Shown here piece by piece: positions 1 through 58,202 of a stretch of 58,202 bases of DNA. The stretch is taken from the NCBI GenBank assembly GCA_964106915.2, contig CAXKYZ020000115.1. One strand, given 5' to 3'. Origin of the DNA: Podarcis gaigeae (taxonomy: Eukaryota). A program made the position numbers and the translations under genes. Under the pieces are notes generated by a model. It ran no database searches. It saw only the letters and a program-made list of their open reading frames with translations, and was not told the origin of the DNA. Numbering within the stretch: the stretch's first letter is position 1; each line of letters begins with the position of its first letter.

Positions 1-659
1 AACGCTTCAGTGATCGACCGCGGGCGTGCTTGCGTCGACTGCTGAGGGCGCTGACGAGTCGAGCCTTGCTGCCCGTTGTCCGCCTGCTGCATCTCATCCG
101 AGGTGTACAGACCGGACAAGTCCTGCGGGAATGCCTTACGCAATGCCAACGCCTCAGCGCATTTCGCCAACATCAGTGCGCCCTTCGTGGCCCACATCTG
201 CGTCACATCGCCGTTGAACTTGGTTCCCACGTACTCGTTCCAGAGCGCGATTGCGGGATAGCGTGCACCGTCACGAATCACGGTGACCTTCGCGGCGCGG
301 GGCTGCTCACGCTGCAACCAGACGTCGGTCCACTTGCCGTCTTCTCCGCACCACAGGGTGTCCTCGTAGCCGAACGTGCCACGAGCGGCGTCGGTAGCGC
401 GTCGAGCGATCAGACGAAACCCGTCGATCCCGGTCTGGATGGTCTGCTTCCCCTTGCGTTCGATCATGTAGATCTGGCGCGCAAACGGATCCAAGCCGGT
501 GCGCTGGCACTGGTGAAAGAACACGGCCAAGTCAGCTTTCGATGCTTTCTCGACGCCGATCTGAGCGAGCGCCGATTCCTGCTTCGGGGTCCAGAAGTCC
601 TGTTCGGGCGAAACCGCTAGTGCGGATCCTGTGTGTACTGCGATCTCGGTCATCGTCAT
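1..659 (-). CDS. RecT/Bet-like ssDNA annealing protein, 5' part (truncated by window edge)
   Basis: Identical to the 5' part of 38814-39734. Confidence 0.9.
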   Translation of the reverse strand, partial: MTMTEIAVHTGSALAVSPEQDFWTPKQESALAQIGVEKASKADLAVFFHQCQRTGLDPFARQIYMIERKGKQTIQTGIDGFRLIARRATDAARGTFGYEDTLWCGEDGKWTDVWLQREQPRAAKVTVIRDGARYPAIALWNEYVGTKFNGDVTQMWATKGALMLAKCAEALALRKAFPQDLSGLYTSDEMQQADNGQQGSTRQRPQQSTQARPRSITEA

Positions 660-871
660 CAGTCCTCGTCGATCGGTTCGGTGGCTTCTTCACGTTCATA
701 GGCGCTGGCATCAGCCCACAGGCTGATGGATAGGGAGGGCTTGCAGCCTCCGGCGCGAACGTTGATCGCCGAAGCGATCGTCTTCACGGTTTCCGCTTCG
801 GCGTCGGTCAGGATGACGAAGGCGCGTGTTGTGTCATCACACCCGGACGTTGCGATCAGGTACTCAGTCAT
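659..871 (-). CDS. Hypothetical phage protein, 70 aa
   Basis: Start/stop overlaps with both neighbours. Confidence 0.75.
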   Translation of the reverse strand: MTEYLIATSGCDDTTRAFVILTDAEAETVKTIASAINVRAGGCKPSLSISLWADASAYEREEATEPIDED

Positions 872-1788
872 GCTGCTTCTGCCTTTCGTGGCTTCAAGAT
901 TTCGGGAGCCTTCTCCGCGAGGCCAGACGTGGCGCGGATAGACGGCGCACCCTTGCTATTGACACGCGACGCGATCGTGTGACCGTTGAACGTCGCCTTC
1001 TTCGACGAACCCAAGTATTCGAGGAGCACCGACCCGGTCCGCTTCTTCTCCAGCGCCACAGCAGCTTCCGCCGCAAACGCCTCCAAATACGGAACCGCGA
1101 TCTCCGCCGGAACATCCACACCCGGATCATCAGCAATCGATGTATTCGCATACCGAACCGACAACCGATCACAATCACGCGAATGATCCGCCGCCGGCTG
1201 ATCGCCAGCCTCAACACGCGCCTGGAACTTCAACACCCGCTCCCGCAGCACCGCCGCATCCCGAGCGTCGTAGTCGATGACAAACACCTTCGGGCGACGA
1301 TGGAACAGTTCGAACGGACCGCACGCCGCGAGATGCGTACGGCGAGCACCGATCACATCCATCTGCCACATCACCTGCACCAGATAACCGATCGGAACCT
1401 CATCACCCCACGAGTGAATGTCGTCGGCTGTCTTGATCTCCAACAGTTCGACCGTGCCGTCAGGCAACGTGACAATCCCGTCCGGATCCGCTGTCTGCCA
1501 ATCACGAAGACTGTGCTGCCATGTCGACGTTTCCTCGATCGTCCAATCGAGATGCATGTTCGAGAACCAACCACGAATCAGCGGCTCGAACTCATGCCCG
1601 CGGCCCTGCACATCGGTCTGCGGCTGCGGCGGCACTACGCCTGTGATGCCGTCGTAGATCGATCGTTCGGTGTCCCACTTCGACAAACCACAGATCGCTG
1701 CGACCTTCGACGCCGAGTACTTCGTCCACCACTCCGCGGTGCCAGGAGCGAGAGGTTCGGGAAGCTGGAATCCAGTCAGAGTGGTCAT
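868..1788 (-). CDS. YqaJ-like (RecE/lambda-exo type) exonuclease
   Basis: SASKVAAICG, GHEFEP, ADPDG, LEIKT, Y..QVMWQM motifs; adjacent to RecT. Confidence 0.92.
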   Translation of the reverse strand: MTTLTGFQLPEPLAPGTAEWWTKYSASKVAAICGLSKWDTERSIYDGITGVVPPQPQTDVQGRGHEFEPLIRGWFSNMHLDWTIEETSTWQHSLRDWQTADPDGIVTLPDGTVELLEIKTADDIHSWGDEVPIGYLVQVMWQMDVIGARRTHLAACGPFELFHRRPKVFVIDYDARDAAVLRERVLKFQARVEAGDQPAADHSRDCDRLSVRYANTSIADDPGVDVPAEIAVPYLEAFAAEAAVALEKKRTGSVLLEYLGSSKKATFNGHTIASRVNSKGAPSIRATSGLAEKAPEILKPRKAEAA

Positions 1789-1976
1789 AGGATCACCGAC
1801 ACAGGCAGTGAGTCGATGAACAAGTCAGTCGCAGCGTCGAGGGCCTCAACCGTGCAGCCTTCGTGCGTTACGCCGACGGTCCCCGGAACCCGCAGATGCG
1901 GGTAGTGAAAGTCGAACACGTCATCAAATCTGTCCACTGCTTCCTGCAACTCAGGAGTGATATCCTTTACGTGCAT
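1785..1976 (-). CDS. Hypothetical protein, 63 aa (MHVKDITPELQ...)
   Basis: GGAAGG RBS-like sequence before ATG 1976; ATGA overlap with the exonuclease start. Confidence 0.7.
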   Translation of the reverse strand: MHVKDITPELQEAVDRFDDVFDFHYPHLRVPGTVGVTHEGCTVEALDAATDLFIDSLPVSVIL

Positions 1977-2006
1977 TCGCTTTTCCTTCCGATTGGTGAT
2001 TGCCTC

Positions 2007-2038
2007 GCCCGTCCTCCTGCAAGAGGGCGGGCTTTTTC
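2007..2038 (+). terminator. Intrinsic terminator-like hairpin downstream of cro
   Basis: GCCCGTCCTC-ctgcaa-GAGGGCGGGC followed by TTTTTCGT on +. Confidence 0.65.
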
Positions 2039-2044
2039 GTGCCT

Positions 2045-2323
2045 TCATGCCGAAACCAATTGTCGTTTGTCACGCGTGACACGCAACGGTTCAGGCATAA
2101 AAAGGGCCTTCCTGGGGGCTCGAAGCTCCTTGGCGATCAGCTTCGCCCGGTTCTGCGGGCAGTGCTTTCGCTTGCCAGTTCGGTAGTGGCCGATGGTGGA
2201 GTGGGAGCACTTCACCCTCGATGCCAGTTCTCGGACGGACATGTCGTTGTACTCCATGTATTCGACCAACAGGTCGGCGTTCACGATCACGTCGAGCCTC
2301 CATTCAGATTGCTTGTTTTTCAT
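2045..2323 (-). CDS. Cro-like HTH regulator, 92 aa
   Basis: MSVRELASRVKCSHSTIGHYRTG XRE-type HTH; divergent from repressor; GGAAAGG upstream of ATG 2323. Confidence 0.85.
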   Translation of the reverse strand: MKNKQSEWRLDVIVNADLLVEYMEYNDMSVRELASRVKCSHSTIGHYRTGKRKHCPQNRAKLIAKELRAPRKALFMPEPLRVTRDKRQLVSA

Positions 2324-2345
2324 GGCTTTGCCTTTCCGTTTCACT

Positions 2346-2525
2346 GTAGACGCTCTGTCTACCGTCCCACAAGACAGTAGACGGTGTAGACACTTTTGTC
2401 TACACCTGAATTGGCGATTTTCGACCCATACCTCAAGCAATGCAGATCACAGTGATGGAATTTGTAGACAGCGCGTCTACACTCTGACTATTCGAACACT
2501 GCCGCCGTGAGGAACGTTTGTAGAC
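2346..2525. promoter_or_regulatory. Lysis/lysogeny switch operator array GTAGAC-N5/6-GTCTAC
   Basis: Palindromes at 2346-2362, 2383-2406 (GGTGTAGACA-cttt-TGTCTACACC) and 2463-2481; half-sites at 2377-2382 and 2520-2525. Confidence 0.85.
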
Positions 2526-2993
2526 ATGAACCCCGGACCCACCACAGACGATCTGTGGGACGCAGCGCTCGTCAAAGCTGGCTTCGTGGACAAGCGTGAC
2601 GGCGAATCCCCCTCGCACCGCGCACTAGCCGAACACCTCGGAATCGGCACATCTACCATCACCAACATCCGCGCCGGCAACGCCAAACCAAAACCAGCCA
2701 CAGTCGCTAAGATCGCCGACGCCCTCCGCATCGACGTACGCGAACTATCCCGCTGGATCGGCCAGACCCGCGAAGTTGCGAAGCCCTACACCCCACCCTC
2801 CGAAGCCGACCTTCTCGACCAACGAGAACGCGACGCCCTAGACGAGATCATCCGAGTCATGGCCGCCAGCAAGATCGGTGTCAAGCCTGAGGACGAGACT
2901 TCCCAGAATCAACCGCTCAGGGTTGTCCGTCCGATTACCGCTTCGCCGCCAATCGCGGCGTCCAGGAGAAACAAGGAAACCAGATCCGACTAG
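2526..2993 (+). CDS. Immunity repressor (XRE HTH)
   Basis: SHRALAEHLGIGTSTITNIRAG..PKPATVAKIADAL HTH; divergent to cro; heads the lysogeny operon. Confidence 0.88.
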   Translation: MNPGPTTDDLWDAALVKAGFVDKRDGESPSHRALAEHLGIGTSTITNIRAGNAKPKPATVAKIADALRIDVRELSRWIGQTREVAKPYTPPSEADLLDQRERDALDEIIRVMAASKIGVKPEDETSQNQPLRVVRPITASPPIAASRRNKETRSD

Positions 2994-3034
2994 TCGTGTT
3001 CTAAGTTGTCGGTATCACTGTCTACAGTCCGCGC

Positions 3035-3466
3035 ATGACCCGATACCACCCTTGGCGGACAGCGCGAAACAAACACGCCGACACCGTGATCGACTGCACC
3101 CGCGAACTCCCCGAGGGCGTAGCGGGCTACACAGACGGCACCGACATATGCATCTGCCGCACCCTCACACAAGCCGCACGACGATCAGTCCTCACTCACG
3201 AGTTGATCCATCTCGAGCGCGGACTCCCCTCCACAGATCCACGCTACGAGGCCCGCGAAGAGAAACTGGTCGACGAACTCGCAGCACGGCTACTGATCCC
3301 TCTCGACTCTCTCGTCAATGCACTCGTTTGGACGCGAGGACAGCCCGACGACGAATGCGCCTGGGAACTCTGGACAGACCTGCACACGCTTCTCGTGCGG
3401 GTCCGAACGCTGACCCCGCACGAGCGGGCTTACATTAATTCCGAACTGGACCGACGCTCAAACTAA
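3035..3466 (+). CDS. ImmA/IrrE-family metallopeptidase
   Basis: RRSVLTHELIH (HExxH) and EE..VDELAARLLIP; directly after repressor. Confidence 0.88.
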   Translation: MTRYHPWRTARNKHADTVIDCTRELPEGVAGYTDGTDICICRTLTQAARRSVLTHELIHLERGLPSTDPRYEAREEKLVDELAARLLIPLDSLVNALVWTRGQPDDECAWELWTDLHTLLVRVRTLTPHERAYINSELDRRSN

Positions 3467-3491
3467 GCGCCCCCACCTGAAAGGCACGACA

Positions 3492-4151
3492 ATGACCACA
3501 CCTGGCCCCGGCTGGCATCCCGACCCAGAAGGCAACCAGCAGTTCCGCTACTGGGACGGCCAACAGTGGACTAGTGCCACACAGCCCCTGCCTCAACCGA
3601 CACCACCACCCGCGCCACCCGAGCCCATTGACCCCGAGAAGCTCGCCAAAGATCGCAAACGAGCACTCATCGGCGCAGGCGTAGTCGCAGTGCTCATCGC
3701 CGCATACTTCGGCGTCAACGCTCTTGCCAACCGCAAAGACGATGCCGAAACAGTCGCCGCAGAAACCACCACATCCGAAGCGGCACCGACCACCACGACA
3801 ACGGTCAGGCCGACGACTACAACAGTGCGAACAACCGTCGCAGCCGCACCACCAGTCACGACGACCTCACATGCTGCTGCAACGACCAACTACAACCCGG
3901 CCGACGACCCCGAGTTCCTATTCCTGGGGACACTGACACTCATCGGATTCCCTGACACCCCAGATTCAACGGCACTCGAAGCCGGACGAACAGCCTGCGC
4001 CAGCTTCAGGAAAGGCGAAGAGTTCATGGACATTTCGCTGATGACCTACTTCAACGGCCCTGACAGTTGGACGCCTGAGAATGCAGGACAACTCGTTGGC
4101 GCGGCAGTCTCCGCCTTCTGCCCGCAATACAAAAGCGAGCTGCCACGATAA
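3492..4151 (+). CDS. Membrane protein: DUF2510-like N-terminus, TM helix, Thr-rich linker, DUF732-like C-terminus
   Basis: PGWHPDPEG...RYWDGQQWT; ALIGAGVVAVLIAAYFGV; GRTAC...AAVSAFCP. Confidence 0.8.
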   Translation: MTTPGPGWHPDPEGNQQFRYWDGQQWTSATQPLPQPTPPPAPPEPIDPEKLAKDRKRALIGAGVVAVLIAAYFGVNALANRKDDAETVAAETTTSEAAPTTTTTVRPTTTTVRTTVAAAPPVTTTSHAAATTNYNPADDPEFLFLGTLTLIGFPDTPDSTALEAGRTACASFRKGEEFMDISLMTYFNGPDSWTPENAGQLVGAAVSAFCPQYKSELPR

Positions 4152-4154
4152 AGG

Positions 4155-5258
4155 TCAGAGCCCTTCGAGTGCTGCTGTGAGGGCTGCCGATGCTGCTTGC
4201 GCGGCACGGCGATCCAGATGCCCGTAAATGTTGATCGTCGTCGTGATCGACTCGTGGCCGAGGTGCTGCTGAATGACAGGCAGCGGCACCCCGGCCGCGA
4301 TCATCCAACTTGCGCACGAATGCCGAAGATCATGTGGCCGCGGCTTCTTCCCTAATCTGTCGGACAGCTCCGCTATCATCGGCCGCCACGCCTTGTTGTG
4401 AAAAAGTTGAGCAGTGACCGGGCGCCCGAGACGATTTGTGAACACGAACTCATCCGGTGCGCGCCCCTTTAGATCGCCGCACGCCTCGATCGCCTGATCT
4501 GACAGGTTGATCGTCCGCACAGATTTCCGGGACTTCGGCGGCCCAAGTTTCCGCTTCGCCTCGCCCGTGTACTTCCAGGCCCGCACAATCCGTCCCGTCT
4601 TCTCCTCCACATTCAGATCGCCCACCTGAAACGCAGTCGCCTCCGAGAACCGCATCCCCGTCGACACCAGAAACACCGTCAACGGACGCCATTGCTCGAC
4701 CACAACATCCCGCACTCGAACGAACTCAGTTGGAGTCAAGAACACCGGCTCATCTTCCTTGTGCCGCGCCGGCAACCTCCGACCGTCACACGGGTTCACT
4801 TCAATGTGATTCGCTCGCACAGCACCGTTGAACGCACCCGACAAGAACCCATGCTTGTTGGCGATGGTCTTCGAGGATCCCTCCTGCGCCTGGACCCACT
4901 TCGAGATCGCCTTCTCGTTCACCACAGATAGCGGCAGAAAACCAAGAATCGGATCAATGTCGCGGCGGAGGTACGAGCGGTACTTGTTCTTCGTTGCTTC
5001 CTCGACGCCAGTCAGATGGTCGATGTACTCGGTGCACCACTCTGTCACCGTCAGGGCGGGGATCTCTTCGGGTAATGCTTCCGCGCCGAACATCAGCTCT
5101 TGCGCTGCATCGGGTCCGATCTGCTCCAACAGCTTCTTGTACTTGGTGGCTTCCTTCGGATCGTCGAAGCTGTCCGAGGATTGCGTGCCGTTGTGCCGGT
5201 ACAGAACCTGGTAGTAGGGCGTGCCCGCTTTGGTGGTTCGTGGTCGAATGGATGCCAT
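4155..5258 (-). CDS. int: Tyrosine integrase, about 367 aa
   Basis: TGMRFSE, HDLRHSCASW, LGHESITTT.NIYGH catalytic motifs; start taken at MASIRPR. Confidence 0.96.
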   Translation of the reverse strand: MASIRPRTTKAGTPYYQVLYRHNGTQSSDSFDDPKEATKYKKLLEQIGPDAAQELMFGAEALPEEIPALTVTEWCTEYIDHLTGVEEATKNKYRSYLRRDIDPILGFLPLSVVNEKAISKWVQAQEGSSKTIANKHGFLSGAFNGAVRANHIEVNPCDGRRLPARHKEDEPVFLTPTEFVRVRDVVVEQWRPLTVFLVSTGMRFSEATAFQVGDLNVEEKTGRIVRAWKYTGEAKRKLGPPKSRKSVRTINLSDQAIEACGDLKGRAPDEFVFTNRLGRPVTAQLFHNKAWRPMIAELSDRLGKKPRPHDLRHSCASWMIAAGVPLPVIQQHLGHESITTTINIYGHLDRRAAQAASAALTAALEGL

Positions 5259-5288
5259 GAAACGAAAAAACCTCCCGGTTAGGGAGGT
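5259..5288 (-). terminator. Intrinsic terminator immediately upstream of int start
   Basis: Minus strand ACCTCCC-taacc-GGGAGGT-TTTTTCGTTTC-ATG. Confidence 0.75.
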
Positions 5289-5313
5289 CATCGTATCGTC
5301 GTTGTGTGACAGG

Positions 5314-5516
5314 TGTTGACGTGGCGTGTTGACCGTCAACATTTTTTTCACCTTGCAGGTCTCTGACCTGCATCGATATGGTGGAGCTAAGGGGATTCGA
5401 ACCCCTGCGAAAACAGGGTATACGCGCAGGTCAGGGAGTATTTATTGCGTCTTCCGTGATTGTTGACGCAGCCAGTTGACCAGCGGTTATGGATGGTCAT
5501 GTTGACGCGGTCAACA
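5314..5516. promoter_or_regulatory. attP region with repeated TGTTGAC arm-type sites flanking the core
   Basis: TGTTGAC at 5314, 5327, 5461, 5500; GTTGAC at 5475; GTCAACA at 5335, 5510. Confidence 0.7.
5379..5407 (-). other. attP core = 3' end of tRNA-Ala (T-arm, acceptor strand, CCA)
   Basis: Minus strand CAGGGGTTCGAATCCCCTTAGCTCCACCA; TAGCTCC complements the GGGGCTA 5' end of tRNA-Ala including the G3.U70 pair; no tRNA 5' half present. Confidence 0.9.
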
Positions 5517-5797
5517 CACTTTCCCTCGCACATCTGTTCGATACCTGGTAGCGTCGGCACTGTTGGCAGGAGACGGAAGGGAAGCCGTCAGTGATCGCCG
5601 CACCACAACTGAATAGTTCGATGCCCACCTGACTCATTCGGCAGCACAGGTGGGCTTCGACGTACCATGGCAGCAACGCGTATCGTGTCCTGATCGTGAC
5701 GTAACACGCAATGTAATTTTGACGACTTAGTGATGGAATGTAGCGGCAAGTAGCGCATAGTGGGTGCACGACCCGATACAAGGGATATATTGCCCGG

Positions 5798-6013
5798 ATG
5801 CCGACTAGACCCCGTCATCCGATCAAGGAACTGGAAGCACTGTTAAAAGAGCTCGAAAATCAAGGCTGGCGGGTAGTCAAGACCAAGTACTACAAGGTCT
5901 ACTGTCCTTGCAAGCTCCATATCAGCACAGTGCATCTGACGCCATCGAACCCTATGTATCAACAGAATCTAGAAGGAAAGCTGAGGAGGACAGGATGCTT
6001 CGAGCAGAAGTAG
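5798..6013 (+). CDS. HicA-like small basic protein (putative toxin)
   Basis: KELEALLKELENQGWRVVK pattern typical of HicA N-termini; TATATT -10 ends 6 nt before ATG (probably leaderless). Confidence 0.6.
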   Translation: MPTRPRHPIKELEALLKELENQGWRVVKTKYYKVYCPCKLHISTVHLTPSNPMYQQNLEGKLRRTGCFEQK

Positions 6014-6342
6014 GCACCACCACCTACTACGTCGAACTGATAGTCGGAGTCCGACGCGACAACAACGACCTTGAGAGCATCATCGACCCATTGATGGATG
6101 CCTTCGAGGGACTGACCGGTGTGAGCGACGTCGACCTCGGTGTCGACTTCGGAGAGCGCACACTCACCATCTCGATGTATGTCGACGCCGACACCGAGGG
6201 TGGTGCGATCAACGACGCCATCGCCGCAGCGCGGACCGCCATCCATCAAACCGGAGGCCACACCCCAGGCTGGGAAAACTCCATGCCTGAGGCTGATGAC
6301 TTCTTCTCCTCAGTGAAGCGAGCCGACCTAGTCGACTGCTGA
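5995..6342 (+). CDS. Acidic partner protein, 115 aa (putative HicB-like antitoxin)
   Basis: GAGGAGG RBS; overlaps upstream ORF; VDADTEGGAINDAIAAAR resembles the HicB G.T.EEA..NA.EA motif. Confidence 0.55.
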   Translation: MLRAEVGTTTYYVELIVGVRRDNNDLESIIDPLMDAFEGLTGVSDVDLGVDFGERTLTISMYVDADTEGGAINDAIAAARTAIHQTGGHTPGWENSMPEADDFFSSVKRADLVDC

Positions 6343-6357
6343 CATCGTTAGACGACG

Positions 6358-6394
6358 AAAAGCCCCCAACCTCGCGATGAGGTTGGGGGCTTTT
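6358..6394. terminator. Bidirectional intrinsic terminator
   Basis: AAAAGCCCCCAACCTC-gcgat-GAGGTTGGGGGCTTTT between convergent genes. Confidence 0.92.
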
Positions 6395-6395
6395 G

Positions 6396-6533
6396 TCATT
6401 CTGCGGGTGTTTCCGGTTGCTTCATGATGATCAGTTCGGCGTCCGGTGCATCTTTCCAGCGGTACGCCCAGCGTCCGTCAGCGAGTTTCACGGTGCCGGG
6501 TTGGCCGGTGTCGGGGTCAGGTTCGAAAGCCAT
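6396..6533 (-). CDS. Small protein, 45 aa (MAFEPDPDTGQPGTVKLADGRWAYRWKDAPDAELIIMKQPETPAE)
   Basis: Hand-translated; fills the gap between the last tail gene and the terminator. Confidence 0.65.
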   Translation of the reverse strand: MAFEPDPDTGQPGTVKLADGRWAYRWKDAPDAELIIMKQPETPAE

Positions 6534-6554
6534 ACCCTGATTGTCTCAGCCCGG

Positions 6555-7676
6555 TCAGGTGATGCGGACGTAGGTGTTCGCTCCGGATTGGATCGGGAAC
6601 GAGTTCGAGAAGTTCGTGAACCAGCATTCGATCGTCGCGACTTGACCGGTGGTGATTGCCATCGGATCGGATGCGATTGGAACATTCGTCGTCGCGTATC
6701 CGGTCAGGGGGTAGTCCGTGATGGTCTTCACGACTACGCCATCTACTTTCAGCCGCACACTCACCTGGTAAGCGCCGGTCGACAGAGTAATGCTGAGTTG
6801 CCCTGACACGACAGCATTCGCCTTCGCGCCCCGAGCTTGAACACCATCGCCGGATACTGTCGAACCGGAATCCGCTGTCCACGCGGGCACGACAAGCCAC
6901 GCCCCATTGGCCGTCGGAACCCAGTTACCGTTCTTCGTCATCCCAGACGGGCTGAAGTTGATCGCCTGAACGTTCGGTACGTAAGCCGTTGCTGTGCCCG
7001 TGATCGACGGCGCGATGACCTTCGCGTCCCGCCGAATCTCGGGCGCGTACACAGTCGCTGAAACCGCAATCAGAGGGGCTGTCACTGCACTTGAACCGAT
7101 CACTGCCGGCGCGTTCACTGACCCAGTTACCGCGATCATCGGAGCATTGATCACAGCTGTTCCCGTTGCGGTCACCAACGGAGCCAACAACTCTGCGAAC
7201 GCCGCGATGATCGGAACGGTAGCCGCGTAGTCCGCGGTGATCTTAGGCGAGTACATGCCAGCAGTCACCTGGATGAACGGCACTTCGACTGTCGCATCGA
7301 ACGCCTCGGACACAGTGGGTGCCAGCACGATCGCTGACACCGAAATCGCAGGTACCTCGATCAACGCCTCGGCCGAGACATCGGGCGCATAGACAACACC
7401 AGCTACGAGTATTGCTGTTTCGGGTCGGACAGTTGCCGTTCCGGAGACGGACGGTTCGTAAACCTGAGCCGAGGCAGTGATGAGCGGTGCTACGGTGCGA
7501 ACAGTAGCCGACACAACCGGGTCTGCCATCACGACCGACACCAGAATTTGAGGAATCGGCACGAAGGCATCCATCGTGCCGTCCCACACCAGTTGATCAC
7601 CGAGATACGCACGGACAGCTCGCTTGCCATCCAAGATCAGCGCCGATGCGGCTTGGCCGCGGTTGAACAAGCCCAT
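6555..7676 (-). CDS. Minor tail / tail fibre protein with P-x-I-x-V/A-x-A-x-V-x-A-P repeats
   Basis: Periodic APLI/VPAI..SA.V.AP repeats; end of tail module; AGGAGG RBS. Confidence 0.75.
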   Translation of the reverse strand: MGLFNRGQAASALILDGKRAVRAYLGDQLVWDGTMDAFVPIPQILVSVVMADPVVSATVRTVAPLITASAQVYEPSVSGTATVRPETAILVAGVVYAPDVSAEALIEVPAISVSAIVLAPTVSEAFDATVEVPFIQVTAGMYSPKITADYAATVPIIAAFAELLAPLVTATGTAVINAPMIAVTGSVNAPAVIGSSAVTAPLIAVSATVYAPEIRRDAKVIAPSITGTATAYVPNVQAINFSPSGMTKNGNWVPTANGAWLVVPAWTADSGSTVSGDGVQARGAKANAVVSGQLSITLSTGAYQVSVRLKVDGVVVKTITDYPLTGYATTNVPIASDPMAITTGQVATIECWFTNFSNSFPIQSGANTYVRIT

Positions 7677-7691
7677 CGTGACGCCTCCTGC

Positions 7692-8129
7692 TTACGGGGT
7701 GGTGAAGCCGATGATTCCGGCGGCATCCCACACACTGGTGAAAACACCTGCCGTAGTGGACACGTCAGCGCCGAAATCGATGTACCCGATGAGGGGCTTC
7801 GTCGCATCCGTAGACGGCGTGTCGTCGTACAGCACCAAATAACGGCCCGTGACTGTCGAGTCGGGCCACTGCGTATCCGACGCATCCAGAATCAGAGTGT
7901 TGGTTCCTGCGGTGTAGTTAACCGTCTTACCCGCCAACGCCACACCACCAGCGGTGTAGCCAGTGCCCGCGGACTCGTTTGTCACGGACGACTTGTACTG
8001 GTGGGTGTCCTGATTCGGGGTGTACGCGCTCGTGCAGAGCATCGCCTTGATGGTGTGCGAGGTCCAGTTGATCTCGCCGTTCACCATGCTTTTGAAGGCG
8101 AGGCCGTAGAGCTTGCCTGATGCTGCCAT
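7692..8129 (-). CDS. Minor tail protein
   Basis: TIKAMLCTSAYTPNQDTH..GTGYTAGG..PLIGYIDFG, typical actinophage virion protein. Confidence 0.8.
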   Translation of the reverse strand: MAASGKLYGLAFKSMVNGEINWTSHTIKAMLCTSAYTPNQDTHQYKSSVTNESAGTGYTAGGVALAGKTVNYTAGTNTLILDASDTQWPDSTVTGRYLVLYDDTPSTDATKPLIGYIDFGADVSTTAGVFTSVWDAAGIIGFTTP

Positions 8130-8138
8130 GTCGGTCTC

Positions 8139-8576
8139 CTAGGATTCGAAAACTATGTAGAGGGTTTCGGGGTCTGGTGAGGGGGTCGCCGCGAATTCGG
8201 CGACAGTGGTTCGGACTTGGCGGGAGATGCCGCCGCCGTTGCGGATGAATCCATCCGACTCGGCGGGAGGTGGCGGGGCGCCGGCGTCGATCAACGGCCA
8301 CAAACGGAAAGTCCCCGACTCAGCGGGGACTTCAACGGGGTAAACATCATGCGTTGGATTGGATCTCGACCAACGGATCCCCACCCAGTACGGGCCAGGA
8401 TCCAACATCGGACTAGTGAACAGCCCGGTCGTCGCATTCACGGGGACGGTGGTGCGTGCGGGGCCGAGGATCGCATCATGCGCCACACTGTCGCGGATGT
8501 CGCGGACCGTGAACACAATCTCCGCACCAACACCCAACTTCGCACCATCAGTCAACCGATCAGAAATAACAGGCAT
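8139..8576 (-). CDS. Minor tail protein
   Basis: Position in tail module; C-terminal PDPETLYIV motif. Confidence 0.7.
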   Translation of the reverse strand: MPVISDRLTDGAKLGVGAEIVFTVRDIRDSVAHDAILGPARTTVPVNATTGLFTSPMLDPGPYWVGIRWSRSNPTHDVYPVEVPAESGTFRLWPLIDAGAPPPPAESDGFIRNGGGISRQVRTTVAEFAATPSPDPETLYIVFES

Positions 8577-8857
8577 CAGACCACCACCTCCGCCAGTAAC
8601 GGGTTGAGTTGTTCATCGCAAGCGCGCTGCCAATCGCCATCCCATTGCGCAACCCAAAGCGGCTCAGGTCCCGTCATCAGCAACGCCCACCCAGCCGGAA
8701 GGTCCTCGTAATCTGCGGACCGAATTACTCGCGTAGCGCCGGTTGATAGATCAATGATCCACAGGTGTGGTGCGACAGGACCGAAAACATCCAACGCAGG
8801 TTTCGCCCACTCCTCGACTTCCTCAGCTGTGACACAAAGCTTTCCGTCCGCCATCAT
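8576..8857 (-). CDS. Hypothetical protein (tail module)
   Basis: ATGA overlap with upstream stop. Confidence 0.7.
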   Translation of the reverse strand: MMADGKLCVTAEEVEEWAKPALDVFGPVAPHLWIIDLSTGATRVIRSADYEDLPAGWALLMTGPEPLWVAQWDGDWQRACDEQLNPLLAEVVV

Positions 8858-9717
8858 GTCGCTGAAGCTCCTAACGACGCCCACATCAGACGTTCCTTGT
8901 TGTACGAAAACGAATTCATAGAGACGGCAGATGGAAGAACGGACTGATTCGCGAGCGAGGCGTGACGCGCTTGCGGTACAGTGCCCGATTCCTCGGAGAT
9001 CCCGGTTAGCGTGATGGCGCCCAGCCCCCGGGTTCGTTGACCCAAGCCTGGCGCGATCTGAAGTGATGCAACAGCGAACAGTTGGTCAGGCTCGGCCATC
9101 AAAGACAATCCTGTTGATATGTGGTACCTGCGTCGCTGGCTGGACAAGATCGCTTTGATGTCTCCAGAATCCCAGATCTTGATCATTCGATTGTTAGGCT
9201 TGTCATACCCGTAGATCCCCAGATACCAGGCGTCGATCCCGAAGAAACTGGCGTCGCTGCCAGTAATGATGCGCAGTACTTCTAGTGGCGTGGCTCGGTC
9301 AAGGCCGCCACGTATGAAAGCGAACTCTGCCGAACGCTTGTCAGGGTTAAACACCGGCGTCTCAGTCGTTTCGCTGCCAAACTCGCCCGTATATCTGAGG
9401 TACTGCATCATCGTGTCAGGGAATGAAACCAGGTCCCGACCGCCAGTGGACGCCCACGCCGGGGTTGTCACGCCAGTACGTGTGACGTTCTCCAAGCTCG
9501 CGATCTGGTTTCCATATCCGGTGATCAGGATGCCGCGGTCGTTGATCTCTTTCAGTGGTCCAAGACCGAAGGATCCACGACCCAGGAACGCATCAGCGAT
9601 GCTGCCGAGCAGCTGGCCGATGTTCGCGAACCCCGCAAAAATCTGGCTGAACCAGTTGTTTTTGAACGTCCCCCAAATGTCTTGATCCCGAGGCTTGCCG
9701 GGAGGCAACTTCTCCAT
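8854..9717 (-). CDS. Minor tail protein
   Basis: 287-aa ORF coupled to neighbours in the tail module. Confidence 0.7.
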   Translation of the reverse strand: MEKLPPGKPRDQDIWGTFKNNWFSQIFAGFANIGQLLGSIADAFLGRGSFGLGPLKEINDRGILITGYGNQIASLENVTRTGVTTPAWASTGGRDLVSFPDTMMQYLRYTGEFGSETTETPVFNPDKRSAEFAFIRGGLDRATPLEVLRIITGSDASFFGIDAWYLGIYGYDKPNNRMIKIWDSGDIKAILSSQRRRYHISTGLSLMAEPDQLFAVASLQIAPGLGQRTRGLGAITLTGISEESGTVPQARHASLANQSVLPSAVSMNSFSYNKERLMWASLGASAT

Positions 9718-10037
9718 CAGTGCTCACCCCACTTAGATCGACATCGACGCTCACGCCTCTGCACACGCACCAACACAACCGTCAACACCAACACCGAAAC
9801 CGCACAACCCGCATACAAAACAATGCGAATCACATCCCGCCCCGGATACAACGAATTCGACATCGCCGACGCAGCCACCTGAATCAACACCAGACACGTC
9901 AACACCTTCTCGGGCAACAACACCCGACCAACCTCATTCGCCCACCACTTCGACCGAAACGCATAGATCAGAGTGAACGTGCACCACACCAACGTGAGGA
10001 ACACCAACAGCCAGTTACCGACTTCTCTGAGCATCAT
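9717..10037 (-). CDS. Membrane protein, three TM segments (holin-like lysis accessory)
   Basis: Three hydrophobic segments; Y.FRS.WW...GR and YPGRD.IR motifs; in lysis cassette. Confidence 0.7.
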   Translation of the reverse strand: MMLREVGNWLLVFLTLVWCTFTLIYAFRSKWWANEVGRVLLPEKVLTCLVLIQVAASAMSNSLYPGRDVIRIVLYAGCAVSVLVLTVVLVRVQRRERRCRSKWGEH

Positions 10038-10231
10038 CGCCCTTCCATACTCAGCCGGAACAACTCACCGAAGTGGTTGTGCACCATCTGATCCTGAACA
10101 CGCTGCCCGCGACGCTCGTGGTCCGGGCGGGCGCGACGAGACGCCGCCAACCGCTTATCCACTTCCTCGTCCAGCAACCGTGCTTCGGTGACTGTTTCGT
10201 TCTCGGCGTGTTGACGCCGACGCCACCTCAC
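10034..10231 (-). CDS. Small basic lysis-cassette protein
   Basis: GTGA overlap; C-terminal NHFGELF motif. Confidence 0.65.
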   Translation of the reverse strand: MRWRRRQHAENETVTEARLLDEEVDKRLAASRRARPDHERRGQRVQDQMVHNHFGELFRLSMEGR

Positions 10232-10515
10232 GACGCCCCCTGAGCTGACTCTTTCCGCCACTCCTCAAGTAGCCGCGCCGACAGATCAGACGTGGCCGAT
10301 AGCTTCGCGATGGTCTTGGCGTCCTCACCGTTCAGCGTTAACGCCTTGTCCAACGCTGAACGGAGGTACGTGTTCGCCTGCCGCTCAGCGTCCAGTTGCT
10401 CACGATGCTGAGCGCCGACGACGAGGACACCTCTCGCGATCATGAGGAAGACACCGACGACGAACCCGACGACGACACCCCCCTCAATGGGGAGCGCGGA
10501 AAAGAACTCCCCCAT
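10228..10515 (-). CDS. Membrane protein (N-terminal TM plus coiled coil), lysis cassette
   Basis: GGVVVGFVVGVFLMIARG TM followed by charged helix. Confidence 0.7.
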   Translation of the reverse strand: MGEFFSALPIEGGVVVGFVVGVFLMIARGVLVVGAQHREQLDAERQANTYLRSALDKALTLNGEDAKTIAKLSATSDLSARLLEEWRKESAQGAS

Positions 10516-10799
10516 CACCCTTGCTTGCGGTGTCGGCCGACGTACTCGTCGAGTTCCGAAGCCTGCTGCGGTGTGATCGCATTCGGCACCAACCACGCCG
10601 ACACCGCAAACACACCCTGAATGCTGATCGCCAACACAACCTGCGCGGTACCCGAGATCGGCAACCCGACCAACAGCACCAGCACATTCGCCAGCAAACC
10701 AACAACATTCGCGATCGTCTTGCGGTTCTGCTTCACGAACGGAATGTTCTGCACATACGACTTCGCGAAACCATCCAAACCAGAATCAGCAGTCATCAC
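10515..10799 (-). CDS. Holin
   Basis: Two TM segments, RKTIA..V and AWLVPNA motifs; directly after endolysin. Confidence 0.78.
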   Translation of the reverse strand: MMTADSGLDGFAKSYVQNIPFVKQNRKTIANVVGLLANVLVLLVGLPISGTAQVVLAISIQGVFAVSAWLVPNAITPQQASELDEYVGRHRKQG

Positions 10800-11572
10800 T
10801 TACCTGCCTTCGGGTCCTTGAAACCATCGATCCCGAGTTTCGCGCCGATCGCAGCCAACGCATTGACAAGGGTGCGGTCCCCTAACTGGTCCCAGCCGGG
10901 GTACTCGCCCGCGTCACGTCCACCCGTCAGCTGCTGCCGAACGTCCTTAACATCTGAACCAATCGGTCCACAAAACCCAGCGACAAAGTCTTGTACCTGC
11001 TTCACTTCCGAGCTACCCACGGGAGCCTCCTGCTTGTTATCGATTCGAGCTTGAATGTCTGCGCGGAACTTGTTCATGTCCATTCCGCCGGGATCCCACT
11101 TGCCCTGCGCCGCACCAGCCCACTCCTTGTGGCCGATCGCATGCGAGGCAGGCTGACCGACCTTCCGGAGGATCGCAGCGCAGCACCGCACATACGCGTC
11201 GTACTGCGCGGGCGACCAACCTTCGGTGCCGTTGTTCTCCGCCTCGATACCGATGGTGCGTTCATTCGCACCGTTGGTCGGCAATCCTGGGTACGATCCG
11301 CTGCCGGCATGCCAGGCGACACCCACACCGACGACGGTGGCGACACCATCTCGGGACAGGTGAATCTGCGAGCACAAGCCGAGACTCGGATGGTTCGCGA
11401 TGTATCCGGGGTTGTTGCCGGGCGGGTTGTTGCCGGTGTGGTGTGCGACGACACCCCAGATCGTGCCCATGTCGCCGTGTCCGCGGTCTTTCCAGCCGGG
11501 GTATTCGACGACTTTGATTCCCTCAGCGCGCAAGACATCTGCGAGCCAGACGGGATCTCCTGTCCAGGTCAT
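10796..11572 (-). CDS. lysA: Endolysin (lysin A), N-acetylmuramoyl-L-alanine amidase
   Basis: VAHHT, AWHAG, IGIEAEN, GHKEW..GKWDPG amidase_2 motifs; C-terminal QL.G..YPGWDQLGDRTLV.AL domain. Confidence 0.93.
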   Translation of the reverse strand: MTWTGDPVWLADVLRAEGIKVVEYPGWKDRGHGDMGTIWGVVAHHTGNNPPGNNPGYIANHPSLGLCSQIHLSRDGVATVVGVGVAWHAGSGSYPGLPTNGANERTIGIEAENNGTEGWSPAQYDAYVRCCAAILRKVGQPASHAIGHKEWAGAAQGKWDPGGMDMNKFRADIQARIDNKQEAPVGSSEVKQVQDFVAGFCGPIGSDVKDVRQQLTGGRDAGEYPGWDQLGDRTLVNALAAIGAKLGIDGFKDPKAGK

Positions 11573-11581
11573 GTGTTTCTC

Positions 11582-13162
11582 CTAGGTTGAGTTGGCGATA
11601 GCGCGGATGCTGCCGAAGATCGTTTGGACCTTCTTCAAGACGCGCTCCCAGCCATCGCCGACTGTGATGGCATCACCGAACGTGGTGACAGTCCGCATGC
11701 GGCCGTCTTCCTGTTCGGTGATCTTCACGTTCGAAACGTGCTTCTCGATCACGACACCGTCATCCCAGACAGTCATGATGTCGCCGTGCTTGTAGCGGCG
11801 CTCGAAGTGCACTTCCACGCCGTCGATCACTTCGACGTCTTCTCCGAACGTGAAGCCGCGACCATCCGCGCCGCCCTCGACGACCGTCAACCGGATCGCC
11901 TCGGAACCGGAATGCGCCTTCAACGCAGCCAAGCCGACAGCGAACCCATCCAACGACCACGCGGACGTGTTGTCGCCGAACGCTTCACCGCGACCCAACT
12001 CCCCCAAATCGGTTTCGAGTTCGGGATCCCAGAACTGTTGGAACGCGAAGAACACGTTGTCGAACAGGTCGCCGATGATGTTGCCCAACCCGAGACCGGG
12101 GAGGATGGCGTTCAGGATCAACTGCAACGCGAAGTTCGCGCCCCACTCGATGACCTGATTCAGGATCTCGGGGGCCTTGCCGCCGATCACAACACGTGTT
12201 GCGTCCGCAGTCTTTTCGACCCGTTCAATCCAGGCGATCTGATCACCATCCGTGCGCCACTGAAACTGGCGGCGGTCCCGCTTCGCGTGCGTGTTGAACA
12301 CGAACCCTGGGTTCTGCAACTTCCCCCACTCGGACGGATTTGTGAGCCCGAGGATGTTTCCGGGGTTGGTGAAGTTCAGGAAGTTGTCGGACGTGTAGTC
12401 CATCACCGATTGCAGCATCGAGAGGGTGTGCGTGTTGAACACGTGCGGGGACGGCAACCCGTCAGCCGGCGTCCACAAGTTGATGGACAAGCCGATCTCG
12501 TAGGTCTCGACGGTCTGCTTGAATAGTTCGTCGAGCTGGGTGAACCGGGCGGCCAACACGATCATGTCGTCGGGTGACTCGTGCACGATGTTCAGCAAGT
12601 CGTCGAGAGTGTCGATGTCGTCGAGGTCCGGCAACTCGGGTGTGGTTTTGCGGATTGGCAGAGCGGACACGACCGGCGATCGGAGTCGTGTCATCACCTT
12701 CGACACGTACTTCTTCATCACCTGATCGGGTGGTCCCCAGTCAACATCCTGCTTACCAGTGATGTTGAACTGGATCTCAGGCGGCAGGATGTTGTTCACC
12801 CATGCCAACGCCCGCAACAGCTTGAACAAGTTCGAGACACAAGTCAGTTTGATCGTCAACCTGCCAGGCGGTCCCGCGACTTGAGCCTCCATAACCCGCC
12901 CATCCCACGGGATTCCATTGTGGGTGGTGCGGATGTGGATGACTTTCCGCCGCGGGTGCGACAGATACGACGCCATCGGATGATCCCCACGAATGTAGAT
13001 TTCCGCGGTGGTGGGGATCGCCCAATCCCACTCGAAAGTGGTTCCCGCCATGTACGCGCCAAGAGGCCTCCACGACATGGCATCTGGTGAACCGACCTCG
13101 ATTCGGAAACCTTTGACCTCGGTGGTGTTGGGGCGCGGGTATCCGGGGAGGGCGACAGTCAT
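11582..13162 (-). CDS. Minor tail protein (baseplate hub, Gp37-like)
   Basis: 526 aa, second gene after tape measure; GGKAPEILNQ and LFDNVFFAFQ motifs. Confidence 0.85.
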   Translation of the reverse strand: MTVALPGYPRPNTTEVKGFRIEVGSPDAMSWRPLGAYMAGTTFEWDWAIPTTAEIYIRGDHPMASYLSHPRRKVIHIRTTHNGIPWDGRVMEAQVAGPPGRLTIKLTCVSNLFKLLRALAWVNNILPPEIQFNITGKQDVDWGPPDQVMKKYVSKVMTRLRSPVVSALPIRKTTPELPDLDDIDTLDDLLNIVHESPDDMIVLAARFTQLDELFKQTVETYEIGLSINLWTPADGLPSPHVFNTHTLSMLQSVMDYTSDNFLNFTNPGNILGLTNPSEWGKLQNPGFVFNTHAKRDRRQFQWRTDGDQIAWIERVEKTADATRVVIGGKAPEILNQVIEWGANFALQLILNAILPGLGLGNIIGDLFDNVFFAFQQFWDPELETDLGELGRGEAFGDNTSAWSLDGFAVGLAALKAHSGSEAIRLTVVEGGADGRGFTFGEDVEVIDGVEVHFERRYKHGDIMTVWDDGVVIEKHVSNVKITEQEDGRMRTVTTFGDAITVGDGWERVLKKVQTIFGSIRAIANST

Positions 13163-13981
13163 TTAGAAGCCCTCCCTGAATAGTTGCGGCAGCGTCACTT
13201 TCACCGAGGTGTTGGTGTTGGTGCCGGTTCCTTGGATCGTGATGGGGACGGTGATTGGGCTGGCTGGGTTTCCGGGGATCTGCTTGTACCAGGCACGGGC
13301 GATCCACGACCGATCGTTGCCGGCGCCGTCTTTGATGGAGAACCAGTTCGGGTCGGTGTTGATGGTCCACACGTCGCCGGCTGCGATGGTCGGTAGTGGG
13401 ACGAGTTCGCCTTGCCAGCCGATCTTCGGAAGCGTGATGGGGCCGGTGATGACGATGTGCGGCCACACCGGCTCATCCGATTCAGATTCGATAGCGGCTG
13501 TTGCGAAGTCCGCGGCCTTGAATGTCTTGACGGCAGGTCGCTTACGCCACCACGTCTCGTCCGACCGAAGTGTTGCCGGGTCGTTGAGCTGCACCCCGGA
13601 GTCCTTCAACAGCCGAATGTCCATCGGCCCGAACTTCGTCGACAACCTCACGTACTGGAATTTCTCGCCACCAGTTTCGGTGATCGACCAGAAGGTGTGG
13701 ATTTCTTTGCCGCGGCCCAATGAGTGCCGCCACAGCTTCCCGAGCCGCAACGCGTCAGCCTTCGGGACAGGCCCGACCTTGCAGTCCAACCCGATGAAGT
13801 TCGGCATGTCATTGCGGGCAACCCACGACACCCCAGCCTGACCCACATTCTTCTGGTCATCGTGCGTGAACTCGGCGCCCTCAGTACCCGTCGGTTCCGT
13901 ACGAAACGAGACGGGACAGGCAGGATCGTTGAAATCCCACACTGTCCCGTCTGCGCATTCGAGGACATATCGCCTACTCAT
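13163..13981 (-). CDS. Distal tail protein (Dit-like)
   Basis: First gene after tape measure; WP.I.ITGP..P.IG, LPTIAAG..WTINTDP. Confidence 0.82.
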   Translation of the reverse strand: MSRRYVLECADGTVWDFNDPACPVSFRTEPTGTEGAEFTHDDQKNVGQAGVSWVARNDMPNFIGLDCKVGPVPKADALRLGKLWRHSLGRGKEIHTFWSITETGGEKFQYVRLSTKFGPMDIRLLKDSGVQLNDPATLRSDETWWRKRPAVKTFKAADFATAAIESESDEPVWPHIVITGPITLPKIGWQGELVPLPTIAAGDVWTINTDPNWFSIKDGAGNDRSWIARAWYKQIPGNPASPITVPITIQGTGTNTNTSVKVTLPQLFREGF

Positions 13982-16900
13982 ATGCCGCCCTTCAGGATGT
14001 TGATGTTCGCCATGCCCGAGTCGCGGTCGACGTTCACCTCAGCTCGGATCGGCTCACGGTTCTTGATCGCCAACAGGATCTGTTCGAGGACCGGCTGAAT
14101 TTCCTTGGTCGCGTTCTCGAACCCCTTCTCCAACTGGGAGGAAGAGTTCGCGCCAGTGTCGAATTGGCCGGTGAACTTACCGTCCGCATCGAAGCCACTG
14201 GCGAGGGCGAATGCCGCACCAACACCGAACGCCGCAGCGTTATACGCAGCAGCACGACGACCATTCGCCGTCGTCGGCACCTTCAACCCCGGCTTCTCCC
14301 CCACATAGCCACCGAACCCTGTGAGTCCACCGTCAGCCATCGGCACCAACTCGTACCCGAACCGGCGTGCAGTCTCACGGGTGATCGCGACTGAACGGTT
14401 CCGCTTCGACGGGGCGTGCGGAATGTAGGACTCTCCGCCTGTTCCCTTCTCCGCGAACCGAATCAAATCCGCACCATCCGAATACAGGCCGGCTTGGTCG
14501 GGGAGGTTCATGCCGCCGTTCTCGAACACCTTGAACCCGCCAGACCAGATCAGGTTCGGATCCTTCCCCGCAGCATCCGAGGTACCACCAGCAGGCGCTG
14601 TCGCCGGCGCAGGTTCAGGCGCTGAATACGACGATGACGATGTTCCGGGCCAGTTGGTGACGAACACCCGCTGCCCATCCGTCGCCAACGCAGCACCACT
14701 GTCAGTAGTGCCAACAGTCATCTGACTGCCGTTGCCGCGGGCATTCGACGCAGCGATGATCTCGTCCGCCTCAGCAGCCTTCACCGCATAATTCGAACCA
14801 TCCGCAGTGCCCGACTGCTGCACCTTCTGCGCCGCCTCAGCCTCCGACATGCTGTTGTAGTCGAAGTCGTCGAGCTTGTCGTAAAACATGCCCGCAGCCC
14901 GAGTCGGATCCTTCCGGTCCTCCAACGTTCCCCAACCACCGTTATCGCGCTGCTGCATGATGCCGGCGTTATCGCCATCCATGCCGTAGTCGAGGTTCTG
15001 CAAATCGGTTTCAGCGAGGGCGGTCATGACCGCGGCCTTGATGCCCTTATCGCTGATGCCGCGGCGCTTACCTTCCGCGATCACCTGATCGGCGATCTTC
15101 TCCCGCTCCGTCCGAGTATCCGGAGCAGCAGGAGCCGCATCCTTACCAGCACCAGACGGGGCACCCAACGGTTCCTTCGACGCCGCATGCACATGGTTCT
15201 CGTGCTGCTGCATCGTCGCCGCACCATAGAACGACGGATCGACGATCTTCCCGTCCTTGATGTTCCGAGTGAACCGCGGATCCGAGTAAATCAACTCCGC
15301 CAACTGCGACTGGTAGTTGTCGGCGAGATAGTTCGCCCACGCCAACTGCTCATCGGTGTTTCCTGAGCCGTTGGAGTAGTCGACTGCCTTCCCTTGCCCG
15401 TGGTAGTCGTTGGTGTCCCGGTACGACGAGGTGAGTTGCAGTCCTGGTGCGTGTTGGGATGCGATGCCGGTGAACGACTCGACGACACCACCATTCGCCA
15501 TCTTGATAGCGTCAGGTTTGATGAGTCCGAATCCGAAGCGGCGAGCCACATCCTGCAAGATCGCCTCCGAACGTTTCCGCTTCGACGGCGCCCCCGGAAT
15601 ATAGGCTTCCCACTGCGTTTCGCCTTCCGCGTACTGCACCGGCCCGAGCGGGGACTTCGTGTAGATGCCCTGCCCTGAACCCTGCTGAATGTGTGCGGTG
15701 TCGATCATCCCGTCCGCACGCGTACGGATAGCGCCGTCAGCGAGTCCGTTATCAGCGAGAGACGGGCCGATGAACGTCGGGTCCACGCCAGCTGCGACCC
15801 GACGTTCAGTGATCACAGCCGAGATCCGTAGGGTACGTTGCCGACTCAGCCACTCCTGCATCCGCGCTTCAGCGTCAGCGGTTTCAGCTGTGACATTGAC
15901 CGTTCCATCAGGCAGCGTCTCAACCTTCAAGCCAAGCGCCTTGAGTTGATCCATCGAATCTTGAGTCAACGCCTGAGTGTGGATGGTCTTCGAGTCCGGG
16001 ACATCGATGACCTTGTCCTTCAACACGTCCAACTCGTACTTGGCTTCAGGCATGCCCGATTGCAGGATCTTCGTGTCAACAAACTCAGGCGTCAGTCCGA
16101 GCACATTCAGGTAGTCCACCGCTGCCTTGTTCGACATGCCAGTGGCCATCAATTGCTCGATCAGAGCGTTTCGGTTTTCGTTGTACTGACCGGTCAAAGC
16201 CTCAACGGTATTGCCGGCTTCCATACCCGTCTTGATCTGATTGACGAACTGATCGGACATGCCCTTGAGCCCGTTTTCCATCTGGACCTGCGCCTCGTTG
16301 TTGCGATCGATCGAACCAGTCCAGTTCTCAATCTTGATCGCAGCACCATCAGCGCCAACACCAATATCAGCGATCGCCTTGTTCACCTTCGCCGACTCAT
16401 CGTTGAACGCCGCCGACAACTTCATGTCCCCAGCGAACTCGTTGAACCTGTCCTGAGCCTGACCCAAAGCGGGAATCAGAGTGTCGTGGATACCGTCAGC
16501 AGCGCCTTCCAACATGTTCGAGATGCCCTCGCCTCCAGTGCGAGTCTTGTCGGCCATGTCCCGCATCTTGTCCGCAGCGCCACCTGTCGCGAGCCCCAGC
16601 AGGTCACCGAAAACGGGGATCGCTTCACCCACTGACAGGATGTTCGCACCCATATCCAGGAACGACGCACCAGTCTCGGACGCCGAGACAGCGAACTCGG
16701 CCAGTCCACGAAGCCCGCCTTCTACGAATCCGAGGACTGACTTGCCCGCTTCGAACACCGTGTTGCCGATGTCGATGAAGAACTGGATCACACCGGCACG
16801 GTTGTTTGAGATGTTGTCTGCGAAGTCTTTGATGTACGGTCCGAATGCTTGCGCGAGAGCAGCTTTCATGCCATCGCCAGCAAGTTCGATGGACCGCATC

Positions 16901-18450
16901 GCGCCTTCAACGGATGTCGAGGCGTTGCCGCCCATCACGTTGATCGCACGCCACGCCGCACCCTCGTAGTCGTTCATCGACTGGATGGCCGTATCAAGAT
17001 CCATCGCATAGAGCGCGTCGCCCAAGTCTTCAGCCTGCGTGCCGAAAAGAGCTGTTGCTAGCGTGGCGCGTTCCTGCTCATCAGTGACCCCGCGCAGCTT
17101 GTCCAACACCTGGCCTAGAGCTTCACGTGCACCCTCTCCACCGCCAGCGATCTTCTTCCCCATGTCCTCGGCGTTGAACCCGAGGGCCCCGAACCCTTCC
17201 GACATCTTCTCGTTGTTGGCAATGAGATCCTGCTGGCTCAGCGCAACACCGTCTTGCTCGTATGCAAGATCAGCAAAAGCTTTTGCGCTCAACTCGCTAC
17301 CGTCGATTGCGCGGATGCTGAACTCTTTCAAAGCATCTGCTGCGAGGTCAGTGTCACGTGCGCCCGCCTTCACGGCCTGGGACATCAGACCGATCGATTC
17401 GGCACCAGTCAGACCTAGCTTGCGAAACTGGGTTCCATACTCGTTGACAGTGTCGAGGAAGTCCTCGGAGTTGTTGAGACCAAGCTGGGTTGCCTTCGTG
17501 AACAGGTCGAAAGCATCCTGCGCGTCGACAGCGAACCCAGTCTTAAGAGCCTGACCAGCTGCCTTAGCAACGGCAGGGATCTCCTCTTCCATGATCGTGG
17601 CGACACCATCGAGGCTGTTGATCATCTTCTCGGCGTCACGTTGCGTTGCAGCTGGATCCAGAAGACCGTTGCGCAAAGCGAATTTCGCCGTGTCCAAGTT
17701 GCCTTCAACAGACTCACCGAACGCATCCGCGTAGGACTCGCCCGCGGCAAGACCGAACTTCCGAGCCTGTCCTTCCGTGACACCAGTACGTGCCTGAAAC
17801 AGATCCTGCGTCTTCTCCTGCTCCATGCCCTCTTTGATGGCCGCAGCGAGCGCAGCGCCAGCCGTCAAGCCGATGACAGCGACACCAAGCAGCGAACCAG
17901 CGATAGGGCCGGTCGACGACGCGAGGTTGCCGATCGTGTCAGTAAAACCGGACAGGAAGTTTCCGCCAGCCTGATCACCAGCACCAGCACCGCCGTCACC
18001 AGCCTGCCGATACAGGTCATCCAGGTCACCCTGAGCGGCCTGCAAATCCTCCCGAAGGCGATTACCTAGTTCGATGTCGTTCAGCGCACCAGCTGCTTGC
18101 CGTGCGCCGGCACGGATTTCGTCGATCCCTCGTGCAGCGTCGCGGGCTTCGTTGAGAAGTCGGTCGTTCATGACGATGTCGTCGACTGACTGGTCGGCGC
18201 GTTGCGCGTTGCGTTCCAACTCTTGGATGCGTTGCGCGGCTTGCTGCGCCTGCCGGTCCAACTGCCGGTTGATTTCCACGGCTTGTGCTGCTTCGCCTGC
18301 GCGGGCGGCGGCGCGGGTGATGTCCTGGAAGCCGTTGCTGATCCGTTGTGTGGATTGCCGTGACTGCTGCTCGGATCGTTGGGTTCCCTGGATGAAGCGG
18401 GAATCGTCCAATGTCAGTCGGGCTACGAGCTCACCAACGTCCAAGCTCAT
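13978..18450 (-). CDS. Tape measure protein with C-terminal cell-wall hydrolase-like domains
   Basis: 1490 aa, Ala/Gly-rich helical; VGELVARLTLD start; DFLDTVNEYGTQF, ADALKEF, LFGTQAEDLG motifs. Confidence 0.96.
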   Translation of the reverse strand: MSLDVGELVARLTLDDSRFIQGTQRSEQQSRQSTQRISNGFQDITRAAARAGEAAQAVEINRQLDRQAQQAAQRIQELERNAQRADQSVDDIVMNDRLLNEARDAARGIDEIRAGARQAAGALNDIELGNRLREDLQAAQGDLDDLYRQAGDGGAGAGDQAGGNFLSGFTDTIGNLASSTGPIAGSLLGVAVIGLTAGAALAAAIKEGMEQEKTQDLFQARTGVTEGQARKFGLAAGESYADAFGESVEGNLDTAKFALRNGLLDPAATQRDAEKMINSLDGVATIMEEEIPAVAKAAGQALKTGFAVDAQDAFDLFTKATQLGLNNSEDFLDTVNEYGTQFRKLGLTGAESIGLMSQAVKAGARDTDLAADALKEFSIRAIDGSELSAKAFADLAYEQDGVALSQQDLIANNEKMSEGFGALGFNAEDMGKKIAGGGEGAREALGQVLDKLRGVTDEQERATLATALFGTQAEDLGDALYAMDLDTAIQSMNDYEGAAWRAINVMGGNASTSVEGAMRSIELAGDGMKAALAQAFGPYIKDFADNISNNRAGVIQFFIDIGNTVFEAGKSVLGFVEGGLRGLAEFAVSASETGASFLDMGANILSVGEAIPVFGDLLGLATGGAADKMRDMADKTRTGGEGISNMLEGAADGIHDTLIPALGQAQDRFNEFAGDMKLSAAFNDESAKVNKAIADIGVGADGAAIKIENWTGSIDRNNEAQVQMENGLKGMSDQFVNQIKTGMEAGNTVEALTGQYNENRNALIEQLMATGMSNKAAVDYLNVLGLTPEFVDTKILQSGMPEAKYELDVLKDKVIDVPDSKTIHTQALTQDSMDQLKALGLKVETLPDGTVNVTAETADAEARMQEWLSRQRTLRISAVITERRVAAGVDPTFIGPSLADNGLADGAIRTRADGMIDTAHIQQGSGQGIYTKSPLGPVQYAEGETQWEAYIPGAPSKRKRSEAILQDVARRFGFGLIKPDAIKMANGGVVESFTGIASQHAPGLQLTSSYRDTNDYHGQGKAVDYSNGSGNTDEQLAWANYLADNYQSQLAELIYSDPRFTRNIKDGKIVDPSFYGAATMQQHENHVHAASKEPLGAPSGAGKDAAPAAPDTRTEREKIADQVIAEGKRRGISDKGIKAAVMTALAETDLQNLDYGMDGDNAGIMQQRDNGGWGTLEDRKDPTRAAGMFYDKLDDFDYNSMSEAEAAQKVQQSGTADGSNYAVKAAEADEIIAASNARGNGSQMTVGTTDSGAALATDGQRVFVTNWPGTSSSSYSAPEPAPATAPAGGTSDAAGKDPNLIWSGGFKVFENGGMNLPDQAGLYSDGADLIRFAEKGTGGESYIPHAPSKRNRSVAITRETARRFGYELVPMADGGLTGFGGYVGEKPGLKVPTTANGRRAAAYNAAAFGVGAAFALASGFDADGKFTGQFDTGANSSSQLEKGFENATKEIQPVLEQILLAIKNREPIRAEVNVDRDSGMANINILKGGI

Positions 18451-18469
18451 CGCTCAGCCCTCCAAGGGT

Positions 18470-18877
18470 TCAGGTTTTCGGTTTGATCGTGGCGAGGAAC
18501 TCGGTGGCCTGTTCGAGGTCGACGAGTTTGCCGAGTTGCGCTAGCGCCCAATGGGCCTCGCCGATATCGGCGGAGAAGCCGTAATGGAGAATCGCGGTGC
18601 GGCCTGAGTGCAACACCATCGGCCAAGGCAGGTCATCGGCGACCATCTCGTCGTAGACGCCGCCCGACCACAGTTCGGTTTCCGGGTCGATCTCGGCGCC
18701 GAGGATTTTCAGTGCCTCGAATACCTGCTCGACTGGCGGTACACCTTCCGCGATGACCTGCTTCCGTAGCCGTGCGGCCTCTGGTGCGCCGGGTGCGGGC
18801 ACCGTGTACGTCTTCCCGCGGATCGGCAGGTGCAGATCCGGGTCGAAGAAAGTATCCAAATCCTTGTAAGCCATCAC
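18470..18877 (-). CDS. Tail assembly chaperone-like protein (second paralog)
   Basis: DLDTFFDPDLHLPIRG..YDEMVADDLPWP..HYG aligns by eye with 19541-19972. Confidence 0.75.
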   Translation of the reverse strand: MMAYKDLDTFFDPDLHLPIRGKTYTVPAPGAPEAARLRKQVIAEGVPPVEQVFEALKILGAEIDPETELWSGGVYDEMVADDLPWPMVLHSGRTAILHYGFSADIGEAHWALAQLGKLVDLEQATEFLATIKPKT

Positions 18878-18903
18878 TGGCCTTTCGGGTATAGTCAGTA
18901 TTT

Positions 18904-19296
18904 ATGAACGATATGGAGTGGCCTGAAAGAATTACGCACACCATCGTGACGCGCATCGGGGAGCGTCGAACTGCCCTTGGCATGAGTTACCAAGACTTGG
19001 CCAACGCCTGCACAGAACTCGGATACCCGACCATCCGAACAACTCTCGCCAACCTCGAAGGAGGAAGACGAAAGTCAATAACCGTGCACGAACTGTTCAT
19101 CGTCGCCAAGGCGCTAGAGGTCAGCCCCATCGAACTGATATCCGATGTCACAGAAACTGACACTGTCGAAGTTCTCCCGAATGAACAGATGTCAGGCCCT
19201 GCTGCTCAAGCCTGGATCACCGGGACTGATGCAACCCAGCGCTCTTACAAGGCAGGGGTACGCGCCGCAATCGACGCAGCCATGAACCTCATCTAG
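18904..19296 (+). CDS. XRE-family HTH protein, antisense within the tail operon
   Basis: RRTALGMSYQDLA..TLANLEGGRR..ITVHELF.VAKALEVSP; TATAGT -10 at 18890-18895. Confidence 0.85.
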   Translation: MNDMEWPERITHTIVTRIGERRTALGMSYQDLANACTELGYPTIRTTLANLEGGRRKSITVHELFIVAKALEVSPIELISDVTETDTVEVLPNEQMSGPAAQAWITGTDATQRSYKAGVRAAIDAAMNLI

Positions 19297-19664
19297 CCCG
19301 CTTTCGGGTGTAGGGCGTCCCAGAGGTTGGTGCCGGGGGTGGATGCGTAGTGGTCGATGCGCAGTTTCAGCCACCGCCACGTGCGGGCGTCGAGGAGACC
19401 GGATTCGATGTCGTGACCGTTGGCGTCGAGGTCGAGTTCGATTGCGTGCCAGTGGTTGAGGACATCAGTCCACGGCCGATCAACGGTTTCGTCGGACGCG
19501 GGTTTGCCGGGTGTCGGGTTGTACCAGTCGCGGACGCCGGTTACTTCGTCGTACGGGCCGCCGCCAGGATCATCCGGTCCATAGGTTCCCGGGGCTGAAA
19601 GATCTTGCGGGCTAGGGTCGCCCCCACTCTCGATTGGTTCGGGGGTGGGGGCAGGGGATTTCCC
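19293..19664 (-). CDS. Tail assembly chaperone, -1 frameshift extension (gpGT-like C-terminus)
   Basis: Open -1 frame from the slippery site; W..VL.HW.AIELDL..GHD..SGLL..RTWRWL..RI motif. Confidence 0.8.
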   Translation of the reverse strand, partial: GKSPAPTPEPIESGGDPSPQDLSAPGTYGPDDPGGGPYDEVTGVRDWYNPTPGKPASDETVDRPWTDVLNHWHAIELDLDANGHDIESGLLDARTWRWLKLRIDHYASTPGTNLWDALHPKAG

Positions 19665-19972
19665 GCCAAGACTCCACCAGCCGACTCCCACACCATGCGG
19701 CCAGCCTCAGGACTCAAACCGTAGTGCGCCATGACGACACGGCCGGCGACAGCGATCTTCGGCCACGACACACCAGCCTCAGTCATCTGCTCATAGGTGT
19801 CACCGAGAGCGAACACAATCTCGTCGCGTTCCTGCTCATCCGACAGCCGTGGTTTCTCGTTCAACAGTTGAACGAGGTGTAGCCCTTGGCGGGCACTGCA
19901 TGAGACCCGGAACTCGCGCCCACCGATAGGCAGGACGAGTTCCGGGTCCATGAGTTCTGCGAGGTCACGCAT
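19541..19972 (-). CDS. Tail assembly chaperone (gpG-like)
   Basis: Follows major tail gene; contains the slippery heptamer. Confidence 0.85.
   Translation of the reverse strand: MRDLAELMDPELVLPIGGREFRVSCSARQGLHLVQLLNEKPRLSDEQERDEIVFALGDTYEQMTEAGVSWPKIAVAGRVVMAHYGLSPEAGRMVWESAGGVLAGNPLPPPPNQSRVGATLARKIFQPREPMDRMILAAARTTK
19658..19664 (-). promoter_or_regulatory. Programmed -1 ribosomal frameshift slippery site G GGA AAT
   Basis: Zero frame GCG GGA AAT (A-G-N); -1 frame GGG AAA TCC continues into the 19293 ORF. Confidence 0.8.
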
Positions 19973-20002
19973 ACAAGTGCAACCTTTCAGAAGAGGTGCT
20001 GG

Positions 20003-20776
20003 TTAGGAGACGGAGACAGTTCCGGCGGGAGTCAGGCTCGAACCGGATGCCGAGACCGCGCCGACAGGACCAGCGAAGGTGACTGTGTAGGGTCCACCAG
20101 CCGAGCCCGTCACCGTGGTACCCGAAGGGACGCCCGCCAGCGCGAGAACAGCGGTCTGCACGGCCGACGATGCGACATTGTGCGCGAGGCCCGATGCCGT
20201 AGCGGAACCAACAGTCAGCGACCACGTACCGCCAGTCAGGCCGGCAGGCAACGTGATGACCTTCGCGGTCGGCAACGGAGTGCCAGTCGGCTTAGCGATG
20301 TCCTCAGGCTTGCCGTTGCCCTTCAAGGTGAAGGTCGCATCCTGCAACGCCTTCGGATCACCGGCAGCGTTGTCCTTCCAGATGACCGGTCCGGAGCCCT
20401 TGTATGCATCGGGGAGATCGTCGCGACGGTAGATCTGGAATTCCACCATGTTGTCGATGCCGGTCTTGCGGCCCTTGCGTCGAAGCAGCGCCTGGCCCGG
20501 GTCGTCAACGAACCCGGCAGTTGCTTCGCCCTTGCGCTTGCAGCCACCTTCGACGCGCCACGAGAGTCCGGTCACGACCGAGGAGTCGTAGCCTTCGCCG
20601 TCGATGTCGGAGGCATCCTGTTCTGCGCCTTCGAAGATCGGCGAGAGTGAGGAGCATCCGCGGACGAAGAGCCAATCGGACTCGGAGCCGCCGAGTTCGC
20701 GGACTCGGAGTACCCAGTCGCGTCCGAGAGCGGATGCGAGGGACTGGCTGTTGGGGGGTGCGAGTGGTGTGGTCAT
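20003..20776 (-). CDS. Major tail protein
   Basis: Start MTTPLAPP with AGGAG RBS; DDPGQALLR..G motif; C-terminal VTGSAGGPYTVTF domain. Confidence 0.88.
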   Translation of the reverse strand: MTTPLAPPNSQSLASALGRDWVLRVRELGGSESDWLFVRGCSSLSPIFEGAEQDASDIDGEGYDSSVVTGLSWRVEGGCKRKGEATAGFVDDPGQALLRRKGRKTGIDNMVEFQIYRRDDLPDAYKGSGPVIWKDNAAGDPKALQDATFTLKGNGKPEDIAKPTGTPLPTAKVITLPAGLTGGTWSLTVGSATASGLAHNVASSAVQTAVLALAGVPSGTTVTGSAGGPYTVTFAGPVGAVSASGSSLTPAGTVSVS

Positions 20777-21231
20777 GTAATTGCTCCTGGGTTTGTGGTG
20801 ATGGTGTATGAATCGGGGCGGGTGTAGCGGTTGTTCGCATCCGGGGCGATGGGGCCGACGATGTGCCGGATGCAGGACAGGATGTTGACGCCCGCCCAAA
20901 CTGTGTTGCTGCGCTCATGCAGCCTGTCGTCGAGGGCGCGGAACACGCTGTCGGCCAACCTGTTGACGGTGCGAGGGTCACGGCCGGCGGTCCTGAATCG
21001 GAGTTGGACGTAGTAGTCGGGGGTTGCTGCGTCCCGTGTCCGGTCGTCGTTGTAGCTGTTGAGGAGGATCGCCGTGTCTGGTTTGTCGGGGAGTTGTCCG
21101 AAGAAGATCGCGGGGAGGCCTTCGCCGACGTAGATTCCGTTCGGTGCGTAGCGTGCGAGTCCGAGGTTGGTGAGGTGTTGGGCGAGGGCTTCGAGGAGTT
21201 CGACGGTGTCCGGTGCCCGAACGAGTGTCAT
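20773..21231 (-). CDS. Tail terminator / tail completion protein
   Basis: LPDKPD.AI.L..Y, VQLRFR, D.NNRY motifs; precedes major tail. Confidence 0.78.
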   Translation of the reverse strand: MTLVRAPDTVELLEALAQHLTNLGLARYAPNGIYVGEGLPAIFFGQLPDKPDTAILLNSYNDDRTRDAATPDYYVQLRFRTAGRDPRTVNRLADSVFRALDDRLHERSNTVWAGVNILSCIRHIVGPIAPDANNRYTRPDSYTITTNPGAIT

Positions 21232-21551
21232 CCGAGTTGCCTCCGTATCGATTCCGCGAGGATCTGCCCGACAACTTCCCTCGTTGCGATGACAGCGTTT
21301 TCGAGGTACTTCGCCTCACCATCCTGATGGTGATAACCGAGTTCCTCGTGCTGCTTTACGGCATACGGTCCGTCGAAGCCGACAGCAGCTTCCAACCCCT
21401 CAGCCGCAGTCGCCGCAGTGTTCCGCAGATACCCGGTCTCTTTCGGTGCCCGTTCGATCGCTTCCTGCTTGATGACTTCAGCGGCAGCGTGCAATCCGTC
21501 GGTGATGGCGGAGCGGACTGGCTCGATCGGAAAGTTCAGAGCAGTACTCAC
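21228..21551 (-). CDS. HK97 gp10-like tail completion protein
   Basis: APKETGYLRNT, PYAVKQHE, GEAKYLENA. Confidence 0.82.
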   Translation of the reverse strand: MSTALNFPIEPVRSAITDGLHAAAEVIKQEAIERAPKETGYLRNTAATAAEGLEAAVGFDGPYAVKQHEELGYHHQDGEAKYLENAVIATREVVGQILAESIRRQLG

Positions 21552-21718
21552 AAGCTCACCTCGGAAGGGTCTGGATGGCGTGAATGGTGATTAGCGCCCG
21601 CGCACCGCTTATTCCCACAAGTCGGGCAGAGTGGCATCTTCCATTGGTGCCCGATGAATCCCAGGCATGTGAAGCATGGACATCCGTCGTACAACTCGAC
21701 TGGATACGGCATGATCAC
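21548..21718 (-). CDS. Small Cys/His-rich protein (CPCFTC...CPTCGNKRC..ANHH), about 56 aa
   Basis: Hand-translated; AGGAG RBS 7 nt before GTG; GTGA overlap with the next gene. Confidence 0.7.
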   Translation of the reverse strand: MIMPYPVELYDGCPCFTCLGFIGHQWKMPLCPTCGNKRCAGANHHSRHPDPSEVSL

Positions 21719-21728
21719 GAGCACGCTC

Positions 21729-22067
21729 CTAGGTGAGGTCGATGCTGTAGAAGTTGGGGGTCAAACCGTTGCCGTCGTCATGGCGTTGCTCCGCCAACAC
21801 CACAGCCGTGCGTCCACCAAACTCGGGCGGAAAAGTCACCAACGAGCCGACAGGAATCAGTGCAGTGTTGACATGCATACTCACGCGGGCCTCCGAAATG
21901 ACCTCGGAACCATCAGCAGCGCGCACCAACTTGCGTTTCGTGGTGATCTTCCCGAGCACAGTCACCGCCGGATCGAATGCCGGTTCGTAGGGTCCTTCGC
22001 CCGCATGCCGCTTCACCGATACTGGCCACACGAACCACTGCGCCGCGATGATGTCCGCCATGCTCAC
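21729..22067 (-). CDS. Head-to-tail stopper / head closure protein
   Basis: KRKLVRAADGSEVISEA..IPVGSLVT; position. Confidence 0.78.
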   Translation of the reverse strand: MSMADIIAAQWFVWPVSVKRHAGEGPYEPAFDPAVTVLGKITTKRKLVRAADGSEVISEARVSMHVNTALIPVGSLVTFPPEFGGRTAVVLAEQRHDDGNGLTPNFYSIDLT

Positions 22068-22477
22068 GACGACCTCACCAACGAACTAGCGAGACCCGCA
22101 TTCCGCAGGATCGACACGGACAGTTCGCATAGTCCGTCCAACGCTTCGGCGCGGGCAGCGTCCACCGTCGCAGCAGTCGTCGACAACGACGAACCGTCAA
22201 TGCTGGATGATGTGATCTGCACATCGAAACCGCCGGCACCAGCAGCCGGATCCACCTTCAGTTCCTTCCACCGTTCCGCCTGCGCGCACGTTGCGTCGCG
22301 CAACGCTTCCCGGATGTCGTCATCGACGGGGAGGCCGCTCGGCTGGGTGTCGTAGATGTCGCAGCGGCATGCGTTCGCGACCCTCGATGATGCGTGGCGT
22401 AGGAGTGAGGTTGCGTTGTCGGGTGCGGGCTCACCGAGCCACGCGGCCAGGTTGTCAGCATCGGCATAGACGAGCAC
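22064..22477 (-). CDS. Head-to-tail adaptor
   Basis: VYA...LLRHAS..ALRDATCAQ..ILRNAGL; AGGAG RBS before GTG 22477. Confidence 0.8.
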   Translation of the reverse strand: MLVYADADNLAAWLGEPAPDNATSLLRHASSRVANACRCDIYDTQPSGLPVDDDIREALRDATCAQAERWKELKVDPAAGAGGFDVQITSSSIDGSSLSTTAATVDAARAEALDGLCELSVSILRNAGLASSLVRSS

Positions 22478-22479
22478 GG

Positions 22480-22689
22480 TTACTCCTTCTCCAAGCCGAT
22501 GACCGTCTTGACTGTGGCGATGTCGGCCCCAGCCGAGAACAGGGAACCGGACGCGTCGCGCCGCAACTGCTCCACGATGATGCAATCCGGAAAGATCTGG
22601 ACACGGCGTGTACCCGCAGATGGGATGCCGAGCAGTTCAAGCGCGGCCATCAAGTCCCGTCGCTTGAACGTGGTGGGTAGATCAGACAC
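22480..22689 (-). CDS. Hypothetical protein, 69 aa
   Basis: GAGGAG RBS; in late operon. Confidence 0.7.
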   Translation of the reverse strand: MSDLPTTFKRRDLMAALELLGIPSAGTRRVQIFPDCIIVEQLRRDASGSLFSAGADIATVKTVIGLEKE

Positions 22690-22706
22690 GAAAACTCCTC
22701 GGGGTG

Positions 22707-22856
22707 TTGATGGTTGGCGCGCAGACCATCTCGGTCATACCGAGATGTTTATACGCTGCTGCAAGGGGGAAAGGAACCCGGCGGTGAACCCCTCAAGCGG
22801 TCTTAACGTGGGTCTATGAGCCGTTGCCGGGCACGTAGAAACGCACCAACCACCAA
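22707..22856 (-). ncRNA. Candidate structured (pseudoknotted) RNA in the capsid operon
   Basis: 16-bp closing stem with three G.U pairs that form only on the minus strand; internal 9-bp hairpin and crossing helices. Confidence 0.6.
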
Positions 22857-22919
22857 GCATTTGGTCCCACCAGCCCCGAGCCGCACAGGAAGGCGACTCG
22901 GGGGTGGGCATCAGGTAGA

Positions 22920-23093
22920 TCAGTCCTCGGCGGGCTTCCGGGCGCCCCGCTTCACAGTCTCCGACACCTTGTAACCATGACGGGTGAAGTACGCCAACGC
23001 ATTCGCGTCATCCGTCTCACCCACACCGTCCACGAAGTTCACGCCAGCGACCTTGCCGTTGTACCCCTCTACGGGGGTCTTCACGGTCGCCAC
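22920..23093 (-). CDS. Small capsid-adjacent protein, 57 aa
   Basis: PVEGYNG..AGVNFVDG.GET...LAYF.RHGY; overlaps major capsid stop. Confidence 0.75.
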   Translation of the reverse strand: MATVKTPVEGYNGKVAGVNFVDGVGETDDANALAYFTRHGYKVSETVKRGARKPAED

Positions 23094-24091
23094 TACTGAA
23101 CCTTGATGTTGCGGAACACCGACGCAGCCTTGGTGGCCTTCAAAGCGCAACCAACCGGGCCGAGCTCGACCTCACCCTTCTTCACCGCACCAGCAGTGGA
23201 GAAGTCAGGCAGCCACGTCTGAACGATCTGGCCACCGACAGTCGACACACCGTGGAAGCCGTCGAGGCCGACACGGTACGCGAACAGGTCAGTCAGGCCG
23301 GTCTGAGCGGTACCGACAGTGCGAGCCTCGATCGGGATGATCGGGTTGTTCGTACCAGCCTGGTTACCCGGGTCGACGAACGTGATGCCACCGTACGACT
23401 CACGATTGATCGGCCGGCCGTTCGCACCGATCAGGCCCTCGATGGGGTCCTTCGTGTACATGCCGGAGCGGCGTGCAGCGGCACGGACACGCGCCAACGC
23501 CTTCTGGTTGCCGAGGACAACGGTCGGGATGCCGTCGAGCAGCGACAGCCACTCGTCGATGTCATCGAGAGCCTTGTTCACCGCGGAAGGCACTGTGTCC
23601 CAGTCGGTCCAGTTGGTGACCGAGCTTGCCCGGAACTCCGTCGAGGACCCGGTAAGGGCCTTGTCGAGGCCGTCGAAGCCGTTGGCGTCGACTGCAACGT
23701 CACCGTTGATCAGTTCGTCGTTGAACTTGGTGGTCGCGGCCTTCACCTTCTGCGACACGTTCAACGCGATGTTCGAGGACGCGGCGGGGCCGAGCTTCGC
23801 GAGCACACGGTCCACCTCGAACGATCCACCGAGGACGGCGAGCGTGATGCTCTTCTTCTCGGTGGTGACGTTCTGCGGGGTGTACTCGGTGTTGTAGGCG
23901 CGGGTCGCGGCGGTGGGCTGCGTCAGCAGGCGCCGGTAGCCGTAGTCGAGTGTGCCTCCACCTGTCGGGGAGACAGCGTCATCGAAGATCAGCGAGTCGA
24001 GGACGGCGGATTCCTTGCGGAATTCGTCGATGACAGCGGGATCGTAGTCTTCCTGGGCGTTGAGCTTGGATTCTGCGAGGGTTACAGCCAT
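23093..24091 (-). CDS. Major capsid protein
   Basis: MAVTLAE.., LGGSFEVDR, NGD..FDGL; follows scaffold; AGGAG RBS. Confidence 0.92.
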   Translation of the reverse strand: MAVTLAESKLNAQEDYDPAVIDEFRKESAVLDSLIFDDAVSPTGGGTLDYGYRRLLTQPTAATRAYNTEYTPQNVTTEKKSITLAVLGGSFEVDRVLAKLGPAASSNIALNVSQKVKAATTKFNDELINGDVAVDANGFDGLDKALTGSSTEFRASSVTNWTDWDTVPSAVNKALDDIDEWLSLLDGIPTVVLGNQKALARVRAAARRSGMYTKDPIEGLIGANGRPINRESYGGITFVDPGNQAGTNNPIIPIEARTVGTAQTGLTDLFAYRVGLDGFHGVSTVGGQIVQTWLPDFSTAGAVKKGEVELGPVGCALKATKAASVFRNIKVQ

Positions 24092-24100
24092 GGGAGGCTC

Positions 24101-24691
24101 CTAGGAGTAGTGGGCGGCGATGGAGCCGCTGAGCGTTGTGGATTTGGTTTTTTCTTTTGCGCCGCCTGCGGGGAGTCCGGACTTGCCGGCGGGTGCGGCA
24201 GCTTTGATGCGTTCGGAGAGTGCTTTCGCTTTGGCGTCGAACTTGTCGGCTGGTACGCCTTCGAGGAAGTCGAGGTCTTCGTCGGACAGTCCGTATTTGC
24301 GGGCTGCGCGTTCGCGTGCGGCTTCAGCGCGTGCGGCTTCGGCGTCAGCCTTGGCGTCGGCTGCTTCCTTCGCTGCCTTCTCCTCGGCGGTCCGCTTCGA
24401 TGCCTTGATCTTCTCCAACTCGGCGGCGGCAGCGCGGTTCTTCTTCGCTTCCGCTTCGTGCTTGCGCGATTCCTTCTTCCAGTCCACGTCGGCGGGCGGG
24501 TCGGCCGGATCCTGTGGCGGATCGGCCGGCGGGTCTGCGGGATCGACTGGGTCGGCGGGAGGATCGACCGGATCGCCACCTTGGGGGTGTCCTTCGGGGT
24601 CGCGTCGAGGGTGCTGGCGGGAAGGCCAACGGGATGCTCGAGTAAACATGTCGAACGGTTCGGGTGCGATGACGGATCGTTGGACGCGCAT
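24101..24691 (-). CDS. Capsid scaffolding protein
   Basis: DP-rich linker, WKKESRKHEAEAKKN coiled coil; directly upstream of capsid. Confidence 0.88.
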   Translation of the reverse strand: MRVQRSVIAPEPFDMFTRASRWPSRQHPRRDPEGHPQGGDPVDPPADPVDPADPPADPPQDPADPPADVDWKKESRKHEAEAKKNRAAAAELEKIKASKRTAEEKAAKEAADAKADAEAARAEAARERAARKYGLSDEDLDFLEGVPADKFDAKAKALSERIKAAAPAGKSGLPAGGAKEKTKSTTLSGSIAAHYS

Positions 24692-24705
24692 TGTTCTCTC
24701 CTTGT

Positions 24706-24776
24706 GCCATGCGGCATTGGCCCCTGGGTGCCGTGCGGCTGGGGGCTATTGGGTTACTGCGATTCCGCCATGCGGC
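24706..24776 (-). repeat. Three copies of a GCC-GCAY-GGC mini-hairpin in the scaffold gene leader
   Basis: GCCATGCGGC 24706, GCCGTGCGGC 24730, GCCATGCGGC 24767 on +. Confidence 0.7.
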
Positions 24777-24823
24777 GGGAAACTCTGGGGATCTATCAGC
24801 GCGTATTGGGAAAACCCGATATA

Positions 24824-25927
24824 TCAGCGTGCGCCGAGTCGTTCGCGGTTGGGTCGGCGTTTCAGGTCGTGTTGCGCGGTGTGTGCGGCGATTGCGGCTT
24901 GCTGCTGCTTCAGCAGTGCGGCGAGTTCGCGTTTGCGTTGCGGGGTGATGGCGACGGACTGCTGCCGTTTCGTGTCCCGCACAGCGCGTTCCATATCGCG
25001 CTGCTTCTGCGTCGCCGCGTACCCTTCCGGATCCGGCCTGGTCTCGAACGTCCGCGACCCGCCAGGAATGAACGCGCTGACAGCGTGTCCGCAGTTGGGG
25101 TGTTGGAAGCCTTTCGAGCGGGCTTCCCGCAGTGTGGCTTTGATCTTCACCTTCACTGCACGGCCGCCGGTCGCGTTGGGCCGGATCACTGTCCCTGCCT
25201 CGCCATCCAACGAGAGGACTTGCCCTTCGTAGGGTTGGCATTGCGGCGCCGGATTCGAGTGGCTGGATACGACGATCAGGGTTTGACCGCGCTCCAACAT
25301 CCGATCCGTATGCCCATCAATCAACTCTTGGTTGACGATGGTCCGGGACTTCATCTCGATATAGCTGGCGAGGGACCAGTTGCGGCCGGCAGCATCCCGG
25401 AATCCGGTCACGCCACGTTTGGTGAGGATGTCGAGGGCTTGTTGCGCTGCATCCAGGCGTGTACCCGATCGGACACCCGATGACCTCGCGATGATCTGCG
25501 TTGTCACCTGCGAATGCAGCTCCCCCGCGGCACCCGGAATCCGAGCAGTCACAGAGGAAAGCACCTGCTGCCCTGCGTAGATCGCGGCCCGAGTCTTCCG
25601 ATCCCGAGCAGGCGTCACAGGCGGAACCGGAGGCACCTTCGGCAACCCCTTCAAGTCCTCGTCCGCAGCCTCACGGCCACGCTCCGCAGCACCCGCAACC
25701 GCACCCTCAACCAACGCCGGCATCTGGGACTGCAACTGCAACGCCAACAACTGCGCCTGCTGCCGAAACCGCAACATCTCCGCCGGCTGCCGAGCCTCCC
25801 ACTCTGGAGTGTCGATGCCCGCCACAATCGCTTCGGCGAGCATCGACATCAGAGCCAACTCGGCTTCGGTGTAGAGGTTGATCAACTCATCGGGGAGTCC
25901 TGCTGCTTCGGACGGGTCGAGCGCCAT
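24824..25927 (-). CDS. Minor capsid protein (minor capsid 2 / MuF-related)
   Basis: F.DAAGRNW...YIEM..RT, VSSH...C.PYEG, G..HPNCGH, Y...QKQR..ER. Confidence 0.88.
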   Translation of the reverse strand: MALDPSEAAGLPDELINLYTEAELALMSMLAEAIVAGIDTPEWEARQPAEMLRFRQQAQLLALQLQSQMPALVEGAVAGAAERGREAADEDLKGLPKVPPVPPVTPARDRKTRAAIYAGQQVLSSVTARIPGAAGELHSQVTTQIIARSSGVRSGTRLDAAQQALDILTKRGVTGFRDAAGRNWSLASYIEMKSRTIVNQELIDGHTDRMLERGQTLIVVSSHSNPAPQCQPYEGQVLSLDGEAGTVIRPNATGGRAVKVKIKATLREARSKGFQHPNCGHAVSAFIPGGSRTFETRPDPEGYAATQKQRDMERAVRDTKRQQSVAITPQRKRELAALLKQQQAAIAAHTAQHDLKRRPNRERLGAR

Positions 25928-25930
25928 CGC

Positions 25931-27526
25931 CTACTCCTCAGCGGGTTTGACCTCATCGACAGGAGGCACAGGCGGTTCAGGCGGGATGTTCGGGTCAGGA
26001 TTCTGATCCGGAGGAAGCGAACCGAACGGCGAAGGAACCTGGTTCTTTTCGTCGATCTTCTTCACTTCCTCATCGATCCGCTCCTCATCCCAATCCTCAT
26101 GCAGATACGACACTTTCGTGTGAGTCGACGCAGCATCCGCCGTCGCCCAACCCTGAACCGTCCGAGACTTCGCCTCATCCGACTCACGAGCAAACTTCGG
26201 CCAATCCAGCTCCAACTCCTCGACCGGAGCGACACCCTTGCCGGGGAACTTGACTGCATCGATCTGCATGCAAATCGTCGCCAACGGCCCAAGAGCAGCA
26301 CCCCAATAACGGGCCTTACCCTTCGTTGTCTTGACCGTCAACTCTTTCTTGCCCGTCGCCTCTGTCGCGGTCTGAGCGACCTCGTCGGACATGCCGAACG
26401 ACACAGGGCTGTACCCGGTCGTCGACAGGACACGACGCAACAACAACTCCGCGCCCTGATCATGCTCAAGTACCCGCAGCGCCGGCTGATGGAACTGGAA
26501 CATCGAAGTCGCGTCGCCGTCCTTCACGCCCTGATTGACCTGCGTGAAGATCTCCTGATCCTCAGGCAACGATGCACCGCGACCTGCGCCGTGATTGGTG
26601 AGCAACTGCTCTGAGGCGAACATGCGTGCCTGACCGATCCGGAACTCCCGAGGCAGCGACGAATAGATCAGGTCGAGGCCTTGGAAGATTGGGAACAGGT
26701 CCTGTCGGATGTCTGCCAGTCCGAGGTGTCGCAGTGTGGGGTCGTTGCGCCACTCGGGATTCGGGAGCACGTTCGGGACGTATCGGGCAGCGAGCTCGTC
26801 GACGCCGAGGCTGACGTATCCGCCGGCCGTGTCATCGAAGCTGTCGAGCTCGATGCCCTTGGTGTCGGGGTGCGCTTGAAGGTCCATCACGGTACCGAGG
26901 TTCGTCGGTGTCCCCTTGTACAGGGAGTGCAGGATGCGGCCCTTCTCGTACCGTTCCAAATGCCGCCACACGTCCCGCTCATCCGAACCCGCGAGCTCGG
27001 ACCAGAATGTGACAGCTTTCAAACGGCCCCAAGCGAACTCGGGGATCGCCTTGTCCACATCCACAAAGTCGATCCAAGCATTGTCGGCGACCGTGTCATC
27101 CCACACCACGCGCTGATAGCAGCCACCCAACGCGGACGCTGATTCACCAGCGGTGAACAGGTCACCGTGGAAGGTGGGGGTGTTGAAGATCAGGTCCACA
27201 CGGTCTTGCAATGCCTTGTTGTCGGTGGGGTCGATGATCGTCAGCGGTTCGGAGAACAGTTCCGATGCCGAGAGTTTCGCGATGTCCGCGGGGATCGGGA
27301 CGTGCATTTTCCGGGACGGCTTCGATGCCGACTCGGGTTTCCCGTACAGGAAGTCTGAGACCTTGCCGACGACGCCGGCTTGCGCGAATGATCGACGGTT
27401 GGGGTTGGTGCGGTAGAAGTCGTCGAGTTTGAGGACGTCGCCTTCCCACCACACTTGTGATTCGCGGACTCGTGCGGCGACTTTCGCCAGCGCGGTCGGC
27501 GGCCACGCCATGTTCGCTTCGATCAC
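25931..27526 (-). CDS. Portal protein (SPP1/A118-like)
   Basis: Between TerL and minor capsid; HVPIPADIA..SA..LF, TGYSP.SFG..TATE; start placed at GTG 27526. Confidence 0.9.
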   Translation of the reverse strand: MIEANMAWPPTALAKVAARVRESQVWWEGDVLKLDDFYRTNPNRRSFAQAGVVGKVSDFLYGKPESASKPSRKMHVPIPADIAKLSASELFSEPLTIIDPTDNKALQDRVDLIFNTPTFHGDLFTAGESASALGGCYQRVVWDDTVADNAWIDFVDVDKAIPEFAWGRLKAVTFWSELAGSDERDVWRHLERYEKGRILHSLYKGTPTNLGTVMDLQAHPDTKGIELDSFDDTAGGYVSLGVDELAARYVPNVLPNPEWRNDPTLRHLGLADIRQDLFPIFQGLDLIYSSLPREFRIGQARMFASEQLLTNHGAGRGASLPEDQEIFTQVNQGVKDGDATSMFQFHQPALRVLEHDQGAELLLRRVLSTTGYSPVSFGMSDEVAQTATEATGKKELTVKTTKGKARYWGAALGPLATICMQIDAVKFPGKGVAPVEELELDWPKFARESDEAKSRTVQGWATADAASTHTKVSYLHEDWDEERIDEEVKKIDEKNQVPSPFGSLPPDQNPDPNIPPEPPVPPVDEVKPAEE

Positions 27527-27536
27527 GCGGCCACCC

Positions 27537-28802
27537 CTATTCGATTCGTTCATCAGGCAGGCGCGCTGCTGCATCGAGCGTTGGAATATGTGCCTGCCAC
27601 ATCGGGCGGGACGTTGAGACTGCGTAGCGGAGGGCGTCGACAGCATGGTCGTTGAGTTTCACGGGTGAGTCCTCCCCTTTCTCTGCAGCCTTGGCATCCC
27701 ACACGTAGCCGGGTATTTCGCCGAGCAGTTCGGTGCACGATGCGTGGATGAGTAGCTGCTCGGTGGAGAACAAGGATGCGACGAGTCCGATGCCGGCGCC
27801 GACCTTGTTCGATGCGTTGAAGTAGTTGTCGAATCCGTCGCGCTGCAACTGCACTTTGAAGACAGCGGCAGCGGGGTCGATGTACAAGTATTCGGGTGTA
27901 TCGGTGCTGATGAACTGACGGAGGCTGCGTGAGTGATCGGTGGTGGTGCCTGAGCCTGGCGCCCATTCGGCCATTGCGTACAGCTTGTTGTCGACACCCA
28001 GGCCGAGTTTGATTCCTCGGGTTGGGTTGGTGGTGCCGTAGTCGATACCGACACCGAGGATGCGTTGCATCTCGGGGAGCGTGTCGACGACATGACGTGC
28101 GGGATCGAAAGATTCGTAGATGACACCATCCGCCATCGTCCACAAACCTTTAATGAATCGGTCGTACCAGAGTCCTGTGTACTGCGCCTGCAAACCTTCG
28201 ATGTATCCGTCTGGAAGGTATGCCCGGTTGTCGTCGAGTTCGAAGTGGAACACCTTGTGCCCGCGTTCGTCTGCGCGGTCGATGTATCCGGTCTTGAGCC
28301 AGTTCCTTGGCCCATCAGGGTTGGTGGTTGTGAAGATCCGTGCGCCTGGCACTGACATGCGGGCGACGAGCTGGTTGAAGAACTCTTCGGCCACCAGCGT
28401 TGTTTCGTCGACGTATGCGAGGCATACGGTCATACCGCGGATCGCTGCTTCAGCTCGAACATCGGATGCGCCGATGACGTGCACTGTGCGCCCGAAGATG
28501 TCCGCTGTCGGTGCGCCACGGTTGTAACGCACATGCTGCGCCATCACGCCGTACATGTTGTTGTCCTGCAACGGTCCGATTAGGTTCCGGAAGATGGTGT
28601 CGCGTGTCCGGCCGATGACCACGATCTCGCCCTGTTCTGGGGCGTTCGCGACTCCGACAAGGAACGCCAACAGGGATCCGACTGTTTTCCCGGATCGGAC
28701 AGCGCCGTGCCAGATGTTGACTCGGCCTTTCGAGGCATCAGCATCAGCGTGAGCGAAAGACTCCAGTTGCTTCTGAGACATCCGCAGACCGTTGAGCGCC
28801 AT
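27537..28802 (-). CDS. terL: Terminase large subunit (PBSX-type)
   Basis: Walker A GAVRSGKT, Walker B AYVDE, TTNP, GIDYG, DHAVDALRY. Confidence 0.96.
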   Translation of the reverse strand: MALNGLRMSQKQLESFAHADADASKGRVNIWHGAVRSGKTVGSLLAFLVGVANAPEQGEIVVIGRTRDTIFRNLIGPLQDNNMYGVMAQHVRYNRGAPTADIFGRTVHVIGASDVRAEAAIRGMTVCLAYVDETTLVAEEFFNQLVARMSVPGARIFTTTNPDGPRNWLKTGYIDRADERGHKVFHFELDDNRAYLPDGYIEGLQAQYTGLWYDRFIKGLWTMADGVIYESFDPARHVVDTLPEMQRILGVGIDYGTTNPTRGIKLGLGVDNKLYAMAEWAPGSGTTTDHSRSLRQFISTDTPEYLYIDPAAAVFKVQLQRDGFDNYFNASNKVGAGIGLVASLFSTEQLLIHASCTELLGEIPGYVWDAKAAEKGEDSPVKLNDHAVDALRYAVSTSRPMWQAHIPTLDAAARLPDERIE

Positions 28803-28805
28803 CAG

Positions 28806-29300
28806 TTATTCCTTTTCGTCGGCTAGTTTCTTCACCTGCTCGAACAGTTCGTTGAGCATCGACTTCGCGACGTCAGCGTCTTGGCCGGCACCCATGCGGG
28901 TCAGGTTTTCGTGGGACTTGATGAGGCGTTCGACTGCGGCGGTGAATTCAGCGACGGCTTTCGCGTCTGGCAGGTCGAGGATCTCGGTCACTGGCCCGTG
29001 TGGTGTGGAGACGATGACGGTGTACTGGTCCCAGATGCGTTCGCGGATGTTTATGGCGTCGGCTAGGACTGCGGCTGCGAGTTGCGCACGCGCCTGCGCG
29101 GACCTGTCAGCATTTTTCTGGCGCATTGCTTCGATGGCGGGGCTTGGTTCTTGCCAGAGTATTCCGAGTCGTTTTGCTCTTCGGCTGATGTCTGGTCTGG
29201 TGCATCCGATTTGGTCGGCTGCTTGTTGTTGGGTTTTTCCGAGTGCGTGGTGTTCTCGGAGTGTGGAGTCTTGTTCGGGTGTCCATTCCCATCGGGGCAT
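28806..29300 (-). CDS. terS: Terminase small subunit (HTH)
   Basis: N-terminal HTH; immediately upstream of TerL. Confidence 0.72.
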   Translation of the reverse strand: MPRWEWTPEQDSTLREHHALGKTQQQAADQIGCTRPDISRRAKRLGILWQEPSPAIEAMRQKNADRSAQARAQLAAAVLADAINIRERIWDQYTVIVSTPHGPVTEILDLPDAKAVAEFTAAVERLIKSHENLTRMGAGQDADVAKSMLNELFEQVKKLADEKE

Positions 29301-29321
29301 TGTTCACCTCGTTTGGGGTGG

Positions 29322-29462
29322 TTATGTGCGTGTGTTGTGGATGTCTGTCAGGATTCGGTTGCGTTGGTCGAGGAGGGTGTCGATGGCGTTTGGGTTGCCT
29401 GCGCGTCGTGCTTGTTCGAGGTCCCATTCGTTTTTGTCGAGTTGGTCTTGGAGTGATTGCAT
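29322..29462 (-). CDS. Small protein, 46 aa (MQSLQDQLDKNEWDLEQARRAG...)
   Basis: Hand-translated; GGAGGT RBS; TAATG overlap with upstream micro-ORF. Confidence 0.65.
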   Translation of the reverse strand: MQSLQDQLDKNEWDLEQARRAGNPNAIDTLLDQRNRILTDIHNTRT

Positions 29463-29527
29463 TACTGCCACCTCCACATGCGCCAGATTCCGGTGATTGC
29501 CCAGATGAGTAGTTCGCGGGTTGGCAT
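29462..29527 (-). CDS. Micro-ORF, 21 aa (MPTRELLIWAITGIWRMWRWQ)
   Basis: TAATG overlaps at both ends. Confidence 0.5.
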   Translation of the reverse strand: MPTRELLIWAITGIWRMWRWQ

Positions 29528-29580
29528 TAGATGATCCAGTATTGGATGAGTGCCCAGATGATGCGGAGTGTTTCGATCAT
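29527..29580 (-). CDS. Micro-ORF, 17 aa (MIETLRIIWALIQYWII)
   Basis: AGGAGG RBS 4 nt before ATG; TAATG overlap downstream. Confidence 0.5.
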   Translation of the reverse strand: MIETLRIIWALIQYWII

Positions 29581-29690
29581 TGGGCCTCCTGAAGTTGAAC
29601 CCCGGGCGCGCTGGCTAGCGACTGCTCCGGGGGTTGCTGCACCATCCTCAAAAGGTGCGCCCTGGGGGGAAGTGGGCGCGGTGTGCAGCA

Positions 29691-29730
29691 AGACGAAACG
29701 CGACACCCGAGTGATTGTCAGGTGTCGCGT
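29691..29730 (-). terminator. Intrinsic terminator between early/middle and late regions
   Basis: Minus strand ACGCGACACCTGA-caatcac-TCGGGTGTCGCGT-TTCGTCTT. Confidence 0.7.
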
Positions 29731-29772
29731 ACGCGCATAGCGTATCAGATGATCATCCGCATGCGTGCATAA

Positions 29773-29997
29773 CTATGCATCAGCTCCGAATATTGCCAGG
29801 AACGGCAGTCGAGGAATGAGGATTCGTCTACCGATCCGAACAGACGGGATAGTGCCGTCCTCGATGCCAATTCGGACTGTGCGGGGGTCTATTCCGAGCG
29901 CTTGCGAAACCTGTGTTCGTGTGATCGCCATGCTCGACATGTTCTTGATGTCTTCGATGGACAGTGTGGGTGTCGGACTTGGTGCTCCCATTTTCAT
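29773..29997 (-). CDS. Excisionase-like HTH (HTH_17/MerR-like) protein
   Basis: ITRTQVSQALGID..TV...I..G.IPSVRIGRRILIP. Confidence 0.82.
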   Translation of the reverse strand: MKMGAPSPTPTLSIEDIKNMSSMAITRTQVSQALGIDPRTVRIGIEDGTIPSVRIGRRILIPRLPFLAIFGADA

Positions 29998-30644
29998 GAT
30001 GCCTTTCGTTGGGGTGTGGCGTAGTGGGCGTCGAGTATGTCACCGAGTGTGTAGATGGGGGTTTTCTTGTCCGCGTAGCGGATCGGCGTAATTTTGTGTT
30101 TTTCGACGAGGTGGTTGATGCGGCGGATGGTGAGGCCTTGGGCGCCGATGTGTTTGGCGAGGGTGGCGATGCCTCGGGCGTTGAGTTGTTCGGCGTGTGC
30201 TTGGGCGAGGCGGGTGGGGTTGGGTTTGGGGATGGGTTGGAGGTGGCTGCGTCCGGATGCGTTGCGTGCGTGCCTGATTTCCGAAGTGATGTCGTGGTGT
30301 GCGGCTTCGCTGCCTGGGGTTGCGGCGAGGAGCAGGATGTTGCGTGTGAGCCAGTCTGCGTAGCCTGCGCAGTGGGTGTTGGGTGCTGCGATCTGTCGTG
30401 CGTCAGCGAGCCAGTACACCCATCGTTCGAGTTCGATGAGGAGTCTGTCGGCGGCGTCGACGGCTGCGACGTTGAACGGCAAGGGTTGGGGGCGGTCTCC
30501 TGTGGTGACTTTGGGGTTCCAGTTGGCGGTGGCGATGCGGGGTTTCTGGGCTTCTTGGAGGTCGTCGAGGATGTCTCGGACTTCCCCCAGAGCGTCGGTG
30601 AGCTCCTGTTGTTCGTGGCGTGGGATGAACCAGTGTTCAGTCAC
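29994..30644 (-). CDS. Conserved phage protein with C-terminal HTH-like segment (possible late regulator)
   Basis: PLPFN..A..A...L..WV; IYTLGDIL C-terminus; end of early/middle region. Confidence 0.65.
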   Translation of the reverse strand: MTEHWFIPRHEQQELTDALGEVRDILDDLQEAQKPRIATANWNPKVTTGDRPQPLPFNVAAVDAADRLLIELERWVYWLADARQIAAPNTHCAGYADWLTRNILLLAATPGSEAAHHDITSEIRHARNASGRSHLQPIPKPNPTRLAQAHAEQLNARGIATLAKHIGAQGLTIRRINHLVEKHKITPIRYADKKTPIYTLGDILDAHYATPQRKAS

Positions 30645-30936
30645 GGTGTCCTCCGATGCGGTGGCGTGCGCGGTCGTGGCAGGGTCGGCAGCGTCCTCGT
30701 GCGCCGTGTGGGGTGTGGCCTTCGATGCGTCGGGTTCGGGGTGCCATGGGGGTTCCGCATTCTCGGCAGGGTTGTCCGATGTCGATTCCGATGCGTCCGC
30801 CTGGGCCTGGGAGTGTTGCGAGGAGTTCGGCTAGGTGTGGGTCGCGTTTGAGTGGTGGCCGGCCGGGGATGGATCGGGCGTAGGCGTCGAGGGCTTTGGA
30901 GTCTGCGGGAGTCCATTCGAGGAGGTCAGTTGTCAC
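30637..30936 (-). CDS. Zn-finger protein (CRECG...HGARGRCRPC)
   Basis: CxxC..H..CxxC pattern. Confidence 0.65.
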   Translation of the reverse strand: MTTDLLEWTPADSKALDAYARSIPGRPPLKRDPHLAELLATLPGPGGRIGIDIGQPCRECGTPMAPRTRRIEGHTPHGARGRCRPCHDRARHRIGGHRD

Positions 30937-31147
30937 CGGCGTATTCCTTGATGATGGGGAGGATGACGGGGAGGATCGCTTTGGCGTAGGCGTTGCCGTA
31001 GTTGTCCAGCCATTGCTCGCACTTTTCGGGGCCGAGCGATCGGAGGTAGGTCAGCATCTTCTGCTGGTCTGGGTCGGTTGCTTTCTCTACGATGTCTCGG
31101 CCTGATCTGTAGAGCGCGTCCCGGAGTTGGCTTTCGATTCTGCTCAC
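30926..31147 (-). CDS. Hypothetical protein, 73 aa
   Basis: GTGA overlap with upstream gene. Confidence 0.65.
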   Translation of the reverse strand: MSRIESQLRDALYRSGRDIVEKATDPDQQKMLTYLRSLGPEKCEQWLDNYGNAYAKAILPVILPIIKEYAGDN

Positions 31148-31464
31148 CCTTCACCGCCCGGAGTGAACAGAACAGTCATCGGGAGCGGCAGGTATCGCCA
31201 TCCGGCCGTGTCACTGCGCTTGACGTACACGTCCATCTCGTCTGGATGGTCGAGGTTTCGTGCGAGAACCGACCCAATCGGCAGCGCCTCTAAGTCTTCG
31301 ATGCTGTTCACCGTGTGAGGCTTCGACCAACCAGCGGCGAGGAGTCGGTCGGCCGCGTGCTGTGGCAGCGTCCCAACGCCACCGGGGTTGTCGAGAACTG
31401 CGCCGGCCAATATGTGCACCAGTTCGTCTCTCGCGGGTGTGGCCTGTGATCGGATCTCACTCAC
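31144..31464 (-). CDS. Hypothetical protein (paralog of 35138-35512)
   Basis: KPHTVNSIEDLEALPIGSV...LPMTVLFTP; GAGGAG RBS. Confidence 0.75.
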   Translation of the reverse strand: MSEIRSQATPARDELVHILAGAVLDNPGGVGTLPQHAADRLLAAGWSKPHTVNSIEDLEALPIGSVLARNLDHPDEMDVYVKRSDTAGWRYLPLPMTVLFTPGGEG

Positions 31465-31859
31465 AACGACTCCTCAGAAGGCAGTTCGATTCGGGCGGTG
31501 ACGATCAGCTTTGTGCCAGGCGGAAAGTCGGATGCGTAGGCCTTGAAGCCGGGGCCGTACGTGAATCCCTGCCGCTTATCCCAGAAGAGGCCGTCGAGGT
31601 GCCGAACTTCACCAGGAAGGTCAATGCCACGTAGGTGTGGCGCAACAACCTTCTCTGCGGTGAGTGTGATCGTCTGCTCGGGATTGTCAGCAGATAGCAC
31701 TTCGTCGGGGTTGGTGTGTCGTACGCAGCGATATGGGAACTTTCGGTATCTGGCGCGAATTTCATCCTCTTCGCGTCGGCTGGTTGCAGTCGTGAACGAG
31801 TTATCCTTGCATCCTTCATGTGCGCAGATAAGTCGGATTGTGTACTCGCGTCTGCTCAT
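31461..31859 (-). CDS. Hypothetical protein, 132 aa
   Basis: Overlap-coupled; CxxxxC..CxxH. Confidence 0.72.
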   Translation of the reverse strand: MSRREYTIRLICAHEGCKDNSFTTATSRREEDEIRARYRKFPYRCVRHTNPDEVLSADNPEQTITLTAEKVVAPHLRGIDLPGEVRHLDGLFWDKRQGFTYGPGFKAYASDFPPGTKLIVTARIELPSEESL

Positions 31860-32206
31860 TGCTGTTCCCCTTCCAAAGCTGCGCGGAGGAGTTGAGCCGC
31901 CCGTTTGTATATGCCCATCTCCAATTGGTAAGACATGAGCGCTTGCCCGTCGTCGGCCTCGGCTGCGCAGACTGCACCGTTCGACGCGTTCTGGATGTGC
32001 CAGTCGAAATCTTCAAGCACTGGCGCTGTCCGCCCGTTGATGTACTGCTTCACCACCAACGCCACATGCGCAGGGAAAGCGTCGGCTCCCATCCATATGC
32101 CGCACTTGCAGACGAGCCGGTACTCAGCACCGGCCGGAACCCACTGCTGGCTCATCACCTGGTGCGCTGCGATGAGGTCGGTCAACCCCGGATCAGGCGC
32201 GGTCAT
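31856..32206 (-). CDS. Hypothetical protein (MTAPDPGL..; CKCG..H)
   Basis: ATGA overlap with upstream stop. Confidence 0.68.
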   Translation of the reverse strand: MTAPDPGLTDLIAAHQVMSQQWVPAGAEYRLVCKCGIWMGADAFPAHVALVVKQYINGRTAPVLEDFDWHIQNASNGAVCAAEADDGQALMSYQLEMGIYKRAAQLLRAALEGEQQ

Positions 32207-32835
32207 GCAATACCCCTTACGTCGATAGCGGTTTGGTTCTGAATGCTGTCCACCCACGAAAGAAGTTTCGGCAGGTTCTCGTCCGGTCCGAACGCGAGAT
32301 ACGTTCCGTCCACCGAGTCGCACCCGATGGCTTCCGCGTACCTGTAGCGGGTTTTGGAATTCACGCGTCCCATATGGACGTGTTTGCCGCGACGTTTCGC
32401 TTCCGTCACCAAGTTCCGGGCGTGTTTGCCGAGTTTCCATTCGGTGGATCCGCCGATGAACAGGGCGTCGAACGAGTCCCACGGCACTGTCAGGTTTTCG
32501 AGGCCGTCCTGAGCGACGAGGGCGACCGGGTATCCGAGCGCTCTGATCACGGGCAGGAACGGCTTCGACCGCTTCAATGTTTCTTTCGCGTCCCCCACCA
32601 CGTCGGGCGCGGTGGCGAACAGGCATGTGCCGGCGTCGTCACGGTTGGCGAGCAGCCACGCGATGTACTGGATGTCCCCTGGGTACCCTTTGCCGAAGCA
32701 TCCGTTGTCCGCCACCCATGCCACGCCCGGTTCACGTTTGTTGCCTTGCGCTGGGGTGTCGATGTAGCCGAGCAGTTCTTTGCGCATGGCGTCACGCACC
32801 TTCTGGCTGGAGGGGTTGGCGAAGTACAGCACCAC
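32203..32835 (-). CDS. TGT-fold / DpdA-like guanine transglycosylase (putative 7-deazaguanine DNA modification)
   Basis: ADNGCF, APDVVGD, VAQDG, FIGGS, VHMGRVN, DSVDGT in TGT-barrel order; directly downstream of the VUT domain. Confidence 0.75.
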   Translation of the reverse strand: MVLYFANPSSQKVRDAMRKELLGYIDTPAQGNKREPGVAWVADNGCFGKGYPGDIQYIAWLLANRDDAGTCLFATAPDVVGDAKETLKRSKPFLPVIRALGYPVALVAQDGLENLTVPWDSFDALFIGGSTEWKLGKHARNLVTEAKRRGKHVHMGRVNSKTRYRYAEAIGCDSVDGTYLAFGPDENLPKLLSWVDSIQNQTAIDVRGIA

Positions 32836-33727
32836 GTGACACCGCCTTGCCGAGAATGAGGTATGCGAGGGTGGCCCACGCTTTGCCGACGAGCTGTCCT
32901 GCGAGCGCTGGCAGTACAGCAGCCCAACCGAATGCGATCGCGAGGAATATGACGGTGTCGGCCAGGGCTCCGGTGAGGCTGGATGCGGTGACAGCTGCAG
33001 CCCACCTGCGATCACCGAGTTTCGATCGGTTCCGCAAGGGCGTGTAGACCGCAAAGTTGAGCAACTCCGCGACGGCAAATGCGACTGCCGATGCGGTGGC
33101 GATGAACGGATCCGCGATCAGATACGACAGGACTGCGCCGACAGCGAGTACTGCGAGCATCTTCGGTTTGCCGAGGAGGTCTTGCGTCGCGTCTCGGGCG
33201 GCGAGTGCGAAGCCGGCGGCGAATGTGCCAGCTGTCGCAGCGAATCCGAATCCGACTGGGACGAATCCGAATCGGGTGGTTGCCCAGTTCGCGACAATAA
33301 TGGAGGCGAGGAGTGTTGCTGCGGATAGGTATCCGAGGGAGTTTCGTGTGCTCAATGGTGTGGGCTCGATTCGAATCTCGATGCGAGGGTTTTCGCGGTC
33401 CAGGAGGATGGTGTTGCCGCCGTCAATCACATGCTTTTGGGCGTCGTCGGGGATGACGTGTTGGCGGAGTGCGTCGATGGCGTCTTTGCGGAATGCGCTG
33501 AGGCCGTCTGCGTCTCGGATGCGGGCGTCGGGTGCGTATTGGGTGATGCTGATGGTTACTTGTTCGCACATGGGGATCGGGTTGGTTTGTAGTGCTTGTC
33601 GGATCTGCCAGTGGATGCGGGTGCGGGCCTTGGACTTTTTTGTCCAGTGGGCGTTGCGCCATTCGTTCATGGTGAGGGGCGGCCGGCCGGGATGCGCTGT
33701 GTCGATGATGGTGAGGGTGTGGGTCAT
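32792..33727 (-). CDS. In-frame fusion: RusA-like Holliday junction resolvase (N, about 124 aa) + VUT/YhhQ queuosine-precursor transporter (C)
   Basis: RDADG...KDAIDAL...IPDD...PRIEIRI (RusA) then IVANW..FG.VPVG.G..ATAGTF.AG.AL.ARD.TQ, AS.VAF.VAEL..FAVYTPLR, GALADTVIFL.IAF (VUT); no stop between. Confidence 0.8.
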   Translation of the reverse strand: MTHTLTIIDTAHPGRPPLTMNEWRNAHWTKKSKARTRIHWQIRQALQTNPIPMCEQVTISITQYAPDARIRDADGLSAFRKDAIDALRQHVIPDDAQKHVIDGGNTILLDRENPRIEIRIEPTPLSTRNSLGYLSAATLLASIIVANWATTRFGFVPVGFGFAATAGTFAAGFALAARDATQDLLGKPKMLAVLAVGAVLSYLIADPFIATASAVAFAVAELLNFAVYTPLRNRSKLGDRRWAAAVTASSLTGALADTVIFLAIAFGWAAVLPALAGQLVGKAWATLAYLILGKAVSRGAVLRQPLQPEGA

Positions 33728-34326
33728 CGTTTTTTGGCTCTCGCTGCGCGGTCTTGTTCGGCGCGCCAGTCGCGGCATTCGGCGCATCGGCAGAGGTAGG
33801 AGACGTATCCGTTGCCTGAGCCGTGGTTGGCGTTGGGGTGGAATGGTCTGCCGTTTTTGGTGATTCGTTGGATGCGGAATCGTGATTTGGAGAGGAGTGT
33901 TGTTTCGGATTTGGTGCGTGGGCCTGGTTTGTTTTCGAGGCGGGTGATGGTGGCTTGGATGCGGGGGTGGTCTGCGCAGACTTGGCAGAGGGTGCCTTCG
34001 CCGTCGAGGATGTGGGTGGTGGCTTTGGAGCCGATGGTTCGGTATCCGCGGAGTTCGCCGCATTGGGTGCAGGCTTGGTTGGATGTGGGGATCGCGGTGG
34101 GGGTTGCTGCTCGGCGGTTGGCGACTTTGGGGATGGGTCTGCGTGTGGGTCGGGTGCGTTTGCGGTCTTCGGCTAGGAGTTGTTGGACGGTGGGTGAAAG
34201 CTCGATGGGCGGTAGCGTTTTGGGCCGCATCAATCGGTCGGCTTCGCGCATTTCGCGTCGGCAGGGCCCGCATTGCCCGCAGAGTCCGGTGGGGCAGGAT
34301 TGGGTGGAGAGGCTGGTAGCGATCAT
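33724..34326 (-). CDS. Cys-rich (multi Zn-finger) hypothetical protein
   Basis: C..CG.C..C, CTQCG..CQVC, HG...Y....CRC.EC. Confidence 0.7.
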   Translation of the reverse strand: MIATSLSTQSCPTGLCGQCGPCRREMREADRLMRPKTLPPIELSPTVQQLLAEDRKRTRPTRRPIPKVANRRAATPTAIPTSNQACTQCGELRGYRTIGSKATTHILDGEGTLCQVCADHPRIQATITRLENKPGPRTKSETTLLSKSRFRIQRITKNGRPFHPNANHGSGNGYVSYLCRCAECRDWRAEQDRAARAKKR

Positions 34327-34430
34327 TTCCCTGCCGCCTGTTCGTGGGCTCGGTCCCATGCGTCGTTGTCTTCCCAGCGGTCGAGGGTGACGGGGTCTTC
34401 TAGTCCGTCGTCGTGATCGAAGTGGCTCAT
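34323..34430 (-). CDS. Small acidic protein, 35 aa
   Basis: ATGA overlaps at both ends. Confidence 0.5.
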   Translation of the reverse strand: MSHFDHDDGLEDPVTLDRWEDNDAWDRAHEQAAGK

Positions 34431-34597
34431 TCGATCACCCGGAGGGCCAACATGTTTGAGCCTTCGGGCTCGATCGAGAGCTTTCCAATACGTGCCCCGG
34501 AGGCATGGATCTTGAGGCAGTCTTCTTCGGGCCGGATGGTGATTTTGTCGCCGTTGTCGAAGACGAATACGACAGGCGCGTTGATGTGATTCGCCAT
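34427..34597 (-). CDS. Hypothetical protein
   Basis: GGAGGGGG RBS; coupled to neighbours. Confidence 0.6.
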   Translation of the reverse strand: MANHINAPVVFVFDNGDKITIRPEEDCLKIHASGARIGKLSIEPEGSNMLALRVIE

Positions 34598-34929
34598 CAC
34601 TCCCCCTCCAGTTCGAGCGTGCGCTGCCAAATGGCACATGCATGCGCCCGTCGCACGTCACCAATTTCGAGGGCATCGAGCCCTTTCTGAGCGAAATAAG
34701 CTCTCGCGGCAGTACCTTCGAGCGCTGGCACAATGTGCATGTTCTCGCGGATAGTCGCGAGTTCCTCGGTCGGATAGAGCGGGTTGACGGCCAGCTTTCG
34801 GCGCATCCCTTCAACGAGGATGTCGAGCATGGTGTCGATGCCTGCGCGTGGCAGGAACAGTAGGTCGTCGGGCCAGCATTCCGACTGGTCGTCGAAAAGG
34901 TCGCATTCGATCTTGTAGAGAGTGCTCAC
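34597..34929 (-). CDS. Hypothetical protein, 110 aa
   Basis: Overlap-coupled ORF. Confidence 0.65.
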   Translation of the reverse strand: MSTLYKIECDLFDDQSECWPDDLLFLPRAGIDTMLDILVEGMRRKLAVNPLYPTEELATIRENMHIVPALEGTAARAYFAQKGLDALEIGDVRRAHACAIWQRTLELEGE

Positions 34930-35141
34930 ATTGCACCGCCGACGTTGGGCATGTTCGCGGTCATCTGCGCCTGTTGCAGGTCGGTGCGGGCCTTATCCAG
35001 CTGCTTCCGGGCCTGCTGTGCGGCGTCGACGAGGGCGTCCCGTTCCTGCGGCCCAATCCAACCCAAATCGAGGGTGGCTTTCGCGTTGTCGTCGCCGATC
35101 TTCGCGGCGAGCGTGGCGAGTTCTTCGAGGTAAGTGCTCAT
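34926..35141 (-). CDS. Hypothetical coiled-coil protein, 71 aa
   Basis: GGAGG RBS; ATGA overlap. Confidence 0.68.
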   Translation of the reverse strand: MSTYLEELATLAAKIGDDNAKATLDLGWIGPQERDALVDAAQQARKQLDKARTDLQQAQMTANMPNVGGAM

Positions 35142-35512
35142 GCTGTTGCCTCCGGGGTGAACAAGACCGTCGCGGGAAGCAGCGGCTTATAGGCGTAGTC
35201 ATCTTCGGGGTCCATTGCGCTTAGCCATGTGCCGTCGAGTCCCTTTTCCATGACTGAGTACATGGCTTGTCCGTCGTAGCGCAGTGAATACCAGATGACT
35301 GTTCCGACTGGTAGTTCACGCAACTCTTCGATGTTGTCCACTGTGCGAGGCTTGGGCTGGTAGTCGGCGAGGACCGCGTCGGCGACTGCGAGTAGGTCGT
35401 AACGGCTGTCGAGGACGGCGTCGCTCAAGTCGCTGATGTCGGTGTAGCCGAACTGGTCTTCGCCACGCAGCGTGACGGCGATGGTCTCGGCCAACTCTTC
35501 TCGTGTCCTCAT
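35138..35512 (-). CDS. Hypothetical protein (paralog of 31144-31464)
   Basis: KPRTVDNIEELRELPVGTV...LPATVLFTP. Confidence 0.72.
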   Translation of the reverse strand: MRTREELAETIAVTLRGEDQFGYTDISDLSDAVLDSRYDLLAVADAVLADYQPKPRTVDNIEELRELPVGTVIWYSLRYDGQAMYSVMEKGLDGTWLSAMDPEDDYAYKPLLPATVLFTPEATA

Positions 35513-35700
35513 GCTGCGTATCCGTTCAGGTATCCGGTGAGGGTGTAGGCGAAGGTGGCGCAGAGTCCGGTGAGGGTGACGGCGACGTAGGTTCGTCCGC
35601 GCCACAACTTGCGGCGCTCCAACCGTTCGTGCCGGTCTGTCAGGTCGTCCATGAGTGCGAGGGATTCGAGCATGTCGCAATGCTGCGCAAGGGATCTCAC
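35509..35700 (-). CDS. Small membrane protein
   Basis: C-terminal hydrophobic segment; GTGA/ATGA overlaps. Confidence 0.6.
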   Translation of the reverse strand: MRSLAQHCDMLESLALMDDLTDRHERLERRKLWRGRTYVAVTLTGLCATFAYTLTGYLNGYAA

Positions 35701-35912
35701 AGTCGGCTCCCGTCTGTGTCGAGTTGCGTCATGCAGTCCTCGCACACGAAGTAGTCACCGAACCCGGGATCCTCGTGTGCGCTGAGGTTGATGGAAGTGC
35801 AGCTGCCGCACACCGGAGCATTCACAGCGGCGGGCTTACGTGAAGCGATGAGTTCAAGCGCAGGAACACCTGTGCGGTGCCGGCCACGCGAACGAAAAGC
35901 GAGAACAGTCAT
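35697..35912 (-). CDS. Small Zn-ribbon protein (CGSC...CEDC)
   Basis: GGAAGG RBS before MTVLAF; the longer 36152 start is also open. Confidence 0.55.
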   Translation of the reverse strand: MTVLAFRSRGRHRTGVPALELIASRKPAAVNAPVCGSCTSINLSAHEDPGFGDYFVCEDCMTQLDTDGSRL

Positions 35913-36148
35913 GACATTCCTTCCGATTTCTGGTCCCGCTGCAACGGGATTCTTCAACTGTAGACAATCATCATGCGTCACGCAAGACGCGAGACTCGTA
36001 AGGCAAAAGGATTTACCGCCTGACGTCTTGCGTCCTACGTGACAGTTGCCAGCCCCCAGTTTCACGCTGGCCGACAAACGGGCCACATCCGGCACATGCA
36101 TCCCAAACCACACACTATGAACCACAGAAACGTTCTCAGCCGCGATTC

Positions 36149-36694
36149 TCATTTTGCGTACTTCGGATTCGGTTCAGCTTCGATCATCAATCTCGGCAGG
36201 CAGGGCATTTTCCGCTCCACCCCGGAAACCTTGTTCGTGCAGGCCTGGTACTCGTCAGCCCCACACAACGGGCACACATGCTCGATCGCATTGTTCACCG
36301 CATAGGCGCCTGGAACAGGTTTCCCGTCTGCACCGCCGATCGGTAAGCCTCCCAGCTGCGCATCACCCTGAACCAAACCGTGCTTCACGTCGTGCTGCAA
36401 TTGCCGCAGCTCCCGATCCACGGCAGGTTCGCGCTGCGCCCGGTCGATCCGAATCTCACGTGCAATCCGGATAACGTCCGCCGGCATGATCATCCGCAAT
36501 GGTTCGTTGCGGTAGTGCACAGTCACGGCATTGAGAGCATCCGGGAGTTCGAGGTTGTACGGGGCGAGAGCCTCCGCCCACGCACCTCCACGCCCGATAT
36601 CGGCTTCGCTGAATCGGTTGTCGAACAATGCCGCTCGGCCGATGATCAAGCCAGTGTCCGAAAGTTGTTGAGGTGTCGCTTCGATCAGATTCAT
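36149..36694 (-). CDS. Replication accessory protein (helicase loader/inhibitor-like) with Zn finger
   Basis: AW...L......DALNAV..HY...IMPADV motif; CPLCGA...C; follows the initiator. Confidence 0.6.
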   Translation of the reverse strand: MNLIEATPQQLSDTGLIIGRAALFDNRFSEADIGRGGAWAEALAPYNLELPDALNAVTVHYRNEPLRMIMPADVIRIAREIRIDRAQREPAVDRELRQLQHDVKHGLVQGDAQLGGLPIGGADGKPVPGAYAVNNAIEHVCPLCGADEYQACTNKVSGVERKMPCLPRLMIEAEPNPKYAK

Positions 36695-37587
36695 GCGGTG
36701 ATGCCTTTCGGTGTTGACGAGTTGAGTCCTTCGGCTTGCCGTTGGGCGAGCTGGTTGCCCATGTCGGCCCATCCCATCGCTTTCTTGGTCGCCTTCCCGA
36801 TTCCGCTGTCAGATGGTGCAGCAGGTCGGTTAGCAGCTTTGTGAACGAATCCGGGAATCATCGACGCCGCTGTCATCGGTGACGCGGCCCAGTCCTGGAT
36901 CCCTGCTTCGATCTGCTCACGACTCACCCCCGACTTGAGACATCCGTCGACAGCTTGCGCGATCTTCGAAATCAAATCGCCTGGGACTGGCGACGGGCAG
37001 GAATCCGAGTAGGCCCTTGCGATGATGTGCGCCTCAGCGGAGTGCGCTGTCCCGTTGAGATGCTCAGCGATGTCTCGCACTCCCCGCGGTCTCGCCGGCG
37101 CGTCTCTTAGGTGAGGTGAACTACTTACGTAAGTAAGTAGTTCTTTCTCTTTCTCTATCTCTATCTCTGCTTGATTCTGCTTGAGGTCCTGCTTAGCAGC
37201 TGCTAGCCCGTCTGCTTGCGTTTCGTTGGCATGCGCCCGGTTCGCTGCCCTGGCCTTGCCCCCCTTCTGACCTGCGGCGATCTTCTCATTTCGAGACTTT
37301 TCGATCTCCGCGATGGTCTGATTATGTTCGGCATAGTCGTGAACAATCGCGACATTTTTTGATTCAAAAATTGTGATCGCTCCGCAAGATTCCACCGAAA
37401 TTCTGTTGCGCTTTGTTCCCATCTTCACCCACACAGGCAGCGGCAGATTGCCGTCGTTGGGGTACTCACGGCAGTGCATGATGGCTTTCACGATCAACCA
37501 CTTCTGCCCGTCTGTGAGGTTGATGTACTTCGGATTGCGGTCCATATCCACCGCCAGATTGATATAGATCCGCTTGTCTTTGGGCAC
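36691..37587 (-). CDS. Replication initiation protein (RepA/lambda-O-like)
   Basis: YINL..DM..NPK, HDY.EHN, AGQKGGKA motifs; internal iterons. Confidence 0.75.
   Translation of the reverse strand: MPKDKRIYINLAVDMDRNPKYINLTDGQKWLIVKAIMHCREYPNDGNLPLPVWVKMGTKRNRISVESCGAITIFESKNVAIVHDYAEHNQTIAEIEKSRNEKIAAGQKGGKARAANRAHANETQADGLAAAKQDLKQNQAEIEIEKEKELLTYVSSSPHLRDAPARPRGVRDIAEHLNGTAHSAEAHIIARAYSDSCPSPVPGDLISKIAQAVDGCLKSGVSREQIEAGIQDWAASPMTAASMIPGFVHKAANRPAAPSDSGIGKATKKAMGWADMGNQLAQRQAEGLNSSTPKGITA
37118..37218. promoter_or_regulatory. Putative replication origin: AT-rich palindrome, pyrimidine tract and five CTGCT(T) iterons
   Basis: GAACTACTTAC-gtaa-GTAAGTAGTTC 37118-37143; iterons at 37167, 37177, 37189, 37200, 37212. 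Confidence 0.65.
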
Positions 37588-37600
37588 GGTAGGGCTGTCC

Positions 37601-37885
37601 TTACTTGCGGCGGTTGTGTCGTTCGTAGCGTCGGCGAGTGCCAGGGCGGGCTGACACCGGATCCGGTCGCGGGCGGAAGATCGGATTCGAGTACACGATC
37701 TCCAAGGTTTCTTTGATGTCCGCTTCAGTGACGCGCCACTTGTTGGCGATCTTCCTGCCGGGCCACTTCTGCGATCGCAGTTGCTCGCGGTAGTAGGTGG
37801 GGCTGCACCTGAGCCGTAGCGCGGCCTCGTCGATGGTGAACACTTCGTCGGGTGGTATGTGCCGGCGTTGTTCGGTGGTCGTCAT
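37601..37885 (-). CDS. Excisionase-like HTH DNA-binding protein
   Basis: FTIDEAALRLRCS......LRS..WPGRKIANKWRVTEADI. Confidence 0.8.
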   Translation of the reverse strand: MTTTEQRRHIPPDEVFTIDEAALRLRCSPTYYREQLRSQKWPGRKIANKWRVTEADIKETLEIVYSNPIFRPRPDPVSARPGTRRRYERHNRRK

Positions 37886-38091
37886 GCTGCTTCTCGTTTC
37901 TCGTGTGGGATGTACAGCTGGTTGCGTTGGACGACGGCGAGGTGGCAGAGGCCGCCGCGGGGGTGTCCGTTGTCGAGGCAGATGGTGTAGCCGTGTTCGT
38001 CTTTGTGGACGATGGTGACTTCGCTGAGGGCGCTGTAGGTGCCGATGTTGGGGTGGGTGATGGGCACTCGGAGTGAGGCTTCGCGGATCAT
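37882..38091 (-). CDS. Hypothetical protein
   Basis: ATGA overlaps at both ends. Confidence 0.62.
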   Translation of the reverse strand: MIREASLRVPITHPNIGTYSALSEVTIVHKDEHGYTICLDNGHPRGGLCHLAVVQRNQLYIPHEKREAA

Positions 38092-38414
38092 GCGGCGCCT
38101 TTCCATACTCGGTTCGGGTTGGAGTGGCGTTCTTTTCGTGCGGGTTGGCACCATCCGGTTTGGGCGATGTGGCCGCGGCGTGACGCATTGCCGATGATGG
38201 ATGAGAGGACGTTTCCATTGCCTGCGCGGAGCCAGTCGCGGGTTTCGGGTGGGACTGCGTCGCGGACGTGGTCGGCGGAGAATTCGCGGCCGGATCGGAT
38301 GAGTTCGGTGAGGGCGGTTTCGATGTGGTTGGGGTGGTCGTGGTGTCCGACTGTTGCGGCTGCGAGGGCTGCGTCTTGCCCGTCCAACCTGAGCTGCTCA
38401 CCAGCAGTGGTCAT
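38088..38414 (-). CDS. Hypothetical protein (GEQLR..G..FSADHVR..RH....RVW)
   Basis: Overlap-coupled ORF. Confidence 0.7.
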   Translation of the reverse strand: MTTAGEQLRLDGQDAALAAATVGHHDHPNHIETALTELIRSGREFSADHVRDAVPPETRDWLRAGNGNVLSSIIGNASRRGHIAQTGWCQPARKERHSNPNRVWKGAA

Positions 38415-38656
38415 CAGTTTGTCCATTCGTAGTGTTCGCAGGGTTCGCGGTCTCCGGCTTGGGAGTCCCATTCGTAGCGCGGGTGGCGCACGTTCTTGAG
38501 GACTTCAACTTCGGTTTCCCTGTTGCCCCAGATGGTTTCGATGCGAGGTTCGCCGAACTCACCGCCCATGTCGGAGCGTCCCGCGAGCGGAGCACGGTTC
38601 TCGATCGCCTCATACACTTCGTCGCTTCGAGCGCAGTCGATTCGCGTCCAGGTCAT
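38414..38656 (-). CDS. Hypothetical protein, 80 aa
   Basis: Overlap-coupled ORF. Confidence 0.65.
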   Translation of the reverse strand: MTWTRIDCARSDEVYEAIENRAPLAGRSDMGGEFGEPRIETIWGNRETEVEVLKNVRHPRYEWDSQAGDREPCEHYEWTN

Positions 38657-38817
38657 GCTGCGTCCTTGGGGGTTTCGGTGGGGAGGTTCGCGTCCGGATG
38701 TGTCCAGCGGTTGTACGGGCCACCACGGTCCTCACGAGTGCCGCACCAGGCTTCGTGCTGGTTCCATCCCGGCACCGGACCACTGCACGTGCACGTATCG
38801 CGGAAGTAGAGGCTCAT
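38653..38817 (-). CDS. Small protein, 54 aa (MSLYFRDTCTC..HEAWCG..)
   Basis: Hand-translated; ATGA overlaps at both ends. Confidence 0.55.
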   Translation of the reverse strand: MSLYFRDTCTCSGPVPGWNQHEAWCGTREDRGGPYNRWTHPDANLPTETPKDAA

Positions 38818-39734
38818 GACGCCACCTGCTCTTCCACCGTCTCCGCGTCAACAGGCTCAGCGTCCAACGGCAACTGCTCAGGCTCAGGCAGCGAGGCGCC
38901 ATCCGACTCAGGCTCCGACATCCCCTGAATGCGCCCCATGATCAACGCCTGAATGTCGTCCTTCTCCTGCGCCGGCAACGTCGCAGTCTGCTTCCACAGC
39001 TCCCGCAACACATCCTTCGACTCAGCAGCCTCAATCGCAGCAAGCAAAGAATCCACGTCCACAGACGGTTCACCCAACGCTTCAGTGATCGACCGCGGGC
39101 GTGCTTGCGTCGACTGCTGAGGGCGCTGACGAGTCGAGCCTTGCTGCCCGTTGTCCGCCTGCTGCATCTCATCCGAGGTGTACAGACCGGACAAGTCCTG
39201 CGGGAATGCCTTACGCAATGCCAACGCCTCAGCGCATTTCGCCAACATCAGTGCGCCCTTCGTGGCCCACATCTGCGTCACATCGCCGTTGAACTTGGTT
39301 CCCACGTACTCGTTCCAGAGCGCGATTGCGGGATAGCGTGCACCGTCACGAATCACGGTGACCTTCGCGGCGCGGGGCTGCTCACGCTGCAACCAGACGT
39401 CGGTCCACTTGCCGTCTTCTCCGCACCACAGGGTGTCCTCGTAGCCGAACGTGCCACGAGCGGCGTCGGTAGCGCGTCGAGCGATCAGACGAAACCCGTC
39501 GATCCCGGTCTGGATGGTCTGCTTCCCCTTGCGTTCGATCATGTAGATCTGGCGCGCAAACGGATCCAAGCCGGTGCGCTGGCACTGGTGAAAGAACACG
39601 GCCAAGTCAGCTTTCGATGCTTTCTCGACGCCGATCTGAGCGAGCGCCGATTCCTGCTTCGGGGTCCAGAAGTCCTGTTCGGGCGAAACCGCTAGTGCGG
39701 ATCCTGTGTGTACTGCGATCTCGGTCATCGTCAT
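38814..39734 (-). CDS. RecT/Bet-like ssDNA annealing protein
   Basis: CQRTGLDPFARQIY, QTGIDGFRLIA, MLAKCAEALALRKAFPQDLSGLYTSDEM. Confidence 0.93.
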   Translation of the reverse strand: MTMTEIAVHTGSALAVSPEQDFWTPKQESALAQIGVEKASKADLAVFFHQCQRTGLDPFARQIYMIERKGKQTIQTGIDGFRLIARRATDAARGTFGYEDTLWCGEDGKWTDVWLQREQPRAAKVTVIRDGARYPAIALWNEYVGTKFNGDVTQMWATKGALMLAKCAEALALRKAFPQDLSGLYTSDEMQQADNGQQGSTRQRPQQSTQARPRSITEALGEPSVDVDSLLAAIEAAESKDVLRELWKQTATLPAQEKDDIQALIMGRIQGMSEPESDGASLPEPEQLPLDAEPVDAETVEEQVAS

Positions 39735-39946
39735 CAGTCCTCGTCGATCGGTTCGGTGGCTTCTTCACGTTCATAGGCGCTGGCATCAGCCCACAGGCTG
39801 ATGGATAGGGAGGGCTTGCAGCCTCCGGCGCGAACGTTGATCGCCGAAGCGATCGTCTTCACGGTTTCCGCTTCGGCGTCGGTCAGGATGACGAAGGCGC
39901 GTGTTGTGTCATCACACCCGGACGTTGCGATCAGGTACTCAGTCAT
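39734..39946 (-). CDS. Hypothetical protein (copy 2)
   Basis: Same as 659-871. Confidence 0.72.
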   Translation of the reverse strand: MTEYLIATSGCDDTTRAFVILTDAEAETVKTIASAINVRAGGCKPSLSISLWADASAYEREEATEPIDED

Positions 39947-40863
39947 GCTGCTTCTGCCTTTCGTGGCTTCAAGATTTCGGGAGCCTTCTCCGCGAGGCCA
40001 GACGTGGCGCGGATAGACGGCGCACCCTTGCTATTGACACGCGACGCGATCGTGTGACCGTTGAACGTCGCCTTCTTCGACGAACCCAAGTATTCGAGGA
40101 GCACCGACCCGGTCCGCTTCTTCTCCAGCGCCACAGCAGCTTCCGCCGCAAACGCCTCCAAATACGGAACCGCGATCTCCGCCGGAACATCCACACCCGG
40201 ATCATCAGCAATCGATGTATTCGCATACCGAACCGACAACCGATCACAATCACGCGAATGATCCGCCGCCGGCTGATCGCCAGCCTCAACACGCGCCTGG
40301 AACTTCAACACCCGCTCCCGCAGCACCGCCGCATCCCGAGCGTCGTAGTCGATGACAAACACCTTCGGGCGACGATGGAACAGTTCGAACGGACCGCACG
40401 CCGCGAGATGCGTACGGCGAGCACCGATCACATCCATCTGCCACATCACCTGCACCAGATAACCGATCGGAACCTCATCACCCCACGAGTGAATGTCGTC
40501 GGCTGTCTTGATCTCCAACAGTTCGACCGTGCCGTCAGGCAACGTGACAATCCCGTCCGGATCCGCTGTCTGCCAATCACGAAGACTGTGCTGCCATGTC
40601 GACGTTTCCTCGATCGTCCAATCGAGATGCATGTTCGAGAACCAACCACGAATCAGCGGCTCGAACTCATGCCCGCGGCCCTGCACATCGGTCTGCGGCT
40701 GCGGCGGCACTACGCCTGTGATGCCGTCGTAGATCGATCGTTCGGTGTCCCACTTCGACAAACCACAGATCGCTGCGACCTTCGACGCCGAGTACTTCGT
40801 CCACCACTCCGCGGTGCCAGGAGCGAGAGGTTCGGGAAGCTGGAATCCAGTCAGAGTGGTCAT
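39943..40863 (-). CDS. YqaJ-like exonuclease (copy 2)
   Basis: Same as 868-1788. Confidence 0.92.
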   Translation of the reverse strand: MTTLTGFQLPEPLAPGTAEWWTKYSASKVAAICGLSKWDTERSIYDGITGVVPPQPQTDVQGRGHEFEPLIRGWFSNMHLDWTIEETSTWQHSLRDWQTADPDGIVTLPDGTVELLEIKTADDIHSWGDEVPIGYLVQVMWQMDVIGARRTHLAACGPFELFHRRPKVFVIDYDARDAAVLRERVLKFQARVEAGDQPAADHSRDCDRLSVRYANTSIADDPGVDVPAEIAVPYLEAFAAEAAVALEKKRTGSVLLEYLGSSKKATFNGHTIASRVNSKGAPSIRATSGLAEKAPEILKPRKAEAA

Positions 40864-41051
40864 AGGATCACCGACACAGGCAGTGAGTCGATGAACAAGT
40901 CAGTCGCAGCGTCGAGGGCCTCAACCGTGCAGCCTTCGTGCGTTACGCCGACGGTCCCCGGAACCCGCAGATGCGGGTAGTGAAAGTCGAACACGTCATC
41001 AAATCTGTCCACTGCTTCCTGCAACTCAGGAGTGATATCCTTTACGTGCAT
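40860..41051 (-). CDS. Hypothetical protein (copy 2)
   Basis: Same as 1785-1976. Confidence 0.68.
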   Translation of the reverse strand: MHVKDITPELQEAVDRFDDVFDFHYPHLRVPGTVGVTHEGCTVEALDAATDLFIDSLPVSVIL

Positions 41052-41119
41052 TCGCTTTTCCTTCCGATTGGTGATTGCCTCGCCCGTCCTCCTGCAAGAG
41101 GGCGGGCTTTTTCGTGCCT

Positions 41120-41398
41120 TCATGCCGAAACCAATTGTCGTTTGTCACGCGTGACACGCAACGGTTCAGGCATAAAAAGGGCCTTCCTGGGGGCTCGAAG
41201 CTCCTTGGCGATCAGCTTCGCCCGGTTCTGCGGGCAGTGCTTTCGCTTGCCAGTTCGGTAGTGGCCGATGGTGGAGTGGGAGCACTTCACCCTCGATGCC
41301 AGTTCTCGGACGGACATGTCGTTGTACTCCATGTATTCGACCAACAGGTCGGCGTTCACGATCACGTCGAGCCTCCATTCAGATTGCTTGTTTTTCAT
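41120..41398 (-). CDS. Cro-like HTH regulator (copy 2)
   Basis: Same as 2045-2323. Confidence 0.85.
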   Translation of the reverse strand: MKNKQSEWRLDVIVNADLLVEYMEYNDMSVRELASRVKCSHSTIGHYRTGKRKHCPQNRAKLIAKELRAPRKALFMPEPLRVTRDKRQLVSA

Positions 41399-41420
41399 GG
41401 CTTTGCCTTTCCGTTTCACT

Positions 41421-41600
41421 GTAGACGCTCTGTCTACCGTCCCACAAGACAGTAGACGGTGTAGACACTTTTGTCTACACCTGAATTGGCGATTTTCGAC
41501 CCATACCTCAAGCAATGCAGATCACAGTGATGGAATTTGTAGACAGCGCGTCTACACTCTGACTATTCGAACACTGCCGCCGTGAGGAACGTTTGTAGAC
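41421..41600. promoter_or_regulatory. Operator array (copy 2)
   Basis: Same as 2346-2525. Confidence 0.83.
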
Positions 41601-42068
41601 ATGAACCCCGGACCCACCACAGACGATCTGTGGGACGCAGCGCTCGTCAAAGCTGGCTTCGTGGACAAGCGTGACGGCGAATCCCCCTCGCACCGCGCAC
41701 TAGCCGAACACCTCGGAATCGGCACATCTACCATCACCAACATCCGCGCCGGCAACGCCAAACCAAAACCAGCCACAGTCGCTAAGATCGCCGACGCCCT
41801 CCGCATCGACGTACGCGAACTATCCCGCTGGATCGGCCAGACCCGCGAAGTTGCGAAGCCCTACACCCCACCCTCCGAAGCCGACCTTCTCGACCAACGA
41901 GAACGCGACGCCCTAGACGAGATCATCCGAGTCATGGCCGCCAGCAAGATCGGTGTCAAGCCTGAGGACGAGACTTCCCAGAATCAACCGCTCAGGGTTG
42001 TCCGTCCGATTACCGCTTCGCCGCCAATCGCGGCGTCCAGGAGAAACAAGGAAACCAGATCCGACTAG
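41601..42068 (+). CDS. Immunity repressor (copy 2)
   Basis: Same as 2526-2993. Confidence 0.88.
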   Translation: MNPGPTTDDLWDAALVKAGFVDKRDGESPSHRALAEHLGIGTSTITNIRAGNAKPKPATVAKIADALRIDVRELSRWIGQTREVAKPYTPPSEADLLDQRERDALDEIIRVMAASKIGVKPEDETSQNQPLRVVRPITASPPIAASRRNKETRSD

Positions 42069-42109
42069 TCGTGTTCTAAGTTGTCGGTATCACTGTCTAC
42101 AGTCCGCGC

Positions 42110-42541
42110 ATGACCCGATACCACCCTTGGCGGACAGCGCGAAACAAACACGCCGACACCGTGATCGACTGCACCCGCGAACTCCCCGAGGGCGTAGCGG
42201 GCTACACAGACGGCACCGACATATGCATCTGCCGCACCCTCACACAAGCCGCACGACGATCAGTCCTCACTCACGAGTTGATCCATCTCGAGCGCGGACT
42301 CCCCTCCACAGATCCACGCTACGAGGCCCGCGAAGAGAAACTGGTCGACGAACTCGCAGCACGGCTACTGATCCCTCTCGACTCTCTCGTCAATGCACTC
42401 GTTTGGACGCGAGGACAGCCCGACGACGAATGCGCCTGGGAACTCTGGACAGACCTGCACACGCTTCTCGTGCGGGTCCGAACGCTGACCCCGCACGAGC
42501 GGGCTTACATTAATTCCGAACTGGACCGACGCTCAAACTAA
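42110..42541 (+). CDS. ImmA/IrrE metallopeptidase (copy 2)
   Basis: Same as 3035-3466. Confidence 0.88.
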   Translation: MTRYHPWRTARNKHADTVIDCTRELPEGVAGYTDGTDICICRTLTQAARRSVLTHELIHLERGLPSTDPRYEAREEKLVDELAARLLIPLDSLVNALVWTRGQPDDECAWELWTDLHTLLVRVRTLTPHERAYINSELDRRSN

Positions 42542-42566
42542 GCGCCCCCACCTGAAAGGCACGACA

Positions 42567-43226
42567 ATGACCACACCTGGCCCCGGCTGGCATCCCGACC
42601 CAGAAGGCAACCAGCAGTTCCGCTACTGGGACGGCCAACAGTGGACTAGTGCCACACAGCCCCTGCCTCAACCGACACCACCACCCGCGCCACCCGAGCC
42701 CATTGACCCCGAGAAGCTCGCCAAAGATCGCAAACGAGCACTCATCGGCGCAGGCGTAGTCGCAGTGCTCATCGCCGCATACTTCGGCGTCAACGCTCTT
42801 GCCAACCGCAAAGACGATGCCGAAACAGTCGCCGCAGAAACCACCACATCCGAAGCGGCACCGACCACCACGACAACGGTCAGGCCGACGACTACAACAG
42901 TGCGAACAACCGTCGCAGCCGCACCACCAGTCACGACGACCTCACATGCTGCTGCAACGACCAACTACAACCCGGCCGACGACCCCGAGTTCCTATTCCT
43001 GGGGACACTGACACTCATCGGATTCCCTGACACCCCAGATTCAACGGCACTCGAAGCCGGACGAACAGCCTGCGCCAGCTTCAGGAAAGGCGAAGAGTTC
43101 ATGGACATTTCGCTGATGACCTACTTCAACGGCCCTGACAGTTGGACGCCTGAGAATGCAGGACAACTCGTTGGCGCGGCAGTCTCCGCCTTCTGCCCGC
43201 AATACAAAAGCGAGCTGCCACGATAA
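42567..43226 (+). CDS. DUF2510/DUF732-like membrane protein (copy 2)
   Basis: Same as 3492-4151. Confidence 0.8.
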   Translation: MTTPGPGWHPDPEGNQQFRYWDGQQWTSATQPLPQPTPPPAPPEPIDPEKLAKDRKRALIGAGVVAVLIAAYFGVNALANRKDDAETVAAETTTSEAAPTTTTTVRPTTTTVRTTVAAAPPVTTTSHAAATTNYNPADDPEFLFLGTLTLIGFPDTPDSTALEAGRTACASFRKGEEFMDISLMTYFNGPDSWTPENAGQLVGAAVSAFCPQYKSELPR

Positions 43227-43229
43227 AGG

Positions 43230-44333
43230 TCAGAGCCCTTCGAGTGCTGCTGTGAGGGCTGCCGATGCTGCTTGCGCGGCACGGCGATCCAGATGCCCGT
43301 AAATGTTGATCGTCGTCGTGATCGACTCGTGGCCGAGGTGCTGCTGAATGACAGGCAGCGGCACCCCGGCCGCGATCATCCAACTTGCGCACGAATGCCG
43401 AAGATCATGTGGCCGCGGCTTCTTCCCTAATCTGTCGGACAGCTCCGCTATCATCGGCCGCCACGCCTTGTTGTGAAAAAGTTGAGCAGTGACCGGGCGC
43501 CCGAGACGATTTGTGAACACGAACTCATCCGGTGCGCGCCCCTTTAGATCGCCGCACGCCTCGATCGCCTGATCTGACAGGTTGATCGTCCGCACAGATT
43601 TCCGGGACTTCGGCGGCCCAAGTTTCCGCTTCGCCTCGCCCGTGTACTTCCAGGCCCGCACAATCCGTCCCGTCTTCTCCTCCACATTCAGATCGCCCAC
43701 CTGAAACGCAGTCGCCTCCGAGAACCGCATCCCCGTCGACACCAGAAACACCGTCAACGGACGCCATTGCTCGACCACAACATCCCGCACTCGAACGAAC
43801 TCAGTTGGAGTCAAGAACACCGGCTCATCTTCCTTGTGCCGCGCCGGCAACCTCCGACCGTCACACGGGTTCACTTCAATGTGATTCGCTCGCACAGCAC
43901 CGTTGAACGCACCCGACAAGAACCCATGCTTGTTGGCGATGGTCTTCGAGGATCCCTCCTGCGCCTGGACCCACTTCGAGATCGCCTTCTCGTTCACCAC
44001 AGATAGCGGCAGAAAACCAAGAATCGGATCAATGTCGCGGCGGAGGTACGAGCGGTACTTGTTCTTCGTTGCTTCCTCGACGCCAGTCAGATGGTCGATG
44101 TACTCGGTGCACCACTCTGTCACCGTCAGGGCGGGGATCTCTTCGGGTAATGCTTCCGCGCCGAACATCAGCTCTTGCGCTGCATCGGGTCCGATCTGCT
44201 CCAACAGCTTCTTGTACTTGGTGGCTTCCTTCGGATCGTCGAAGCTGTCCGAGGATTGCGTGCCGTTGTGCCGGTACAGAACCTGGTAGTAGGGCGTGCC
44301 CGCTTTGGTGGTTCGTGGTCGAATGGATGCCAT
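43230..44333 (-). CDS. int: Tyrosine integrase (copy 2)
   Basis: Same as 4155-5258. Confidence 0.96.
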   Translation of the reverse strand: MASIRPRTTKAGTPYYQVLYRHNGTQSSDSFDDPKEATKYKKLLEQIGPDAAQELMFGAEALPEEIPALTVTEWCTEYIDHLTGVEEATKNKYRSYLRRDIDPILGFLPLSVVNEKAISKWVQAQEGSSKTIANKHGFLSGAFNGAVRANHIEVNPCDGRRLPARHKEDEPVFLTPTEFVRVRDVVVEQWRPLTVFLVSTGMRFSEATAFQVGDLNVEEKTGRIVRAWKYTGEAKRKLGPPKSRKSVRTINLSDQAIEACGDLKGRAPDEFVFTNRLGRPVTAQLFHNKAWRPMIAELSDRLGKKPRPHDLRHSCASWMIAAGVPLPVIQQHLGHESITTTINIYGHLDRRAAQAASAALTAALEGL

Positions 44334-44453
44334 GAAACGAAAAAACCTCCCGGTTAGGGAGGTCATCGTATCGTCGTTGTGTGACAGGTGTTGACGTGGC
44401 GTGTTGACCGTCAACATTTTTTTCACCTTGCAGGTCTCTGACCTGCATCGATA

Positions 44454-44482
44454 TGGTGGAGCTAAGGGGATTCGAACCCCTG
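44454..44482 (-). other. attP core, tRNA-Ala 3' end (copy 2)
   Basis: Same as 5379-5407. Confidence 0.9.
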
Positions 44483-44872
44483 CGAAAACAGGGTATACGC
44501 GCAGGTCAGGGAGTATTTATTGCGTCTTCCGTGATTGTTGACGCAGCCAGTTGACCAGCGGTTATGGATGGTCATGTTGACGCGGTCAACACACTTTCCC
44601 TCGCACATCTGTTCGATACCTGGTAGCGTCGGCACTGTTGGCAGGAGACGGAAGGGAAGCCGTCAGTGATCGCCGCACCACAACTGAATAGTTCGATGCC
44701 CACCTGACTCATTCGGCAGCACAGGTGGGCTTCGACGTACCATGGCAGCAACGCGTATCGTGTCCTGATCGTGACGTAACACGCAATGTAATTTTGACGA
44801 CTTAGTGATGGAATGTAGCGGCAAGTAGCGCATAGTGGGTGCACGACCCGATACAAGGGATATATTGCCCGG

Positions 44873-45088
44873 ATGCCGACTAGACCCCGTCATCCGATCA
44901 AGGAACTGGAAGCACTGTTAAAAGAGCTCGAAAATCAAGGCTGGCGGGTAGTCAAGACCAAGTACTACAAGGTCTACTGTCCTTGCAAGCTCCATATCAG
45001 CACAGTGCATCTGACGCCATCGAACCCTATGTATCAACAGAATCTAGAAGGAAAGCTGAGGAGGACAGGATGCTTCGAGCAGAAGTAG
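44873..45088 (+). CDS. HicA-like protein (copy 2)
   Basis: Same as 5798-6013. Confidence 0.6.
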   Translation: MPTRPRHPIKELEALLKELENQGWRVVKTKYYKVYCPCKLHISTVHLTPSNPMYQQNLEGKLRRTGCFEQK

Positions 45089-45417
45089 GCACCACCACCT
45101 ACTACGTCGAACTGATAGTCGGAGTCCGACGCGACAACAACGACCTTGAGAGCATCATCGACCCATTGATGGATGCCTTCGAGGGACTGACCGGTGTGAG
45201 CGACGTCGACCTCGGTGTCGACTTCGGAGAGCGCACACTCACCATCTCGATGTATGTCGACGCCGACACCGAGGGTGGTGCGATCAACGACGCCATCGCC
45301 GCAGCGCGGACCGCCATCCATCAAACCGGAGGCCACACCCCAGGCTGGGAAAACTCCATGCCTGAGGCTGATGACTTCTTCTCCTCAGTGAAGCGAGCCG
45401 ACCTAGTCGACTGCTGA
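45070..45417 (+). CDS. HicB-like acidic partner (copy 2)
   Basis: Same as 5995-6342. Confidence 0.55.
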   Translation: MLRAEVGTTTYYVELIVGVRRDNNDLESIIDPLMDAFEGLTGVSDVDLGVDFGERTLTISMYVDADTEGGAINDAIAAARTAIHQTGGHTPGWENSMPEADDFFSSVKRADLVDC

Positions 45418-45432
45418 CATCGTTAGACGACG

Positions 45433-45469
45433 AAAAGCCCCCAACCTCGCGATGAGGTTGGGGGCTTTT
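45433..45469. terminator. Bidirectional terminator (copy 2)
   Basis: Same as 6358-6394. Confidence 0.9.
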
Positions 45470-45629
45470 GTCATTCTGCGGGTGTTTCCGGTTGCTTCAT
45501 GATGATCAGTTCGGCGTCCGGTGCATCTTTCCAGCGGTACGCCCAGCGTCCGTCAGCGAGTTTCACGGTGCCGGGTTGGCCGGTGTCGGGGTCAGGTTCG
45601 AAAGCCATACCCTGATTGTCTCAGCCCGG

Positions 45630-46751
45630 TCAGGTGATGCGGACGTAGGTGTTCGCTCCGGATTGGATCGGGAACGAGTTCGAGAAGTTCGTGAACCAGC
45701 ATTCGATCGTCGCGACTTGACCGGTGGTGATTGCCATCGGATCGGATGCGATTGGAACATTCGTCGTCGCGTATCCGGTCAGGGGGTAGTCCGTGATGGT
45801 CTTCACGACTACGCCATCTACTTTCAGCCGCACACTCACCTGGTAAGCGCCGGTCGACAGAGTAATGCTGAGTTGCCCTGACACGACAGCATTCGCCTTC
45901 GCGCCCCGAGCTTGAACACCATCGCCGGATACTGTCGAACCGGAATCCGCTGTCCACGCGGGCACGACAAGCCACGCCCCATTGGCCGTCGGAACCCAGT
46001 TACCGTTCTTCGTCATCCCAGACGGGCTGAAGTTGATCGCCTGAACGTTCGGTACGTAAGCCGTTGCTGTGCCCGTGATCGACGGCGCGATGACCTTCGC
46101 GTCCCGCCGAATCTCGGGCGCGTACACAGTCGCTGAAACCGCAATCAGAGGGGCTGTCACTGCACTTGAACCGATCACTGCCGGCGCGTTCACTGACCCA
46201 GTTACCGCGATCATCGGAGCATTGATCACAGCTGTTCCCGTTGCGGTCACCAACGGAGCCAACAACTCTGCGAACGCCGCGATGATCGGAACGGTAGCCG
46301 CGTAGTCCGCGGTGATCTTAGGCGAGTACATGCCAGCAGTCACCTGGATGAACGGCACTTCGACTGTCGCATCGAACGCCTCGGACACAGTGGGTGCCAG
46401 CACGATCGCTGACACCGAAATCGCAGGTACCTCGATCAACGCCTCGGCCGAGACATCGGGCGCATAGACAACACCAGCTACGAGTATTGCTGTTTCGGGT
46501 CGGACAGTTGCCGTTCCGGAGACGGACGGTTCGTAAACCTGAGCCGAGGCAGTGATGAGCGGTGCTACGGTGCGAACAGTAGCCGACACAACCGGGTCTG
46601 CCATCACGACCGACACCAGAATTTGAGGAATCGGCACGAAGGCATCCATCGTGCCGTCCCACACCAGTTGATCACCGAGATACGCACGGACAGCTCGCTT
46701 GCCATCCAAGATCAGCGCCGATGCGGCTTGGCCGCGGTTGAACAAGCCCAT
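45630..46751 (-). CDS. Minor tail / fibre protein (copy 2)
   Basis: Same as 6555-7676. Confidence 0.75.
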   Translation of the reverse strand: MGLFNRGQAASALILDGKRAVRAYLGDQLVWDGTMDAFVPIPQILVSVVMADPVVSATVRTVAPLITASAQVYEPSVSGTATVRPETAILVAGVVYAPDVSAEALIEVPAISVSAIVLAPTVSEAFDATVEVPFIQVTAGMYSPKITADYAATVPIIAAFAELLAPLVTATGTAVINAPMIAVTGSVNAPAVIGSSAVTAPLIAVSATVYAPEIRRDAKVIAPSITGTATAYVPNVQAINFSPSGMTKNGNWVPTANGAWLVVPAWTADSGSTVSGDGVQARGAKANAVVSGQLSITLSTGAYQVSVRLKVDGVVVKTITDYPLTGYATTNVPIASDPMAITTGQVATIECWFTNFSNSFPIQSGANTYVRIT

Positions 46752-46766
46752 CGTGACGCCTCCTGC

Positions 46767-47204
46767 TTACGGGGTGGTGAAGCCGATGATTCCGGCGGCA
46801 TCCCACACACTGGTGAAAACACCTGCCGTAGTGGACACGTCAGCGCCGAAATCGATGTACCCGATGAGGGGCTTCGTCGCATCCGTAGACGGCGTGTCGT
46901 CGTACAGCACCAAATAACGGCCCGTGACTGTCGAGTCGGGCCACTGCGTATCCGACGCATCCAGAATCAGAGTGTTGGTTCCTGCGGTGTAGTTAACCGT
47001 CTTACCCGCCAACGCCACACCACCAGCGGTGTAGCCAGTGCCCGCGGACTCGTTTGTCACGGACGACTTGTACTGGTGGGTGTCCTGATTCGGGGTGTAC
47101 GCGCTCGTGCAGAGCATCGCCTTGATGGTGTGCGAGGTCCAGTTGATCTCGCCGTTCACCATGCTTTTGAAGGCGAGGCCGTAGAGCTTGCCTGATGCTG
47201 CCAT
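46767..47204 (-). CDS. Minor tail protein (copy 2)
   Basis: Same as 7692-8129. Confidence 0.8.
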   Translation of the reverse strand: MAASGKLYGLAFKSMVNGEINWTSHTIKAMLCTSAYTPNQDTHQYKSSVTNESAGTGYTAGGVALAGKTVNYTAGTNTLILDASDTQWPDSTVTGRYLVLYDDTPSTDATKPLIGYIDFGADVSTTAGVFTSVWDAAGIIGFTTP

Positions 47205-47213
47205 GTCGGTCTC

Positions 47214-47651
47214 CTAGGATTCGAAAACTATGTAGAGGGTTTCGGGGTCTGGTGAGGGGGTCGCCGCGAATTCGGCGACAGTGGTTCGGACTTGGCGGGA
47301 GATGCCGCCGCCGTTGCGGATGAATCCATCCGACTCGGCGGGAGGTGGCGGGGCGCCGGCGTCGATCAACGGCCACAAACGGAAAGTCCCCGACTCAGCG
47401 GGGACTTCAACGGGGTAAACATCATGCGTTGGATTGGATCTCGACCAACGGATCCCCACCCAGTACGGGCCAGGATCCAACATCGGACTAGTGAACAGCC
47501 CGGTCGTCGCATTCACGGGGACGGTGGTGCGTGCGGGGCCGAGGATCGCATCATGCGCCACACTGTCGCGGATGTCGCGGACCGTGAACACAATCTCCGC
47601 ACCAACACCCAACTTCGCACCATCAGTCAACCGATCAGAAATAACAGGCAT
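47214..47651 (-). CDS. Minor tail protein (copy 2)
   Basis: Same as 8139-8576. Confidence 0.7.
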   Translation of the reverse strand: MPVISDRLTDGAKLGVGAEIVFTVRDIRDSVAHDAILGPARTTVPVNATTGLFTSPMLDPGPYWVGIRWSRSNPTHDVYPVEVPAESGTFRLWPLIDAGAPPPPAESDGFIRNGGGISRQVRTTVAEFAATPSPDPETLYIVFES

Positions 47652-47932
47652 CAGACCACCACCTCCGCCAGTAACGGGTTGAGTTGTTCATCGCAAGCGC
47701 GCTGCCAATCGCCATCCCATTGCGCAACCCAAAGCGGCTCAGGTCCCGTCATCAGCAACGCCCACCCAGCCGGAAGGTCCTCGTAATCTGCGGACCGAAT
47801 TACTCGCGTAGCGCCGGTTGATAGATCAATGATCCACAGGTGTGGTGCGACAGGACCGAAAACATCCAACGCAGGTTTCGCCCACTCCTCGACTTCCTCA
47901 GCTGTGACACAAAGCTTTCCGTCCGCCATCAT
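47651..47932 (-). CDS. Hypothetical protein (copy 2)
   Basis: Same as 8576-8857. Confidence 0.68.
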   Translation of the reverse strand: MMADGKLCVTAEEVEEWAKPALDVFGPVAPHLWIIDLSTGATRVIRSADYEDLPAGWALLMTGPEPLWVAQWDGDWQRACDEQLNPLLAEVVV

Positions 47933-48792
47933 GTCGCTGAAGCTCCTAACGACGCCCACATCAGACGTTCCTTGTTGTACGAAAACGAATTCATAGAGAC
48001 GGCAGATGGAAGAACGGACTGATTCGCGAGCGAGGCGTGACGCGCTTGCGGTACAGTGCCCGATTCCTCGGAGATCCCGGTTAGCGTGATGGCGCCCAGC
48101 CCCCGGGTTCGTTGACCCAAGCCTGGCGCGATCTGAAGTGATGCAACAGCGAACAGTTGGTCAGGCTCGGCCATCAAAGACAATCCTGTTGATATGTGGT
48201 ACCTGCGTCGCTGGCTGGACAAGATCGCTTTGATGTCTCCAGAATCCCAGATCTTGATCATTCGATTGTTAGGCTTGTCATACCCGTAGATCCCCAGATA
48301 CCAGGCGTCGATCCCGAAGAAACTGGCGTCGCTGCCAGTAATGATGCGCAGTACTTCTAGTGGCGTGGCTCGGTCAAGGCCGCCACGTATGAAAGCGAAC
48401 TCTGCCGAACGCTTGTCAGGGTTAAACACCGGCGTCTCAGTCGTTTCGCTGCCAAACTCGCCCGTATATCTGAGGTACTGCATCATCGTGTCAGGGAATG
48501 AAACCAGGTCCCGACCGCCAGTGGACGCCCACGCCGGGGTTGTCACGCCAGTACGTGTGACGTTCTCCAAGCTCGCGATCTGGTTTCCATATCCGGTGAT
48601 CAGGATGCCGCGGTCGTTGATCTCTTTCAGTGGTCCAAGACCGAAGGATCCACGACCCAGGAACGCATCAGCGATGCTGCCGAGCAGCTGGCCGATGTTC
48701 GCGAACCCCGCAAAAATCTGGCTGAACCAGTTGTTTTTGAACGTCCCCCAAATGTCTTGATCCCGAGGCTTGCCGGGAGGCAACTTCTCCAT
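47929..48792 (-). CDS. Minor tail protein (copy 2)
   Basis: Same as 8854-9717. Confidence 0.7.
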   Translation of the reverse strand: MEKLPPGKPRDQDIWGTFKNNWFSQIFAGFANIGQLLGSIADAFLGRGSFGLGPLKEINDRGILITGYGNQIASLENVTRTGVTTPAWASTGGRDLVSFPDTMMQYLRYTGEFGSETTETPVFNPDKRSAEFAFIRGGLDRATPLEVLRIITGSDASFFGIDAWYLGIYGYDKPNNRMIKIWDSGDIKAILSSQRRRYHISTGLSLMAEPDQLFAVASLQIAPGLGQRTRGLGAITLTGISEESGTVPQARHASLANQSVLPSAVSMNSFSYNKERLMWASLGASAT

Positions 48793-49112
48793 CAGTGCTC
48801 ACCCCACTTAGATCGACATCGACGCTCACGCCTCTGCACACGCACCAACACAACCGTCAACACCAACACCGAAACCGCACAACCCGCATACAAAACAATG
48901 CGAATCACATCCCGCCCCGGATACAACGAATTCGACATCGCCGACGCAGCCACCTGAATCAACACCAGACACGTCAACACCTTCTCGGGCAACAACACCC
49001 GACCAACCTCATTCGCCCACCACTTCGACCGAAACGCATAGATCAGAGTGAACGTGCACCACACCAACGTGAGGAACACCAACAGCCAGTTACCGACTTC
49101 TCTGAGCATCAT
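48792..49112 (-). CDS. Holin-like membrane protein (copy 2)
   Basis: Same as 9717-10037. Confidence 0.68.
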   Translation of the reverse strand: MMLREVGNWLLVFLTLVWCTFTLIYAFRSKWWANEVGRVLLPEKVLTCLVLIQVAASAMSNSLYPGRDVIRIVLYAGCAVSVLVLTVVLVRVQRRERRCRSKWGEH

Positions 49113-49306
49113 CGCCCTTCCATACTCAGCCGGAACAACTCACCGAAGTGGTTGTGCACCATCTGATCCTGAACACGCTGCCCGCGACGCTCGTGGTCCG
49201 GGCGGGCGCGACGAGACGCCGCCAACCGCTTATCCACTTCCTCGTCCAGCAACCGTGCTTCGGTGACTGTTTCGTTCTCGGCGTGTTGACGCCGACGCCA
49301 CCTCAC
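49109..49306 (-). CDS. Small lysis-cassette protein (copy 2)
   Basis: Same as 10034-10231. Confidence 0.62.
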   Translation of the reverse strand: MRWRRRQHAENETVTEARLLDEEVDKRLAASRRARPDHERRGQRVQDQMVHNHFGELFRLSMEGR

Positions 49307-49590
49307 GACGCCCCCTGAGCTGACTCTTTCCGCCACTCCTCAAGTAGCCGCGCCGACAGATCAGACGTGGCCGATAGCTTCGCGATGGTCTTGGCGTCCT
49401 CACCGTTCAGCGTTAACGCCTTGTCCAACGCTGAACGGAGGTACGTGTTCGCCTGCCGCTCAGCGTCCAGTTGCTCACGATGCTGAGCGCCGACGACGAG
49501 GACACCTCTCGCGATCATGAGGAAGACACCGACGACGAACCCGACGACGACACCCCCCTCAATGGGGAGCGCGGAAAAGAACTCCCCCAT
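49303..49590 (-). CDS. Membrane protein (copy 2)
   Basis: Same as 10228-10515. Confidence 0.68.
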   Translation of the reverse strand: MGEFFSALPIEGGVVVGFVVGVFLMIARGVLVVGAQHREQLDAERQANTYLRSALDKALTLNGEDAKTIAKLSATSDLSARLLEEWRKESAQGAS

Positions 49591-49874
49591 CACCCTTGCT
49601 TGCGGTGTCGGCCGACGTACTCGTCGAGTTCCGAAGCCTGCTGCGGTGTGATCGCATTCGGCACCAACCACGCCGACACCGCAAACACACCCTGAATGCT
49701 GATCGCCAACACAACCTGCGCGGTACCCGAGATCGGCAACCCGACCAACAGCACCAGCACATTCGCCAGCAAACCAACAACATTCGCGATCGTCTTGCGG
49801 TTCTGCTTCACGAACGGAATGTTCTGCACATACGACTTCGCGAAACCATCCAAACCAGAATCAGCAGTCATCAC
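49590..49874 (-). CDS. Holin (copy 2)
   Basis: Same as 10515-10799. Confidence 0.78.
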   Translation of the reverse strand: MMTADSGLDGFAKSYVQNIPFVKQNRKTIANVVGLLANVLVLLVGLPISGTAQVVLAISIQGVFAVSAWLVPNAITPQQASELDEYVGRHRKQG

Positions 49875-50647
49875 TTACCTGCCTTCGGGTCCTTGAAACC
49901 ATCGATCCCGAGTTTCGCGCCGATCGCAGCCAACGCATTGACAAGGGTGCGGTCCCCTAACTGGTCCCAGCCGGGGTACTCGCCCGCGTCACGTCCACCC
50001 GTCAGCTGCTGCCGAACGTCCTTAACATCTGAACCAATCGGTCCACAAAACCCAGCGACAAAGTCTTGTACCTGCTTCACTTCCGAGCTACCCACGGGAG
50101 CCTCCTGCTTGTTATCGATTCGAGCTTGAATGTCTGCGCGGAACTTGTTCATGTCCATTCCGCCGGGATCCCACTTGCCCTGCGCCGCACCAGCCCACTC
50201 CTTGTGGCCGATCGCATGCGAGGCAGGCTGACCGACCTTCCGGAGGATCGCAGCGCAGCACCGCACATACGCGTCGTACTGCGCGGGCGACCAACCTTCG
50301 GTGCCGTTGTTCTCCGCCTCGATACCGATGGTGCGTTCATTCGCACCGTTGGTCGGCAATCCTGGGTACGATCCGCTGCCGGCATGCCAGGCGACACCCA
50401 CACCGACGACGGTGGCGACACCATCTCGGGACAGGTGAATCTGCGAGCACAAGCCGAGACTCGGATGGTTCGCGATGTATCCGGGGTTGTTGCCGGGCGG
50501 GTTGTTGCCGGTGTGGTGTGCGACGACACCCCAGATCGTGCCCATGTCGCCGTGTCCGCGGTCTTTCCAGCCGGGGTATTCGACGACTTTGATTCCCTCA
50601 GCGCGCAAGACATCTGCGAGCCAGACGGGATCTCCTGTCCAGGTCAT
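49871..50647 (-). CDS. lysA: Endolysin amidase (copy 2)
   Basis: Same as 10796-11572. Confidence 0.93.
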   Translation of the reverse strand: MTWTGDPVWLADVLRAEGIKVVEYPGWKDRGHGDMGTIWGVVAHHTGNNPPGNNPGYIANHPSLGLCSQIHLSRDGVATVVGVGVAWHAGSGSYPGLPTNGANERTIGIEAENNGTEGWSPAQYDAYVRCCAAILRKVGQPASHAIGHKEWAGAAQGKWDPGGMDMNKFRADIQARIDNKQEAPVGSSEVKQVQDFVAGFCGPIGSDVKDVRQQLTGGRDAGEYPGWDQLGDRTLVNALAAIGAKLGIDGFKDPKAGK

Positions 50648-50656
50648 GTGTTTCTC

Positions 50657-52237
50657 CTAGGTTGAGTTGGCGATAGCGCGGATGCTGCCGAAGATCGTTT
50701 GGACCTTCTTCAAGACGCGCTCCCAGCCATCGCCGACTGTGATGGCATCACCGAACGTGGTGACAGTCCGCATGCGGCCGTCTTCCTGTTCGGTGATCTT
50801 CACGTTCGAAACGTGCTTCTCGATCACGACACCGTCATCCCAGACAGTCATGATGTCGCCGTGCTTGTAGCGGCGCTCGAAGTGCACTTCCACGCCGTCG
50901 ATCACTTCGACGTCTTCTCCGAACGTGAAGCCGCGACCATCCGCGCCGCCCTCGACGACCGTCAACCGGATCGCCTCGGAACCGGAATGCGCCTTCAACG
51001 CAGCCAAGCCGACAGCGAACCCATCCAACGACCACGCGGACGTGTTGTCGCCGAACGCTTCACCGCGACCCAACTCCCCCAAATCGGTTTCGAGTTCGGG
51101 ATCCCAGAACTGTTGGAACGCGAAGAACACGTTGTCGAACAGGTCGCCGATGATGTTGCCCAACCCGAGACCGGGGAGGATGGCGTTCAGGATCAACTGC
51201 AACGCGAAGTTCGCGCCCCACTCGATGACCTGATTCAGGATCTCGGGGGCCTTGCCGCCGATCACAACACGTGTTGCGTCCGCAGTCTTTTCGACCCGTT
51301 CAATCCAGGCGATCTGATCACCATCCGTGCGCCACTGAAACTGGCGGCGGTCCCGCTTCGCGTGCGTGTTGAACACGAACCCTGGGTTCTGCAACTTCCC
51401 CCACTCGGACGGATTTGTGAGCCCGAGGATGTTTCCGGGGTTGGTGAAGTTCAGGAAGTTGTCGGACGTGTAGTCCATCACCGATTGCAGCATCGAGAGG
51501 GTGTGCGTGTTGAACACGTGCGGGGACGGCAACCCGTCAGCCGGCGTCCACAAGTTGATGGACAAGCCGATCTCGTAGGTCTCGACGGTCTGCTTGAATA
51601 GTTCGTCGAGCTGGGTGAACCGGGCGGCCAACACGATCATGTCGTCGGGTGACTCGTGCACGATGTTCAGCAAGTCGTCGAGAGTGTCGATGTCGTCGAG
51701 GTCCGGCAACTCGGGTGTGGTTTTGCGGATTGGCAGAGCGGACACGACCGGCGATCGGAGTCGTGTCATCACCTTCGACACGTACTTCTTCATCACCTGA
51801 TCGGGTGGTCCCCAGTCAACATCCTGCTTACCAGTGATGTTGAACTGGATCTCAGGCGGCAGGATGTTGTTCACCCATGCCAACGCCCGCAACAGCTTGA
51901 ACAAGTTCGAGACACAAGTCAGTTTGATCGTCAACCTGCCAGGCGGTCCCGCGACTTGAGCCTCCATAACCCGCCCATCCCACGGGATTCCATTGTGGGT
52001 GGTGCGGATGTGGATGACTTTCCGCCGCGGGTGCGACAGATACGACGCCATCGGATGATCCCCACGAATGTAGATTTCCGCGGTGGTGGGGATCGCCCAA
52101 TCCCACTCGAAAGTGGTTCCCGCCATGTACGCGCCAAGAGGCCTCCACGACATGGCATCTGGTGAACCGACCTCGATTCGGAAACCTTTGACCTCGGTGG
52201 TGTTGGGGCGCGGGTATCCGGGGAGGGCGACAGTCAT
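50657..52237 (-). CDS. Minor tail protein (copy 2)
   Basis: Same as 11582-13162. Confidence 0.85.
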   Translation of the reverse strand: MTVALPGYPRPNTTEVKGFRIEVGSPDAMSWRPLGAYMAGTTFEWDWAIPTTAEIYIRGDHPMASYLSHPRRKVIHIRTTHNGIPWDGRVMEAQVAGPPGRLTIKLTCVSNLFKLLRALAWVNNILPPEIQFNITGKQDVDWGPPDQVMKKYVSKVMTRLRSPVVSALPIRKTTPELPDLDDIDTLDDLLNIVHESPDDMIVLAARFTQLDELFKQTVETYEIGLSINLWTPADGLPSPHVFNTHTLSMLQSVMDYTSDNFLNFTNPGNILGLTNPSEWGKLQNPGFVFNTHAKRDRRQFQWRTDGDQIAWIERVEKTADATRVVIGGKAPEILNQVIEWGANFALQLILNAILPGLGLGNIIGDLFDNVFFAFQQFWDPELETDLGELGRGEAFGDNTSAWSLDGFAVGLAALKAHSGSEAIRLTVVEGGADGRGFTFGEDVEVIDGVEVHFERRYKHGDIMTVWDDGVVIEKHVSNVKITEQEDGRMRTVTTFGDAITVGDGWERVLKKVQTIFGSIRAIANST

Positions 52238-53056
52238 TTAGAAGCCCTCCCTGAATAGTTGCGGCAGCGTCACTTTCACCGAGGTGTTGGTGTTGGTGCC
52301 GGTTCCTTGGATCGTGATGGGGACGGTGATTGGGCTGGCTGGGTTTCCGGGGATCTGCTTGTACCAGGCACGGGCGATCCACGACCGATCGTTGCCGGCG
52401 CCGTCTTTGATGGAGAACCAGTTCGGGTCGGTGTTGATGGTCCACACGTCGCCGGCTGCGATGGTCGGTAGTGGGACGAGTTCGCCTTGCCAGCCGATCT
52501 TCGGAAGCGTGATGGGGCCGGTGATGACGATGTGCGGCCACACCGGCTCATCCGATTCAGATTCGATAGCGGCTGTTGCGAAGTCCGCGGCCTTGAATGT
52601 CTTGACGGCAGGTCGCTTACGCCACCACGTCTCGTCCGACCGAAGTGTTGCCGGGTCGTTGAGCTGCACCCCGGAGTCCTTCAACAGCCGAATGTCCATC
52701 GGCCCGAACTTCGTCGACAACCTCACGTACTGGAATTTCTCGCCACCAGTTTCGGTGATCGACCAGAAGGTGTGGATTTCTTTGCCGCGGCCCAATGAGT
52801 GCCGCCACAGCTTCCCGAGCCGCAACGCGTCAGCCTTCGGGACAGGCCCGACCTTGCAGTCCAACCCGATGAAGTTCGGCATGTCATTGCGGGCAACCCA
52901 CGACACCCCAGCCTGACCCACATTCTTCTGGTCATCGTGCGTGAACTCGGCGCCCTCAGTACCCGTCGGTTCCGTACGAAACGAGACGGGACAGGCAGGA
53001 TCGTTGAAATCCCACACTGTCCCGTCTGCGCATTCGAGGACATATCGCCTACTCAT
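52238..53056 (-). CDS. Distal tail protein (copy 2)
   Basis: Same as 13163-13981. Confidence 0.82.
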   Translation of the reverse strand: MSRRYVLECADGTVWDFNDPACPVSFRTEPTGTEGAEFTHDDQKNVGQAGVSWVARNDMPNFIGLDCKVGPVPKADALRLGKLWRHSLGRGKEIHTFWSITETGGEKFQYVRLSTKFGPMDIRLLKDSGVQLNDPATLRSDETWWRKRPAVKTFKAADFATAAIESESDEPVWPHIVITGPITLPKIGWQGELVPLPTIAAGDVWTINTDPNWFSIKDGAGNDRSWIARAWYKQIPGNPASPITVPITIQGTGTNTNTSVKVTLPQLFREGF

Positions 53057-56000
53057 ATGCCGCCCTTCAGGATGTTGATGTTCGCCATGCCCGAGTCGCG
53101 GTCGACGTTCACCTCAGCTCGGATCGGCTCACGGTTCTTGATCGCCAACAGGATCTGTTCGAGGACCGGCTGAATTTCCTTGGTCGCGTTCTCGAACCCC
53201 TTCTCCAACTGGGAGGAAGAGTTCGCGCCAGTGTCGAATTGGCCGGTGAACTTACCGTCCGCATCGAAGCCACTGGCGAGGGCGAATGCCGCACCAACAC
53301 CGAACGCCGCAGCGTTATACGCAGCAGCACGACGACCATTCGCCGTCGTCGGCACCTTCAACCCCGGCTTCTCCCCCACATAGCCACCGAACCCTGTGAG
53401 TCCACCGTCAGCCATCGGCACCAACTCGTACCCGAACCGGCGTGCAGTCTCACGGGTGATCGCGACTGAACGGTTCCGCTTCGACGGGGCGTGCGGAATG
53501 TAGGACTCTCCGCCTGTTCCCTTCTCCGCGAACCGAATCAAATCCGCACCATCCGAATACAGGCCGGCTTGGTCGGGGAGGTTCATGCCGCCGTTCTCGA
53601 ACACCTTGAACCCGCCAGACCAGATCAGGTTCGGATCCTTCCCCGCAGCATCCGAGGTACCACCAGCAGGCGCTGTCGCCGGCGCAGGTTCAGGCGCTGA
53701 ATACGACGATGACGATGTTCCGGGCCAGTTGGTGACGAACACCCGCTGCCCATCCGTCGCCAACGCAGCACCACTGTCAGTAGTGCCAACAGTCATCTGA
53801 CTGCCGTTGCCGCGGGCATTCGACGCAGCGATGATCTCGTCCGCCTCAGCAGCCTTCACCGCATAATTCGAACCATCCGCAGTGCCCGACTGCTGCACCT
53901 TCTGCGCCGCCTCAGCCTCCGACATGCTGTTGTAGTCGAAGTCGTCGAGCTTGTCGTAAAACATGCCCGCAGCCCGAGTCGGATCCTTCCGGTCCTCCAA
54001 CGTTCCCCAACCACCGTTATCGCGCTGCTGCATGATGCCGGCGTTATCGCCATCCATGCCGTAGTCGAGGTTCTGCAAATCGGTTTCAGCGAGGGCGGTC
54101 ATGACCGCGGCCTTGATGCCCTTATCGCTGATGCCGCGGCGCTTACCTTCCGCGATCACCTGATCGGCGATCTTCTCCCGCTCCGTCCGAGTATCCGGAG
54201 CAGCAGGAGCCGCATCCTTACCAGCACCAGACGGGGCACCCAACGGTTCCTTCGACGCCGCATGCACATGGTTCTCGTGCTGCTGCATCGTCGCCGCACC
54301 ATAGAACGACGGATCGACGATCTTCCCGTCCTTGATGTTCCGAGTGAACCGCGGATCCGAGTAAATCAACTCCGCCAACTGCGACTGGTAGTTGTCGGCG
54401 AGATAGTTCGCCCACGCCAACTGCTCATCGGTGTTTCCTGAGCCGTTGGAGTAGTCGACTGCCTTCCCTTGCCCGTGGTAGTCGTTGGTGTCCCGGTACG
54501 ACGAGGTGAGTTGCAGTCCTGGTGCGTGTTGGGATGCGATGCCGGTGAACGACTCGACGACACCACCATTCGCCATCTTGATAGCGTCAGGTTTGATGAG
54601 TCCGAATCCGAAGCGGCGAGCCACATCCTGCAAGATCGCCTCCGAACGTTTCCGCTTCGACGGCGCCCCCGGAATATAGGCTTCCCACTGCGTTTCGCCT
54701 TCCGCGTACTGCACCGGCCCGAGCGGGGACTTCGTGTAGATGCCCTGCCCTGAACCCTGCTGAATGTGTGCGGTGTCGATCATCCCGTCCGCACGCGTAC
54801 GGATAGCGCCGTCAGCGAGTCCGTTATCAGCGAGAGACGGGCCGATGAACGTCGGGTCCACGCCAGCTGCGACCCGACGTTCAGTGATCACAGCCGAGAT
54901 CCGTAGGGTACGTTGCCGACTCAGCCACTCCTGCATCCGCGCTTCAGCGTCAGCGGTTTCAGCTGTGACATTGACCGTTCCATCAGGCAGCGTCTCAACC
55001 TTCAAGCCAAGCGCCTTGAGTTGATCCATCGAATCTTGAGTCAACGCCTGAGTGTGGATGGTCTTCGAGTCCGGGACATCGATGACCTTGTCCTTCAACA
55101 CGTCCAACTCGTACTTGGCTTCAGGCATGCCCGATTGCAGGATCTTCGTGTCAACAAACTCAGGCGTCAGTCCGAGCACATTCAGGTAGTCCACCGCTGC
55201 CTTGTTCGACATGCCAGTGGCCATCAATTGCTCGATCAGAGCGTTTCGGTTTTCGTTGTACTGACCGGTCAAAGCCTCAACGGTATTGCCGGCTTCCATA
55301 CCCGTCTTGATCTGATTGACGAACTGATCGGACATGCCCTTGAGCCCGTTTTCCATCTGGACCTGCGCCTCGTTGTTGCGATCGATCGAACCAGTCCAGT
55401 TCTCAATCTTGATCGCAGCACCATCAGCGCCAACACCAATATCAGCGATCGCCTTGTTCACCTTCGCCGACTCATCGTTGAACGCCGCCGACAACTTCAT
55501 GTCCCCAGCGAACTCGTTGAACCTGTCCTGAGCCTGACCCAAAGCGGGAATCAGAGTGTCGTGGATACCGTCAGCAGCGCCTTCCAACATGTTCGAGATG
55601 CCCTCGCCTCCAGTGCGAGTCTTGTCGGCCATGTCCCGCATCTTGTCCGCAGCGCCACCTGTCGCGAGCCCCAGCAGGTCACCGAAAACGGGGATCGCTT
55701 CACCCACTGACAGGATGTTCGCACCCATATCCAGGAACGACGCACCAGTCTCGGACGCCGAGACAGCGAACTCGGCCAGTCCACGAAGCCCGCCTTCTAC
55801 GAATCCGAGGACTGACTTGCCCGCTTCGAACACCGTGTTGCCGATGTCGATGAAGAACTGGATCACACCGGCACGGTTGTTTGAGATGTTGTCTGCGAAG
55901 TCTTTGATGTACGGTCCGAATGCTTGCGCGAGAGCAGCTTTCATGCCATCGCCAGCAAGTTCGATGGACCGCATCGCGCCTTCAACGGATGTCGAGGCGT

Positions 56001-57525
56001 TGCCGCCCATCACGTTGATCGCACGCCACGCCGCACCCTCGTAGTCGTTCATCGACTGGATGGCCGTATCAAGATCCATCGCATAGAGCGCGTCGCCCAA
56101 GTCTTCAGCCTGCGTGCCGAAAAGAGCTGTTGCTAGCGTGGCGCGTTCCTGCTCATCAGTGACCCCGCGCAGCTTGTCCAACACCTGGCCTAGAGCTTCA
56201 CGTGCACCCTCTCCACCGCCAGCGATCTTCTTCCCCATGTCCTCGGCGTTGAACCCGAGGGCCCCGAACCCTTCCGACATCTTCTCGTTGTTGGCAATGA
56301 GATCCTGCTGGCTCAGCGCAACACCGTCTTGCTCGTATGCAAGATCAGCAAAAGCTTTTGCGCTCAACTCGCTACCGTCGATTGCGCGGATGCTGAACTC
56401 TTTCAAAGCATCTGCTGCGAGGTCAGTGTCACGTGCGCCCGCCTTCACGGCCTGGGACATCAGACCGATCGATTCGGCACCAGTCAGACCTAGCTTGCGA
56501 AACTGGGTTCCATACTCGTTGACAGTGTCGAGGAAGTCCTCGGAGTTGTTGAGACCAAGCTGGGTTGCCTTCGTGAACAGGTCGAAAGCATCCTGCGCGT
56601 CGACAGCGAACCCAGTCTTAAGAGCCTGACCAGCTGCCTTAGCAACGGCAGGGATCTCCTCTTCCATGATCGTGGCGACACCATCGAGGCTGTTGATCAT
56701 CTTCTCGGCGTCACGTTGCGTTGCAGCTGGATCCAGAAGACCGTTGCGCAAAGCGAATTTCGCCGTGTCCAAGTTGCCTTCAACAGACTCACCGAACGCA
56801 TCCGCGTAGGACTCGCCCGCGGCAAGACCGAACTTCCGAGCCTGTCCTTCCGTGACACCAGTACGTGCCTGAAACAGATCCTGCGTCTTCTCCTGCTCCA
56901 TGCCCTCTTTGATGGCCGCAGCGAGCGCAGCGCCAGCCGTCAAGCCGATGACAGCGACACCAAGCAGCGAACCAGCGATAGGGCCGGTCGACGACGCGAG
57001 GTTGCCGATCGTGTCAGTAAAACCGGACAGGAAGTTTCCGCCAGCCTGATCACCAGCACCAGCACCGCCGTCACCAGCCTGCCGATACAGGTCATCCAGG
57101 TCACCCTGAGCGGCCTGCAAATCCTCCCGAAGGCGATTACCTAGTTCGATGTCGTTCAGCGCACCAGCTGCTTGCCGTGCGCCGGCACGGATTTCGTCGA
57201 TCCCTCGTGCAGCGTCGCGGGCTTCGTTGAGAAGTCGGTCGTTCATGACGATGTCGTCGACTGACTGGTCGGCGCGTTGCGCGTTGCGTTCCAACTCTTG
57301 GATGCGTTGCGCGGCTTGCTGCGCCTGCCGGTCCAACTGCCGGTTGATTTCCACGGCTTGTGCTGCTTCGCCTGCGCGGGCGGCGGCGCGGGTGATGTCC
57401 TGGAAGCCGTTGCTGATCCGTTGTGTGGATTGCCGTGACTGCTGCTCGGATCGTTGGGTTCCCTGGATGAAGCGGGAATCGTCCAATGTCAGTCGGGCTA
57501 CGAGCTCACCAACGTCCAAGCTCAT
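53053..57525 (-). CDS. Tape measure protein (copy 2)
   Basis: Same as 13978-18450. Confidence 0.96.
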   Translation of the reverse strand: MSLDVGELVARLTLDDSRFIQGTQRSEQQSRQSTQRISNGFQDITRAAARAGEAAQAVEINRQLDRQAQQAAQRIQELERNAQRADQSVDDIVMNDRLLNEARDAARGIDEIRAGARQAAGALNDIELGNRLREDLQAAQGDLDDLYRQAGDGGAGAGDQAGGNFLSGFTDTIGNLASSTGPIAGSLLGVAVIGLTAGAALAAAIKEGMEQEKTQDLFQARTGVTEGQARKFGLAAGESYADAFGESVEGNLDTAKFALRNGLLDPAATQRDAEKMINSLDGVATIMEEEIPAVAKAAGQALKTGFAVDAQDAFDLFTKATQLGLNNSEDFLDTVNEYGTQFRKLGLTGAESIGLMSQAVKAGARDTDLAADALKEFSIRAIDGSELSAKAFADLAYEQDGVALSQQDLIANNEKMSEGFGALGFNAEDMGKKIAGGGEGAREALGQVLDKLRGVTDEQERATLATALFGTQAEDLGDALYAMDLDTAIQSMNDYEGAAWRAINVMGGNASTSVEGAMRSIELAGDGMKAALAQAFGPYIKDFADNISNNRAGVIQFFIDIGNTVFEAGKSVLGFVEGGLRGLAEFAVSASETGASFLDMGANILSVGEAIPVFGDLLGLATGGAADKMRDMADKTRTGGEGISNMLEGAADGIHDTLIPALGQAQDRFNEFAGDMKLSAAFNDESAKVNKAIADIGVGADGAAIKIENWTGSIDRNNEAQVQMENGLKGMSDQFVNQIKTGMEAGNTVEALTGQYNENRNALIEQLMATGMSNKAAVDYLNVLGLTPEFVDTKILQSGMPEAKYELDVLKDKVIDVPDSKTIHTQALTQDSMDQLKALGLKVETLPDGTVNVTAETADAEARMQEWLSRQRTLRISAVITERRVAAGVDPTFIGPSLADNGLADGAIRTRADGMIDTAHIQQGSGQGIYTKSPLGPVQYAEGETQWEAYIPGAPSKRKRSEAILQDVARRFGFGLIKPDAIKMANGGVVESFTGIASQHAPGLQLTSSYRDTNDYHGQGKAVDYSNGSGNTDEQLAWANYLADNYQSQLAELIYSDPRFTRNIKDGKIVDPSFYGAATMQQHENHVHAASKEPLGAPSGAGKDAAPAAPDTRTEREKIADQVIAEGKRRGISDKGIKAAVMTALAETDLQNLDYGMDGDNAGIMQQRDNGGWGTLEDRKDPTRAAGMFYDKLDDFDYNSMSEAEAAQKVQQSGTADGSNYAVKAAEADEIIAASNARGNGSQMTVGTTDSGAALATDGQRVFVTNWPGTSSSSYSAPEPAPATAPAGGTSDAAGKDPNLIWSGGFKVFENGGMNLPDQAGLYSDGADLIRFAEKGTGGESYIPHAPSKRNRSVAITRETARRFGYELVPMADGGLTGFGGYVGEKPGLKVPTTANGRRAAAYNAAAFGVGAAFALASGFDADGKFTGQFDTGANSSSQLEKGFENATKEIQPVLEQILLAIKNREPIRAEVNVDRDSGMANINILKGGI

Positions 57526-57544
57526 CGCTCAGCCCTCCAAGGGT

Positions 57545-57952
57545 TCAGGTTTTCGGTTTGATCGTGGCGAGGAACTCGGTGGCCTGTTCGAGGTCGACGA
57601 GTTTGCCGAGTTGCGCTAGCGCCCAATGGGCCTCGCCGATATCGGCGGAGAAGCCGTAATGGAGAATCGCGGTGCGGCCTGAGTGCAACACCATCGGCCA
57701 AGGCAGGTCATCGGCGACCATCTCGTCGTAGACGCCGCCCGACCACAGTTCGGTTTCCGGGTCGATCTCGGCGCCGAGGATTTTCAGTGCCTCGAATACC
57801 TGCTCGACTGGCGGTACACCTTCCGCGATGACCTGCTTCCGTAGCCGTGCGGCCTCTGGTGCGCCGGGTGCGGGCACCGTGTACGTCTTCCCGCGGATCG
57901 GCAGGTGCAGATCCGGGTCGAAGAAAGTATCCAAATCCTTGTAAGCCATCAC
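57545..57952 (-). CDS. Tail assembly chaperone-like paralog (copy 2)
   Basis: Same as 18470-18877. Confidence 0.75.
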   Translation of the reverse strand: MMAYKDLDTFFDPDLHLPIRGKTYTVPAPGAPEAARLRKQVIAEGVPPVEQVFEALKILGAEIDPETELWSGGVYDEMVADDLPWPMVLHSGRTAILHYGFSADIGEAHWALAQLGKLVDLEQATEFLATIKPKT

Positions 57953-57978
57953 TGGCCTTTCGGGTATAGTCAGTATTT

Positions 57979-58202
57979 ATGAACGATATGGAGTGGCCTG
58001 AAAGAATTACGCACACCATCGTGACGCGCATCGGGGAGCGTCGAACTGCCCTTGGCATGAGTTACCAAGACTTGGCCAACGCCTGCACAGAACTCGGATA
58101 CCCGACCATCCGAACAACTCTCGCCAACCTCGAAGGAGGAAGACGAAAGTCAATAACCGTGCACGAACTGTTCATCGTCGCCAAGGCGCTAGAGGTCAGC
58201 CC
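57979..58202 (+). CDS. XRE HTH protein (copy 2, truncated by window end)
   Basis: Same as the 5' part of 18904-19296. Confidence 0.8.
   Translation, partial: MNDMEWPERITHTIVTRIGERRTALGMSYQDLANACTELGYPTIRTTLANLEGGRRKSITVHELFIVAKALEVS

Follow-up and report, generated by a model that had tools for sequence, protein, structure and literature searches.

In a single phage clone, one extra base unites the reading frames of a RusA-like resolvase and a VUT/YhhQ-like membrane protein into a single predicted membrane-anchored protein, likely an accident that the phage tolerates. The locus lies in the window, the whole stretch of 58,202 nucleotides analysed here (contig CAXKYZ020000115.1 of the Podarcis gaigeae assembly GCA_964106915.2), where the following features are relevant:

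11927..51001, no strand: one full phage period of 39,075 bp, a circular temperate phage genome
33724..34326, minus strand: Cys-rich gene of 200 aa upstream of RusA, its stop overlapping the RusA start as ATGA
33356..33727, minus strand: RusA-like Holliday junction resolvase domain, codons 1-124, identical to the stand-alone protein P0125
33353..33358, minus strand: the junction CCA TTG, one T above the CCATGA stop/start overlap of relatives
32792..33355, minus strand: VUT/YhhQ-like (Vut_1) membrane domain of 187 codons with six predicted long helices
32203..32835, minus strand: DpdA-like tRNA-guanine-transglycosylase-type gene of 210 aa, overlapping the VUT tail, the second gene of the cassette

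Two domains in one reading frame

Positions 33727 to 32792 of the minus strand form a single open frame of 311 codons, bearing out the original prediction that a RusA-like domain, here matching phrog_34, runs without a stop into a VUT domain, here matching Vut_1. Residues 16-123 match the RusA-like phrog_34 with an E value of 1e-12, and the RusA half matches a RusA profile at 8e-8; the Pfam RusA model, run on the whole fusion, gives E 8e-4 and 20.5 bits, below its cut-off of 22.8. The catalytic residues of Escherichia coli RusA are D70, D72, K76 and D90 (PMC1636454), and their equivalents D72, D74, K81 and D95 are all kept; in an alignment of 27 rows, D72, K81, D85 and D95 are invariant. The seven best structure matches of the AF2 model of this half are to 2h8c/1q8r (Foldseek E 3e-6 to 8e-5). 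E. coli RusA (PDB 1q8r/2h8c) shares with it both the fold and the four catalytic-residue equivalents. RusA-like resolvases of Gordonia phages are about 40% identical to it. Known RusA proteins are small soluble dimers, whereas this one lacks a stop and continues into a membrane domain.

The second half matches Vut_1 (PF02592) over residues 207-288 (E 2e-11, 45 bits, passing the cut-off of 27.2) and phrog_4899 over residues 130-292 of the fusion. Modelled with a VUT-rich alignment it forms six long helices, with pLDDT of about 76-93 across residues 131-300. It resembles the preQ0/preQ1 transporter VUT/YhhQ (COG1738, PF02592) in its Vut_1 match, in its six predicted long helices and in adjoining a transglycosylase-type gene. 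Unlike YhhQ, this putative transporter belongs to a short actinophage subfamily and falls under both equivalog cut-offs (46.6 against 50.95 for TIGR00697 and 35.6 against 252 for PRK11212); the window protein also adds a 124-residue N-terminal nuclease. The predicted linker from the final strand of RusA to the opening helix of VUT is 4-5 residues long. Overall pTM of the fusion models is only 0.41-0.59, so they do not predict how the two halves are placed relative to each other. In E. coli YhhQ, which has six helices, the C-terminus lies in the cytoplasm (PMC5372724); by analogy, the RusA domain would face the cytoplasm. Both halves are intact in sequence, and both are predicted to fold.

The VUT half heads an ordinary VUT + DpdA-like cassette. 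The same order and overlap are found in cluster P mycobacteriophages (Bunnies gp54-55, StevieRay, Ksquared) and in Rhodococcus phage ReqiPine5, with identities to the window of 56-62% for VUT and 58% for the DpdA-like protein. In Bunnies the RusA-like gene is separate and lies three genes upstream, unlike the fusion in the window. The 210-aa protein is 58% identical to Bunnies gp55, for which DpdA-like is an annotation label, and has no sequence match in Pfam, NCBIfam or PDB, its Atlas clusters being unnamed. Two other arrangements were seen among VUT relatives. In one locus (L005:718-3068) a close VUT relative follows genes that by eye look like queC, queE and queD, which would make up a preQ0 pathway cluster. 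In a single record, P0274 (279 aa), a soluble N-terminal part that by eye resembles a TGT/DpdA-type enzyme appears joined to the C-terminal half of a VUT.

The extra base is genomic

The fused-frame junction reads GAG CCC ACA CCA TTG AGC ACA CGA on the minus strand. The original prediction left open a sequencing indel and held that the region, being single-copy in the window, could not be cross-checked. The fused locus is indeed single-copy there, but public data cover the site and carry the T. All 217 words sampled from 32200-34300 occur in 14 runs. Four of these, from four studies, were compared; each has one contig spanning 32200-34300 with no mismatches and no gaps. The junction CCA TTG AGC is the same in all four and in three of three other assemblies that contain the whole gene, these being 100% identical across 6,636-8,933 bases. 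The exact 311-aa protein is found on 94 contigs (NCBI, Logan, ENA), the longest of 6,297,370 bp, although this evidence for the T consists of assembled contigs rather than raw reads and may go back to one shared biological source. The assemblies are adequate for judging sequencing error, and provide no evidence of conservation.

The fusion is real DNA and not a sequencing artefact. What could make one suspect an error is that removing one base restores a textbook overlap, and that every run was seen as contigs of unrecorded sequencing technology. Identical letters in the four runs, the three further assemblies and the 94 contigs from three sources, at a site that is just TT and no long homopolymer, make a sequencing or assembly error vanishingly improbable, and with it the indel branch of the original prediction falls.

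A temperate phage, probably outside its host

Window positions 1-19127 equal 39076-58202 exactly, so the window runs 1.49 times round a circle of 39,075 bp. It encodes an integrase, a repressor, a cro-like protein, RecE/RecT, replication proteins, terminase, portal, capsid, tail and lysis genes. Named members of the clusters to which neighbouring genes belong are Rhodococcus qingshengii, R. erythropolis or Rhodococcus sp., and the four close relatives checked are all classed as proviruses. Contigs of 39,064-39,088 bp with the same gene occur in assemblies whose titles name Dehalococcoidia, Gammaproteobacteria and Stappiaceae. The window itself is contig 2 of a 2.75-Mb genome, 100 relatives of which gave only two weak VUT matches. 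The window is thus a temperate phage, likely of Rhodococcus, that has been binned into unrelated genomes, and the circle is likely a recurrent contaminant: the phage contig appears in 14 runs that carry 13 organism labels between them, and in assemblies of unrelated taxa. The wide spread of the clone in sequence data shows no visible cost, and one source probably lies behind it.

In two of the four runs compared, the phage is a single contig of 39,105 bases (39,075 + 30). Such a contig, unbranched to a host chromosome, fits a closed circle and suggests that the phage with the fused allele can still excise and replicate, although amplification bias may contribute to the signal. RuvC is present in three of three genomes tested from the family of the Rhodococcus record, one of them a named Rhodococcus, from which we infer that the true host of the phage also has it.

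Some features of the phage stand apart from the fusion. A close relative, in a Microbacterium sp. record (L069), is a separate phage-sized contig of 41,464 bp in a Microbacterium assembly. Two tail-assembly-chaperone paralogues (19972-19541 and 18877-18470) are 28% identical, both being DUF7426/phrog_3860, with a reverse-strand HTH gene at 18904-19296 between them. Near 19664-19658 the first contains GGGAAAT, and a frame at 19691-19293 overlaps this gene, an arrangement that resembles a G/T frameshift pair.

The relatives examined keep the genes separate

How far does the fused allele extend? Contigs with exact copies of its neighbours number 90 for the terminase, 93 for the upstream gene, 101 for the DpdA-like gene and 93 for a 132-aa gene, and the longest contig is common to these four proteins and the fusion. 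These near-equal counts and the common longest contig indicate that the fusion belongs to one clone. Outside it, all six close RusA loci (L010-L014 and L069; 70-100% identity) end CCA TGA, with the ATG of the next gene overlapping, and among 102 loci all 51 RusA loci outside the clone stop within 22 codons of the match. In two further runs, contigs depart from the window exactly at 33355 and continue GACCGAC, which is CCATGA again.

Stand-alone forms of both halves exist. The 124-aa P0125 equals fusion residues 1-124 exactly, some 124-aa RusA calls being possibly cut at contig ends, and the stand-alone 187-aa VUT begins MSTR (MSTRN...) exactly at the TTG of the fusion. The VUT half is 97% identical to stand-alone P0002; the start codon aside, 4-6 residues set it apart from stand-alone alleles. 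The 90% cluster of the fusion also contains a stand-alone 124-aa RusA, a 134-aa RusA and a 187-aa VUT (96-100% identity); it has 60 members, of which about 16 underlie these results, and the others could include less common fused variants at 90-99% identity. Together with the CCATGA of the six close loci, these separate genes agree with the original prediction of a recent one-base gain at an ATGA overlap. Among the relatives examined, sequence places the fused allele in one clone.

The search for other RusA-VUT fusions that had been proposed yields none among the best-ranked protein matches or the phage and plasmid records. No second fusion is found in the best 120 of 457 protein matches, among 92 longer candidates, or in the best 150 of 1022 matches among 1.84 billion representatives. 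The sole match among the longer candidates, P0149 (301 aa, with half a RusA), was rejected as a frameshifted call of the window's own region. A profile scan of 389 proteins finds RusA and VUT domains together only in the fusion, P0001, and its alternative-start call P0134. Among 50,697 phage and 72,556 plasmid records, none reaches 80% coverage of the fusion protein. In viral contigs, the junction pattern with or without the T has no matches and the VUT half as query finds no locus; five VUT loci occur in metagenome contigs, and the sequence retrieved around them contains no RusA. The 401 genomes from the family of the Rhodococcus record have no full-length match to the fusion, the ESM Atlas has no usable match for it, and no description of a RusA-VUT fusion was found in the open-access literature.

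These searches bear on the possibility of an adaptive fusion, in which junction resolution would be anchored beside modified-base import and a new architecture would be beginning. In its favour are the intact halves, each with a predicted fold, and the persistence of the clone as prophage and free circle. Against it, one allele is seen in one clone, with no recurrence in divergent lineages or through independent junctions, the searches above return no second fusion, and no phage or plasmid record covers 80% of the protein; an adaptive origin is highly improbable. The activities of RusA and VUT are not known to share a step. The original prediction was to fall if relatives all had separate genes and no fusion protein were detected; the first half of this holds for the relatives examined. 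A functional chimera is therefore not supported by conservation: the fusion is not conserved in the sequences examined.

How the junction arose

The CCA TTG junction is also a mosaic boundary at which relatives diverge from the window, carrying different genes after CCATGA. One route to it is a one-base insertion that duplicated a T in CCATGAGCAC; in L010, CCATGAGCA does occur 3' of this RusA. In the other route the gene usually found downstream was lost with the join one base off, so that CCAT met TGAGC; that gene ends ...GAGGAGGGGTGAGC in five of six relatives. Since insertion and imprecise join leave identical letters, the sequence alone fits either, and insertion is by judgement somewhat the more probable of the two.

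Losses of this kind do seem to occur in the slot, as suggested by 134-aa RusA variants that end in the tail of the downstream gene (APFVAAEEG). RusA variants with a 10-residue C-terminal tail comprise four proteins on 19 contigs; for one of them, P0126, the longest contig has the same length, 29,037, as for a stand-alone VUT and a DpdA-like protein. The 134-aa proteins P0124, P0126, P0128 and P0132 end in APFVAAEEG or in close variants of it, which is the C-terminus encoded by the gene after RusA in other relatives. The 134-aa RusA is likely, from these sequences, a second and commoner read-through at the same slot.

Predicted expression and probable tolerance of the fusion

Among ten listed pairs of operon genes in contact, nine overlap by four bases (six ATGA, three GTGA) and the remaining one by a single base, so the original argument from ATGA-type coupling across the operon holds. 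Overlaps of the ATGA type couple translation (PMC6728339). Ribosomes would initiate at the ATG of RusA, by coupling to the upstream gene, and continue without a break into VUT. Loss of the stop removes the termination-reinitiation route to free VUT, and mostly fusion is expected; little free VUT would be made from the fused allele because the internal TTG has neither a clear SD nor an overlapping stop. The junction of the fused allele is covered by none of four RNA-library runs, whose shares are small. The VUT half would then insert in the membrane, with RusA held on the cytoplasmic side by the short linker.

Could the TTG instead serve as an internal start, giving ordinary VUT beside the fusion and costing the phage free RusA alone? 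It is a valid start codon, lies exactly where stand-alone VUT begins and was picked once by a gene caller (P0122). Its anti-SD pairing is very weak, however (-2.2 kcal/mol, second-weakest among 21 starts, in a crude test), consistent with the original observation that no SD precedes it. With the overlapping stop gone, nothing is left by which termination-reinitiation (PMC6728339) could work, and internal initiation is very unlikely.

Phages with DpdA alone may depend on imported precursor (PMC6884629); the same paper reports no detectable modification in Orion, a DpdA-only mycobacteriophage, and says that R. erythropolis encodes TGT only. The imported-precursor reliance and the unmodified Orion suggest that the cassette is accessory. 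The transporter would serve merely this accessory VUT + DpdA-like deazaguanine cassette, and junctions might be resolved by the tethered RusA or by host RuvC, which is how the phage would cope.

The fusion might alternatively be real and damaging, with tethering inactivating RusA or blocking VUT insertion, the product degraded and both functions dispensable. In favour of this, the linker between a RusA strand and the first helix has just 4-5 residues, RusA acts as a dimer on four-way DNA (PMC1636454), and the cassette may often idle, given the unmodified Orion and an R. erythropolis said to have only TGT (PMC6884629). Neither half shows decay, however, the RusA half being identical to P0125 and the VUT half only 4-6 residues off besides its start codon, and 10-residue C-terminal RusA tails are common in the family (four proteins, 19 contigs). 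Damage is unlikely. With the catalytic residues of RusA kept and folds predicted for both halves, the phage likely makes a membrane-tethered chimera and tolerates it.

Implications

The locus joins two known genes in a chimera that is real DNA and, among the relatives examined, specific to one clone; most likely it is a tolerated accident. The 94 contigs must not be counted as conservation, and phage genes including the fusion will be mis-assigned to Dehalococcoidia, Gammaproteobacteria, Stappiaceae and the window's own genome. That the clone makes a working protein in which a deazaguanine-base importer anchors a Holliday junction resolvase in the membrane, while still excising and replicating, is unlikely. 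If it did, a new domain architecture would have been caught at birth, with split alleles of near-100% identity as natural controls. It would offer a clear example from nature of a new multi-domain protein created when an ATGA overlap slips by one base, and would mean that a phage resolvase can act while bound to the membrane.
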